Below, piece after piece: positions 1-64,000 of a stretch of DNA of 64,000 nucleotides. The notes below the pieces were generated by a model that made no database searches, was not told the origin of the DNA, and saw only the letters and a list, made by a program, of their open reading frames with translations. The DNA is from Neoechinorhynchus agilis (lineage: Eukaryota; Animalia; Acanthocephala), in NCBI GenBank assembly GCA_051530055.1, contig CM121342.1, positions 14,647,480 to 14,711,479 of the forward strand, in the 5' to 3' direction. The position numbers were made by a program, and so were the translations under genes. Every line of letters begins with the position of its first letter. Positions within the stretch are counted from its first letter, which is position 1.

Positions 1-236
1 ACGTCCGTTTCAAGTATTTTAAGGATCTTCCCTTTGTTCTAAATGGCCTCGATATAAGGATTATGCCCAGATCCAAGGTTATTGTGCGCTAAAGCATTTT
101 CTTGGTATTTTAAACACTGTAAACAAATAGGTTGCTATTGTTGGACCAACTGGAGCAGGAAAGAGCACCATATTCGGTGCCATATTTAGATTGGGGATTG
201 TAGAAGGAAAGATTATCGTTAAAGTTTTGACACTGA
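1..236 (+). pseudogene. Duplicated ABCC fragment (NBD2 start with two exons and an intron), copy of 52194-52430
   Basis: Near-identical to 52194-52430, including the intron and the Walker A coding sequence (GPTGAGKST); runs off the window start. Confidence 0.9.
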
Positions 237-842
237 TTGTTGGTCGATGCACGAATCACTATGTCTTGGCTTCGAAGCAAGAGCGGCTTTTACGAGATTA
301 GTTTATGCAAAGGTAAGAAATCTTGAGAATGATATAAATTGTACAATTCCTTGTCGGCGTATTCTAGTGCTTGAAGCTTTCTCTTCATCAATGTGATCGA
401 ATCGAATCTGGATATCTTAGCAGTCTCATAAGTACTGATAGTTACTCGTTTGACATGTTTGCACAATTCGGTGTTCGAGTTCTTGGAAGCACTTTGGGGT
501 TTATTTTGGTATTTACTTTTTGCTACCTTTCCATTGACAAGTTCGCTCCGATCGCAATATGCGTCTATCTATATGCCTATGCACTTTACCTGTGTATGTG
601 ATTGGCCTGCGTATAATTAGGTTAGCCAATGAGTGCATAAGACAGGCTTATAATTCTTTTGTAGGAAACGCATTAACAAGGAAGTGGATAAGAGACTTCG
701 CAATCTCGCGATATATTGCCGGTTCGCCCAAACCTTCAAAATGTGCTGCTTAGATAGAGTTATCTATAAAGTAATGTACCGATTAAATAAGAAGGAAACG
801 TTTTTCTGTTCACTAAAAAATCTCGTGGAAGATAACTCTTTT
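237..842 (+). pseudogene. Duplicated ABCC TMD1 fragment, copy of 48779-49385, fused downstream of the NBD2 fragment
   Basis: Colinear match to 48779-49385 with introns retained; a 1-nt indel near 575-590 splits ORFs 371 and 559; identity falls toward 842. Confidence 0.9.
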
Positions 843-1070
843 ACGCGTTGCTTTGGCATTCATTTAAGCAAGGTACGCCCACATTTGAGGCTTTATGCGA
901 AAATATGTTTTTATGACTATTGCCTTTCTTTAAGGCAGATTCAATCAAAATCGATTTCGTCCTATGTATTAATCTCGAATACAGAATATTTTGATTAAAC
1001 TAATAATTCCATGAAGTTGTACTGTTCTGCAGAATATGCCTTTTACAAAGGAGTTCTTAAATTCTCTTTT

Positions 1071-1510
1071 AGGATCGTTAGGACCCGATATGAGACATCA
1101 GCTACTTAATGTCGCTGAAGGCAAGAATTTCGTTTGAAGCATTTATGAATTCACTGGTCGTTGTTTCTAGGATCTATTTTTGACGGAAGTGAGTGATATA
1201 GGTTTCCTCCTATTGAAATTAGAGGATGCGTCTTATCGAATGAAAGATATGGGGATGGCGCGAAGTCCAAAATCAAATGGTTTACGTGCAGATTATCGCT
1301 CATGTGAATGATTTAAGTCTTCCTTAAATTGAGAAATGAGCCCTGTCGACCAGAAGAAAACACATTTGCTGCATTTGTCCGGTAACACTCGTTTTCGTAC
1401 TACCGGTGATTTTCAATGTGGTTTTTTTACATACAACAATAATCTAGAAGGCCGTAGAATATTTAATTGGAATCCGACAGTAAGACTTCCGCTTAAAAAA
1501 ATAAAAAGGC
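1071..1510 (+). pseudogene. Older, diverged ABCC TMD2 relic
   Basis: About 1360-1500 aligns with about 51420-51570 (ICCICPVTLVFVLP vs [14 protein letters not shown]; shared GGAATCCGACAGTAAGACTT) with a stop and indels. Confidence 0.65.
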
Positions 1511-1955
1511 TATTCTTAGCACATTTATTGCCGCATCGAAATAAAAAATGTTGAAAAAGCTGGCGGCGGGTGATTCATTGCTGAGCGCTTTTGATAGCAA
1601 GAGCATGTGGCTTCTTTAGACTCATCGAAATGTTTAACTTGGGCAGAATGCCGTGAATGAGTAACCCGTGCACATCCCAAGCTCCCTGACACCGATGAGT
1701 TTAGCTCATATGCGAGACAATTGGTTAACGGCCACGCTGTAACGAGATCCACGAGAGTATCTGAGATTCACAGGTGAGCATGAGTAAGCAACGTCTCCTG
1801 CATTTGTGTAGTTATGACTAAAGTCAAACTACTAATCGCTGCAATGTATGGGGCACAGACTAGCATAAATACGAGACTGTAAGGCTTCTTTAACTTCACA
1901 CACTCAAATTTCGGTCCTCAACCTCCACTGAACAAACTCTTTGTGTGAAATAACA

Positions 1956-3611
1956 ATGACTGAAATAACAGGCAGCGACTTGGATCTAAACCCGCATCAG
2001 CCCTTTTTAAGCGGACTTCAACTAAGTGGTGGCAACCTAGTTACTACCCAAAACCTGGGAGGTTTTTCATCCGGAGGACTTACAAGTTTTGAATCATCCA
2101 GTGCTTATACCGCCCCAGTCGAAAATCAATTCGCAGCAGTGTCCTATGAGACATACGGACAAGGTGGAGTTGCGGATCTCGGACTTACAGGTGGCCAAGG
2201 CGGTTCATTTGGATCCTATTCTTTTGAATCAAGCACCGGCGGTGGATATGGAGCCGGAGTCGAAGGAGGTCTCGGGCTAGCATATGGTGCCGAAGATGCT
2301 GCCGCTTTCAGTGAAGCCGCTGCTTATGGCTCGTCAGCATCATTTGGCGCAGGTGGAGCGTTCGGTGCTCTTGAAGGAGCGACAGGTGGATTAGTTGAAC
2401 AAGGTGGATTCTCCGCTTCTTCAGCCGAGTTCAGTTCAAGCGGTGCAGGACTTAGTGCAGGAGCCGGAGCAGGAGCAGGAGCAGGAGCAGTCTTACCTCT
2501 CAACGCCTACCGTATCCAGGCTGACCCGAGCCCGACCGTCGTCAGGCGCGCATTGACTGGTGCATCGACCGTCCACAGACAGAACGTTATTATACGATTT
2601 CTCAGACCACCGGCCCCACCGGCACCAGGCCCACTCATTATAAAGGAAGTTCGTCCACCACAACCAAAACCAGCTCCACCTCTAGTGATTAGACAGAGAC
2701 CACCACGTCCACGCACTCCTCCAGCCCTTGTTCTAAGAGAGCGCCCACCCAGAATGCCAGTAGTTACCAAAACTCAGACTGTTATCAAGAGACTTGCAGC
2801 AATTCCCGCACCACCGAGACAGGTGATCATTGAGCGTTATCCAGCTCTTCCAGCCAAGCCACGTGATGTGATCATTGAAAGATGGCTACAGTACGGCCCA
2901 TTGCCAAGACGAAAGGTCATATACCAACGAGCTGCGGCTGCCCGCGCATACCGAACTCCAAAGAACTTGATTGTGCAGTACACAGCACCACGACCAGCAG
3001 TACAGAGGGTTTTTAGACGCCTAGGAGTTATGAGCGTTAACCCATTGTCCTACGCTTCACAATACGGTGCTAGCCTTCTCGATAGCGCCTCAATTGTGTC
3101 GGCAGCGCGGAATGCAGGTGTTGTTGAGAACATTACTCCTCCCGGACTTGTTTATGCCGTCGGTGGAGCAGGAGCTGTTAGTGCAGGATCTGGAGCTTTT
3201 AGTGCAGGATCCGGATATCTGGCTAGTGAAGACTTACAACTTACAGGTGGTTTCGGCGGCGCTGAGTCGTCCCTTGCCCTTGCGGGAGGAGATGCTTCGT
3301 ACAGTGCATACCAAACAGCCGATTATGGACTTGCAGGATTCGGTGGACTAGTTTCTGGCGGTGCTGCTGATCTTTCATCAACCGCGACTCAATATACGTC
3401 ATATGGAACAAGTGGTTTTGAAGGATACTCAGGAGCAGAATTTCTGAGCAGTGGAAGCGGATTCGCAAGTGCTGTCGAAGCCGAAGGAAGCGCCACAACA
3501 ATGACAGGAGGATTCGAATATGGTGGATCTACGGAATCCGTTGAAGGTGCCGGAAACACAGTCGCTGTGGAAAGTTACGAAAGTAGCACGGTTCAATCAA
3601 GCGAGGCTTAA
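1956..3611 (+). CDS. Intronless 551-aa protein: acidic Gly/Ser/Ala-rich ends flanking a basic Pro/Arg-rich repeat core (PP..P..II(R/K/E) motifs); probable intracellular structural protein, copy 1
   Basis: Long open frame (first ATG 1956; the track start at 1941 is TTG); no signal peptide; TATA-like GCATAAATA near 1863; duplicated intact. Confidence 0.85.
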   Translation: MTEITGSDLDLNPHQPFLSGLQLSGGNLVTTQNLGGFSSGGLTSFESSSAYTAPVENQFAAVSYETYGQGGVADLGLTGGQGGSFGSYSFESSTGGGYGAGVEGGLGLAYGAEDAAAFSEAAAYGSSASFGAGGAFGALEGATGGLVEQGGFSASSAEFSSSGAGLSAGAGAGAGAGAVLPLNAYRIQADPSPTVVRRALTGASTVHRQNVIIRFLRPPAPPAPGPLIIKEVRPPQPKPAPPLVIRQRPPRPRTPPALVLRERPPRMPVVTKTQTVIKRLAAIPAPPRQVIIERYPALPAKPRDVIIERWLQYGPLPRRKVIYQRAAAARAYRTPKNLIVQYTAPRPAVQRVFRRLGVMSVNPLSYASQYGASLLDSASIVSAARNAGVVENITPPGLVYAVGGAGAVSAGSGAFSAGSGYLASEDLQLTGGFGGAESSLALAGGDASYSAYQTADYGLAGFGGLVSGGAADLSSTATQYTSYGTSGFEGYSGAEFLSSGSGFASAVEAEGSATTMTGGFEYGGSTESVEGAGNTVAVESYESSTVQSSEA

Positions 3612-4034
3612 AGATTTAAACCAAGTTTTATGAGATTACAAATTGTTGCGAATCGATTTTTTCTTCTTAATTTAAATTTTTTTCAACTTTTATGGTGAAT
3701 TGTGTTAAAAAATAGTGTTACACAAAACAATATAATGTCATTTAAGACCACCGCATCCTCCGGATAGATCGAACAAAACCGTAGGTTAGGTTTAATGGGC
3801 CACTTCTATGTGATTGTGTTGTAAATGTGAGTGAAAGTACACCGGTTTATATCCTAGTTCATCAAACTCTGCAAGAAAAAGGTCAACTACATAATAAAAA
3901 TACTAAGAACTAGGAACTAAGACAAAATCGTTCTTTGGTAAAAATTATTTTAAAGCTTATTTGGTTCCTAGTTTGTGATAGAACACAAGAAAGTTACAAT
4001 CTAAAGAAATTTTTTAACAATAGCACGTCTCATT

Positions 4035-5500
4035 GTTGAATAAATAAGAGGAACAATGTACATCTTGGTCTTCGAGAATATTAGAACTCGCGAACACTCG
4101 AGTTCCGATAGGTTAAATTAATGTGGCTATTAACTTTTGAGTGGATTGCGCTTTCGGTCGAATGGAAAAGTTGGTGGTTATTGTTTTTCAGGAGAGTTTA
4201 TGAGGTTGGGTCTTGTCCCAGGTTCATTTCAAATTATGATATCCGAGAAGATTGTGTAGTATGGAAAAAGGAGCGGAGGTAGAGGCATTGGAGGATGAAA
4301 AGAATTGAGATGGCGGGTGTTACGCTCATTTGAAGATTGAAATAAAATGTGGCAAAAATTGTGGTGGTATGGTTGTGGCATTTTGATCGTCGTTTGAAAA
4401 TTTTACAGACACATTCGGGAAGCGGAGAAAATTCAACTGTGCAAATTTTAGAGGTTCTTTTATGAAACTTTTCAAGACGATGGATTTGAGATTCGGATAG
4501 GTTGCAAAAGACGGGATAACCGTATAGGAGGGAGGGCAAAATTAAGCTGAAGTAAAATTTGGAAAGGAGACATCTGAGGAGATAAATTTTAAAGATATTG
4601 CGTTCGATTGGAAAGTGTAATGTGCGTGTCCCATTTTAGGTTTGATTGAAATTAGAGACCAAAAATTCGGAGGGAGGTGACTCGTCGAATGTCATTTAGA
4701 AACTCAGGGGATGATGTGGGGTTGCGGGAAAGAGGGGATCATTTCGAAGCATTTAGAGAAAGTGAGATGGAGTTTGTGATTGATGCAGAAATTAGGAAGA
4801 GGAACCATGCACCTCTGGGTCTTCGTGATCACTTTAGAGTTGATGACGGATCCGGAAATTGGAGTGGATTATGCGGATGACAGATCCAGTGTGGATGATG
4901 GATCCAGAGTGGATGACGGATCCGGAGTGGATGACGGTCGAAAGGAGAGGGAGCGGTGAAGGTGTGATTTTGTGATGAGGGTGAGATCATCGAAATATAG
5001 GAAAAGTTTACAGTGTTGCGAGGAAGGTTTCAGTTCGTTTAAGGAAATATTAAAAAGAAGTGGTGACAGGACTTCACCTTGAGATACTCCTTCAGTGAGG
5101 GATACTTAGCAGTGAATGTATTGTTGGCGATTGTGAAGATATGATTCGAGCCAGCGGATCTGCCACAAGTTGGGACCGAAATCGGAGCAGGCCCCGAGAG
5201 GGAGTAAATGGTCCACGGAGCCGAATGCTTTCGGCAAATCCGGTTGAAAAAATGGATGACGTGAGAGGGATTATTGTCGAGGTTTCGTAACAGCGTGTCA
5301 TAGATGCAAAGTAGGGCATCCGTTGCAGAAAATTTAGGCCGGAAGCCGAATTGCAAAGGCGACAATTTGTTGTTGAGAAGTGGAAGAAGGTGAGATTTAA
5401 AATATTTTTCGATAATTGGACGAAATGATTCAGAGCGAATCGGAGGTCCATTTTTGGAAAGCTCGAAAAACATTTGAGTAGCATGGACAAATCGAGATCA
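4035..5500 (-). mobile_element. LINE (APE/RT class, CR1/L2-like) 3' part, degenerate; copy A
   Basis: RT motifs QFGFRP, DLPKAFGSVDH, GVSQG, LYFDD; C-terminal LEKFHKR; frameshifts. Confidence 0.85.
4850..4936 (-). repeat. 18-bp minisatellite (CCGTCATCCACTCCGGAT-like, about 4-5 units) inside the LINE RT
   Basis: Visible tandem units; mirrored at about 28485-28575; absent from the diverged part of LINE copy B. Confidence 0.85.
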
Positions 5501-7789
5501 GGATCATATAAAATCCCTAAAAAGCTGTCCGAGAATAACTAAGCATGATGTTCAAAAGCAACAAGGCAAAATTAGCGCAAAAAACTCGCACATTTTAACA
5601 TCGAATGTGTCCACCTCCGGTCTTGATTTAATTGGTCAACTGTTTGTAGGGATAATGCGATCGCTTGAATATTCCATGACTTTTGATTGCATGTTCGTGT
5701 ATCGACATTCCGTATGAAACCTTTAGACAAAAAAATGGACCATTGTGAGGGAAGTTTGCCTTCTCTAATGTTCGGGTGTGGAGAAAACACATTTAGAGCA
5801 CAACGCCTGCACTATACGAACACACAGACAGAATCTGGCTCGATTGTGTCCCACTTCCACCAAACTGCGGCACTCCTTTCTTCACTTACGAAAATGGTAT
5901 GTAGCAACGTTGCGCAACTTTCAGTCGTCGGAGCCTCCAAGTGGAATGTGCACGAGACATACGAAGGAGAAATAGCAACACTGTCAGCATTTACCAGAGT
6001 AAGTCTTAACTCATGTCACATTTGCTTAAAAATACAACCGATAAGTGTGAGATTTTTATTATCCGTTAAAGCGGAAAAATGACGTCATTCCAAATTGTTT
6101 TTGAGTTTTGGACCAAAATGACCTTTTCTACAAAGATTTTGCGCCACAAAAACTACCTTCACAACCGCATTATTTATGATCTCTTATAAATACTTAAATG
6201 AAACCAGTCAAAAACGAAATCAAGTGTTAGAACATCCCATACTCTGCTTTTTTATTTTTAGACACACAACCAACCGATATCTTCCATCAGGGGATGTAGG
6301 GAAGTGATTGGGTTGGATATGTGCTTAAAATGAAAACGCTGAGTGAGGCGTGGTTTCCCCTTTCGAAATATTTCCTAATAATAAAGGAATATTTGACTGA
6401 ACGATTATGTTCACTACCGCCATTCAATATTTACTATCCCTAAAGTATGAATCTTGATACTTAATTAATATAACCGGCTTGCAAGTAAACATAAGAAAAA
6501 ATGAAATCTTTGACTTTTATCGGCGATAAAAATGATTTTTTAAATCTGAAAAGGAAACTTGGGTAGGAAGAAATTATTTTGGGTACTTTAATTGATTAAA
6601 TTAAGCAAGAAAACGTACACTTGCTGTTCTAAACAGAGAACTAACGGAATAATAGCAAGGAATGATTGCACGATGGCAAATTTCAGGCGGCCAATCAACG
6701 ATTAATCCATCCATTTAGCATTGTTTAACGCTCATATAAGAGCATTTCTCTTGATTTAAGTCGATCATCAAGTTTATTTTTAAAAATATGATAAGAACCA
6801 ATTTTCTTATAAGCGGATATATTAGAAACATTGTAGACTACTGCTCTTTGAACACAAATCAAAAAAGTCGTATATATCTGGATTATTATCATGCTGTCAA
6901 AAACGCTTATTTAAATCTTTCATTAAGAAATAATACAAATCTGTAGTACGAAACTCAAATTTTAATCATATCGAGAAAATCCATCGGGATGTTAAATTAT
7001 GATTTGTGGCGAAGATGCTCCTGCTTAGTCACCAACTCACACATTTGAAACTTACAAGCAATGATTGAGATGGCGAGGTTTTCTCGACTGGGGGTACCTT
7101 CACCACAAGTCAAATTTTAATGCTGTGTTCACAAATCCCAAGATTTAATCCTTCTCAACTTTCGTTATTTGGTTTTATATTCTTCAATTTTTGAATCTTT
7201 TCGTATCAACATGCACAAATGTATTTGGAAATCAAAAATAAAACCTTTTGAGATCGGTTATTTGAAATGGCATTTACTGCACAAAATCTTTTTTTCGATG
7301 TTTTCAAATTTACGTTATTTATTTTATAAAATTAATCTTATCTAAATAACAGAAGTAAACATTAGTTTGAAATTTAGCAAATTGTTCAATTTTTTAAATT
7401 AATTAAACGCTCCGTTTTATGTAAATATTTGCGTAAATCCATTCCACAGCTATTTGACGAATTTTTTTCCAAGGTTTTTAGTCTTCAAAGAAAATAGAAA
7501 GCTTTCAAATTAAGCGACTTAAACGAGTTCACTGATATTACATCCTAGAAAATAGTGTGTTTTGCTTCTCATCAAACCTTAAAAGTGTAAACAAATCTTG
7601 TAGATACAAAAAATGTAAAAAAAAGATCGAATTCTGTAATGACCAGAATCGATCACGCCGTATTTTAAAAAAACGATACGTTCTTTGAACTAAAAAATTG
7701 TATTTTTAATGAAAGTGAATAAGAGGAATTTATAAATCAACTATTACTCGTTAATAGAATACTTTTATTAAAGAAGATATAAACATAAT

Positions 7790-8120
7790 TATTCGTCGTC
7801 CTCGTCCTCAATTGTCGCCCGAATGCTTGCAGTGTTTCTTCTCAACACGGCGATGCTGATATTTTGAACCTTGCATCGCCGTTTGTAACCTGATGGCGTC
7901 AGATTAGATCCCTCAGGAGTTTAAGAGCGTCACTACCAAGAGATGTTAAATCGAGGTATTTCGCCGTTTTCCGTCCTTCCGCTCGCTGCACCTCCAGCTT
8001 GAATCACTGAGAACTTGAGATTGCTGGCTGCGAGTGTATCGATACAAGTGGCGTCCCAGAGGAGGCATTTACCCTCCCGCCTCCGAAATACGGTCACCCC
8101 ATCAGGTCTACGCCCCGAAT
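7790..8120 (-). mobile_element. CRE-type non-LTR retrotransposon 3' relic (restriction-like endonuclease)
   Basis: Reverse strand reads GRRPDGVTVF..EGKCLLWDATCIDTLA ... ISIAVLRRNTASI, homologous to 47280-47650. Confidence 0.85.
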
Positions 8121-8267
8121 AATAATGTTTATATCTTCAAAATAAAAATTATGATTGTAAACTTCTATTAAAGTAGATGAAAATTCGAATAGCACAAGTA
8201 TCCAATAATGATCACCGACAGAGAAAATCCTTCGGGTTAGTCCAAGTATAATTTTGGTGATGATTTA

Positions 8268-8309
8268 TTTGAGATATTTCGAACGAAGTAACTTCGCCTC
8301 ATCAGTCAT
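8268..8309 (-). ncRNA. Minimal type I hammerhead ribozyme
   Basis: UGA-CUGAUGA-GGCGAAG UUA CUUCGUUC-GAAAUAUC^UCA on the reverse strand. Confidence 0.75.
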
Positions 8310-8833
8310 CAAAAAATGAGTTTTACACATAAAGGTTTTAAGCTAGAGTGCATGAGACCGCCAAAACCCCAATAATGATTTTGGAAACCCTTAAAAGCCG
8401 ACTTATTCTTGATATCTTTTGATTTTAAGAAATTTCTACCGTCTAAAGTTAATCACGACCTGAAAGATCGAATAACTTCTTAAAAGAAATCAAACCGACG
8501 CAGATAAAAGTTCGACCACGGAAGAACTCATTAAAAATTGTTCATTCCTCATTGAGTGCGTGTGGTGCTCGTCGTTGTTTCTTCTTTTCTTAAATCATTT
8601 CGCCCATGTGTTAATGCAACGAAGATTTACATTAAATAACTTTTTATTATTAATGAGGTTCGCTAATTTCCTCACTGTCTACAGTTAGTTTTGGTAAGGG
8701 CGCAAATCGTATTGATGTTTGTTAAATCTTTTCGAAAATTCCGAATTTAATAATTGCGGAGTAAAAAATAAAGATTTCTAATTGTATACTTTCGGTGAAA
8801 TTAATCCCCCGGCCATAACCTATTTGATTTATT

Positions 8834-8870
8834 TGAGATATTTCGCGAGGTAACCTCGCATCATCAGTCA
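8834..8870 (-). ncRNA. Minimal type I hammerhead ribozyme, intact core
   Basis: UGA-CUGAUGA-U-GCGAGG UUA CCUCGC-GAAAUAUC^UCA; perfect 6-bp helix II; palindromic AUAU helix III. Confidence 0.85.
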
Positions 8871-10225
8871 TTGATTGTAGGTGTTTATAAGACGAACTCA
8901 AATATTTAAAAACCATGATGCGAGGTTACGACGTTCGAAATATCTCAAATAAATCGGGGATTGCTTCCACCAAAAGTATAAGCTTTGATTAACCCGAAGA
9001 ACTTTCTCTATCGATGATAATTCTAATTGTGTCGGATTATTGTCGTTGGCTTAATACTTACGTTCTTCTCTTCTTAGTTATACCATCGGTTTTGAATCTT
9101 TACTAATTTATTTCTCCGCTTGGTGTAAAATATCGAAATTATTCGACCGACGTGAAATATCGGGGAAATAAATTAGTAAAGATTTAAATCCGAGGGCGGT
9201 GGTGAAACTAAGAAGAGAAGAAAGATTTGTAATTATTGGCTTATATACTGCCCAATAATCGATCAAACAGTGGCTAGATTGAACAATAGAGTGGCGGTTA
9301 AAGTGCTTTTATCGCATTAGATCTTCTCGTTAGAGTTCATGTGACTCCGGCGGCCATTGTCGGATTTGTACTTGTAAGCTTTTTCTTCTGAAAGAGTTCA
9401 GAAAAGATAAGAAAAGAATGAGACGTGAGTGCATTCGTCAGAACGTCATACTTTTTTGTGGGCGCTCCTTTCGAACTTTATAAGGCAAAAAATTCAGATC
9501 CAATAATATTACAAAATGACGTTACGTTTTTGATCAAAATGATCAATTTATGATTAAATAGGTTCCGCTAAATGCCGAAAATTGCTTTTTAGCCTTTTAA
9601 AAACAAATTTAATCGACTGTTTTCTCTGTACTCTGTTCATCGCGTGGCTCAATTGTTGCCAAATTTATTCGCTTCCTCGTTCTTCCCTAAGACCCCCAGT
9701 AGTCTTAATCGGTGTAACTCAGACTAGAGACCGCAGTGGGTTTTTCTATGAAACCTTAGATAACTCCCAAGTCGATTCATGTGACGAAGAATATATTGCG
9801 CTGTTTCCACTTCTGCATATTTCCATATTCTTAATCTTCTTGTTCCAAATTTCCGTTATGCTCTTCAATACTGACATTTCTAAACATGCTTCTATCACAA
9901 ATTACAATGCATTTTTAGCAGGAAACATCAAAATATTCAACGTCTTTGCCTGTGCTAAAAGGCTGGGCATAAGAAAGCTTCGTGGACTTCTAAATCGCTC
10001 GTGCTGAAAATGCTTTTCATTTCCGCAGTAGATCCAAAAAGCGCATTTAGCGAACGAAAAAGATCTAAAATTATTATTATTAATAGTTATTGCTCAACGT
10101 TTCGCCGCCGTATTGTTTCTTTTGCTCTCATTAGAATTTTCCGCTTTCAGTATTGATTACCTCGTCATTTTGTTTTCCATCCATTTCATCGCCCTGAAGT
10201 GTCCATTAGGAAACGACGAGGTCAG

Positions 10226-12042
10226 ATGGTTTTGAGCGATCGGCAAAAAGCAGAATTGTGAGTGTTATTTTAAGTTTTTCTTTTGATTCTTAACTGAAGA
10301 AAAGGAATTCTGCTATCTGCGAATATTTAAAAACTAACGGATACGTAAATTCTCTTCGCGAATTCGCTACTGAAGCGGGTGTAGATGACCAACACCCGTC
10401 TACCTCTTCATCAGCAGCAGCGCCAAATGAACATTTGTCATCGTCTACAAGAGATTTATTGGAGAAAAAATGGATGTCAGTTGTGAGATTGCAACGCAAG
10501 ATAATCGAGCTCGAGACTCGTCTTTCTCAGATGGAAAGTCAAAGGGCAGAGGAGGAGGTTGTGTCAGATGGCACGGATGGCTTCGTTTGGCGCAAACGAA
10601 GAAACTTAGGTGGACAACCGATTCCACTAATTCCTGAAAGACTTCGACTCTACGGGCATCGTGGACCTGTAACACAAGTTTGCTTTCATCCTGTGTTTTC
10701 GTTCATTGCTTCAGCATCGGAAGATGCGAGCATTAAGGTTGATTATGTTCAATTTTTACAACTTAATCTCGAATTTGTTTGTTATTCAAACTTTAGATTT
10801 GGGACTATGAGAGCGGTGAACTTGAGAAAACCCTCAAAGGTCATACGGACACTGTGAATGACGTCCAATTTAGACCACGATCCGGAAATCAGTTGGCGTC
10901 GTGCTCATCCGATCAGACAATTCGTTTATGGGATCTGCAAACATTTGAAACGTTTAAAACTCTTAGAGGTACCGTTTTTTTGTCGAAGACATTCACTATT
11001 TGTGTGATCCACAGGGCATGACCATTCCGTGCACGGTGTTCGATACTTTCCCAACGACAGTGATCGCCTTATTTCTTGCAGTAGAGATAAAACAATTAAG
11101 ATTTGGGATACTGCATCAGGGTGAGTCTTAACCCTATACCGTATCCGTTTTAGTGTAGACGCTTTCTAATCTGTTTCTATATTTTGCAGACGGAGAAACT
11201 TATTATGTGATTAGACCTAATGAGACTGAACTTCGTACATTTTGTGTTTTGATTTTTTGAATTGAGATGCGAGGCACATAAACGATTGTGTGTTATTTTA
11301 TCCATATTCTTAACTAGAATTTAGTTTTTCTTTATTATTTTTAGTTTTTGCATTCGCACTCTGACGGTTGATTCGAAATGGGCTCGAAAAATTTCGGTCA
11401 CTCATGATGGTGCTTACTTTGCTACCTGCGGCGATGATCTGGTTAGTATACATAAGCGCATCTATTCGTCAAATCAATCTTTTTTGCAGGACATTAAGAT
11501 ATGGCAATCTAATGCCACAACTATCACAGACTTCCACACTCGCCTCTGTGGTCACTTTAACACAATCGAAGCCATTGAGTGGCTTCCTCCTCCCGATGAA
11601 GATCCTCCTTCTGTAAATGGCAACGGAGCTGTCGATTTTAATTACCGAACTCCTCCAAACCAACGTATGATTCTCAGCGGAGGTCGCGACAAGCTTATTA
11701 TGTGCTGGGATGCATTGTCCGGTATCTGTTTGTACACTCTCAATGACCACGAGTGCTGGGTACAGGCAATTCGTGCCATTCGGACAACCTCGGACGCTTG
11801 CTTTTTCATAAGCGTTTCTGATGATCGATCAATAATTGTATGGAACGCGAGCAGCAGAGCCATTGTCAAGAGGATCGCTGATGCCCACGAACACTTTTGC
11901 TTCTGTATAGGTGAGTCAGTAGATCAAGACGCAAGGATAACTTTTATAAAATTGATTGTGTTTAGATATTCACCCGAAAGGAACAATGATCGCTACCGGA
12001 AGTGCTGATTCGACCATCAAGCTTTGGGATTGCCGAAGATAA
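10226..12042 (+). CDS. PAFAH1B1: Lissencephaly-1 homolog (LisH, coiled coil, 7 WD40), multi-exon
   Basis: [11 protein letters not shown] / [13 protein letters not shown] / [16 protein letters not shown] / GHRGPVTQV / KLWDCRR*; the six junctions checked are canonical GT-AG. Confidence 0.95.
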
Positions 12043-13595
12043 TCGATGTTTCTGGACTAGCCTATAATATGTATCTTTTCTGTTAACGATCTTGTTAATT
12101 CGCAGTTCCATACACTCACGGTCATCAAACTCACCCATCCACACCAGAGAGAGAGAACGCACGCAAGTGTTCATCGTTCGGTTAGCTGCGTGCGCGTGCG
12201 AGTATCTGAACCACCTTGAATTAAAAAGGAAACGAAGAATTGTCTTCGACGATTTCGACGGCGGATGGGCAAAATGTCTTTTTTTAAATGGAACAAAACG
12301 GAATCGGTCTTTTTATTGGCATAAAAATTGTACTTAGATGCGTTTTCGTATTAATCTCTAACCATGAACATTAGTGATCTAGCGCTATACTTTAAACAAT
12401 TTCTTAAATTTGAACTGCCATCCATATAGTGGTTAGCGCATGAATCGGAAACTCAGAAAAATAAGATGCGAAATGCTTCATATCGACCAATTGGGAACAC
12501 TTTTTGAATTCGGAACTCTTAAAAAAACAATTCACGCAAAGAAGACAATGCATTCTTCAAAATTACTTATTGGCCGCCGATCGTGGTAATTGCAATGATG
12601 AACTAGGAAATTCTCAGGCGATTTCAAATTTCCCGAGAAAATCTCATGATACAAGAGTCCATTTGGCGCAAGTTATTCAAAATAAAACTAACGGCAGTTG
12701 ATATTTACAAAATCGCTTAAAGTATAATACTGATACGGCGGGGAAGGTTCGTTAATCATGCAGAAAACTATAGCCCAGAACTCTCTGTTCAATGAAAAGA
12801 TACTCAAGTAACCGACGATAACTTGCTAAAAGCATTTGCTCGTCTCCTGACAAATATGTCCACATCATGCCACCATCTAAAACTCGATGAATCAATCAAC
12901 AACCACCTACTTGAAGAATCCCTTAGTCGTCATCTTTTGTCTGATCGATTTAGCCATCCTGTTGAATTTGTACTTGTTGTGTTCGCGATGGTCACATCCA
13001 TTGCCGAGGAGAAATCACTTTCAGCTAAGCGTTTTATATTAATCAAATATTTCTAAGATTTATTTTCTAATTTTTAGTTTCTTTATACCGCTTGACTTTT
13101 CGAAAAAGTTTGTAGATAGTCAGATTTGTAGAACTTAATGTCTTGACCTGAATATCTTGCCCCTTTTCACAGAGATAAGTGTGGCGGCATATGCAATAGG
13201 AGTTTCTTGACCGATTTTTGCAACTCACATTTGTACGCCTCACTGAAAACTCTGACATTTTGATAGGTATAAAAAATTTGTTTAATTTCTCAGTCTTGCA
13301 AGAAGACTAGATTTTTTCGCGTAAACATTTTCCTTTTCTAAAATAAAATATTCAAAACGTAATGAAAGTCTTGTAGGGCAATCTTTACACGATGTAAATA
13401 TAGGCTAATATCGACCCGGATACCCAAAAAATAGAAAAGTGCAACCAAAGATTCCTTAGCGTCATAATCATCGTTTTTGCTGATTTAAAAAATAGCGACA
13501 TCTATAAGCTTTTATTGATACAAAATGATTTTTTTTTCGCACTACATTATTATTTCTCCCTCGTTTTCTGTATAACACACTGAGTTATCATGTAG

Positions 13596-14483
13596 TCACT
13601 GCTCATCGGATGATCCAGATCTCCATTGAAGAGAGTCAAGAATATGAGCGACGCCAGCATCAACAACTCCACTTTTGCAAGTGGTCTTCTTCAATCCACT
13701 GCTATCCCCCAGCCTGTCCACTAACTCCAATTTTTCTTCATTCTGATCTTCTCCATTGGCTAAACAAGATTGGTGACACGTCCTACCTTGGCATTTATCA
13801 ATCATCACGGTCGCGTTCTCTTCGTTTTTATCTTCGCTTAGAATCATACTTTGATAGTGCTGGGTTGATCGCTTTTTCCAGTAATTCCTGAGCATCAATG
13901 GTGCCAACAACGAAACGCAAAGAAGATACAGAAATAAAGAGAAAGTTGGTTTTGCTTGGAGCATCGGTACCTCAACTCCTTTGCCACCATCGTCTTCGAT
14001 GCTGCAATCGGTGCAGTCCATCGCAAGCAACGCTCTTTTGTTTAAGAGATTCACGAGTGATGACTGCGAGGATCTGGTGGCTAGGGCGGTCACGCAAATT
14101 CGATAGGATTTGAATTCGAAATATGAGAGGTGATTTGGACTGGTGAAAATTGAACCGAGTTGAAAGGAAAGCGTTTTTCGAAATTCTTGGAATATTACCT
14201 TAGTAATACCGTGATGAGGATCATCTACGCTGTTCACGTATACTATCGCAGCGATTCGAGAAGTTTTCGTTGGCGCATCGGGGATTATCATTTTGCAAAC
14301 AAAATCCGAAATTCCACTATGGAATTCACAATAAAGGTTAGCAAACTCACTTGAGTTAGTATAGCTTTTTGCTGCTTCATTTTGATGATTTGGCTTTGTT
14401 CGGAAAGCGAAGATGAGGGGGAAAAGAAGAGATGTTATAGCTGATAGCATAGTCACAGAATTTAGAAGACGAAAGCGCTTCAT
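13596..14483 (-). CDS. Orphan type I membrane protein (signal-like N-terminus, possible FN3-like ectodomain, TM, cytoplasmic tail)
   Basis: 295-aa ORF; hydrophobic N-terminus; SYRICVTAL strand-like motif; TM FSLFLYLLCVSLLAPLML followed by RNYWKKR. Confidence 0.6.
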   Translation of the reverse strand: MKRFRLLNSVTMLSAITSLLFPLIFAFRTKPNHQNEAAKSYTNSSEFANLYCEFHSGISDFVCKMIIPDAPTKTSRIAAIVYVNSVDDPHHGITKVIFQEFRKTLSFQLGSIFTSPNHLSYFEFKSYRICVTALATRSSQSSLVNLLNKRALLAMDCTDCSIEDDGGKGVEVPMLQAKPTFSLFLYLLCVSLLAPLMLRNYWKKRSTQHYQSMILSEDKNEENATVMIDKCQGRTCHQSCLANGEDQNEEKLELVDRLGDSSGLKKTTCKSGVVDAGVAHILDSLQWRSGSSDEQ

Positions 14484-15263
14484 GAACTAGTACGCCACTT
14501 AGTTGTACGACATGTCTGATTAGTATTGACGAGGAAAAGAGAAGCGCAATTGATACCCAACCGTGCTTTTCTTCACTTACATCGTTGTGGTCTAATGTGG
14601 AACTCACGATAAGCAGTGGGGAAACAGGAGGCAAATATATCGCCTGGAGACAAATGCTGAAAGTGTGATCGCTGCATAAGTGTAAACGGATATCGAGCGA
14701 AAGATAACCTCGAAAAGGGATTTGCATTCATGAACGTTTAAATTCGCTCAAACAATTTTTCTATTGACTTTCAAGTTAAGTCGTTACAATTTAGTCGAAT
14801 TTGCCATTTTACGTCTTTCTTCTTTAATTAGAGAAAATATTGTGAAGGAGAGCGACTAGAACAATTATGCAATTATGAAAACCGTACTTTTTTAACATGT
14901 ATTTCTTATATTTGGTTCGAATTATCAACAAGCTTATATAGATTATCAGTCTGCCGCAATTGACACGATGGTATTATGGTCAATGGCGTAAATTATCAAT
15001 ATTTATATAGTGAATGAAACTGCAAATCCAATGCTCGGTCTAAATGAATCGATATAGTCACTTTTATTTTTCTTGTTATAAACACTATCTTAAGCGCAGT
15101 ACAGTGCTTCATAGTGTAAAATTTAGATGAGAAGAAATCGCTCACAATGTGTGTTCAATTAGAAATGATTATCTTTTAAGTCTAAATCAAAAGGATATCA
15201 TGTTTACTAACAGTTGACAAATTAATCGTTTTTCCAACTTGCAAGATCAACTTGAGTTCTTTT

Positions 15264-15929
15264 TCATTTAGATTTTCTAAGAAGGCAAACACTTCCCATG
15301 AGAATTGAAGTTAGCACGTATTCTTTTGTCTTAGTCCAGTTCTGCCACAAGGCTCGTTCAAAACCGTCCACAGTCCTGCACAGAACAAATTCAAAATCAT
15401 CATGCTTAACATGCCTAAGCTCCGTATCAATAACTGTACTTTGGACTATATTCTTCATCACATTTACGTTTCCTTCAGTTTTCAATAGGTGCACCATCAT
15501 GCCCAACAGGTTACTTGGGTAAAGAAGCTTCCCTACGTGAGGTCGATAGTTGGCATCAACATAATCAATGATGGCAGGTTCATCGAAAATCTTAATAATA
15601 ACATCCGGCCCGACTTCGTTCACAAGACGATTGATGTCTTCGACCAGTGTCGTTAGAATCACGCGCTCTTCTTCGTTTATAACCCAACTGAAATTCAATC
15701 TAACGAATTGGCGGCAAATATACCTCATCTTTTCCACTTCCATCTCATTGAATCCATGGCCATCATTTATGAGCTTCTTGATTTTATCCATGAGCGGACT
15801 CGTGTACAGTGAACAACGTTTAGTTTCGTCGATACCCTTTGTGTGTTTCAGTTCCATATGAGTCATGCCAGGAAGGAATAACTTTCTTTGTATCCGAGGT
15901 GTTTTTTGCTTTCTAAAAGGAAATGCCAT
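15264..15929 (-). CDS. Orphan 221-aa tail-anchored protein, possibly a divergent Bcl-2 fold
   Basis: Intronless ORF; C-terminal hydrophobic tail plus RKSK; BH3/BH1/BH2-like motifs at Bcl-2-like spacing (by eye only). Confidence 0.5.
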   Translation of the reverse strand: MAFPFRKQKTPRIQRKLFLPGMTHMELKHTKGIDETKRCSLYTSPLMDKIKKLINDGHGFNEMEVEKMRYICRQFVRLNFSWVINEEERVILTTLVEDINRLVNEVGPDVIIKIFDEPAIIDYVDANYRPHVGKLLYPSNLLGMMVHLLKTEGNVNVMKNIVQSTVIDTELRHVKHDDFEFVLCRTVDGFERALWQNWTKTKEYVLTSILMGSVCLLRKSK

Positions 15930-17039
15930 TTCGCTTGAAATTAATACTAAGCAAATTCAAAAGAAAAATGGGAAAACACTGGTGGCTCGTGGTTACAAGA
16001 GAACCCGCTAAAATATCGCATAACTCTCACCATTATATGCCCTGATGCTACACTTGAATTTAAAGAAGAAATGCTGCTGGGAACCACAATGGTAGTTGCT
16101 GGGAGCAGCTATAAATTTCGGTCTAAGCAGTTGAAGAAATGAGGCGTGTAAGGAACACATAAATGACAATGAGTTTGACACTTTTGTGTTCCCACTCGTT
16201 AGAACTCAAGTTATTTTTTGGGACTAAATTTTCTCTCATCAAACATCTATTTTACTCCGTTCGCCAGAAGCATTCCTGTTATTTTTTCTGAAAATTAGGT
16301 GACTTAAAACTTCGTGTAAACGATAATCAACTTATAATTTATTCCATCTATATAGTCAAACGTAGAAACCCCGTTTTGCTAAGATCAGTGACTTCATTTA
16401 CTCGTCGTCTATAATTTGATAGTAAGTGACAAGCTTCAGGAATAGTGGAGAGCGATCCTTTTACGGTAATTCGCTGCCCCTTTTCAGCCAATAAGGACGT
16501 AAACTGATGTTTTACCTAAGCGATGAGCGATGAAATAATATTGCGTTCGAGCAAAACAAAAATTCAGAACTACTATTTTCTTCTGACAATAACGCGTACT
16601 CTAATCCAGCGACGACTGTTCGTCGTTAAGTAACACTTACAATGAGTTTATGTCTACAGGATATTATACCAAACAAAATTTCCTGGCATTTTACAAGTTT
16701 TCAAGATGACTCGAACAATAATTAGTGAAAAAATATTGCATTATCGACAAAAATGTACAAATTCTTAAATACACTATAATGTCGGAAAATACCATATGGA
16801 GTGCTCTTCTTGCTTATTGGAAGGACAAAAGCTTTCAAATAGAATTTGCGCTTGAGTGGATGTAAACTCGTTTCGCAAAAATAGATTTTCAATTAGTTGA
16901 TAGAATTATATTTACATTTCAGCAGGATACAAATCAGGAACTATTTATGTTTGCTTTTCTAAAAATATTAAACCTCAAACTAAGAAAAGTCACGAACTAT
17001 TCAGTTCATTAAGCTGTCTAAGCAGCTCTTCAAATTTGC

Positions 17040-17400
17040 TTTGATAAATAGTTCATTGCCTAAAACGTGTTTTATACCCCTTCACTTACCGCCAGGACCG
17101 CATCCTACGATTCGTAAAAATTCTCCGGTTCAAGAGCACACTGCTCTAAAAACTCTGTTATTTCTTGAATACGGTCTACATACGGGGCGCAATGATTTAT
17201 TAGTATTAGTTGTAGAGAGCAATCGAGTTGCTAAAAACTGCGAGTTACCGGGTTATGTGATTGAAATTATTGTTTAGAAATCTACACCCTTTAAATGATT
17301 AAACAGACTGATGATGAACCCGATGAGGTTCGAAACGTCTTTAATAAATAATCATTTACCCCGGGTGAAGACTTCTAAACAATAATTCCAAAAACAATAT
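17040..17400 (+). mobile_element. PLE 3'-end relic with a hammerhead inside a long hairpin
   Basis: NSPVQEH resembles a GIY-YIG C-terminus; 17263-17289 is inverted with 17363-17389. Confidence 0.6.
17292..17358 (+). ncRNA. Type I hammerhead ribozyme, intact core
   Basis: CUGAUGA (17308-17314) U GAACC CGAUGA GGUUC GAAACGUC^ (cleavage after 17339); ACGU palindromic helix III; AAAUGAUUA/UAAUCAUUU extends helix I. Confidence 0.85.
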
Positions 17401-18189
17401 AGTTATCCAAATTTCTATTTCGTTCCTAAAATCACGAAATGAAGTAAACCGGTTATAATTGTTGCCAGTTCCTGAATCTGACTAAGGAAAACGTAAAACA
17501 GTGTTTTATCAATAAATCATATTCTTGGTTGTGTTTCAAAAGTGGATAATAATTGATGAGGATGAAATTAATGTGTGCTTAAAATGACACGAAATTGCGA
17601 CTCGGCATCATGGTCGATCTCGCGTTAAATCGTGATGAACTTTATACATCACGGTGGAGTTTCTCACATTACAACTGAACTCAAGCATCGACTAAGGAAT
17701 CCGCAAACACTCCAAGAGAAAACGACAGCGAAATTTCTCGTTCGCATCGCCCGTTAGCGTGCAGATAGCATGTAAGCCATAAAACCCTTACTGTTTCGAC
17801 GGGTTCACAACACAGTGTACAAATGAACATGATCCGCCGAAAAGAAAATTTCCGATTTTTATCGCTTAGACTTGGCGTTTGTTCTACACCGTTAGTTTTA
17901 CTGAATAAATCGCTAGCCTCTTCTAGACAACAGACGAAGCGTCAAATCGTCCGTCAAGACGTTTTTAAATGGTGAATGACTGAACTTTATTCATTATTCA
18001 GAATAAAACCACCGAGAGAAACAAGTTGGTTAACTAATGATTGCAAAACTTAAATGTGTCTAATTTTTTGTACTGTCTTCATCGGAAAACTTTAATTGTA
18101 TTGTACGACGGTTAATATGAAGCAGCAATCGGAGGGCTATCGTTTATACTTTTTAGGTTAACCATTACCTTAACTACTAATTTTTAATC

Positions 18190-20880
18190 CCATTATTAAT
18201 GAACAAACAAGAGGAATATGTACCTTTGGTCTTAGTGAACACTCGAGTCTGATAGAATAAATTAATATGGCTGTTGTTTTTGGAGTGAATTACGGGTCAG
18301 ATCGGGAATTAAGCGTTCGGTCGAATAGGAAAGTTAGTGGTTATTGTTTTTTAGGATTGGTCTTTCCTCAGGTCCATTTCGAGTTATGACATAGGAGAAG
18401 ATTGGGCAGCGAAGAAAAAGCAGAGGTAATGGCGAGTGCTGTGCTCATGTGAAAAGGGAAATAAAATGTGGTAAAATTGTGGTGGTAGAATTGAGAGTTG
18501 TTTGTTAACATTTTTACAAAGGCATTCGGGGAGCGGGGAAAATTCAACTGTGCAAATTTATGAGGTTCTTCTATGAAACGTTTCAAGGCGGCGGATTTGA
18601 GATTTGGATAGGTTGCAAAAAACGGGATAGCTGTAGGTGAGAGAGGGTAAAATTAAGCTAAGGTAAAATTTGAAAGGATCAGGCGAAAGGACTCCTAAAA
18701 GGCGGAGGCGTTTGAGGAGGTAAAATTTCAAGCTATTACGCTTGATTGAAATTTTAATGTGCGAGTCACATTTCGGATTTGAGTGAAATTAAAAATACAG
18801 AATTATGTGGTAGGTGACTCGTCGGATGTCATTTGGAAGATCTGGGTAGGATATGGGGTTGCGCAAGATTGAGGAGATCATCTGGAAGCATTTAGAGAAG
18901 TTCAGGTAGAGTCTGTGATTGGTGCAGAAATCTTTGATGTGGATGATTTCGTTAGATGTTAAGGAGAGGGAGAGGTGGGAGTGTGATTTTGTGATGAGGG
19001 TGAGATCATCGAAATATAGGAAAAGTACAGAGCTGGACGAGGAAGGTTTCAGTTCGTTTAAGGAAATATTAAAAAGAAGTGGTTACAGGACTTCACCTTG
19101 AGATACTCCTTCAGTGAGGGATACCCAGCAGTGAATGTATTGTTGGCGATTGTGAAGATATGATTCGAGCCAGCGGATCTGCCACAAGTTGGGACCGAAA
19201 TCGGAGCAGGCCCCGAGAGGGAGTAAATGGTCCACGGAGCCGAATGCTTTCGGCAAATCCGGTTGAAAAAATGGATGACGTGAGAGGGATTATTGTCGAG
19301 GTTTCGTAACAGCGTGTCATAGATGCAAAGTAGGGCATCCGTTGCAGAAAATTTAGGCCGGAAGCCGAATTGCAAAGGCGACAATTTGTTGTTGAGAAGT
19401 GGAAGAAGGTGACATTAAAAACATTTTTCGATGATTTCTGAAAGAGCGGGTTAGAAAGATATTTGACCGAAATATTTGTCAGAATTTTTTTGGGAAGAAG
19501 AATTACTTTAACAGTTTTCATGGATGCGGGGTGGATGTCGTATAAAAAGCTGGGATTTATAATGAGGGAAATAAGGTCTAGGTGTTCGGGGATGAATTTA
19601 ATTTTTCGAGGTGTTTTAGGAATTCATATGACGAAACTAAAGGGAGTATTTTTAGAGTTGGCAGAAGTGTTGGTTGTAGAAGTGAAATATTGTGTAGTGT
19701 CTGATGTGGAGCAATGATTGTAATTTGAGCCAGGGCAGAAGTTCTGATTGGTGGAGTCTAGAACACATTTCAGTTCAGAAGAGGACAAATTTGGGAAGGG
19801 GTCAGAGTTTCCTATGCCACGAGAGAGTCGTTGACGGCCGCCACCATGCTCAATTGCATCCTTAACGAATTTTGGCGGAAAGAGTTTTTTCTGGCGATAA
19901 GTACTTTGTAAGTTAGTGGCTTTTGTAAAAGGGGAAAGTCTGGAGAGTTATTTCGAAGAAGGAATTTTAAGATTAGGGGTTGTCCATGATAGGCTCCGGT
20001 TTGATAATCTAATGAACTTCTTGGGAATTGTCGAAGTTAGAGAATTTTTTATGATTGAGGTTAGGGATGGCATGGTCAAGGAAGGGTCATTTGTGTTGTC
20101 AGAGTTGAATGTTACATGTTGTCACATAGACTTCATTACTCCACGTGCAAAATGGTCTATCCCAAGACGTCCGGCCAGAATTGTGGACTCACAAGAGACC
20201 GGTTTAACAGGTTCCTAAGAATGACGGCAAAACGTTTGTGATTGAGATCAGTAAACTAGACTTCGAACAATACCCGATGTGTACGGCCGATTCGAAAGCC
20301 CTCTTCCCCAATGCCCCACCGTCTAAAGCGATTGAATAATCTGGTCAGAGTTCGCGGGGGAGGGGGTTTAAAGGCGGATGAGTAGGCGTCGATATTTGTG
20401 AACACTTTGTCGAGGTGAGCGTCAAGACGAGTTGGGAAGTCAATAAGTTGACGATACTCGGAGAAGGGTAGGAGAGGAAATAGTTTATTGAAATCCCATG
20501 TAATTAAGAAATGGTGTGAATTTTTGGAGTTTATGAGCTCCATCATAAAGTCAACTTGGCGAAAGGAGGACCTAGGACGAGAGGCAGGAGGGCGATAGAC
20601 GCTAGCAATGGTGAATTCCCCAATGTTATTTCTTAGAGGAGCTGAGAAATGGACTGCGATGAATTCTAGATCGGGGTTTTGTAGAGAGTCTGTGAGAGAT
20701 AAAAAGTATGGTACCGCTTGCCGTACGTAAATTGAGACCCCCTCCTGGGCGGTCATAGCAGTATGCATGGAAGGAATGCTATCCGGAAAGGATGGCTGAA
20801 TTGTTGTTGAAAAAGGTAAGCCACGTTTTTGCTAAGATGACCGCCGGTTTTTGAGGTAGATGAAATGAGTGAAATTTCAA
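18190..20880 (-). mobile_element. LINE copy B (APE plus RT), degenerate
   Basis: APE motifs GVSIYVR, TIASVYRPP, DFN, LDKVF; RT QFGFRP, LYFDD; stops and frameshifts. Confidence 0.9.
19038..20705. repeat. Left arm of a second, about 1.67-kb near-identical inverted repeat (partner 26737-28403)
   Basis: Coordinates sum to about 47442; mirrored ORFs 19916/27224 and 20256/26719. Confidence 0.95.
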
Positions 20881-21048
20881 CCAGTTAAAGAATGAGGCAA
20901 CGATTTTTGGTTTGGTGCATTGGGGTGGAAATTAGGGAGATTGATCTTGCTTTGGCTGACATGGATGATAAATTTAGGGACGAAGTGATACAAGTTTTAG
21001 ATCTCAAAGTACTGATAAACAAAACTGTTCATTCAATAATTCAAAAGT

Positions 21049-21525
21049 TTAATCCGATTGTTTTATTAGGTCAATTATGTAATCTTCACATTTCTTAAAC
21101 TGCTTATCGTTAATTGAATTTAAGGCGTTCCAAAGAAATTCGTGATTTATTCGTGAACCATCCAGAACAGCAACATCCTCACTAGGTAAATTCATTTTAG
21201 CAACTTTTGTAAGCAATCGTTCAGAAATAAACACTTTCGCTTGTTCAAGTTTCCCACTTTTCTTTAAAACATTAAATAAGGATTGGTCGCTTCTTTCAAG
21301 AGTTCGCCTTATCTCCATAAATTTTTTGTAGAGATCATCGTCAAAGCTTGTTTCATCAGGCTTCCTAATGGAATCCCAATTCAATTCTTTTCGAACATTT
21401 GCGATGTTGAAAAGCTCACTCCTGAAAGACGGTCGTCTAATAGGAGATGCCTCTTCATTTGGCGACAGTTCGATATCCTCAGTCGAATAAACGTCAGTTT
21501 CATCTAATTCCTCACTGGCTGGCAT
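21049..21525 (-). CDS. Unknown 158-aa protein with an acidic N-terminus
   Basis: ATG-initiated ORF with helical, protein-like composition; weak resemblance to the MPP10 N-terminus is unverified. Confidence 0.4.
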   Translation of the reverse strand: MPASEELDETDVYSTEDIELSPNEEASPIRRPSFRSELFNIANVRKELNWDSIRKPDETSFDDDLYKKFMEIRRTLERSDQSLFNVLKKSGKLEQAKVFISERLLTKVAKMNLPSEDVAVLDGSRINHEFLWNALNSINDKQFKKCEDYIIDLIKQSD

Positions 21526-22228
21526 TTCGCGATTTTCTATGACCCAAATCGAAATAAAATCGTTGTCGTAGAAACAAACACGGACGTATTCAAATCGACT
21601 TAAGAATAATATAAATTCAGAATAATATTAAGCTTAAAATGTAAATTTTACATTGTGTTATATTAAGTAGACGTGCATTAAAGAATTCAGTTAATATCGA
21701 ATGCTCCGAACCTTGCGGTATTACTAAAACATTGCAAAACGATTTTCTATCCATTAAACTTGATTTGAATCTCTCAACCCGTACGAAGTTGAAGAAAATG
21801 AAAAACAATTAATTCCCCATAAACAATTACATGTCGCTTAACAATAAATTTTGTAGCATCTCTCTGAATGATGAATTGTCTGAAATCCTTAACCACTAGC
21901 AAAATGCCATACTAAACCCGTTGAGCGATAAGTTGACTTTATACAATTATATCAGCAAATCGGTGCCATTTATATGAAGTATTGGCTAAAAACTAAAAAA
22001 ACCAAATATTCGAGCAATTTTGTCTCGAAAACCGAAACAATAACTTGGGTTGAATTGCTTCCAAAACCGCACGAAAAAAATGTCAGCTAAATACGTATCA
22101 TGTAGTAAACCATTGCGACTCTCATGAGGGGGTTGAATCTCAAAGAAATCAAATCCTTAATTGTCCTCAAGCCAATACGGTTCACGGCCGAGATCGAAGT
22201 ATAAATTTAAGATAGGCATCAGTGTATA

Positions 22229-25200
22229 TGTGATATTGAGCGTCACAATCGACCGATCTATAGTGGCGGTTTCAAGCGTGCGCACGTTCGTTTTGTTATT
22301 TCGTTTCGTTGGCTCAATAAAACATAGTTCAGGTCTAGTTCAGGCATATATTATAACAATTTATTGAGCCAACCTCCTATTCGAATTCCATGGAGAACGA
22401 AAAATCTCTATCGGACGATTCAACCAGTTCATGCCAAAGAATGAACCCCAACTTTAAAATCGAACGGTTCAATACGTTACCGCATGAAAACGGTTCGGCG
22501 AAAAGATTCAAATTGTGGAAAAGGAACCTCAAGTATCTCATACAATCGGTCAACAACAAGGATGACAAACTCGAGTACCTATTTGCCAATATTGGACCGG
22601 ATGTGTTTGAGCTTGTTGAGGAAGCCCAAAGTTTCGACGATGCGTTCTCCACCTTGGAAAAGCTCTATGTCAAAAAACCAAATGTTGTATTGACTCGACA
22701 TTTGCTCGTCACTCGCAAACAGCTGGATTCGGAGGGCATCGACCAATACGTCCTGAGCTTAAGGAACATCGCTCGTGATTGGGGCTTCAAGACATCTAGT
22801 GGAGAAGACATCAAAGATGAATCCATCCGAGATGCATTTATTTCTGGGATCAAATCGAGTAACATAAGGGGAAGATTGTTGGAAATCGAGGATTTGACCC
22901 TATCAAAGGCTATCACGATCTCGAAAAGTATCCAATGTGCGGTAGATCGTTTGGAACAATTTGATGACAGTAAAACCAGCCAATGCTTACGCAGTCTAAC
23001 CGTCGCTGATTCTACGTTTGCTGATTCTATAACTGAAAATCTGAATTGCAACGCTGCTATGGGTAGCGGTAAGAGCGAGGGATTTTCCGGTCTATCAATA
23101 TGCTTTTTCTGTGGGAATAAGCGACATCCCAGAAACCTATGTCCTGCTAACGAAGCCAGGTGTTATAACTGCCAAAATAGTGGGCATTTCGCTAAGATGT
23201 GCAGATCCAAAAACCCAATAAGGCCGAACTATCGTCCGTTTTTCTTGCTTGAACTACGTATGATGGCCCTTCGAAACCGACCTCGCTGGTAATCCCAGTA
23301 ACGATTCAAAACAAGACGTTTCAAACCTTACTCGATACCGGTAGCTCTCTCAATTTCATCGACAACAGCACCTCGAAAAAACTTAATCTTGTTTTAGAGC
23401 CTGCATGTATGAATGTTTCTATGGCATCCGGACGTGCAACAAAGCGGGCGCTAGGAAAGACCTATACCAAAGTACAGTATAAGGAGGAGAATACTGAAAA
23501 CTTAGAATTCTATATATTGCCTGACTTATGCTGTGACATTATCCTGGGCTTGCCCTTTATCAAACTACACAAGGAATTACGAGTAAAACTGAATGGAGAG
23601 GGAAACATTCTCGAATTGACAGCCGCCGTTACCGATCATACATCAAGCGAGACCATATTCAGTCCGACCCTTTTCGAAAATTTGAGCGCTGATTGCCATC
23701 GCCACGAAATCTAGATCGTATTTTGGAACGGATTTTCAATTTATCAAATCGGAGATAGGACGTATGCTTAAAGGTGATATTATAGAAACTTCAAACTCGC
23801 CATGGCGTGCTTAAGTTGTCCTCGTTAAAAAAGAAAACGCCAAAAAACGACTTGTTGTCGACTTTTCTCAAACGATAAATAGGTTTAGATACCTGGATGC
23901 CTACCCGTTACCGAAAATTGAAACCATAGTTAATGATATCGCAAAGAATACAGTGTTTAGTCAAATTGACTTGAAGGATGCATAATATCAAGTTCCGATA
24001 GACGCCAAAGAGAGAAATTATACGTCCTTCGAAGCTTGCGGAAGATTATACCGATTCAAGAAAATTCCCATGGGAGTCACGAATGGCGTGGCCGTGTTCC
24101 AACGCTTCATGAATCACATCATCGAAGAAAATAAACTCGCAAATACTTATTCGTATTTGAGCGATGTAGTCATATGTGGGAAGACCCAACAAGAACATGA
24201 TCAAAATCTTGAACGTTTCAAGGAAGCGGCGATCAAGAGAGGGTTGAGACTAAACGGCTCGAAAAGCCGATATGGACTCAAAAGAGTTTTTGTGCTAGGA
24301 TACGAAATCGGGGATGGACGATTAAGACCTGACCCTAACAGACTTAAGCCTCTCAACGACATAGCGACTTCCACCGACAAGTTCGAGTACTACAGTCGGT
24401 GGATTCCGAATTATTCGAAGAGAATTCAGCTCCTGGTATCGAATCACATAAAATTTCCCTTGTCCAATGAAATAACGATCTTGATTCAGTCCCTAAAAGC
24501 CGATATCAAAAATGCGGTGATTAATAGTATCGACGAAGGAAAAGAATTTGTCCTTGAAACAGATGCTTCGGACCTTCTTTTCGAAGACATTGAAAAAACA
24601 CGAAAAGCGATACCATATCGTCGAAAAGGAAGCGTATGCTTTAGTTGAAGCTGTGAAACACTGGAGATATTTTTTGGCCATTCGACCATTCACTGTAGTC
24701 ACTGATCAAAAATCAATCGCATTCATGATGAACCAACAACATTCAAAAAAATTAGAAACGAGCCAATCCTTCGTTGGAGGTTAGAACTATCCCCCTATAA
24801 ATATACATTGAAATATCGCGCCGGACCAGAAAATCTAGCAGCCGACGTTCTGTCACGCGATAGTTGCGCAGCAATATATGACGGAGAAAATTGTTCGAGA
24901 CTACGACGACTCCCCGAAATCCATAGAAAACTTGGTCATCCCGGTGTTACAAGAATGCAGCATTATACGAGGCAGAATAACATTGCCTTCTCTTTACAGG
25001 AAATCCGTGAAGTTATCGCCGCTTGCCCTGTGTGCTGTCGTGTTAAGCCGAGGTTTTTCAAGTCACAAGGTCTACACCTCCTCAGGGCAACAAGACCTTT
25101 TGAACGTCTATCAATAGACTTCAAAGGACCGCTTCCTCGTACGAACAATGAGTACCAATATCTACTAGTCGCCATCGATGAATATTCTAGATTCCCGTTC

Positions 25201-26065
25201 GCGTTCGCATGCCATAATTGCTCCGCCAATACTGTTAGGATATGCCTCTCTCAATTATTCGCGATCTTCGGATATCCCGATTATGTTCATTCTGATCGAG
25301 GTTCCTCTTTTACGTGCCTACGCGAATGGCTCAACGATTTGTCTAAGCCATACTACTTCATATCATCCTCAAGGAAATGGACAATGTGAAAGGCTCAACG
25401 GAACTATTTGGAAAACAATTGAGCTAATACTAAATGATAGGAACCTGTCCATAAGCAAATGGTCCGATGTACTTCATGAGGCACTCGCAAAAATATGCAT
25501 GCAACTTTGTACGAGTACTGGTCAGACCCCTCATGAGCGAATGTTCGACTTCCCGCGACGATGCGAGATATTCTCACCCATACCGGGCTGGATCTCGTCC
25601 TATGAGAAAGCCTACTTTCGAAACACGAACCTCAAATCGAAATTTGACGACCAGGTGAACGAAGTGGGACTGATCAGCGCCAATGAAAAGGATGCACTGA
25701 TTGAATTCCCCGATGGTCATCGCCAATTGGTTTCCACACAAAGATTGGCTCCCACTGGAGGCGATTTATCGGAGAACGAAATGAGCAAAGAATACCCTCA
25801 ATTCTTAGGAGACGCAAAAGAAAATGATACCGCTGAAATGGAAACAATGGGGACGGAGTATGTCATGGAGAATGGACAAGAAGTCAGGAGGTCCTGCCGC
25901 GTTCGGAAGAAACAATATTGAAGGGGGGGGGTGATTGTGATATTGAGCGTCACAATCGACCGATGGATGGTGGCGGTTTCAAGCGTGCGCACGTTCGTTT
26001 TGTTATTTCGTTTCGTTAGCTCAATATAACCTAGTTCAGGTCTAGTTCAGGCATATATTATAACA
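22229..26065 (+). mobile_element. Ty3/gypsy LTR retrotransposon, structurally complete but decayed
   Basis: 130-bp LTRs 22229-22358 and 25936-26065 (TGT...ACA, 6 mismatches); PPT about 25920-25931; gag, protease LLDTGS, RT with YLSD, RNase H with a deletion, integrase HHCC and DDE; many stops. Confidence 0.95.
22390..23292 (+). CDS. Gypsy Gag with two Cys/His knuckles
   Basis: RHLLVTRKQ..IRDAFISG; CFFCGNKRHPRNLC and CYNCQNSGHFAKMC. Confidence 0.85.
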   Translation: MENEKSLSDDSTSSCQRMNPNFKIERFNTLPHENGSAKRFKLWKRNLKYLIQSVNNKDDKLEYLFANIGPDVFELVEEAQSFDDAFSTLEKLYVKKPNVVLTRHLLVTRKQLDSEGIDQYVLSLRNIARDWGFKTSSGEDIKDESIRDAFISGIKSSNIRGRLLEIEDLTLSKAITISKSIQCAVDRLEQFDDSKTSQCLRSLTVADSTFADSITENLNCNAAMGSGKSEGFSGLSICFFCGNKRHPRNLCPANEARCYNCQNSGHFAKMCRSKNPIRPNYRPFFLLELRMMALRNRPRW

Positions 26066-26239
26066 CCTCCCTTGTGTGAAAGTGAACGATAGAGTCAAGC
26101 CGAAATAGTCATGATTAAGAATAAGACAATCGCAAAAATCGAGGCAAAATAACGACAACCGTTTTAAGCTTCTAAGAACTACAAAAAATCAACATTGATT
26201 AATTTTATCAAAGTTTCGGTTAAATGGGTCCGTCACGCC

Positions 26240-26736
26240 GTTGCTGTCTTCAAAGCTCGCGACAAACGGTTTCATCATATTTTAAGGAGTTCCAAACGTT
26301 GCAGTTGTTTTACTGACGCTTTGGACCAACATTCTCGTTAACTTTGTTGTTAGAACGGCGCAACACACAGTTGTCTTTTCTATAAAATTTGCGACCTACG
26401 CTTTCGCTAACTTCGTTGTATAAAACGCACTTCGCGCTGTTGTTGTGTTTCTCATGCGCGAAGCGTACGACCTCAACCCCTCCGTTATTTAAAGTAAGCT
26501 TAAAGATGTTGCTGTCTCTAAAGCTCGCGACATACGGTTTCGCTAACGTCATATTTTAAGGAATTCGAAACGTTGTAGTTGTTCTACTGATGCACGGGAC
26601 CAACATTCTCGTTAACTTTGTTGTTACAGGGGCGCAACACACAGTTGTCTTTTCTATTAAATTTGCGACCTACGCTTTCCCAAACTTCGTTGTATAAAAC
26701 GCACGTCGCGCTGTTGTTGTGTTTCTCATGCGCGAA
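26240..26736. repeat. Two tandem copies of about 225 bp (period about 268 bp)
   Basis: 26240-26462 versus 26508-26736, high-80s percent identity by eye. Confidence 0.9.
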
Positions 26737-29385
26737 TTTTTATTTCTCACAGACTCTCTACAAAACCCCGATCTAGAATTCATCGCAGTCCATTTCTCAG
26801 CTCCTCTAAGAAATAACATTGGGGAATTCACCATTGCTAGCGTCTATCGCCCTCCTGCCTCTCGTCCTAGGTCCTCCTTTCGCCAAGTTGACTTTATGAT
26901 GGAGCTCATAAACTCCAAAAATTCACACCATTTCTTAATTACAGGGGATTTCAATAAACTATTTCCTCTCCTACCCTTCTCCGAGTATCGTCAACTTATT
27001 GACTTCCCAACTCGTCTTGACGCTCACCTCGACAAAGTGTTCACAAATATCGACGCCTACTCATCCGCCTTTAAACCCCCTCCCCCGCGAACTCTGACCA
27101 GATTATTCAATCGCTTTAGACGGTGGGACATTGGGGAAGAGGGCTTTCGAATCGGCCGTACACATCGGGTATTGTTCGAAGTCTAGTTTACTGATCTCAA
27201 TCACAAACGTTTTGCCGTCATTCTTAGGAACCTGTTAAACCGGTCTCTTGTGAGTCCACAATTCTGGCCGGACGTCTTGGGATAGACCATTTTGCACGTG
27301 GAGTAATGAAGTCTATGTGACAACATGTAACATTCAACTCTGACAACACAAATGACCCTTCCTTGACCATGCCATCCCTAACCTCAATCATAAAAAATTC
27401 TCTAACTTCGACAATTCCCAAGAAGTTCATTAGATTATCAAACCGGAGCCTATCATGGACAACCCCTAATCTTAAAATTCCTTCTTCGAAATAACTCTCC
27501 AGACTTTCCCCTTTTACAAAAGCCACTAACTTACAAAATACTTATCGCCAGAAAAAACTCTTTCCGCCAAAATTCGTTAAGGTGGCAATTGAGCATGGTG
27601 GCGGCCGTCAACGACTCTCTCGTTGCATAGGAAACTCTGACCCCTTCCCAAATTTGTCCTCTTCTGAACTGAAATGTGTTCTAGACTCCACCAATCAGAA
27701 CTTCTGCCCTGGCTCAAATTACAATCATTACTCCACATCGGACACTACACAATATTTCACTTCTACAACCAACACTTCTGCCAACTCTAAAAATACTCCC
27801 TTTAGTTTCGTCATATGAATTCCTAAAACACCTCGAAAAATTAAATTCATCACCGAACACCTAGACCTTATTTCCCTCATTATAAATCCCAGCTTTTTAT
27901 ATGACATCCACCCCGCATCCATGAAAACTGTTAAAGTAATTCTTCTTCCCAAAAAAATTCTGACAAATATTTCGGTCAAATATCTTTCTAACCCGCTCTT
28001 TCAGAAATCATCGAAAAATGTTTTTAATGTCACCTTCTTCCACTTCTCAACAACAAATTGTCGCCTTTGCAATTCGGCTTCCGGCCTAAATTTTCTGCAA
28101 CGGATGCCCTACTTTGCATCTATGACACGCTGTTACGAAACCTCGACAATAATCCCTCTCACGTCATCCATTTTTCAACCGGATTTGCCGAAAGCATTCG
28201 GCTCCGTGGACCATTTACTCCCTCTCGGGGCCTGCTCCGATTTCGGTCCCAACTTGTGGCAGATCCGCTGGCTCGAATCATATCTTCACAATCGCCAACA
28301 ATACATTCACTGCTAAGTATCCCTCACTGAAGGAGTATCTCAAGGTGAAGTCCTGTCACCACTTCTTTTTAATATTTTCTTAAACGAACTGAAACCTTCC
28401 TCGCAACACTGTAAACTTTTCCTATATTTCGATGATCTTACCCTCATCACAAAATCACACCTTCACCGCTCCCTCTCCTTTCGACCGTCATCCACTCCGG
28501 ATCCGTCATCCACTCTGGATCCATCATCCACACTGGATCTGTCATCCGCATAATCCACTCCAATTTCCGGATCCGTCATCAACTCTAAAGTGATCACGAA
28601 GACCCAGAGGTGCATGGTTCCTCTTCCTAATTTCTGCATCAATCACAAACTCCATCTCACTTTCTCTAAATGCTTCGAAATGATCCCCTCTCTCCCGCAA
28701 CCCCACATCATCCCCTGAGTTTCTAAATGACATTCGACGAGTCACCTCCCTCCGAATTTTCGGTCTCTAATTTCAATCAAACCTAAAATGGGACACGCAC
28801 ATTACACTTTCCAATCGAACGCAATATCTTTAAAATTTATCTCCTCAGATGTCTCCTTTCCAAATTTTACTTCAGCTTAATTTTGCCCTCCCTCCTATAC
28901 GGTTATCCCGTCTTTCCCAACCTATCCAAATCTCAAATCCATCGTCTTGAAAAGTTTCATAAAAGAACCTCTAAAATTTGCACAGTTGAATTTTCTCCGC
29001 TTCCCGAATGTGTCTGTAAAATTTTCAAACGACGATCAAAATGCCACAACCATACCACCACAATTTTTGCCACATTTTATTTCAATCTTCAAATGAGCGC
29101 AACACCCGCCATCTCAATTCTTTTCATCCTCCAATGCCTCTACCTCCGCTCCTTTTTCCATACTACACAATCTTCTCGGATATCATAATTTGAAATGAAC
29201 CTGGGACAAGACCCAACCTCATAAACTCTCCTAAAAAACAATAACCACCAACTTTTCCATTCGACCGAAAGCGTAATCCACTCAAAAGTTAATAGCCACA
29301 TTAATTTAACCTATCGGAACTCGAGTGTTCGCGAGTTCTAATATTCTCGAAGACCAAGATGTACATTGTTCCTCTTATTTATTCA
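26737..29385 (+). mobile_element. LINE copy C, a hybrid of copy B (5' part) and copy A (3' part)
   Basis: 26737-28403 mirrors B; 28030-29385 mirrors A. Confidence 0.9.
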
Positions 29386-32356
29386 ACAATGAGACGTGCT
29401 ATTGTTAAAAAATTTCTTTAGATTGTAACTTTCTTGTGTTCTATCACAAACTAGGAACCAAATAAGCTTTAAAATAATTTTTACCAAAGAACGATTTTGT
29501 CTTAGTTCCTAGTTCTTTGTATTTTTATTATGTAGTTGACCTTTTTCTTGCAGAGTTTGATGAACTAGGATATAAACCGGTGTACTTTCACTCACATTTA
29601 CAACACAATCACATAGAAGTGGCCCATTAAACCTAACCTACGGTTTTGTTCGATCTATCCGGAGGATGCGGTGGTCTTAAATGACATTATATTGTTTTGT
29701 GTAACACTATTTTTTAACACAATTCACCATAAAAGTTGAAAAAAATTTAAATTAAGAAGAAAAAATCGATTCGCAACAATTTGTAATCTCATAAAACTTG
29801 GTTTAAATCTTTAAGCCTCGCTTGATTGAACCGTGCTACTTTCGTAACTTTCCACAGCGACTGTGTTTCCGGCACCTTCAACGGATTCCGTAGATCCACC
29901 ATATTCGAATCCTCCTGTCATTGTTGTGGCGCTTCCTTCGGCTTCGACAGCACTTGCGAATCCGCTTCCACTGCTCAGAAATTCTGCTCCTGAGTATCCT
30001 TCAAAACCACTTGTTCCATATGACGTATATTGAGTCGCGGTTGATGAAAGATCAGCAGCACCGCCAGAAACTAGTCCACCGAATCCTGCAAGTCCATAAT
30101 CGGCTGTTTGGTATGCACTGTACGAAGCATCTCCTCCCGCAAGGGCAAGGGACGACTCAGCGCCGCCGAAACCACCTGTAAGTTGTAAGTCTTCACTAGC
30201 CAGATATCCGGATCCTGCACTAAAAGCTCCAGATCCTGCACTAACAGCTCCTGCTCCACCGACGGCATAAACAAGTCCGGGAGGAGTAATGTTCTCAACA
30301 ACACCTGCATTCCGCGCTGCCGACACAATTGAGGCGCTATCGAGAAGGCTAGCACCGTATTGTGAAGCGTAGGACAATGGGTTAACGCTCATAACTCCTA
30401 GGCGTCTAAAAACCCTCTGTACTGCTGGTCGTGGTGCTGTGTACTGCACAATCAAGTTCTTTGGAGTTCGGTATGCGCGGGCAGCCGCAGCTCGTTGGTA
30501 TATGACCTTTCGTCTTGGCAATGGGCCGTACTGTAGCCATCTTTCAATGATCACATCACGTGGCTTGGCTGGAAGAGCTGGATAACGCTCAATGATCACC
30601 TGTCTCGGTGGTGCGGGAATTGCTGCAAGTCTCTTGATAACAGTCTGAGTTTTGGTAACTACTGGCATTCTGGGTGGGCGCTCTCTTAGAACAAGGGCTG
30701 GAGGAGTGCGTGGACGTGGTGGTCTCTGTCTAATCACTAGAGGTGGAGCTGGTTTTGGTTGTGGTGGACGAACTTCCTTTATAATGAGTGGGCCTGGTGC
30801 CGGTGGGGCCGGTGGTCTGAGAAATCGTATAATAACGTTCTGTCTGTGGACGGTCGATGCACCAGTCAATGCGCGCCTGACGACGGTCGGGCTCTGGTCA
30901 GCCTGGATACGGTAGGCGTTGAGAGGTAAGACTGCTCCTGCTCCTGCTCCTGCTCCGGCTCCTGCACTAAGTCCTGCACCGCTTGAACTGAACTCGGCTG
31001 AAGAAGCGGAGAATCCACCTTGTTCAACTAATCCACCTGTCGCTCCTTCAAGAGCACCGAACGCTCCACCTGCGCCAAATGATGCTGACGAGCCATAAGC
31101 AGCGGCTTCACTGAAAGCGGCAGCATCTTCGGCACCATATGCTAGCCCGAGACCTCCTTCGACTCCGGCTCCATATCCACCGCCGGTGCTTGATTCAAAA
31201 GAATAGGATCCAAATGAACCGCCTTGGCCACCTGTAAGTCCGAGATCCGCAACTCCACCTTGTCCGTATGTCTCATAGGACACTGCTGCGAATTGATTTT
31301 CGACTGGGGCGGTATAAGCACTGGATGATTCAAAACTTGTAAGTCCTCCGGATGAAAAACCTCCCAGGTTTTGGGTAGTAACTAGGTTGCCACCACTTAG
31401 TTGAAGTCCGCTTAAAAAGGGCTGATGCGGGTTTAGATCCAAGTCGCTGCCTGTTATTTCAGTCATTGTTATTTCACACAAAGAGTTTGTTCAGTGGAGG
31501 TTGAGGACCGAAATTTGAGTGTGTGAAGTTAAAGAAGCCTTACAGTCTCGTATTTATGCTAGTCTGTGCCCCATACATTGCAGCGATTAGTAGTTTGACT
31601 TTAGTCATAACTACACAAATGCAGGAGACGTTGCTTACTCATGCTCACCTGTGAATCTCAGATACTCTCGTGGATCTCGTTACAGCGTGGCCGTTAACCA
31701 ATTGTCTCGCATATGAGCTAAACTCATCGGTGTCAGGGAGCTTGGGATGTGCACGGGTTACTCATTCACGGCATTCTGCCCAAGTTAAACATTTCGATGA
31801 GTCTAAAGAAGCCACATGCTCTTGCTATCAAAAGCGCTCAGCAATGAATCACCCGCCGCCAGCTTTTTCAACATTTTTTATTTCGATGCGGCAATAAATG
31901 TGCTAAGAATAGCCTTTTTATTTTTTTAAGCGGAAGTCTTACTGTCGGATTCCAATTAAATATTCTACGGCCTTCTAGATTATTGTTGTATGTAAAAAAA
32001 CCACATTGAAAATCACCGGTAGTACGAAAACGAGTGTTACCGGACAAATGCAGCAAATGTGTTTTCTTCTGGTCGACAGGGCTCATTTCTCAATTTAAGG
32101 AAGACTTAAATCATTCACATGAGCGATAATCTGCACGTAAACCATTTGATTTTGGACTTCGCGCCATCCCCATATCTTTCATTCGATAAGACGCATCCTC
32201 TAATTTCAATAGGAGGAAACCTATATCACTCACTTCCGTCAAAAATAGATCCTAGAAACAACGACCAGTGAATTCATAAATGCTTCAAACGAAATTCTTG
32301 CCTTCAGCGACATTAAGTAGCTGATGTCTCATATCGGGTCCTAACGATCCTAAAAG
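28030..32356. repeat. Right arm of the 4.3-kb inverted repeat
   Basis: Reverse complement of 1066-5393. Confidence 0.97.
29811..31466 (-). CDS. Gly/Ser-Pro/Arg structural-type protein, copy 2
   Basis: Identical to copy 1 in translation except P to Q (ADPSPT vs ADQSPT). Confidence 0.85.
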   Translation of the reverse strand: MTEITGSDLDLNPHQPFLSGLQLSGGNLVTTQNLGGFSSGGLTSFESSSAYTAPVENQFAAVSYETYGQGGVADLGLTGGQGGSFGSYSFESSTGGGYGAGVEGGLGLAYGAEDAAAFSEAAAYGSSASFGAGGAFGALEGATGGLVEQGGFSASSAEFSSSGAGLSAGAGAGAGAGAVLPLNAYRIQADQSPTVVRRALTGASTVHRQNVIIRFLRPPAPPAPGPLIIKEVRPPQPKPAPPLVIRQRPPRPRTPPALVLRERPPRMPVVTKTQTVIKRLAAIPAPPRQVIIERYPALPAKPRDVIIERWLQYGPLPRRKVIYQRAAAARAYRTPKNLIVQYTAPRPAVQRVFRRLGVMSVNPLSYASQYGASLLDSASIVSAARNAGVVENITPPGLVYAVGGAGAVSAGSGAFSAGSGYLASEDLQLTGGFGGAESSLALAGGDASYSAYQTADYGLAGFGGLVSGGAADLSSTATQYTSYGTSGFEGYSGAEFLSSGSGFASAVEAEGSATTMTGGFEYGGSTESVEGAGNTVAVESYESSTVQSSEA

Positions 32357-32985
32357 GTCCTTCCCATGGATCAACACACACCTTGGATTCCTTTAAGAGA
32401 TCTGCAGCTGTGCCACTGTTTCTAAGATCCTATAGAATATGCTCAACAAAAAGTTAAGAACGTTTGAAATACATCTCATTACTCACGTTGTGAGAGCAAG
32501 GGGTAATCCCGAATCGACGATAAGAAGAGCTTTCCACAAAGCCAGGAACATCGCAAATAGACACGAGAAAATAATCATTACATGTTCGTCGAATGAAAAA
32601 CCTAAATATATAAAAATGTCGATATGTGATGTACCGGGATATGTGATTGGAATTATTGTTTACAAATCTACACCCGGTAAAGAATTATTTATTAAAGACG
32701 TTTCAAACCTCGTAGGGTTCATCGAAACGCCTTTAATAAATAATTATTTACCGGGTGAAGACTTTAAACAATAGTTCTAAATATATAGGAATTAAATGTG
32801 TGAATAACAAACTTCAACACATACTTAATGAAGATTTGCGTAACCTGTACAATACGATCATTTGGTATACTATAAAAGAGTGGCAACCCTGCAGGTATCT
32901 ATAAAAATAAGCCAAAATATAAGAAGCATGAAGTGGTATATGAGGTCCACTGCAAGTACTGCCCGGCCAAGTACGTGGAACAGAA
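32357..32985 (+). mobile_element. PLE relic (RT C-terminal region and GIY-YIG) interrupted by a hammerhead-derived palindrome
   Basis: LFLRSYRICS, RARGNPESTIRRAFHKA, EVVYEVHCKYCPAKYVEQ; palindrome at 32649-32777. Confidence 0.75.
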
Positions 32986-33541
32986 AACCTTGATCAAGAT
33001 ATCGAAATTATCCGACCGATGTGAAATATCGGGGAAATAAATTAGTAAAGATTTGAATCCGTCGGGGTGGCGAAACTAAGAGAAGAAAGTATCTATTCCC
33101 GCGAAGTTATTAATTGGAGATATAATTTATTCGTGGAACTTTAACGGCGTATTCCGAAAGAGAGATCGAAAAAACTTGCGAAACAAAGGCAAACCTTGGC
33201 GTAAAATATCGAAATTATCCGACCGGTGTGAAATATCGGGGAAATAAATTAGTAAAGATTTGAATCCGTCGGGGTGGCGAAACTAAGAGAAGAAAGTATC
33301 TATTCCCGCGAAGTTATTAATTGGAGATATAATTTATTCGTGGAACTTTAACGGCGTATTCCGAAAGAGAGATCGAAAAAACTTGCGAAACAAAGGCAAA
33401 CCTTGGCGTAAAATATCGAAATTATCCGACCGGTGTGAAATATCGGGGAAATAAATTAGTAAAGATTTGAATCCGTCGGGGTGGCGAAACTAAGAGAAAA
33501 AAGTATCTTTTCCCGCGAAGATATTAATTGAAGATATAATT
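32985..33541. repeat. 207-bp tandem repeat, about 2.7 copies
   Basis: ATCGAAATTATCCGACC recurs at 33001, 33208 and 33415; units almost identical; related to 9128-9222. Confidence 0.95.
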
Positions 33542-33808
33542 CGCTATCAGGCTAGCAGCATTGCCTCGTCATCGCCCATCCTCCCCGAAGATAATAATCG
33601 AAAGCATGTCTGTTTATCTTTTACTGCATTATTTACTCAACAACGCTGATCGTTTGCAGTTTTATTGAAATATTGATCAAAAAGTTGTTAAGAGCCGAAA
33701 GCTTAAATAAACAAAACTTGCATTCTTCCAGAATACTTCAAAAAATCTCATTTTGACTTATTGGTGTTTGGATATACGGGGCTCTATTTTCTAAAAAAAT
33801 CACTCCAA

Positions 33809-35024
33809 ATGGCTCTTAGCGGTCAACGGGAGCGTCGATCCACATCGAGTGAAGGTTACCAGCCCGAAGGATTCAACTGTGCGGACTATTTCCTTCAGCA
33901 GACATCTACTTCCGGTTTAAGCGAAGACAAACACATTCAGCCTTCGTTTGCAGCCGCTCAGACGTTGATAGAATGCGTAAAGCAGAGTCACCCAGGCACG
34001 ATGTTCGAATTACTGGACATTCTCGGTCGTGGTCAGCGTCAGATTGAAGCTGTGGCTGATCCTTGTTCCCTTCCTGCGGTTCGTGCGGGATGTAGAGCAT
34101 TTAGAGCATATGCAGGTTATGTTAGGACAGCTCAACTTGAGTATAAGTCCTTTAAATGCCCTCCGGTCGATATGGAGGGCGTTGTAATCGATCGTTGGCA
34201 TGTCGACAGGCTGTTCATGAAAGTGGACGCAAGTTCGTAGAAGCTGCTGAGAACAGTAAAAACGATATCGCCAGATTCGCAATACAAAATGCTTTAATCG
34301 CATGTGCGGGAGTGTCGTCTGATCGACCGATTCTTGTCCATTCTCATTCATCAGTCGTTCATCATGTTCTTAAAATTGTGGCTCAGAAGAGAGCGCAAAT
34401 GAACCAAAAAACCCATGTTCTCGTTACGAAAAGTGACGCTGATCTTGGCGGTTTCTGGATGTACCGTAAACTAGCGGACGTTAAATCAATCGACGGCGAA
34501 AAAGATCTTATCCATGTCGAAATTATTAACGATTCCAGTGTAGGATGTGTAAAGTGGACGGGAAAGATGATTTCCTTTTTTTAAACGGGTCTTCAGTGAC
34601 ATTTCGTGTGTTTTTGGATCTCGATTACGGTTCATCTTTCTTGGCCTTAATGGAAACTGTTTCGCTCGTTTTACTCGGTGCTGAAGCTGTTACTCAAGAT
34701 GGCGGAATAGTGAATAGATCCGGTACTCTTTCAATATGCATTTGCGCCAAGCACTTCAAAGTACCCGTTGTTGTTTTGGCCGAAATGTTCAAATGGTCCG
34801 ATTATTGTCCTCGCAATAACCATTCAATGGCAGCAGAGTTCAAGTATGGAAGTGCATTAACAAGCGATCACATTAAATGCAACCAATGCAATGGGTGTAC
34901 TGCAGCTCCTTCTCAGGTCATCGATTACACCGAAGGAAAACTAATATCTCTTCATATATGTGAGGACGGGCCCATGGATCCAAACGCTGTTTCTTTAGAA
35001 ATCATAAACACCTTTGTGAGATAA
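33809..35024 (+). CDS. EIF2B1: Translation initiation factor eIF2B subunit alpha, three exons inferred
   Basis: AAAQTLIE, ILVHSHSSVV, LVLLGAEAVTQDGGIVNRSGT, VIDYT match eIF2B-alpha; start codon and junctions inferred. Confidence 0.9.
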
Positions 35025-35269
35025 ATCGAGTTTTTAATGGAGGAAATTGCAGTCTCTATGGTAATGTCGCTATGTGAGGCGTCATTTAGAAGTATTCGTT
35101 TGGTAAATAATTTTGTTTATCTCCTCAGGTTCATCTTCAGTTTGTTAGAGTCTTTTAATAACTAACAAACTCAATGTCAACGTCTCACGAGGGTCGCAGA
35201 ATGTCTATTATAAACAAAATTATTTGTGAAGTTGTCCATTTATGTGTTCTTTGGCGATAATCAAAAGTA

Positions 35270-35560
35270 GAGATTGATTCTCGAAATCGCTGGAGGTGCA
35301 GCCAACGCAGCGGAAGGGAGGAAGGTATGAAAATATAGGGATTTAGCAAGGGCCCACTATATTGTCCCCTTCGGAGTAGAGACGTATGGAGCGCTCGGCA
35401 GCTCGGCACTCACTCTGCTCCAGGATCTCTCGAAGAAATTGAGAGAAACGACCGGCGACGCACGAGCAGGTGTATTCCTGCGACAAAATATCTCGCTTGC
35501 AGTATAACGAGGTAATACTGCTAGCGTGAAAGCGACATCCGATGAAGGAGAGAAGCTCCA
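35270..35560 (+). mobile_element. CRE-type RLE 3' relic
   Basis: AGGAANAAEGRK*KYRDL..PFGVETYGALG..ISLAV*RGNTAS. Confidence 0.85.
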
Positions 35561-36173
35561 ATTTTGCGGACGGTGGTGATTGCACGTTTTGTACTTTGTT
35601 ATAAATGAAAAGTTAAATTGTTTAAAACAAATCCGTGAAGTTAAATTTTTTTATTAATTCAAAAAATTTTCGTCCATCTCTCGTCGGACTTCTTGAGAGT
35701 GTTTTATTCTCATCTTCCGTCGAAACGGAGGCAATATTTTTGAATTAATACCGAATGAAGACTCCTAAATAACGCACTTCTAGTCTCTATGGTACTTAAC
35801 GAGAACGATAAAATCCTAACCATAAAAAGTATAAATCAAATTGTTTTGTTCAAGGCGAAATAAAAAAAATCTAATGTTATTCTTACATGGTAGAAAACTA
35901 TTACTCCCGCCAAAAAACAATCTATGGATAAAATCTTTACAATTTTGACTTGTGATGAAGATAATCCCGGTTGAAAATCATTTTATTACTAGGAAATATT
36001 TCGAAAGAGGAAACCTCACCTCTGTTTTATTCGCACTTAAATGGGTTAAAATGAGAAAAAATACTTTGAGCAAAAAGGTTGATCTACGATTCGGTTTTAA
36101 ATAAACTAATTTGCGTATGATTATGTCGCACATATTCCTGAACTCCTCTTGTAACCTTCTTTTTAGAAAGTAG

Positions 36174-37100
36174 ATGTTTAACAAGCGAGCGAAAAGAGTG
36201 TTCGAAAAAGTCAATGTGGCGTTGAAGGAACAAGAATCTCGACAAAAAGTGCTTAACGCTCTTAGTTTCCTGGACGAAGAGCAAAGTAAAACACATTTAC
36301 GTTCATGGGATGCGGCTCTTAAAGATAGGCCGAAAATCGTAACTAGCAGCCCAGTTAAACAAAATGATAGTTTTTTGACATTGGACGTTGATTCGATTGA
36401 GCACGTATCAGCGAACGATTCGATTAACAATGTTCAAGATCATCAAGTTAAAATCCATGTGATTGAGATTACTAAAGACGGAACCAATACCGTGATTCCT
36501 CGCAAGCTTAATTTAGATATTGACCAACCTTTAATAGATGCCATAAAAAACGAGATGAGCGATATTTTCCATACTGACGATGGTAAGTTTGTCTTTCACT
36601 TTCGGAACAAGTTAAAGATAGTCGATGTTTTCTATATCGATTATCTTTGACACCAAACAATAGAAAACAATGCTACGCCGGCAAGTTTGAAGCTAAGTAA
36701 TGGCGATATCATTTTTTATCATTGGGAACCAATTATTGGCAATTCTGACAAATCGATTATTATTTTTATTCAATCTGCTTGGCAAATGCAACGAAGAGAA
36801 TACGGCATCGCTTCACGACAAACGCCCCTTATTCACATTTTCACCAAATACGCGAAACAGATTGAGGTCGAGATTTGTAAGGTGAATTTTCTCTTAGACG
36901 GAGACGTGGTCGATGCCATGAAAAGTCCAGAAGATCTTATGTTGGACGGCGGAGAGGTATTTGATTGTGTACCAGCAACAGAAAAAGCAAATAGTTCACC
37001 TAAGACAATTGAGCACAAGCAACCTGAAGACAGCGACAACAGTATCGTAATTCTGGAACGCTGGCCGACTCGGAAGAGGCGGAGACGGCGCAGAAGATGA
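36174..37100 (+). CDS. NFATC2IP: Rad60/Esc2/NIP45 (RENi) family protein with two SUMO-like domains; 5' end uncertain
   Basis: SLD1 KFVFHF..NATPASLKLSNGDII; SLD2 VNFLLDGD..SPEDLMLDGGEVFD; the two ORFs share a frame and are separated by one TGA at 36648. Confidence 0.7.
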
Positions 37101-37471
37101 TTCGCACTGAACCAAAACTGCAGGCAATGAATGCGAACAAAATCGAGATTTGGTCGAATTTGAGGGTAAAACTAGCATTTTGACCCGATTTCTAATGACA
37201 CAGCCTACTCCGACTTTCATCCCTAGGGTCGTACACTTCAACCAAATCGAGAATGAGTCACATTCTAGTTTTTCTTTCAAAAGCGACATCTCTTAGCTAG
37301 CAAGCACACACACCTTTACTCAAGTAGATTCAGTAGATAATTTAATGGACAATTTTGAACAAGTTCACTAAAGTCACACTATGATTTGAAACGTATTTAA
37401 AACTTTCTCAATTACCATAACAATACGCTATTGTTTTTAATACTTCACAAGAGTTAAAGACAAAATCCATG

Positions 37472-37624
37472 AGTATGTGGAAGTGGGTAAAAATTATAGT
37501 TACGTATTCACAGTTGGAAAAACTTGCGAAACAATAATTGAGTGAATAAGTCCAGCGTGATTGGACGAAATATTTCAATTAAAGTGATTCTTGGATATAT
37601 AATTTTTCCACACTTCCACATACT
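37472..37624. repeat. MITE-like 153-bp segment with about 27-bp imperfect terminal inverted repeats
   Basis: GTATGTGGAAGTGGGTAAAAATTATA versus TATAATTTTTCCACACTTCCACATAC; no TSD seen. Confidence 0.55.
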
Positions 37625-38139
37625 GCGCAAGATTAAGTGAATGTTTTCTGGTGACACTGAAAAATTAAAGCCCATGAAAGAGACAAAGTAGTGTTCAGAC
37701 TCAATTGATGTTCACGTAAGCAAAAATTCTGCGGTATACGATGCTAATTTTTTATAAAAGTACCAACCATGTCGTATGGTTCAATCGTTCGAGTAACGCT
37801 ACCAAGATTCTTCCGTAATTTGTGTGGATATTCAACCGCTGTGCACGGTGCTCGATTTTGAAAACGGCATCTTGCAAAAAACTCTTCTCTAAAAGTTTAA
37901 GCTTAAAACTAAAACACCGAAGTCATTGCAGCTACCTACCTTATTGTTATATACCAGTTGTGAGGTTTTTATTAACTAAAAACAATCGTGGCAAACCACT
38001 TAACGTACAGCATTAGTGTGCATTACATAAGTGCAATATCGATTACCACTTCTGTAGCGCAATGTAGATTTACCGCTACGCTTATTTAAAACGAAAGACG
38101 ATTAATAGAAAAAGCATTAACTTTCTATAATTACGGTTC

Positions 38140-39000
38140 TCGAGTTACGTCACTTTGTCGATTCTTCCGTACAAAAATTTACTAGTTGCCTCACAATGCA
38201 CCGCTTTGTAATTTTCAATTTTTTCAGAACCATTTTTCCGTACAAAAATTTGCTGAAGGACTCCATCTCTCTGCGCCGTTTTGAACGATTTATGATATTC
38301 TGCACGATAATCGCTTCTGTAATGACGCGTTGTCCTTTCTTCCTTAGAAAAATTACAAACTGCCTCACAATATTCATTTATTTGATCACGCACGCATACT
38401 GTTAGTTTAAGAGTTGTTTTCTTCAGATTGAGTTGATTGGTCTTACGACATCTTCTTTTGGGCCTCTTGGCTATATTCCTTTTTTTTAGGAGCCTTTCGG
38501 CTGACTTGCACACATCGGAGGCGCTTAGCCGCACTCGAAGGGACAGGGCCAACCCAGGGCCTATGGGCGATCTCAAAACCTGACCCCGCCTCTTCCAGTA
38601 GCCTCGCAACCGGTGGCGTTGAACCATCGACATATCGAGCACATTATGAACGCGCACACCACACGGCCACTGAACTCCCGCACAATGCACCGCTTTGAAC
38701 ATGTTTATTTTTTAAGCGCTCCATAGAAGATAGAGAATTAATCGGTTCTCTGACATCACTTTGTCGATTCTTCCGTACAAAAATTTGCAAAGGGGCTGCA
38801 TCTCTCTGCGCCGCTTTGAACTTGTTTATTTTTGAACGATTTATGACATTCTGTACGGTCACTTTGTACATTCTTCCGTACAAAATTTGCCAACTGCCTC
38901 ACAATGCACCGCTTTTAACTGGTTAATATTTGAACGCTCCGTTAAAGAACGTTAATCGCTTCTGTGACGTCTCGTCACTTTGTGTATTCTTCCGTACAAT
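38140..39000. repeat. Degenerate minisatellite of about 100-115 bp units upstream of calnexin
   Basis: GTCACTTTGT..ATTCTTCCGTACAA recurs near 38150, 38756, 38859 and 38975; CACAATGCACCGCTTT occurs three times. Confidence 0.8.
38480..38679 (-). mobile_element. Probable tRNA-derived SINE
   Basis: A-box-like TGGCCGTGTGG (38669-38659), B-box GGTTCAACGCC (38625-38615), GC-rich body, A8 tail near 38480. Confidence 0.55.
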
Positions 39001-39073
39001 AATGACTAAGACTACCTCAAAGCGTACCGCCTTAGTTTCAGATCCTTCCTACCGCTGTTTTTCTCACCCTGAA

Positions 39074-40873
39074 ATGAGATTCTTCATTGCAGCATGCACT
39101 CTCTTAATTGTCACTTTGCAACAGTCCGCACTCCCAGAGCTCAAGGATTTACCTTCTTCTACATTTTTGGTTGACCAATTCGTGTCAACCACTTCTGACG
39201 CTTCCTGGATTCGGTCTCGCGCAAGCAAGGACGAGGCCACTCCCGATCTCGCTCAATATGATGGTAAATGGTCAATCGAAGTACCATCAAAATCCGCGTT
39301 TCCGAATGACTATGGACTCGTAATGAAGTCGAAAGCCCGACACCACGCGATCGCTAAATCATTAAACTCTGATTTTGACTTTAAAAAAGAAAAGAGTCTT
39401 ATTGTTCAATACGAAGTTCGATTCCAGGATCCGCCTCATGAATGCGGTGGTGCTTATGTTAAACTTCTTACAAGTAGCGACAACGAACCACTCGACCAGT
39501 TCTCAGATTCACGTCCTTACACCGTCATGTTCGGTCCGGACAAGTGCGGACACAACCACAAACTCCATTTTATCGTCCGATTTAAAAACCCACTAACCGG
39601 TATTATTAGTGAACATCACAGCTCCAATGCTAGTTCAATTGATGATAAAGTATTCAGTGACGGGTTTACTCACTTATACCGGCTGCGTATTGATTCAAAT
39701 GATGATTTTATTACATTTGTTGACAACGAACGCGTTCAATCTGGCAACTTGAGAACAGATCTTGAACCTCCTATTGTTCCTCCCGAGGAGATTGATGATG
39801 AACTTGATCAAAAGCCTGATAGTTGGGATGATAAAGCGAAAAGCCAGCTATGGAGAGTTTCTAAATGATCTTCTGTTAATTTTTGCTCAGAGTTTTTTTA
39901 TTGTTATTATAATTCACGGCGTCAAAATTGATTTCGCATCAATTCTGCACCCAACATTTTTTAAGGAAATTCACTTTTCTCTTTTATTTATTAGCTGTAT
40001 TTTTGCGCGCGTAGACCTCAGATCCCGGACGAGAGCGCAAAGAAACCAAATGACTGGGACGAGGACGCTCCTCTGCAAATTCCGGATAAGTTTGACGAGA
40101 AGCCTGAGGATTGGCTAGATGACGAACCATCCCACGTCCCAGATGAAAATGCAGTGCGTCCTGATGACTACGATCCTGAGGTTGATGGCGAGTGGGAAGC
40201 TCCCATAATTCCCAACCCGAAATGTGAAGGGCGTTCTGGTTGTGGGGAATGGAAACCGAGAATGATACCGAATCCGGACTATAAAGGAAAGTGGTCGCCA
40301 CCTATGATAAAGAATCCGGACTATGCTGGTCCTTGGTTCCCACGCAAAATTCCGAATCCAGCCTATTTCAAACTCGATGGAAATGTATTCCACGCAATGG
40401 ATCCGATTTCTGCACTTGGTCTGGAGTTATGGACTCTGAGTTCCGATGTTGTGTTTGACGATTTTGTTGTTGTCGGTGCAAAGGATGAGAGTGTGCCTCG
40501 GAGATTTGCACAGGAGATATGGAAGGTGAAGTATGACGCTGAGAAAGCTGCTGCACCGGAAACCTCTTCGACCAAAAACGTGATGGATACATTAGCACAG
40601 AAGGTAGGCCAGAAGCCGTGGGTCGCTGCTGGTGTCGTTGTTAGTGTGTTTGTTGTCATTGTTACGATAATTTCATTTGTCGTTACGGGCCGAAAGACGC
40701 CGGCGCCTGTTCAAGAGGATATTCAGGAGGACCAAGTGAAACCGAATGAGGACGGCAGCGCCGACGAGCATGTCGTCGAGGAAGATGACAGTAAAGAGAA
40801 TTCAAAGGAAAATGGCGAGGAAGAGGAGGAAACGGGACCCGTTAAGCGGTCTAAAGTAAGAATCGATCAGTGA
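39074..40873 (+). CDS. CANX: Calnexin, two exons
   Basis: Signal peptide, CGGAYVKLL, MFGPDKCG, P-domain KP.DWD repeats, GLELW, TM, acidic tail; one insertion or intron at about 39834-40015. Confidence 0.95.
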
Positions 40874-41496
40874 TACAAGTGCGCTAGAAGAATATTTTCC
40901 CAGCGATCCGAAAAAAGACATTCTTTGAGCTTTATACTTGCAATGCATCCATGTTTGATCTGCCAGGATATATATTATGGTACTGTGCAGTTTAGGACGG
41001 GTGCTACAACGAATTAGAGCGGCAATCACATATCGCTTGAACATTTTATTTCAAATTGCTTCCATTTTCAAGACATCTTAATGCCATTTTGGCTTTATAT
41101 GTATTTTGAAGGCATGTTTTGTTTTTAAATGGACACTTGGGCGGAAAATCATTATTCATAAGTTTTCGCCGCCTACAACGGCGCGCGGAGATGTATGTTG
41201 AAGTTGCGACATCGAAGTGGAAAGTTCGTCCCGCTTATTGAGAAATTCTGGGTCGTTGTCAAGCTGATGGAGTAAAGATTAACATCAAATTTCCCATTGT
41301 TTTTCAGTTTTAAGAGAAAAGCGTTGAAGTTCGTCTCTCTTTGTTTCGTAGGATACTTTTTGAGTTTGGTGAATTTTTCAGGAACGAGTAGACTTAAGCT
41401 TTTAGAAACGTATCGTCCCGATCTATGATCACCACTGCTTTACCTTTGTCTGATATGGTAATGCGAATCAAGTCGTCTCGTTTAAGATCGAATCTT

Positions 41497-41981
41497 TGCT
41501 CTGCGGCCGAACTTCTGAGCTTTCGGCACATGAGGTCTCTTCTTGATCAAGAATTGCTTCTATATGCCAAAATTGCTTCATAAGCTAAGAGCAGCTCCAT
41601 GTTTCGGAAAAGATAAATTGTTAGGAGAGCTCTATATTGAATGTCAAATTTTCTGACACAGGTTGGCGACAGGCTACTTTTCCCACGGCTTATGGTGGTT
41701 TGGGAGTCCGCACCACTTCATACGTCGCTTTACCTGCCTTCCTCTCCTCTTGCCGGGCAATTAAAGTCTATGTCGATGCCATTTTAGGCACATCACTGGA
41801 GGATGCGATCTTTGAAACAGGATTATCTCAATGACATCAACTGACAGGCATCAACCAACTCCCCGCAAATGAATGCAAACAGTCGTCTTGGGACATTCCT
41901 CTGGTTCAGAAGATTCACAACTCTTTCAAAGGTCTTCTGGATGAGGTGTCTCAGGTCCGGCTGGTAGCCTGCTCCACGAAG
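41497..41981 (+). mobile_element. Internal CRE fragment copied from 46513-46997, flanked by a 67-bp direct duplication
   Basis: About 98% identical to the source; 41430-41496 equals 41982-42048. Confidence 0.95.
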
Positions 41982-44651
41982 CACCACTGCTTTACCTTTG
42001 TCTGATATGGTAATGCGAATCAAGTCGTCTCGTTTAAGATCGAATCTTGTTGGCCATTTGTGTCCACGGTCTTCCCTCCCGTTGCGTATACATCAGGAGC
42101 GATGCAAGACACTTTTTCCGACGTACAACAATGCGAGGTTGGAGAGATTAAAGATTAGCGAACAACAAATCACATTCCTCAGACGGTGTCTTCGCAATAA
42201 TATCCTGCCATTTTACATTTTGCATCAGGTGCGCATACCTGAAGACCTAGGGCACAACTAAAAACTGCAGGAGAGATTAAAAGGGTGCCGTTTTCAATGT
42301 CTAAAATGATATATAAGAGGAACATCGCGGCGTATATATTTGTTGAGGAATGGTATGATAATGGAAATGCAGCTATTGCAAGATCGATTGAGTGTTGATG
42401 AGCCGAATGAACTGCTTAACATGTCAACGAGGAATGCAAAATCGACTGCGACGGATCGCATAAAGAGGACATATGCCGAATTGAACGATCGAACAGTTAA
42501 ATTTCGCTTACCCAGGATTCCGCTTCTTAATGATAATGATAGAATGATAGGCATGGCGCTTGACATACTGAATATCGAGGAACATCGCTCGTTTGAGCTA
42601 TCAGTTGCGAGTGAGAGCGTCGAAAGAGAACAGCGAAAATGCGACGAGAATCGAAACAATTATGGAAGTCAAGACCACGTTTAGACTTTGAGCGATAAAT
42701 AACAGCAGTTCCTAAAGCAGATGATCATACAGAAAGGCGACTGCTAATGATAGGAGAGAAAATCGAGGTTCTGACGAATCGTCACATTGCACGGAGGTAT
42801 AAGTCAAACATATCGAGAGACGAGCGGCAGGCGCTGATTTCGATTAAGGAGAAAATCACAGATAAAACGATTCGAATATGTATGAGCGACAGGGGTGATG
42901 ATTTTGTGGCAATAGAAAGGAGTGTTGAATTCGCAATGATGGGCGAGATATTGAGTGGTGATAGTGTGTACAAGCGAAAGGATGAAGACGATACCGAATC
43001 TAAGAGAAAGCAGTTGAATCGCGGCCTTCGAGAAGTGATTGCCGTTAGAAATCTGAGAGGTATGAACGGCCTCACACACGGACCATTGCGCATTCCAGTA
43101 ATGTATACAATGGTTAAGGCGCACAAAATGCCATTTGTCCCGATCACAACAATGACCGCAAATTTATTAAAATGCTGACCGATAATTTCGGCCGTTAACG
43201 GACCTCCATGCAGGATATCTCGGCTCTTGGCGATGGCTGTCAGTCCGCTGATTCAGAGGACAGCTTCATATGTAAGAAACGTCGAGGGACTACTTGAAAC
43301 TCTGCAATCGCGGCGAGGTGATGTTATGGGTAGCTGCGTCATGTCCTTCGATTTCGAATCGCTTTATACGAATGTGGACAACGAAGGAGGAATCAGAGCA
43401 CTGAAGAGAAGTTTGGGAGATTGCGGAGAGGATATCAAACCCATTGGGATGCAATAATGCGATGTGATTCGCCCCACCCGGATGGTTTTGGATTGCAACC
43501 TTTTTAATATGGCAACCAGATATACTGCTAGATCGGCGGATTGTCCATGGGAAATAGTTTAGCTATCATTTTCCTTGATGATTTGGAAAGGTATAGCATC
43601 TTCCCACACCAAGCGTCGAGCCAAATTTCTCTCCGTTATGTGGATGATGCTTTGTTCACCTACAGAGAGGAGAATGAAACAAATGACGTGGAGTCCCGGT
43701 TAAATTTGATGGATTCAGCTGGGCGAATCAGAGTTACCCGGGACAGCCCAGTGGATAACCTGCCGCTCCTGAATCTATGTTTCAACGCTAATGATATAAA
43801 CGCATATAGTTGGTACCGCAAGCCGTGCAAGAAGGTCATCTTCATGCATCGAGATTCTCATAATTCTTGGGTGATAAAACAAGCGAACGTGCTCATCATC
43901 GATAGATGCGGAATGATTGTCGGTTCAGGAAATCAATGAATTGTTGGCTCAGAATGGATACTCAGGTCAGGAGATCAGAAGACTTAAATTACGCTCGGAA
44001 AAGGCTAGCCAGCGAATAGTTGACGATCTCGAGAGGAACCGGCAAAAAGCCCATTCTGAAGATTCCATTCGTTGCTGCGGAGAGCAGGATAGGATGTTCG
44101 CCTGGTTCATCGGAGCGTCGAATCATGACGAGGACGGGGGACATCATGAAGCGCCAAGTTCATGCCCGAGCGCATGTAAGATGTGTTGATTTGCGCCAGG
44201 CAAGGACATGAACAGGAAGAGTCAATATGGTGCACGGTGTGGAGAGAACGCAACGTTGTGTATAAGATGACATGCGAACATTGCAAAAAAGAAGGAAATG
44301 GCGTTATATCACATATATTGGGAAGACGGAGCGACCGCTGCACAAACGAGTTACACGGAGCATATACGTAATGCGCTCAACCCCAGTACGCCAGCAGCCA
44401 CACCTTGGGCAGAACACCATTCGCAGTGCCATTCAGATGGCGAGGTGAACCTCTCTACCGAAATCATTTATAAAGCCCGATATGCAGTGAATTTTGCGAT
44501 AGAGGCGGTGATTTCGGGAGAAGCGATGGGTTCGAATCGGAAAAGAACTGAGCACGAGGACGGATGCACCTCATCGATAAGAGGGATGTGCTAGTAGAGT
44601 CGATGCGGATATTGTTGCCTGTTTGTGTCTCCCCACCTCACACATTTTAGA

Positions 44652-44690
44652 TTGCCCAGTTGAAACCGTAAAATGGCGAAAGCTAGGCAA
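44652..44690 (+). ncRNA. Degenerate hammerhead at the PLE 3' end
   Basis: UUGCC-CAGUUGA-A-ACCG UAAAA UGGC-GAAAGCUA^GGCAA; helix I perfect, core has two mismatches. Confidence 0.6.
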
Positions 44691-45491
44691 ATAAATAAAC
44701 TCCGGGTCGTATTTGTCAAGTTAAATTATCTAAAATTTTGATGTCCAGTTCTCGTCAGGATTCGCATAAGTGTACTCGCACTTCTCTAGACAATTCCGGA
44801 CATCCATTATCTATCGTCGAAGCAGCTTTCGGACGTTACTAGTGAACTTTTCACTGATATATCTTTATCTTGAGAATCGGTTTCCTGCATATCGATTTTG
44901 GGAACGATCATCTTTCCGTTTCCCATCTCTTGGATAACAGCGTTGCTTGAAGCGCATGATTTCTTATTTACGTGAATATCCGTTATCGGTGAAGATTGCG
45001 TTCACTCTATCTATTGGCAATCGTTTCTCCGTTAATGACGATGAACAAATAAGTGTTGTAATGTTCATCTCAACTTAAAGTGTCTATCTCATTAACCAAA
45101 AGGATGATGGGAATTTCGATCCATGACTATTCTTCCTTCTGGAGGTATCTGAGGATTCGGAGGGATGCACAAACTCTTAACCGTATGATTCAGGGTATTA
45201 CGTGATTTTATGTGCTTCCCCGAACCAGATCGGTGGGCTGTGTACCCAAAGAATAATTATCAGCCGTGGAAAAAGCCTCACTCTAACACAATAGATTTTT
45301 GTTTGAATTATTAAAATAAGGCAAAAGTATTTTTGTTTTAGGTTTGCACAGTATATAGGAGAGAATATGTTTAGCTTTGCAAAGCCATTGTTTGAATTAG
45401 CGTATTAGTTAACGTTTTTATATTATTTTTTCTTTTCCTTCCATGACAAACTGCTTAAACATCGGTAAAATATGTCGCAGATTTAATGATG

Positions 45492-45643
45492 ATATTTCTT
45501 TTGTTATTCTCGCAATTCGAATTATTTATATTTGTATAAATTGAACCAAAAGAAAAGCAACTTCGAATATTTCTTTTGTTATTCTCGCATTTCTAATTAT
45601 ATATGTTTGTATAAATTGAACCAAAAGAAAAGCAACCTCGAAT
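45492..45643. repeat. Tandem duplication of about 75 bp at the CRE 5' junction
   Basis: ATATTTCTTTTGTTATTCTCGCA...GCAAC.TCGAAT occurs twice. Confidence 0.9.
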
Positions 45644-47680
45644 GTGTAGTGTATGAGATTTTGCACTTTACTAATCGCTTCGCCGTTCAATAATCGAGCT
45701 GTAAACATTATAAAGCGGTGCAATTTGGCTACACATCTTTTAATCGGCGCCTCTTTGTGTGCTTTGTCCAAGAAAGATGGTGGGATTCGTCCCATCGCCA
45801 TTGGCTGCACTTTGCGTAGGTTAGCCGCGAAAGTTTTATGCAGGAGAATCTCCGATAAAACGGGAGAATTTTTAAGACCCTGTCAGTTAGGTTGCTGCAC
45901 TCCTTGTGGAGTTGAAGCGGTCGTGCATGCTCTGCGAAAATTTATCCCCCAAAGAACAAAGCCAACAGCAATTCTGAAAATAGATTTAAAAATATGCTTT
46001 CAATACCTTAAAAAGGGAAATAATGTTAAAAGCGATTGAGGATGTCGTCCCAAAGGCTTACCCCTATTTCTGGAGAGCATATGCTAAACATACGCCACTG
46101 CTGTACAACGACAAAATAATTTGGTCGCAGAGAGGTGTACAACAGGGAGATCCACTCGGCCCCATAGGCTTCTCCGTCGCAGTAAATGATCTTGCCCACT
46201 CAATGTTTTCACCTTTCAACGCTTGGTACTTGGACGATGCCACACTCGGTGGCGATCCAAGTGTTGTTTTGGGCGACCTTCAAAGGATCGTGAATGAAGC
46301 GGACCGCTTGGGAATAGAAATAAATCCCCAAAAATGCGAACTTCTCATCCTGAACGCAACTGAAAACGAGCGCTCTCGAATCTCTAGCGATTTTGAATCA
46401 GTTGCTGCTGGACTAGGTTTGATCACCCTTGACCAGCTCACACTCCTCGGGACCTGCGTTCTTGCTGAGAATGTTGCGAAGGACCTGCGAGCACAAATCC
46501 CGAAAATGGAGTTGCTCTGCGGCCGAACTTCTGAGCTTTCGGCACATGAGGTCTCTTCTTGATCAAGAATTGCTTCTATATGCCAAAATTGCTTCATAAG
46601 CCAAGAGCAGCTCCATGTTTCGGAGAAGACAAATTGTTAGGAGAGCTCTATATTGAATGTCAAATTTTCTGACACAGGTTGGCGACAGGCTACTTTTCCC
46701 ACGGCTTATGGTGGTTTGGGAGTCCGCACCACTTCATACGTCGCTTTACCTGCCTTCCTCTCCTCTTGCCGGGCAAGTAAAGTCTATGTCGATGCCATTT
46801 TAGGCACATCACTGAAGGATGCGATCTTTGAAACAGGATTATCTCAATGACATCAATTGACAGGCATCAACCAACTCCCCGCAAATGAATGCAAACAGTC
46901 GTCTTGGGACATTCCTCTGGTTCAGAAGATTCACAACTCTTTCAAAGGTCTTCTGGATGAGGTGTCTCAGGTCCGGCTGGTAGCCTGCTCCACGAAGGAG
47001 TCGGGAGCGTGGCTGAATGCTCTCCCTGTAGGGAATCTTGGAAGTCTCCTTGCTGACTCAGTCGTCAGGATCGCAGTATCCTTGAGATTAGGTCTACCGA
47101 TTTGCATCCCGCATCGCTGCCGCTGCGGCACTATAGTGGACTCTTCGGGGAGACACGATCTCATATGCAAGACGTCAGCGGGACGATTTCGACGGCATGC
47201 TGAAATCAATGCAATTCTGAGTAGGACCCTGAAAACGCTTTCCCTCCCAAACATTCTAGAACCCACCAATCTTTGTAGATTAGATGGAAGACGCCCTGAT
47301 GGCGTGACCGTCTTTCCTTGGCGGGAGGGAAAATGTTTGTTGTGGGATGCAACGTGTGTGGACACGTTGGCAAACTAGAGCATCAGCCACTGGATCCAGG
47401 AGGAGCGGCGACGGCGGCAGAGGAGCGGAAATGCTCGAAATACAGGAAGCTAATCCAAAACTACCATTTTGTCCACTTCGGTGTGGAAACGTATGGGGCC
47501 TTGGGAGGGTCGGCACTGGCCCTTGTGAAGGAATTGGGGAAACGAATCAACGCGGCGGCTGGAGAGCCAAGATCGACTTCGTTCCTAGCCCAAAAAATAA
47601 GCATTTCGGTGCAGCGGGGCAATGCGGCCAGCATTTTGGCCAGCGCCGATGAATAGGAGCGGAGAGGTTGTAAACAATCC
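45644..47680 (+). mobile_element. CRE-clade non-LTR retrotransposon (RT, CCHC, RLE), 5'-truncated and frameshifted
   Basis: GGIRPIAIG, GVQQGDPLGP, WYLDD, CRCG..H..C, RRPDG, ETYGALG, VQRGNAAS. Confidence 0.9.
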
Positions 47681-47935
47681 ATAGATTGCGTATAGACTAA
47701 TGTTAGAGTACTGCTTTGAAAACTTTAAATATATAGCGCATTCTAAACTTTGGCACATCTTAATCTAAAACATTTCGCATCAACACCTTGTTACAAGTTT
47801 TTAAGAAAACTGTTTTGCTTTTGTTTAAGCTCTGCTGACAAACAAAGTTGAGTTTCGCAAGAGTATATTACTACGCGATACTGTATTGCTCGTCGACAAG
47901 TCTCATAGCGATTTCGGCGATAGAACTCGAACGCA

Positions 47936-50900
47936 ATGATCAGCTTCAAAGTTCAGGATATACCAAATATTGCATCTGGAAGCAATATTCTTGCAAAACT
48001 TTATTTTGCGTTTGTAACTATTCCTTAAATAACCTATAAGCTGAAACATTTCTTAGGTATATCGCACCAATATTTTTTCGCATACATAGACCTCTTCACG
48101 AAACGGACATTTCTGGATTACCTGAGAAAAGAAAAGTATCTCAAACTGGCATGGAAATTGAACGGTATTCAAAAAATTCCTAAACAAATAATTTGTATTT
48201 TTAATAGGAGATGGAAAAATCAACTTTCTTCAAAAAGGCGCAGCCTGACACGAATATTTATTTGCGTATTTCTGAAACAAATATCACTTTCGACGCTACT
48301 TAGTGTATTAGAGGTCAGCATTGTTTACCATGTTTAAAAATGTACAATTTATAAATCTGTAATTTTTAATCACACGTTATTGATGCTTTTCAAGGACCGA
48401 ACCATGGCTAGCCACTTTGTTTTAGTCAAACAAAATAGATTCCTTTTTCAATTTTGTCCATTACAAATGTATCATCACTGTTACAAATCCCGAAAAAAAA
48501 GTGGAAAAATTGTTTAGTACAACTCGATATTTTGTATAAAAAATAAAGTCGACATATTTTGCAGTTTCGACTAAGGATAGACCAGCTCTTCTAAATTAGG
48601 AAATTTATCCTACGGATTTATTTGCTCCATGTCTCCCCAAACAGGCCGTATTTCTTCTCGCGATGATCCCTATATTCGGTCGAATCCTCCAATATCTAAA
48701 AGGGGAAATCACAGACAATCGCTCAGTCGTCTTCTTGGTATCTCACATTTTATTATATCACGCAAGTTCACTTGCGAGTTGTTGGTCGATGCACGAATCA
48801 CTATGTCTTGGCTTCGAAGCAAGAGCGGCTTTTACGAGATTAGTTTATGCAAAGGTAAGAAATCTTGAGAATGATATAAATTGTACAATTCCTTGTCGGT
48901 GTATTCTAGTGCTTGAAGCTTTCTCTTCATCAATGTGACGGAATCGAATCTGGATATCTTAGCAGTCTCATAAGTACGGATAGTTACTCGTTTGACATGT
49001 TTGCACAATCCGGTGTTCGAGTTCTTGGAAGCACTTTGAGGTTTATTTTGGTATTTACTTTTTGCTACCTTTCCATTGACACGTTCGCTGCGGTCGCAAT
49101 ATGCGTCTATCTAATTGTCTATGCACTAATACCTGTGTATGTGATTGGCCTACGTATAATTAGGTTAGCCAATGAGTGCATAAGACAGGCTTATAATTCT
49201 TTTGTAGGAAACGCATTAACAAGGAAGTGGATAAGAGACTTTGCAATCTCGCGATATACTGCCGGTTCGCCCAAACCTTCAAAATGTGCTGCTTGGATAG
49301 AGTTATCTATAAAGTGATGTGCCGATTAAATAAGAAGGAAACCTTCTTCTGTGCACTGAAAAATATTGTGGAAGCGAACTCTTGTACACTTCCCATTTTA
49401 CTTCACTCATTTATCACACTGACGTATATTGTGCTAAGTTTCAAGGCTCATGGATACCAGCCAAGCGGAGTAAAGGTGTTTCAATTGATGGCAGTATCTC
49501 CCGTTTTGCGTCATAATTTTGGAACTGATATAGTTACATTTTTTACTCGCTTCTCCGAAATAAAACTCGCCATTGAGAGATTGCAGGTAAGAATTGTTTC
49601 TTCGCACCAATTTATGCATCTTAATTCAGAAACTGGCCGAGAATGTTGATGTTAATTGCGGCCATATGATTCGTCGACCGGAAAACATTAAGAATGATTC
49701 CTATTATGCCATAGAATTATCGTCCTTAAGTTCATCGTGGGACAATGAGGTATATACCTTACTTCCCTTTATTCCTTTAAATCCTTAATTTTATTTAGTC
49801 GTCTTCTATCAATATAAGAAATATTTCTTTAAAGATTGAAAGAGGAACTTTGACTTACATTATCGGACCTTCGAAATCTGGAAAAACGTCTCTGCTTTAC
49901 TCAATATTGAACGAGTTGCGAACTGTAAGCGGTAGTGTAAACATCCACGGAAGCGTATCCATCAGCACCCAAACTCCGTGGCTGTTTCCCGGCACAATTC
50001 GACAGAATATAATATTCACTGCAAGACCGAATGTTCAGCGGTATAAGGCGGTTATTTATGCCTGTTGCTTGATTGAGGTTTTTTGATTTTTTAATACGAA
50101 CACTACAATGAATCGCTTTTCTGTTCAGGATTTAAATGCTTTACCCAAAAAAGATCTTACGATGATTGGTGATGGAGGAAGCGGTTTAAGCGGTGGACAA
50201 AAAGCAAGAGTTTCATTGGCCAGAGCGATTTACCAAGACGCTGACGTGTATTTTCTTGATGATCCTTTAACTGCAGTTGATTATAAAACGAGGACACATA
50301 TTTTAAAGCAGTTAGTATTTGCCTTAAATAACTCCAAAAAGAGTTCAATTGAATTTTATGCAGTTGCATTCGAATATTTCTAAAAAACAAAACCGTATTA
50401 TACTGCGCCTCCAGCGTTCTGGATGCTGGTCGTGCCGCCACGGTCGTAACTCTGAAGGACGTAAGTAAGCCTATGATTTATTTAAAGCGATCAAATCAAT
50501 TTCTAAGGGTTGTATTGAATGTATGAACGAACAAACAGCCTCAAACTCCGACGAGGATTTCGATTCATCGTGCACTCAGCAAGGTTACGATTTCGAGTTA
50601 ATCACTTTAGACAAAGTTGCTCGACGATACTCGATGTGTTCACAGCATGAAAATTCCGAAGTTGGCGGATTTGTCCTAAAGCCAAGAACGGTGGATGCCG
50701 TGGGCTGGATTAAACTTTTGGTAAAACTATTTACACCGAACAAAATTGGAACCGCTGTTATCCCTTTTTTAATTCTGTTTTGGTGCGGATCGCATGCTTT
50801 TCGCATAGTGTCGGAATACTATCTTTCTCGCTGGCTCTCGACTGAAACCGAAAATGGCACAAAACATTTGAGTGACAACGCGTATGAGACTCTCTATTTA

Positions 50901-53103
50901 GGTTCGCTCATTTTGAAAAGATTAGTTCCCTATTTGTTTTTATAGGTTACCTCCTCGGATTTGTAATCTGTGCTGGATTGGTTCTATTTATCATCATCAC
51001 CATGATTGGCTACGATACATTTTACGCTCATTCAAGGAACTTGGCAAGAGTGATGGGATCGTATTCGTTTATATTCGAGAAAGTATTGCGAGGTTTGTTT
51101 AGAAGTATTCTGAGAGATAAGATTATGTTCTTTAAAAAGGTATTACGTTCAATCGATTGTCGTTTGATATTGGTGTTATGCAGAATTTCGTGCCCATTTC
51201 AACTTATGCTGTAGGACAGGTTTAGTACAAATTTTATTAAACCAAATTGCGGCCTTTTATTATTTTAAATTATGGAAACAAACGATAAAACACATTTTGT
51301 TTTAATGTATTATTCTTCCTTTGTGGCTATAAACGAGAATCCACCAAACTGACATCCTTTTATCTTTGCCACTTTTCAAGTTCATTTTAGAATGGTTCAC
51401 TAATCTTTGCACTAATGATCTACATTTGCTGTATCTGTCCGGTAGCAATCGCTTTCGTACTACCAGCGATTTTTGCTATTCTGTTCTTGGTATACCACCA
51501 AATAAATCTAACGACCTCAGGATATCAAATGGAATCCGACAGTAAGACTTTACTTTTAAAAATACAACGCTCATTTTCGATACATTTATCTTGTAGCTCG
51601 AACAAACATACTAACCCACTTGGTAGCAACCCACCAAGGTCTCGTAACCATTCGAGCATCTAAAGCTGAAGATGAAATGATATCGGAGTTCGAGTACACA
51701 ATTGGTTTGAGATTGCTTCGATAAATGAGAATATTTTTGATATAATCGTTTTAGATACCAACAATCAACTACGGTACACGCTAATTTTGCTTGATCGCAT
51801 AGCTCAATTCACTGTTGATTTCGTTATTCTCTTAGTCATGCTGACGACTACAATTGTTTTCTTGTTCTTTTACACTGGTTAGCTAATTGCAAGCAATTAA
51901 AAATTCCGAGTAATTAAAAATCGTAAAAGGAACCACTGAGGTCGGACAACTGGCAGTAACATATACAATAGTAGTTGCTGAAAATGCTCGAAGTTTCATT
52001 CAGACGGCCCAGCAAAGTATTAATCACGTTCGTAAAAGCATTTCTTCTACAAGAAATAATGTTCTCTATGTTTGATAGTTGCTGTCGGCTGCTAGAGTTT
52101 TCGATCTTTATGATACTGTTCAAGAACCGAGCACCGGATCATGGGATGAAATAGAAAAACCTCCTTATGTTGATAATTCAATAGAATTCATCAACGTCCA
52201 TTTCAAATATTTTAAGGATCTTCCCTTTGTTCTAAATGGCCTCGATCTAAGGATTATGCCCAGATCCAAGGTTATTGTGCGCTAAAGCATTTTCTTGGTA
52301 TTTTAAACACTGTAAACAAATAGGTTGCTATTGTTGGACCAACTGGAGCAGGAAAGAGCACCATATTCGGTGCCATATTTAGATTGGGGATTGTAGAAGG
52401 AAAGATTATCGTTGGTGGTATTGACACTGAATCAATGAATCTCAATCAACTAAGACGCAGTATTTCACTCCTTCCACAGGTAGGATAGATTTTTCACAAT
52501 ACAAACTAAATTGAGCTATTTTTAGGAAGCGGTATTGATGAAGACCAGTATTCGGCTTAATTTGGACCCCTTTCAAGAAAAGTCAGACACTGAGATTTGG
52601 GATGTTCTTCAGAAGGTGCGTGTGGTTCTTTTTTACTTTTAAATGCAAGTATAAACTTACAGGTAGGACTGGATAATCGAATTCGGCAATTAAGATTTCC
52701 CGATTCAACGAACAAACTCGATTACGTATGCGAAGGCGAATCGGAATTCGGAATAAGCGAGCGGCAGTTATTGTGGTTGGCGAAGATACTACTAGAAAAG
52801 AAATCAATTGTTCTGATTGACGAGGCCAGTTCCAAAGTCGACCAGCAAACACAGATTCAGATTCAAGAGATTATAAGTAGGGAGTTGACGGAATGCACGG
52901 TCATCAGTATAATGCACAAGCTCGAAGATGCAATCTACAGCGATGTAGTTATGCTTGTGAAAGATGGGGATGTGGTCGAGAGTGGAAAGCCATCAGAGTT
53001 GTTGGCGAACGAAAACTCGATCTTCTATCAGATGGCGACGAGTACTGGTGGCAAATATTCTGAGACTCCAGAGATGGATCATGTCGAATATATTGAGTTT
53101 TAG
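47936..53103 (+). CDS. Short-type ABCC (MRP4-like) transporter TMD1-NBD1-TMD2-NBD2, multi-exon; possible frameshift near 51135
   Basis: NBD1 [18 protein letters not shown]; NBD2 [12 protein letters not shown]; exons join by canonical GT-AG; start codon inferred. Confidence 0.85.
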
Positions 53104-53989
53104 AAACGCGAAGAGGGTTAAAGAAATTGAGCACAGCGCTTCCTACTTTTAAAAGAACGAAATTAGTTAAATTTAGAAGAGATACCGCGATAACCTTGAA
53201 CAGTTTATTCATTTTCCTCTTTTAATAGAAAATACAATGCGGAAGGAGCGATTTCCTATTTTGCTTTTGCTAAATATTCGTCGCTGAGTGCACCAAAATA
53301 GTTTTTTAAATTGTCCTTATTGGAGCACTATACGCAGTTGAAAAAAATGTTTATTTCGGACCGATATTTCGGAGTTTTACTACTTCAGGGTCCTGAAAAA
53401 ACATGCGATCTACAAAGCTGGAGTTAGAATAAGGTCATTGAGGAAGTTAACTCGTGCAGTTGGTTAGGCACAACATTGAACTTCCGTACAGATGATCGGT
53501 TGAATTCCTATAGATGTCCGTTTCAAGTATCGCAGACATAAACTAAAATAATGATCGACGCTGCTCAGAGTTCGCTTTCCCTCGCCTAACTACCTTCGTT
53601 AAAGTTTTCTGTGAATGATAATTTTGAGACCTTCAGTCTTGCAAATGAAAATCGACAATCTACCAACCGCACCTATATAAATAAAACCACTGATTTTCCT
53701 ATCTTGTGGATAATATCAATGAACACCTACGTTTTATACGAGTGTTATTCGCCTCGTCAAAATAAAAAAATTTATTTTATGTCTGACTAGCCGGCTACAT
53801 TTTTTCTTAGTTGTTGAAATGAACATCACTTATACGGCTGACAATTTCCCTTCGGCACACCACCCACCGATCTGGGCTAGGGAAGTGATTGAATCACTTA
53901 AGCCTTGAGCCGTACGTTTGTAAATTTTTTATTTCGACAAATTGTAATCGATTGTTTAGGAAGGATTTCAACCATTTGATTTGGCAGGC

Positions 53990-54740
53990 GCCAAGGCCAA
54001 ACTTAAAGCATGCATCAAAGAGAAAATTGAAATGAAAAATCCGTACACGAAAAGCGATTAAAATTTATGAAATTTTTCGATGGGAGATTGGCAGTAGGTG
54101 TGCTTTAAAGCATCTCTTTAAGACTTTTGAGAAGGAAGGTAAGATAGAGATGGGTCGAAAACTTGAGATGGATATAAGTTTACCTGCTTTCGGTAGCAGG
54201 GTTACCCGAGCTGTTTGAAGGCAATTAAGGAAGATTCCGGTCTTGAAACTTTGGTTGATTATATGGATAAGTTGATCAATTAAATCTTGGATGATAAAGC
54301 GTAGAGCCCAGTTGGGAATGGGAAAGTTAGGGGATGATTTGCGTGGTAGTTTCCGAAGATGATCATGGGAGGTGAAGCTGTTGATGCTGAGAACGGTGAC
54401 GTAGATTTGGAAGGAGATGATGGTTTGTTTGTGATAGAGCTAGAATTACAAAGTTGCGTATTGATAGGGTTCAGTGTAGCAAATAGATCCGAGTTTTATA
54501 GGTTAGAGAAAGGTTTCTGTCTTTCTATACATAAGGCACTTTTCATGGTGCAATAAAGATCTTACAGAAGATGAGAATGTGATGAGCAAGATAGGATTGA
54601 AGGCGGGGGGGAATTAGGATTGCATGTGTAGTATTCTTTATTCACCTTTATTTGGAGCATTTTTAAGAAAGGGGACATCCAAGGTGGGTCTCGGTTGCCC
54701 AGCGGAGCGAGCTCTATGCTAAAAACGTCAACGAATAGGA
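53990..54740 (-). mobile_element. LINE fragment (post-APE linker and RT N-terminus)
   Basis: PWMSPFLK; IINQSFKTG, VTLLPKAG, FRPISILP. Confidence 0.75.
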
Positions 54741-54744
54741 CATT

Positions 54745-57040
54745 TTGCTCGAAAATGTCGGGTGGTCGACTTGGCACCATTGGAAGGTGCAGAAGATAAC
54801 AACGAGCAAATTTGCTTAGACGTGGTCGATAAAAGAATAAAAAAAATGGAGATCGCGGTCAAAATCAATAATGTCCACCGCAAGATGCAAGCGTGATTAA
54901 CAAAAAGGTATGGGAACAAATAGGACGTCCGATATTGCTTAAGGGCAAAGAATTGAAGGGATTTGTGGGGACGAAAGTTGAGGATTTTGGAGAATGTGAA
55001 TTGACAGTGGAACTCCGTGGGGCGACAAAATCAGTCAAGGCTCATATAGTGCCCTGTAACAGTCGATGTCTGTTTGGGTTACCGTGGTGTACTGCGTTCG
55101 AGATGGAATTGCCCGAGGAAATTAGCATAAACAGTTTAACAGCTGAAGGGAATCGAATTTCGAAGCACGAAATTCAACGGGCATTCCCTGATATTTTTCG
55201 AGAACCAGACTCTGCCATCAAGGATTACAATATCAAATTAGATTTGATGAATGAGAGTAACCCGATTCGATGTCAAGCACGGAGGATTCCGTTTGCTGTT
55301 TAAGCGCTTTTGAAGGAGGGGTTAGAAAGATTAGTCGAAAAAAATTTTCTCGAGGAGGTCATGGATCACGAGGAGCAGGTGAGATGGGCAACGCCGATCG
55401 TCGTAGTAAGAAGGGAGGATGGTAAGATGTGGATATGCGGAGATTTCAGGACAGCAAGCAATAAATATCTCCGAGACGAGCTGTATCAAATGCCGACGTT
55501 TGACGAGTTGCTACACAAAATCGCTCCAGGAAAGAAATATTCGATTCTTGATTTGTCGGATGCGTATAACCAATTAGAAATAGACGTAGACTCCAGACGG
55601 TTGTTGAAGATTACAACGCCATTCGGTCTATTTCGTTATAAAAGGCTACCCTTCGAGATCAAGAATGCGCCCAAACTATTTCAACGGTTTATTGATGGTT
55701 TGTTAAAAGGTATTCCACATGTAGCTGCGTATCTGGACGATATTATCGTTACTGGTACGAATGATGACGAACATCGAACCAATTTATTTGAAGTGTTGAA
55801 TAGGTTAAACGAAGCGGACGTACGAATAAAGGCCGATAAGTGTGCTGTAATGGAAGATAGCGTGCAGTATTTGGGGCACACAATCAACAGAGGGAGGATT
55901 CAACCGACCAAAGAAAAGATTGAAGATTTGCTGAAGGCTTCAAGACCTCGAAATGTTATGCAACTGAAGAGTTTCCTTGGATTAGTAAATTTTCAAGAGC
56001 GATATTTACCGAAGCTGCATCCGATATGTGCGCCACTTTACGAGCTAACAAGGAAAGGAACGCGATTCGAATGGAAACAACATCACTCAAATGCATTCAA
56101 TCAAATTGAAGAAATGCTGACGAGTACACAGAATCTCTTGCTGTATGATGAAAATAAGAAAATAGTTATCAATTGCGATGCTTGTGAGACCGGAATAGGT
56201 GCAAGGGTATTGAGAAAATCAGAAAAGAATTACTCGGTTCTTGACAAAGAAGCGTTGGCTTTGATTTTCGCGGTGCATAAGTTCCACTTCTACATATATG
56301 GACGGAAATTCACGCTCGAAACCGACCACAAGCCATTACAATACATTTTCGGAACCAAAAAAGAACTGTCGAAAATTACTAATAATCGTCTGGTTCGATG
56401 TGCAGCCAAATTGAATGAATACGATTATGACATAAGAGCGATTGATGGAAGTAGAAATGAGGTAGCTGGCTGCTTATCGAGGTTAATGGCCAATATCGAC
56501 GCTGTCATGCGGATTACATCAAGCATAGAGAGGTCGAGGAGAAAAAGGGAAACGAAGAAGATGAAGGGGAGAAAAGGCTTATTAAAAAGATGGTGGATTC
56601 AGAATTAGAAAACGATGAAGCCAATCCACAACAATCAATAAAAGAGCCAGTCGAAGGAATCAAGATTATGCCGCGCATTAGTCAAAGGATCCAGAGGAAA
56701 CCCAAACTATCATTCGATGACTTTAAAAAAATAGAAAAAGGGAGAAGTGTTATAATGGGCATGATGTCGTCATACCATCGATCTGGTGATACCCGCAAGT
56801 ATCTGTGTGCATGTTAATGTGCGTGAGAGTGGGTGTCTTCGGACGTTTGGTTGGGTCAGAATACAACATGTCTACTAGCGACTCGGTCACGTTGAGGAGG
56901 ATTATTGCGCAATGGACTGAGGTTGAAATTGGAGGTGGGTTTTTTAGCAGCCTTCTGGTATTTGTGGATGCTAGTAAAGATTTTATCGAGATGTGAGTTG
57001 TGGCCCGTTCAAGACCAAGAGAGTGAAGATTTGCTATCAC
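54745..57040 (+). mobile_element. Ty3/gypsy (Mag-like) fragment: protease, RT, RNase H, integrase deleted, 3' LTR
   Basis: WATPIVVV, ICGDF, AYLDDII, YSVLDKEALA, TDHKPL; PPT 56735-56747 then TGTTAT at 56748; LTR end uncertain. Confidence 0.85.
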
Positions 57041-57044
57041 TGCA

Positions 57045-57480
57045 TCAATTTCCTATGATGCTATTTGTAGATTGGCTGAGGGAGGACGATAGATACCGAT
57101 AATGGTTAAATTTCGGCTGCCTGATCGAAGTTTGAGAGAGAGCGTGATGTAGATGTACTCTAAGTATGGTGATTGGTAAGGAGTTGAGGGGGAGAGGGAG
57201 TAAGGGAGGTCGGACCGAATAAAAACGGAGACTCCACCTCCCACGCGTTCGTCTCTGTAAGAGTGGAAGACGTGTTGCCAGGAATAAAGGCGATGTCGGA
57301 ATTGGAGGAGTGCAGCCATGTTTCCACAATGACCAGAATGTCTGCGTTGGTGGTAGTGGCTAAAAGCGGAAGATGATCTATTTTTGGTAACAGATTTCTT
57401 GTGTTAGTGAAAAGAATGGAGGGAAATAGCTGTTTTAAAGAGCTTGAAGGAATATGTGGTTTGCGGGAGTTGGCTGGTGG
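57045..57480 (-). mobile_element. LINE APE N-terminus (probably the same element as 53990-54740), followed by an inverted LINE scrap near 57590-57660
   Basis: ILFTNTRNL, VETWL, RVGGGVSVFIR, IIGIYRPP; 57590-57660 matches 27600-27670. Confidence 0.8.
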
Positions 57481-58229
57481 ATGAGTTGAGTGGATATGTT
57501 TCTGAGCGAATTTTGAGTGAGTGGTAATGCTTGATTCTGCCAACGTACAGTGGGGATTTTCGGAAGTGTCCAAAAATTTGGTGGCGGGCCGTCAAGGATT
57601 CTCTCGTGGTATAGGAAACCCTGACCCCTTCCCAAATTTGTCTCCTTCTGAACTGAAACAGTTGAGGTCTCCATCAATCGGAACTTCTGTTCTAACTCAA
57701 ATCAACACTATTCGCGAGCCTTCATTCTCTTCCTTTTCTTCAATTTCTACCACACATTTCTCCTTTTGCTCACACTTACAACGCTCAGGTCACTCCAACA
57801 TTTTCCATCCTTCAGTTCCCCGCACAAATCTGTACCTCCGCTCTTTCTTCTGCTCAATCCTCCAAATGCCAATTGATTCGGAGGAAAGAGCGAAAGGCAA
57901 CAAGCTTGCAACTAACGTTTTGAAGCTACAAAGATGGGACAATAGAAACCCGTGTCTAAAAATTACAAGTCTCACTGGATACCTGAGATGCATGGTTCGA
58001 TGGCTCGTATTTACCTAAATAAAACGTGTTATTATTAAACACCAACTTTCCAACCCGGCCTGAACCGTAATCCATTCCAAAACTAAACATCCACATTCAA
58101 AGAACCTATCATATTGTTCGAGTGTTTGCGAGCACCCAGGGGTGCATCGTTTCTCTACTTTGATTAATAATAAAACGTGTTATTATAAAACCGGCCAACC
58201 ACATCGCGAGACAGACATACAATTAAATC

Positions 58230-58400
58230 TCATCATCAGCACAGAACATTCTATAACAGAGTCACCTATACCGTTCAAACGGCAGGCGTCTCGACGGCAC
58301 CACGATCTTCCCCTCGTGTGAGGGAAACGCCTACTCTGGGATGCGATATAAGTCGACTCACTCGCCAAGAATAACCAAAGCGATCCATCATTGAGTACTG
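58230..58400 (+). mobile_element. CRE-type RLE relic
   Basis: GRRLDGTTIFP..EG.RLLWDA..VDSLA. Confidence 0.7.
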
Positions 58401-58884
58401 GAGTTGCAGCAATTATCGGCTAAATCTGAAGAATTGTTTTTTTGATGATGAGAAGAATAGAGATTGATTTATTAATTCAAAAATATTTCGTCCGTCTCCC
58501 TTCAGCCTTCTTTACAATATGAATAATTGCTGCGGGGCACTAATTTACGCCGATTGGCGTAGATTAAAAATGTGCGGAGATATTGGTGACTTCCGATTAC
58601 AAAAAGCAGGATAACCGAAAGGAAATTTTTTCATCGCATACAAGGTTTCCTCTTGAGGTTTAAACAAAGATGTAACGCCACAAGCGGTCGATGGACCACC
58701 CAGGCCGAGGACGCGATTTTTAGCTAGTGACTACCAGAACTTTAGTCTATAAGACTGTTAAATTCTCTAAATTAAAAACCAAAAACACACTTGCTACAAA
58801 GGAGCAGTTTGAATATTATTGTATGTACCACAATACCAGTTCTACACGGATCAATCGCACGCGGATCTCACAATCATAAGTGTT

Positions 58885-61800
58885 TTAATCTATGAGCCAC
58901 AATAGACCAGTTGATGGCGCTCCGTACAGATCTTCAATGGACGGAATCGATGGATGAGTAATAGGGCATGGTGCAAGGGTCTTTGATCCGATACCGAATG
59001 AAATGAGGGCGTTTTTGGTGACTCCTTGTGCAAATAAGACGCTACCAGAAGCAATGAGTTCAACCTCACTCAAATGACATTCGGCAGAGATCAGTGCTTT
59101 ATCGATAGGATTAACCACGGGATTATTAAAGTTACGAGCATGGGTTACGTCTTTAGTTCTCGAAATATCGATGCAAATTAAGTTGCCGTTATTGGTTCCA
59201 ATCCACAATTGCGAATCGATTACGTGAATATAGGATATCTTAACTAATACAAGTCCAGATTTCTCGATCGGTGAACCAATCACCGATCTTTCAAATGGAT
59301 CGACGTCTATATCTTGTATAAGAACGCGACTGTATACGTCGTAAATGTAGACACAACTTGTCCACCTTACTGTGACAAAGGCTAGCGGGTTTCGTTCATC
59401 ATTAGTTCGCCGACTTTCACGGTATGTTGTACAAATAAAGCGAATTTGGTTCGTGTCGAGAGGAGATACTTCTAATCGATCTACAACGGTCAAACTCTGA
59501 TCCACGACGTAGATCTGGTTTCGAATGCCACACCAACATTGATCTCTAGATACTCCGCACAATGCTCGAACCGAGTTGTGGCCACTGTCGGACATCTTTA
59601 TTCGGTGGACAAATGACGAGTTCGGATCTTTGGGCCAGAGTCCGATGTGATTTCGATGGAAGATCACCAGGGTTCCATTCGACAATCCACAGAATACTCG
59701 ACCGCGATGATGTCTTAATTGATAGACAGTGGAATTTTTATGATTTTAGCGAATCGTAAAGCTCACATCATCGTCATTATAGAATGCTCCAGCTTTATTG
59801 TGGCCAATCGACTCGTTGTTTCGGCGTCATGGATGCTCAAACTAGTAATATTCTTAAAAATGCTTGCTTCATTTCTCCAAAAATCAAACCTGCCATGATG
59901 ACCGCCGAGCCAAGCTGTACATTTGTCAAACGGATAATCTTCATTTTGGTCATAATCTATTGCTGAGAAACAAAGTAATTTACACATAAAGAGATCAAGA
60001 ATACTGGGATCTGTGCATTTGTATCGAAGGAAACACGAATTGAGCAATAAAACTTAAAAGGAAAGTTAATTAAGATTACAAAATAAGCGCAAAAGCCGAA
60101 TACAATTGGCTAAACAGAACCCGTTCAGGGGTTGAAACCATCACAGTCACATATAAAATAGTTAGATGTAGGTTTTAGGTTTAAAATGAACCAAAAACAC
60201 GATTCGGGCAGTTCAAAGAAATGAATTGGCTTTCGCCTTCATGCTTCCTATTCACATTTTGTAATCCCGACGAGGACCAACCTTTTCCGATTTCCTTATC
60301 TCGTCTGCAAAATTCACATCCAACATCAAAGTCTTCTATAACTTCGTTGTATTCTGTTCCTGTACAAAGAGTAATAGTATTCATTCTATACATTTAAGTC
60401 ATTCACTAGTACCTGGAACGAAGCAAAGACATCCACCAATCAACTGGTCGTTTACATTGAAGCTACTTTTGACTTCAATGAGTTCATTGTCGCCTTCAGG
60501 TTTACCAAGAACCAGAACTTGACTTGTCGGATTTGCTTTCTTTACCACCAACCACCAATGGTTCTCGTCGCTGTCGTGGGAAGTATAACTCGATGCCATG
60601 TAGAATCTCTGGTTACAGGAAAAATCAAATTTATGGTTTTGCAATGTAGAATCACAGCTACTAGTGATACCTCTACTCCGTGAAAACATTTTTCAAGATT
60701 ACAACAAAATATAGGAAGCTTTCGTGAGTCTCCTTTCGTAGTCGGTGCAAACCAGTGATTCTCTAATGAACGTTCGCCAATATCAGTATGCCTAGACTCA
60801 CTAGAAACACCAAGCGCGTTTCGGAAATCACTCACTTAATTTCCGGAGCTGCGTGACTACTTATATGAAAGTTGCTTCCATGTTTCCTTGCAGTCTTTGG
60901 TCTGATGTAAAGACCATTGAGCGAGGGCGAATGACTGAACGAACGAGACATTCCGGAAATACCAGAATCCACGCTAGCAGATGACCCAGATAACAACGTG
61001 GAGAAAAATTGCCATATTCTAGTTCGTTTTCCGGTTCGTTCTGAAACGTCAGCACCTTCAGCCCCACATCGAACAGTGTTTTGCCATTTTAGAGCTTCGT
61101 CGAGCTCCATATACATTTGTTTGTATTTGTTCTTCTCATTTAGCACTCGGCAAATCTCTTCCCGTGTAAATAACCGCCTATCCCCGCCTGTATCGTCTTC
61201 CATTACCTGAAGAAACGTTCATAAAACTATACTTTGTTCCAAAACTAAATACCTCACGGCCCAAATTAGTGTCCGTTTTCAAAACATCCAACTCTTTCTC
61301 CAACTCAGCGACTCTAATCTTATACTTTTGCTTCTGAGCACTGGCCGTTGCCCACTCTTCACGGCTGATCTCGAGTTGACTAAGCACACACTAAACGCGG
61401 ATCTAGAAATATTATAAGTCTCACGTTGAAAGCTCTTCGATCCTCTGTATCAAATCGTTCTTTAAAATGTTCAAAGCATTCCTATGGAAATGAAGAATAA
61501 GTCAATACAGCGTAACGAATATTTTAGACCAGTTGAATTTACAGAATTGTCCTCCATAAAAAACCGGCACTGAAACGTGCAAAATTTAAAGATTCCTGGA
61601 TTTCTTTGCCGTCTTGATCTGCTTGATCAAAGATCGATTGATATTGTTAAGAGCAGCGTAAAGTGCAATATGGGACATTTCTAGCAAGACATTAATTCAG
61701 TTAGCAATAAATAGAATGGGTTTTCATTAGATTTCGAAGTATCGTGTAGAGTGACCAGAAATATGCCTCAGAAAATAGAATAACAGTCTCTAAAATTCTC

Positions 61801-63699
61801 TTTGTTATACAGTCAGAAATGTTTCTTCAAAAATTTAACAAAAATGGCCTCTTTAGTTCATCGTATATTGAACTCGTTGGAAGGATTTCTCGTTTGTGAA
61901 TAATTTCAGGTCGTACAAAAAATTGTCAGTATTTATTAAAAGCTCCTCAAAAATTGCTTACTTTAGAAGTGTGTTACTTAGAAGTCTTCATTCGGTAAAT
62001 AATATTTTTATTAAAGAAGTTCTGCGAACCTCGTCGGGTTCATCGTTAGTTTGTTAGTTATAAAAAGAGTGTAGAAAAGCTTCAATAAAAAATTATTTAC
62101 CGGGTGAAGACTTCTAATCATATACCTCGCGTGTCGACTTTTCACTTACTTTGTTTCAATAAGTTCTGCATTTTCGGATATGAGCTTATCAACTTCGTGT
62201 GTCATTCCGTACAAGGACTTTTGAACTGACGAAAAGAAAGTTTAATAAGGGACCAAGTTTGACTTACTTGAGTTTTCATTGGAGTCACATAAAGAAGCTG
62301 TTCCATCTTCAAAGGCGAATCTATACAAAACATAAGTGCTTGTATCAGTGTGAAAAAATACGTTCATCTTACTCGGATTCCTCATCAGTTCCATTGTAGT
62401 TTTTCAATTCGGATTTGTCGAATTCTAAAAATGTAAGCTAAAGATATGTTCGATAGGACAGATTTCTCAAGTTCTACATTCAACATTGACAACAATTAGC
62501 AATCTTTCTCGAACCTTTTATCGGTTTACATTTACGAACAGAATCAGCTTCAAGTTTGAATGCTTCATAACTTGAATCGTCAAATTCCATCGAAAGATTG
62601 GCCAACACTTTAAAGCCTTCATGCAAACATCCATACATCGACGTTCATGCAGATAATATTGACAGAGGGCACTCACCGGAACCCAAGGGTGTCGTAGGAC
62701 TCACTGATCCATCATTTACATGACTCCCATAACCCTTGGACGATTTAGGTAGCAAGGAACAAGATTCGGATCCAATAATGAAAGTAGAATCCAAACACTG
62801 GCTTTGTCTAAATGTCCCAGCACCATTTATGTGCTCATAATGTTGCTTGAAAAGCTAAAAAGAATTTGCTTAGAGAAATTCTTTGCATACATACCTCTGC
62901 GTATCGTTCCCTCAACTTCAAATGCGTTCTTTGAAGCTCTACATCTTTTTCCTCAAGTCGAACAACTATCTCAATTAGAGGTAAAATTGTGGCTAAAACT
63001 TAACCATTACCGTGATCATTCAAATTGCGTAATTTCACTTCATTGCTTTTAATCTTCATAACTAACTTTGCGATCTTTTCCTCGAAGGCACTTTTCTGAT
63101 CTTCGTTATAATCCTCTAATTGAACGTATTTCTAAATTGTTTTCAATTTTTGATTAATAAGTAGCGCAAAACTTCTTCGAGGATTACCTGATCAGCTAAT
63201 TGCTTCAGCTTAATTGCTCGTTGCCATTGAGTAAGTAGCTGCTCACGATCTTCCCTTAATAATTCATTATCGCTTTCCAAGTGCTGTTTATCCTGCCAAG
63301 CTGCGTCGAGAGATTCAAGTGCATTAATGACAAGTGAAAGGAGAACTCGGAAACTTTCCTCTCCATGTTGATTAATCACAGTTTCGAGTTCTTTATAAAT
63401 GGCTGAGGCTAAATGGCTCACTTTTTCACTCACATTATGGCCGCTACCAGTAAGACAATGGATTTCGATTCATAGGCACACTAGAATTCGACATCGATTG
63501 CATTAGCCGAGCCAAAAGAAGTAGTCGATATTGTTGAGCTCGATGAGATGGTCATATTCATTGGCAAGTGTTGTGATGGACTAGCTGCTGTCGTTGTGGT
63601 GGTGGTGGTGGTGGTGGATAAATTAACTGATGGAGTCGTATTGGCTGGCATTGGATCCGACGAAGATGCACATTCTTCAACGTTTTTGTTGTCGGCCAT
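58885..63699 (-). CDS. MAPK8IP3: JNK-interacting protein 3/4 (UNC-16/Sunday driver), multi-exon
   Basis: RH1 VSEKVSHLASAIYKE; GMTHEVDKLISEN..ETK-NALNILKNDLI; RH2 FTREEICRVLNEKNKYK; IWQFFS; C-terminal WD40-like region. Confidence 0.92.
61978..62117 (-). repeat. Fold-back module with a degenerate hammerhead inside a JIP3 intron
   Basis: Arms 61978-62017 and 62081-62117; reverse strand CUAACGA U GAACC CGACGA GGUUC; homologous to 17263-17389. Confidence 0.75.
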
Positions 63700-64000
63700 T
63701 TCTGAAACCTAATCAGAGGAATGACAAATGGCTTCCGATATGGAAAGCACCAAAGTTGAGGTCGGTAGAGGAACTCCGCATGGAAAACTATGTACACTTC
63801 TGTGCGTAGGCGAAAAAGCTGTTCTGATTGTGGTGTAGCAGACAGAGTGCTGTTCCTCTAAGGAAGTTTGAATAGAGTCTGGCATGGGTATCTGGAGGAA
63901 AAGGAAGATGATGTGAACAGTCTTGGTCTCACATTAACCTTTAAGTCTGATACACGCCGAAAACTACGATTTATTACGAGAAAAAGAACGAGAATTCTGC

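Follow-up and report, generated by a model that had tools for sequence, protein, structure and literature searches.

A chimeric inverted copy in the genome of Neoechinorhynchus agilis, joined inside a stretch shared by two LINE fragments

Block C combines two donor segments with a single switch point

The window, i.e., the whole stretch of DNA that was analyzed (64,000 nt), comes from chromosome CM121342.1 of Neoechinorhynchus agilis (Acanthocephala) and contains a block (block C) that is an inverted chimera of two segments, each carrying a LINE fragment (A or B), joined by one switch within a stretch that is identical in both fragments. The explanation that we favor, with a probability of about 0.58, is an inverted duplication of the A...B interval from which 14 kb were lost by homologous exchange between the direct LINE tracts. 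The chimera consists of the following parts:

26737-32356, + strand: block C, chimeric inverted copy (self-BLAST, three-way alignment, site map)
26737-28029: B-type 5' part of the LINE in block C
28030-28314: core in block C
28315 to about 29382: A-type tract and LINE 3' part in block C
29383-32356: copy of the unique flank in block C
1066-5417, + strand: arm A, composed of LINE fragment A and, before it, a unique flank (1066 to about 4030)

Repeat search and self-BLAST agreed that block C, when reversed, equals 1066-5393 joined to 19412-20705, as the sequence-only reading of this DNA had proposed. Region 1066-5417 matched the reverse complement of 28006-32356 (99.6% over 4352 columns), and 18961-20705 matched that of 26737-28480 (98.5% over 1747 columns). 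The core, 286 nt identical in A and B, lies at 5108-5393 and 19127-19412 and corresponds to 28030-28314 in block C. According to the three-way alignment and the site map, left of the core C is A-type at all 433 informative columns, save for five isolated sites and one three-way site, and to the right of the core it is B-type at 40 of 40 columns. Since C equals B at the five exceptional sites, these are A-private substitutions. Hence there is one switch, located inside 5108-5393, and the earlier claim that the block is an A-side and a B-side joined in a tract common to both LINEs was confirmed by self-BLAST, the three-way alignment, and the site map. Paralogue-specific variants change type once, with no mosaic, as in NAHR or a homologous template switch, and the junction falls in a 100% identical stretch of both donor repeats, which is where homologous exchange is expected. 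The segment skipped in C had been given as 5394-19037; the skip itself stands, while its bounds were loose, the exact ones being 5394-19411 or, equivalently, 5020-19037. Neither a target-site duplication nor microhomology was seen at the C junctions (26736/7 and 32356/7). The outer boundary of arm A (1065/1066) is abrupt, and a low-stringency search detected no homology past the arm ends.

The donors are two diverged LINE fragments sharing an island of identity

The LINE sequences involved are as follows:

about 4016-5417, sense on the - strand: LINE A, 5'-truncated, ending near 5417
4942-5417, - strand: tract T in LINE A (reverse transcriptase [RT] domain), with RT motifs inside; core at 5108-5393
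about 18190-21050, - strand: LINE B, a longer dead non-LTR retrotransposon (frames and stops, RVT_1)
18237-18931, - strand: LINE B 3' part, only 70% like A (4092-4792)
18961-19436, - strand: tract T in LINE B; core at 19127-19412; the N-terminal part of the RT is also present in B
20259-20831, - strand: endonuclease-like part of LINE B

The two tracts are direct repeats 14,019 nt apart (4942-5417 and 18961-19436; 96.4% identity) that lie on the same strand and flank the lost segment. Their similarity is uneven: 66.5% at 4040-4792, 91% at 4942-5107, 100% at 5108-5393, and 83% at 5394-5417. The last value concerns the final 24 nt of A, beyond which neither blastn nor tblastx revealed any homology to B, so the LINE of A truly stops at about 5417, which in turn implies that A and B are separate old insertions combined in C. 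No target-site duplications proving their independence were found, as candidates were at chance level in both pairings. The chance of a perfect 286-nt run within 91%-identical flanks is ~0.91^286, roughly 2e-12, and a 36-mer taken from the core has exactly three occurrences in the window and none in shuffled sequences. A shared tract of about 373 bp had previously been reported: its near-identity was borne out (371 of 374 positions, 99.2%, between A and B at 5020-5393, with one more substitution and a 1-nt deletion in C), whereas its size was underestimated, the full tract measuring 476 nt. The divergence of the two LINE copies outside this tract was likewise confirmed, since the core flanks are 66-91% alike or unrelated, and the RT was recognized by Pfam.

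Conceptual translation of B gave an RVT_1 match (E = 3e-18) of the non-LTR type, and the motifs FGFRP, QGxVLSPLLFN, and FDD are present in A, B, and C. A Pfam search of the endonuclease-like part (20259-20831) gave no match; the best database relatives of the B translation, at most 30% identical, carry PF00078 and PF03372/PF14529 (AP-endonuclease domain). No LTRs were found at LINE A or B, A being truncated at about 5417, and the LINE 3' ends show short T runs only. LINE B continues past 20705, where its likeness to C ends. The LINE reading frames carry no gene annotation.

Block C originated at the DNA level

C and B have in common at least four premature stops, located at identical positions, and a frameshift; both have open segments of 30, 57, and 107 aa. 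As all premature stops of B recur in C, the latter is a DNA-level copy of B and not a new retrotransposition. This bears on the possibility that the LINE of C inserted on its own, as a 5'-truncated member of a young subfamily with a natural C-type make-up, B being another member of the family, so that only A and C would be a segmental duplication. It is true that the B-C similarity stops exactly at the end of the LINE of C, within its endonuclease-like portion, which is what a 5' truncation would produce, and that divergence is higher in the LINE parts than in the unique flank, as though the two had separate histories. However, given the common stops and frameshift, a dead master would need mobilizing in trans, and A keeps 24 nt of diverged LINE (5394-5417, 20 of 24 identical) past the end of its match with C, i.e., it is not simply a cut C. 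For these two reasons, an independent insertion was rejected as the main reading of C. Moreover, the A-C and B-C LINE divergences are equal, and around C there is no target-site duplication and no tail of the poly(A) or microsatellite type.

No other tract match was found in about 100 kb of the N. agilis genome examined: the window held no further family copy closer than 84% over 125 nt and, near the tract, other LINE debris of about 40% protein identity; the 8 kb upstream of the window had no family copy; and a 20-kb locus on another chromosome did not contain the core 36-mer. A locus of a different species, Pomphorhynchus laevis, gave no tract match, and a database of 5.8 billion proteins contained no close LINE protein (best match 30% identical). 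Taken together, we consider an independent insertion very unlikely. Likewise, a 3' transduction, with A being a retrocopy of C plus downstream flank, was discarded, since A contains LINE sequence absent from C and neither a tail nor a target-site duplication is present.

The arms look like real paralogues with uneven divergence

Between the arms there are 24 differences, of which 23 are substitutions. Over 1066-5393 there are 13 differences, only two of them left of 4040, and 1066-3903 has a single one in 2838 nt. The unique flank is thus about 12-fold less diverged (2/2975 nt, 0.07%) than the LINE parts (22/2648 nt, 0.85%; p = 5e-6). A CpG-driven excess of changes in the LINE was dismissed, as no more than about 3 of 23 substitutions fall within a CpG. 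Conversion between the arms after duplication, suggested earlier, is compatible with this unevenness. The LINE parts are equally diverged on either side of the switch (11/1354 nt vs 11/1294 nt), which agrees with simultaneous copying of the two halves of C. Private changes number five in A and five in C; with changes in both lineages, and 23 of the 24 being substitutions, the arms look like real paralogues rather than one sequence written twice.

The latter point is relevant to an assembly artefact, in which C would be a mis-joined path or a retained haplotype of the pooled worms with a 14-kb deletion, misplaced nearby in inverted orientation by Hi-C and sealed by gap closing. Hi-C can set leftover haplotigs beside the allelic locus in either orientation, and the 0.07% divergence of the unique flank would suit alleles. 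Both ends of C are abrupt, and one lies in a LINE beside a satellite, where contigs typically end. The assembly, a hybrid build from ONT R9.4 reads of a pool of about 50 worms and Illumina data, was scaffolded with Hi-C and gap-closed; the tools were Flye and MaSuRCA (hybrid mode), purge_dups, instaGRAAL, and TGS-GapCloser, next to manual curation (PMC12690905). The structure of block C is read from this one assembly. On the other hand, the window has no N runs, BUSCO duplication is just 1.8%, and long reads of at least 5 kb covering the 46-Mb genome about 90x should span a repeat of 286-476 nt. A haplotig would match its allele to the very ends, and two false gap closures would be needed; a deletion allele without LIS1 and its neighbors is unlikely to be frequent enough to enter an assembly; and the 0.85% in the LINE parts disagrees with the flank value if both were allelic. 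We regard an artefact as unlikely.

The spacer predates the duplication

The inner ends of the arms are separated by the following features:

20706-26736: spacer of 6031 nt, including the 5' end of LINE B
21049-21754, - strand: annotated gene of 176 aa (gene call)
22229-26065, + strand: gypsy-type LTR element (Pfam zf-CCHC, RVT_1, rve)
26240-26736: 274-nt satellite, 1.8 units, adjoining block C

The 130-nt LTRs of the gypsy element are 95.4% identical. Since they are 4.6% diverged and the arms at most 0.85%, the spacer was present before the duplication and its LTR element is older than that event. A fold-back palindrome, which has a short spacer or none, does not describe this arrangement of 6031 nt with an older LTR element. 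An array upstream of the window, in the opposite orientation, matches the satellite beside C. A larger duplication linked through the satellite was also considered, and no consistent model emerged.

One gene is duplicated, and LIS1 is left out of the copy

The genes of the arms and the contents of the interval missing from C are as follows:

1956-3611, + strand: single-exon gene of 551 aa in the unique flank of arm A
29811-31466, - strand: second 551-aa gene in block C, intact, with P191Q
5418-18960, + strand: interval missing from C, with no other copy within the window (self-BLAST)
about 10226-12042, + strand: LIS1, annotated gene (LisH_PAC1 and WD40 Pfam domains, LIS1 homologues)
from about 13596, - strand: at least one further annotated gene in the missing interval
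about 18190-18960: diverged 3' part of LINE B, at the end of the missing interval

In this analysis, the family of the 551-aa gene was found only in rotifers and acanthocephalans, and the arm-encoded protein is present only in this one NCBI record. As an outcome of the rearrangement, the 551-aa gene exists in two intact copies and LIS1 is still single.

The sequence-only reading offered, as its second model, a 14-kb circle carrying LIS1 that integrated by one crossover into an ancestral single LINE and left two hybrids. Spelled out, the ancestral LINE would have been of C type (an A-type 3' part joined to a B-type 5' part) and would have given C by inverted duplication; the circle, with a 5'-truncated diverged LINE on it, would then have crossed over in the shared tract, A and B being the resulting hybrids and C the empty site. 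The anatomy is formally compatible with this, for 476-nt direct repeats bound exactly the extra 14 kb and C resembles an empty site; the perfect core could have arisen as the conversion tract of that same crossover. A 12-mer with one mismatch pairs the 3' flank of A (4000) with the 5' side of B (21129), but such a match is expected by chance, and the other option, 18183 with 21048, does equally well. In addition, such a course needs excision, circularization, and germline re-integration of a multi-gene segment with a normally essential gene, as well as a prior near-identical tract in LINEs that are otherwise 66-91% alike, and we saw no circle-closure junction or trace of a donor site. It requires more events than an inverted duplication with exchange, and we find it very unlikely. 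With regard to synteny, the 551-aa gene has a homologue in P. laevis whose neighbors are different, with no LIS1 within 10 kb and no synteny; matches to the N-terminal part of LIS1 reach at most 46% identity and lie on short contigs; and the collections searched included no close relative with usable synteny. If true, integration of a circle would make the LIS1 segment a recent arrival and a sequence-documented case of multi-gene relocation via a circular intermediate in an animal germline.

Proposed mechanism

The favored course, inverted duplication with homologous exchange, would start from two dead LINE fragments in the same orientation 14 kb apart, A being 5'-truncated and B longer. An earlier gene conversion between them probably produced the 476-nt tract of high identity with its perfect 286-nt core. 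Later, an inverted copy of 1066-20705 would have been placed 6 kb farther right, beside the satellite, with the 14 kb between the LINE tracts dropped from the copy by homologous exchange in the identical core. The copying strand may have switched from B to A while break-induced or replicative repair was under way; alternatively, a full inverted copy of 19.6 kb may have been made first and then suffered a deletion between the direct tracts, a two-step course that the sequence-only reading had not listed. The product would be a hybrid LINE (B-type 5', A-type 3') and a second 551-aa gene with no second LIS1. All the observations fit the first model put forward previously, in which the template switched from B to A during an inverted duplication; template switch and later deletion leave the same product and are hence indistinguishable. 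From this anatomy we infer in which order the events took place, which way the copying ran, and that A and B had undergone conversion beforehand.

The favored course has weak points. The low divergence of the flank needs an extra event, such as recent arm-to-arm conversion, or consensus noise in the repeats. The blunt junctions of C fit end-joining capture better than replicative switching primed by microhomology. Finally, the perfect A-B core requires a separate, earlier conversion. Inversion by recombination between inverted LINEs was rejected, because the B-type part would then not be duplicated, yet it is present twice.

Relation to known rearrangements and significance

The mechanism is of a known kind, i.e., an ordinary repeat-mediated rearrangement, and no new one is invoked. 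NAHR between dispersed repeats underlies Alu- and L1-mediated deletions and the formation of solo LTRs. As in those cases, direct repeats bound the lost segment, and a single hybrid repeat is left with one switch in the longest identical stretch. In contrast, the deletion in N. agilis is found only in the inverted duplicate and not at the original locus, and the recombining repeats are 286-nt identity islands in LINE fragments that are otherwise 66-91% similar. Template switching by FoSTeS/MMBIR is known from DUP-TRP/INV-DUP structures at human MECP2 and PLP1; these resemble the present case in that non-contiguous donors yield an inverted duplicate, the switch lies between homologous repeats, and one event gives a complex product, and they differ in that the outer junctions in N. 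agilis are without microhomology, the spacer is 6 kb long, and there is no triplication. Large palindromes with arm-to-arm gene conversion, e.g., those of the primate Y chromosome, likewise have inverted arms around a unique spacer, and here too a near-identical region (1066-3903), as under ongoing conversion, and a gene in two intact copies are found. However, the arms in N. agilis are small (5.6 kb), one of them is internally deleted, and conversion is inferred from one divergence profile only.

For users of the assembly, the 31-kb region needs a check against reads before claims on gene copies or synteny are based on it. In biological terms, block C is a well-resolved case, with the switch placed within 286 nt, of dead LINE fragments shaping the compact 46-Mb genome of a parasite. 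A short island of identity, which probably arose through gene conversion, was enough to direct the exchange that decided which genes were duplicated.

Structure of the inverted block and location of the switch

The sequence-only reading of this locus of the eoacanthocephalan N. agilis had proposed that block C (26737-32356) is an inverted copy stitched from two separate donors through a hybrid LINE, and this arrangement was confirmed, with slightly refined coordinates, by a repeat finder, self-BLAST and a three-way alignment. Position 1 of the window corresponds to base 14,647,480 of CM121342.1 (assembly GCA_051530055.1). The first two methods agreed that the reverse complement of 28006-32356 matches 1066-5417 (arm A, with LINE fragment A at its right end) at 99.6% identity, and that the reverse complement of 26737-28480 matches 18961-20705, within the longer LINE B, at 98.5%. 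In block C, positions 28006-28480 belong to both matches. The features of the arms and of the spacer between their inner ends are as follows.

1956-3611 (+) and 29811-31466 (-): single-exon gene for a 551-aa protein, both copies intact, differing by P191Q
about 18190 to about 21050 (-): LINE B, a dead copy carrying four or more premature stops and a number of frameshifts
20706-26736: 6-kb spacer, containing the 5' end of LINE B and an annotated 176-aa gene
22229-26065: gypsy-type LTR retrotransposon with gag zinc knuckle, reverse transcriptase and integrase, frames broken in several places
26240-26736: 274-nt satellite, 1.8 units, directly adjoining the inner end of block C

The LINE copies A and B form direct repeats (4942-5417 and 18961-19436, 96.4% identity) lying 14,019 nt apart, and their identity falls to 70% nearer the 3' end of the LINE (4092-4792 vs 18237-18931). 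The figures given earlier for the tract that they share also hold, A and B being 99.2% identical over 5020-5393. The switch between donors was mapped by the three-way alignment of A, B and C together with a site-by-site map of informative columns. Within the tract lies a core of 286 nt over which A and B are identical (5108-5393 = 19127-19412 = 28030-28314 in C). Left of this core, the 433 informative columns were A-type, apart from five isolated sites and one three-way site; since C equals B at the five exceptional sites, they represent substitutions private to A. Right of the core, C was B-type in 40/40 columns. Hence, there was one switch only, located within 5108-5393. Inside the core, C carries a one-base deletion at 28175/28176 (A6, vs A7 in A at 5247 and in B at 19266), and this A-run is out of frame in all three copies.

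The LINE copies and their perfect core

Reverse-transcriptase motifs are encoded in the tract, A and B carrying them on the minus strand and C on the plus strand. A conceptual translation of B matched Pfam RVT_1 (E = 3e-18), and its best database relatives, proteins with reverse transcriptase and AP-endonuclease, were at most 30% identical. Fragment A is 5'-truncated: it shares 83% identity with B over its terminal 24 nt (5394-5417), and past 5417 neither blastn nor tblastx detected any likeness between A and B. The identity profile of the pair thus reads 66.5%, an indel, 91%, 100%, 83% and then the end of likeness. Such a perfect 286-nt island between diverged flanks indicates that family-wide conservation was not the cause. 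Nor was the tract found equally conserved in other members of the family, a possibility raised by the sequence-only reading: the window's only other LINE debris (54-58 kb) shares about 40% protein identity beside the tract and gave no nucleotide match to the tract itself, and a 36-mer of the core has exactly three occurrences in the window and none in one other readable locus of the N. agilis genome. We infer that A and B had earlier undergone gene conversion, which left the island. The 54000-58015 region is nested retroelement debris, with a distant LINE (-) and an LTR-type open frame for reverse transcriptase and RNase H (55304-56605, +); a 125-nt piece of it (57579-57702) matches positions 19723-19846 of LINE B, inverted, at 84% identity.

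Boundaries and divergence of the arms

The likeness of B and C ends at 20705/26737 while B itself runs on, and that of A and C ends at 1066/32356. Low-stringency searches past either boundary revealed no homology, and the junctions of block C showed neither a target-site duplication nor microhomology. The premature stops of B recur in C at identical positions, with open segments of 30, 57 and 107 aa in both; given these common stops, a new retrotransposition as the source of C would require a dead master and was rejected. The two 130-nt LTRs of the gypsy-type element in the spacer are 95.4% identical, which makes the element older than the arms and rules out a simple fold-back. The spacer satellite is also present upstream of arm A (positions 1-4261 of the upstream sequence L001, 3.8-8 kb before the window), in at least 15.6 units of opposite orientation and 90-94% identity, and no consistent model of a larger duplication was found.

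Arm A and C differ at 13 positions over 1066-5393, and B and C at 11 over 19412-20705. The two LINE parts that meet at the switch have diverged alike (11/1354 nt vs 11/1294 nt), which fits both halves of C having been copied in a single event. Divergence was uneven in another respect, as only 2/2975 nt differ in the unique flank (1066-4040 vs 29382-32356) and 22/2648 nt in the LINE parts (Fisher p = 5e-6). The change-point falls close to the 3' end of the LINE. CpG decay does not account for this pattern; the outer 2.8 kb may have undergone a recent arm-to-arm conversion, there may have been exchange with LINE copies at other sites, or the repeats may carry consensus noise.

We also considered that block C might be an artefact of assembly. 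The 46.2-Mb assembly was built from ONT R9.4 reads of ~50 pooled worms, Illumina reads and a little HiFi, using MaSuRCA in hybrid mode with Flye, followed by purge_dups, instaGRAAL Hi-C scaffolding, manual curation and TGS-GapCloser (PMC12690905), and pooling, hybrid assembly, Hi-C placement and gap closing could each favor such an error. However, with reads no shorter than 5 kb at roughly 90x, a repeat of 286-476 nt ought to be spanned, the window is free of N runs, and BUSCO duplication is low (1.8%; PMC12690905). Moreover, 23/24 arm differences are substitutions, distributed over both lineages (five private to A and five to C), and this speaks against one sequence written twice, while a haplotig would mean a deletion allele without LIS1, expected to be rare. 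An artefact appears unlikely.

Gene content and neighborhood

The 551-aa protein is rich in Gly, Ser and Ala with a proline-rich core, and no Pfam domain was detected in it. Its sole public record (1956-3611) is CM121342.1 of GCA_051530055.1; a protein search indicated a paralogue on another chromosome of the same assembly and homologues of 50-63% identity in rotifers and acanthocephalans only, some with EF-hands. The homologous gene of Pomphorhynchus laevis has different neighbors, with no LIS1 nearby. The 14 kb missing from C contain LIS1 (LisH_PAC1 and WD40 matches, LIS1 homologues, a 445-aa gene call) and at least one further annotated gene. LIS1 matches were at most 46% identical and lay on short contigs. 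Host genes to the right are listed below; the earlier naming of calnexin was borne out by its Pfam match, and that of JIP3 is plausible.

33809-35024: eIF2B-family gene
38927-40870: calnexin/calreticulin (Pfam E = 1e-70)
58888-61218: JIP3-like gene (WD40_2 match)

Several other repeats were noted in the window. Just past the outer end of C lies a 207-nt tandem repeat (32996-33616; three units of 100%, 99% and 69% identity), adjoining sequence that reads like a GIY-YIG motif. A self-complementary MITE-like repeat of about 135-150 nt occupies three sites (32632-32781, 17246-17392 and 61978-62120). Direct repeats of 486 nt (41496-41981 and 46512-46997, 98.8% identical, 5 kb apart) flank an element with reverse transcriptase, perhaps of LTR or Penelope-like type. 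A direct duplication of 95-98% identity (1-844 vs 48779-52430, and L001 5915-8045 vs 50064-52193), older and rearranged, takes in the end of an ABC-transporter gene, and its piece 237-844 lies on the opposite side of its partner relative to the 48-52-kb copy.

Origin of block C

The simplest account is that 1066-20705 was copied as an inverted segmental duplication and that, through homologous exchange in the perfect core, the copy came to lack the 14 kb separating the two direct LINE tracts. This exchange could have been a template switch during copying, as the sequence-only reading had suggested, or a later deletion between the direct repeats; since both yield the same product, they are inseparable here. 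That reading was right that block C is stitched together through a hybrid LINE, and its interpretation is supported in part, the template switch being one of two routes to the same product. Its other proposal, in which a LIS1-bearing circle entered a lone ancestral LINE, agrees formally with the data; it calls for a circle of several genes that re-integrated in the germline, and for the same identity to have existed beforehand. The models differ in which target-site duplications should pair; a search for each pairing yielded a single 12-mer with one mismatch, no better than chance. We favor the inverted duplication with a template switch, or its two-step variant. In kind, the phenomenon is already known, namely repeat-mediated homologous exchange within a segmental duplication.
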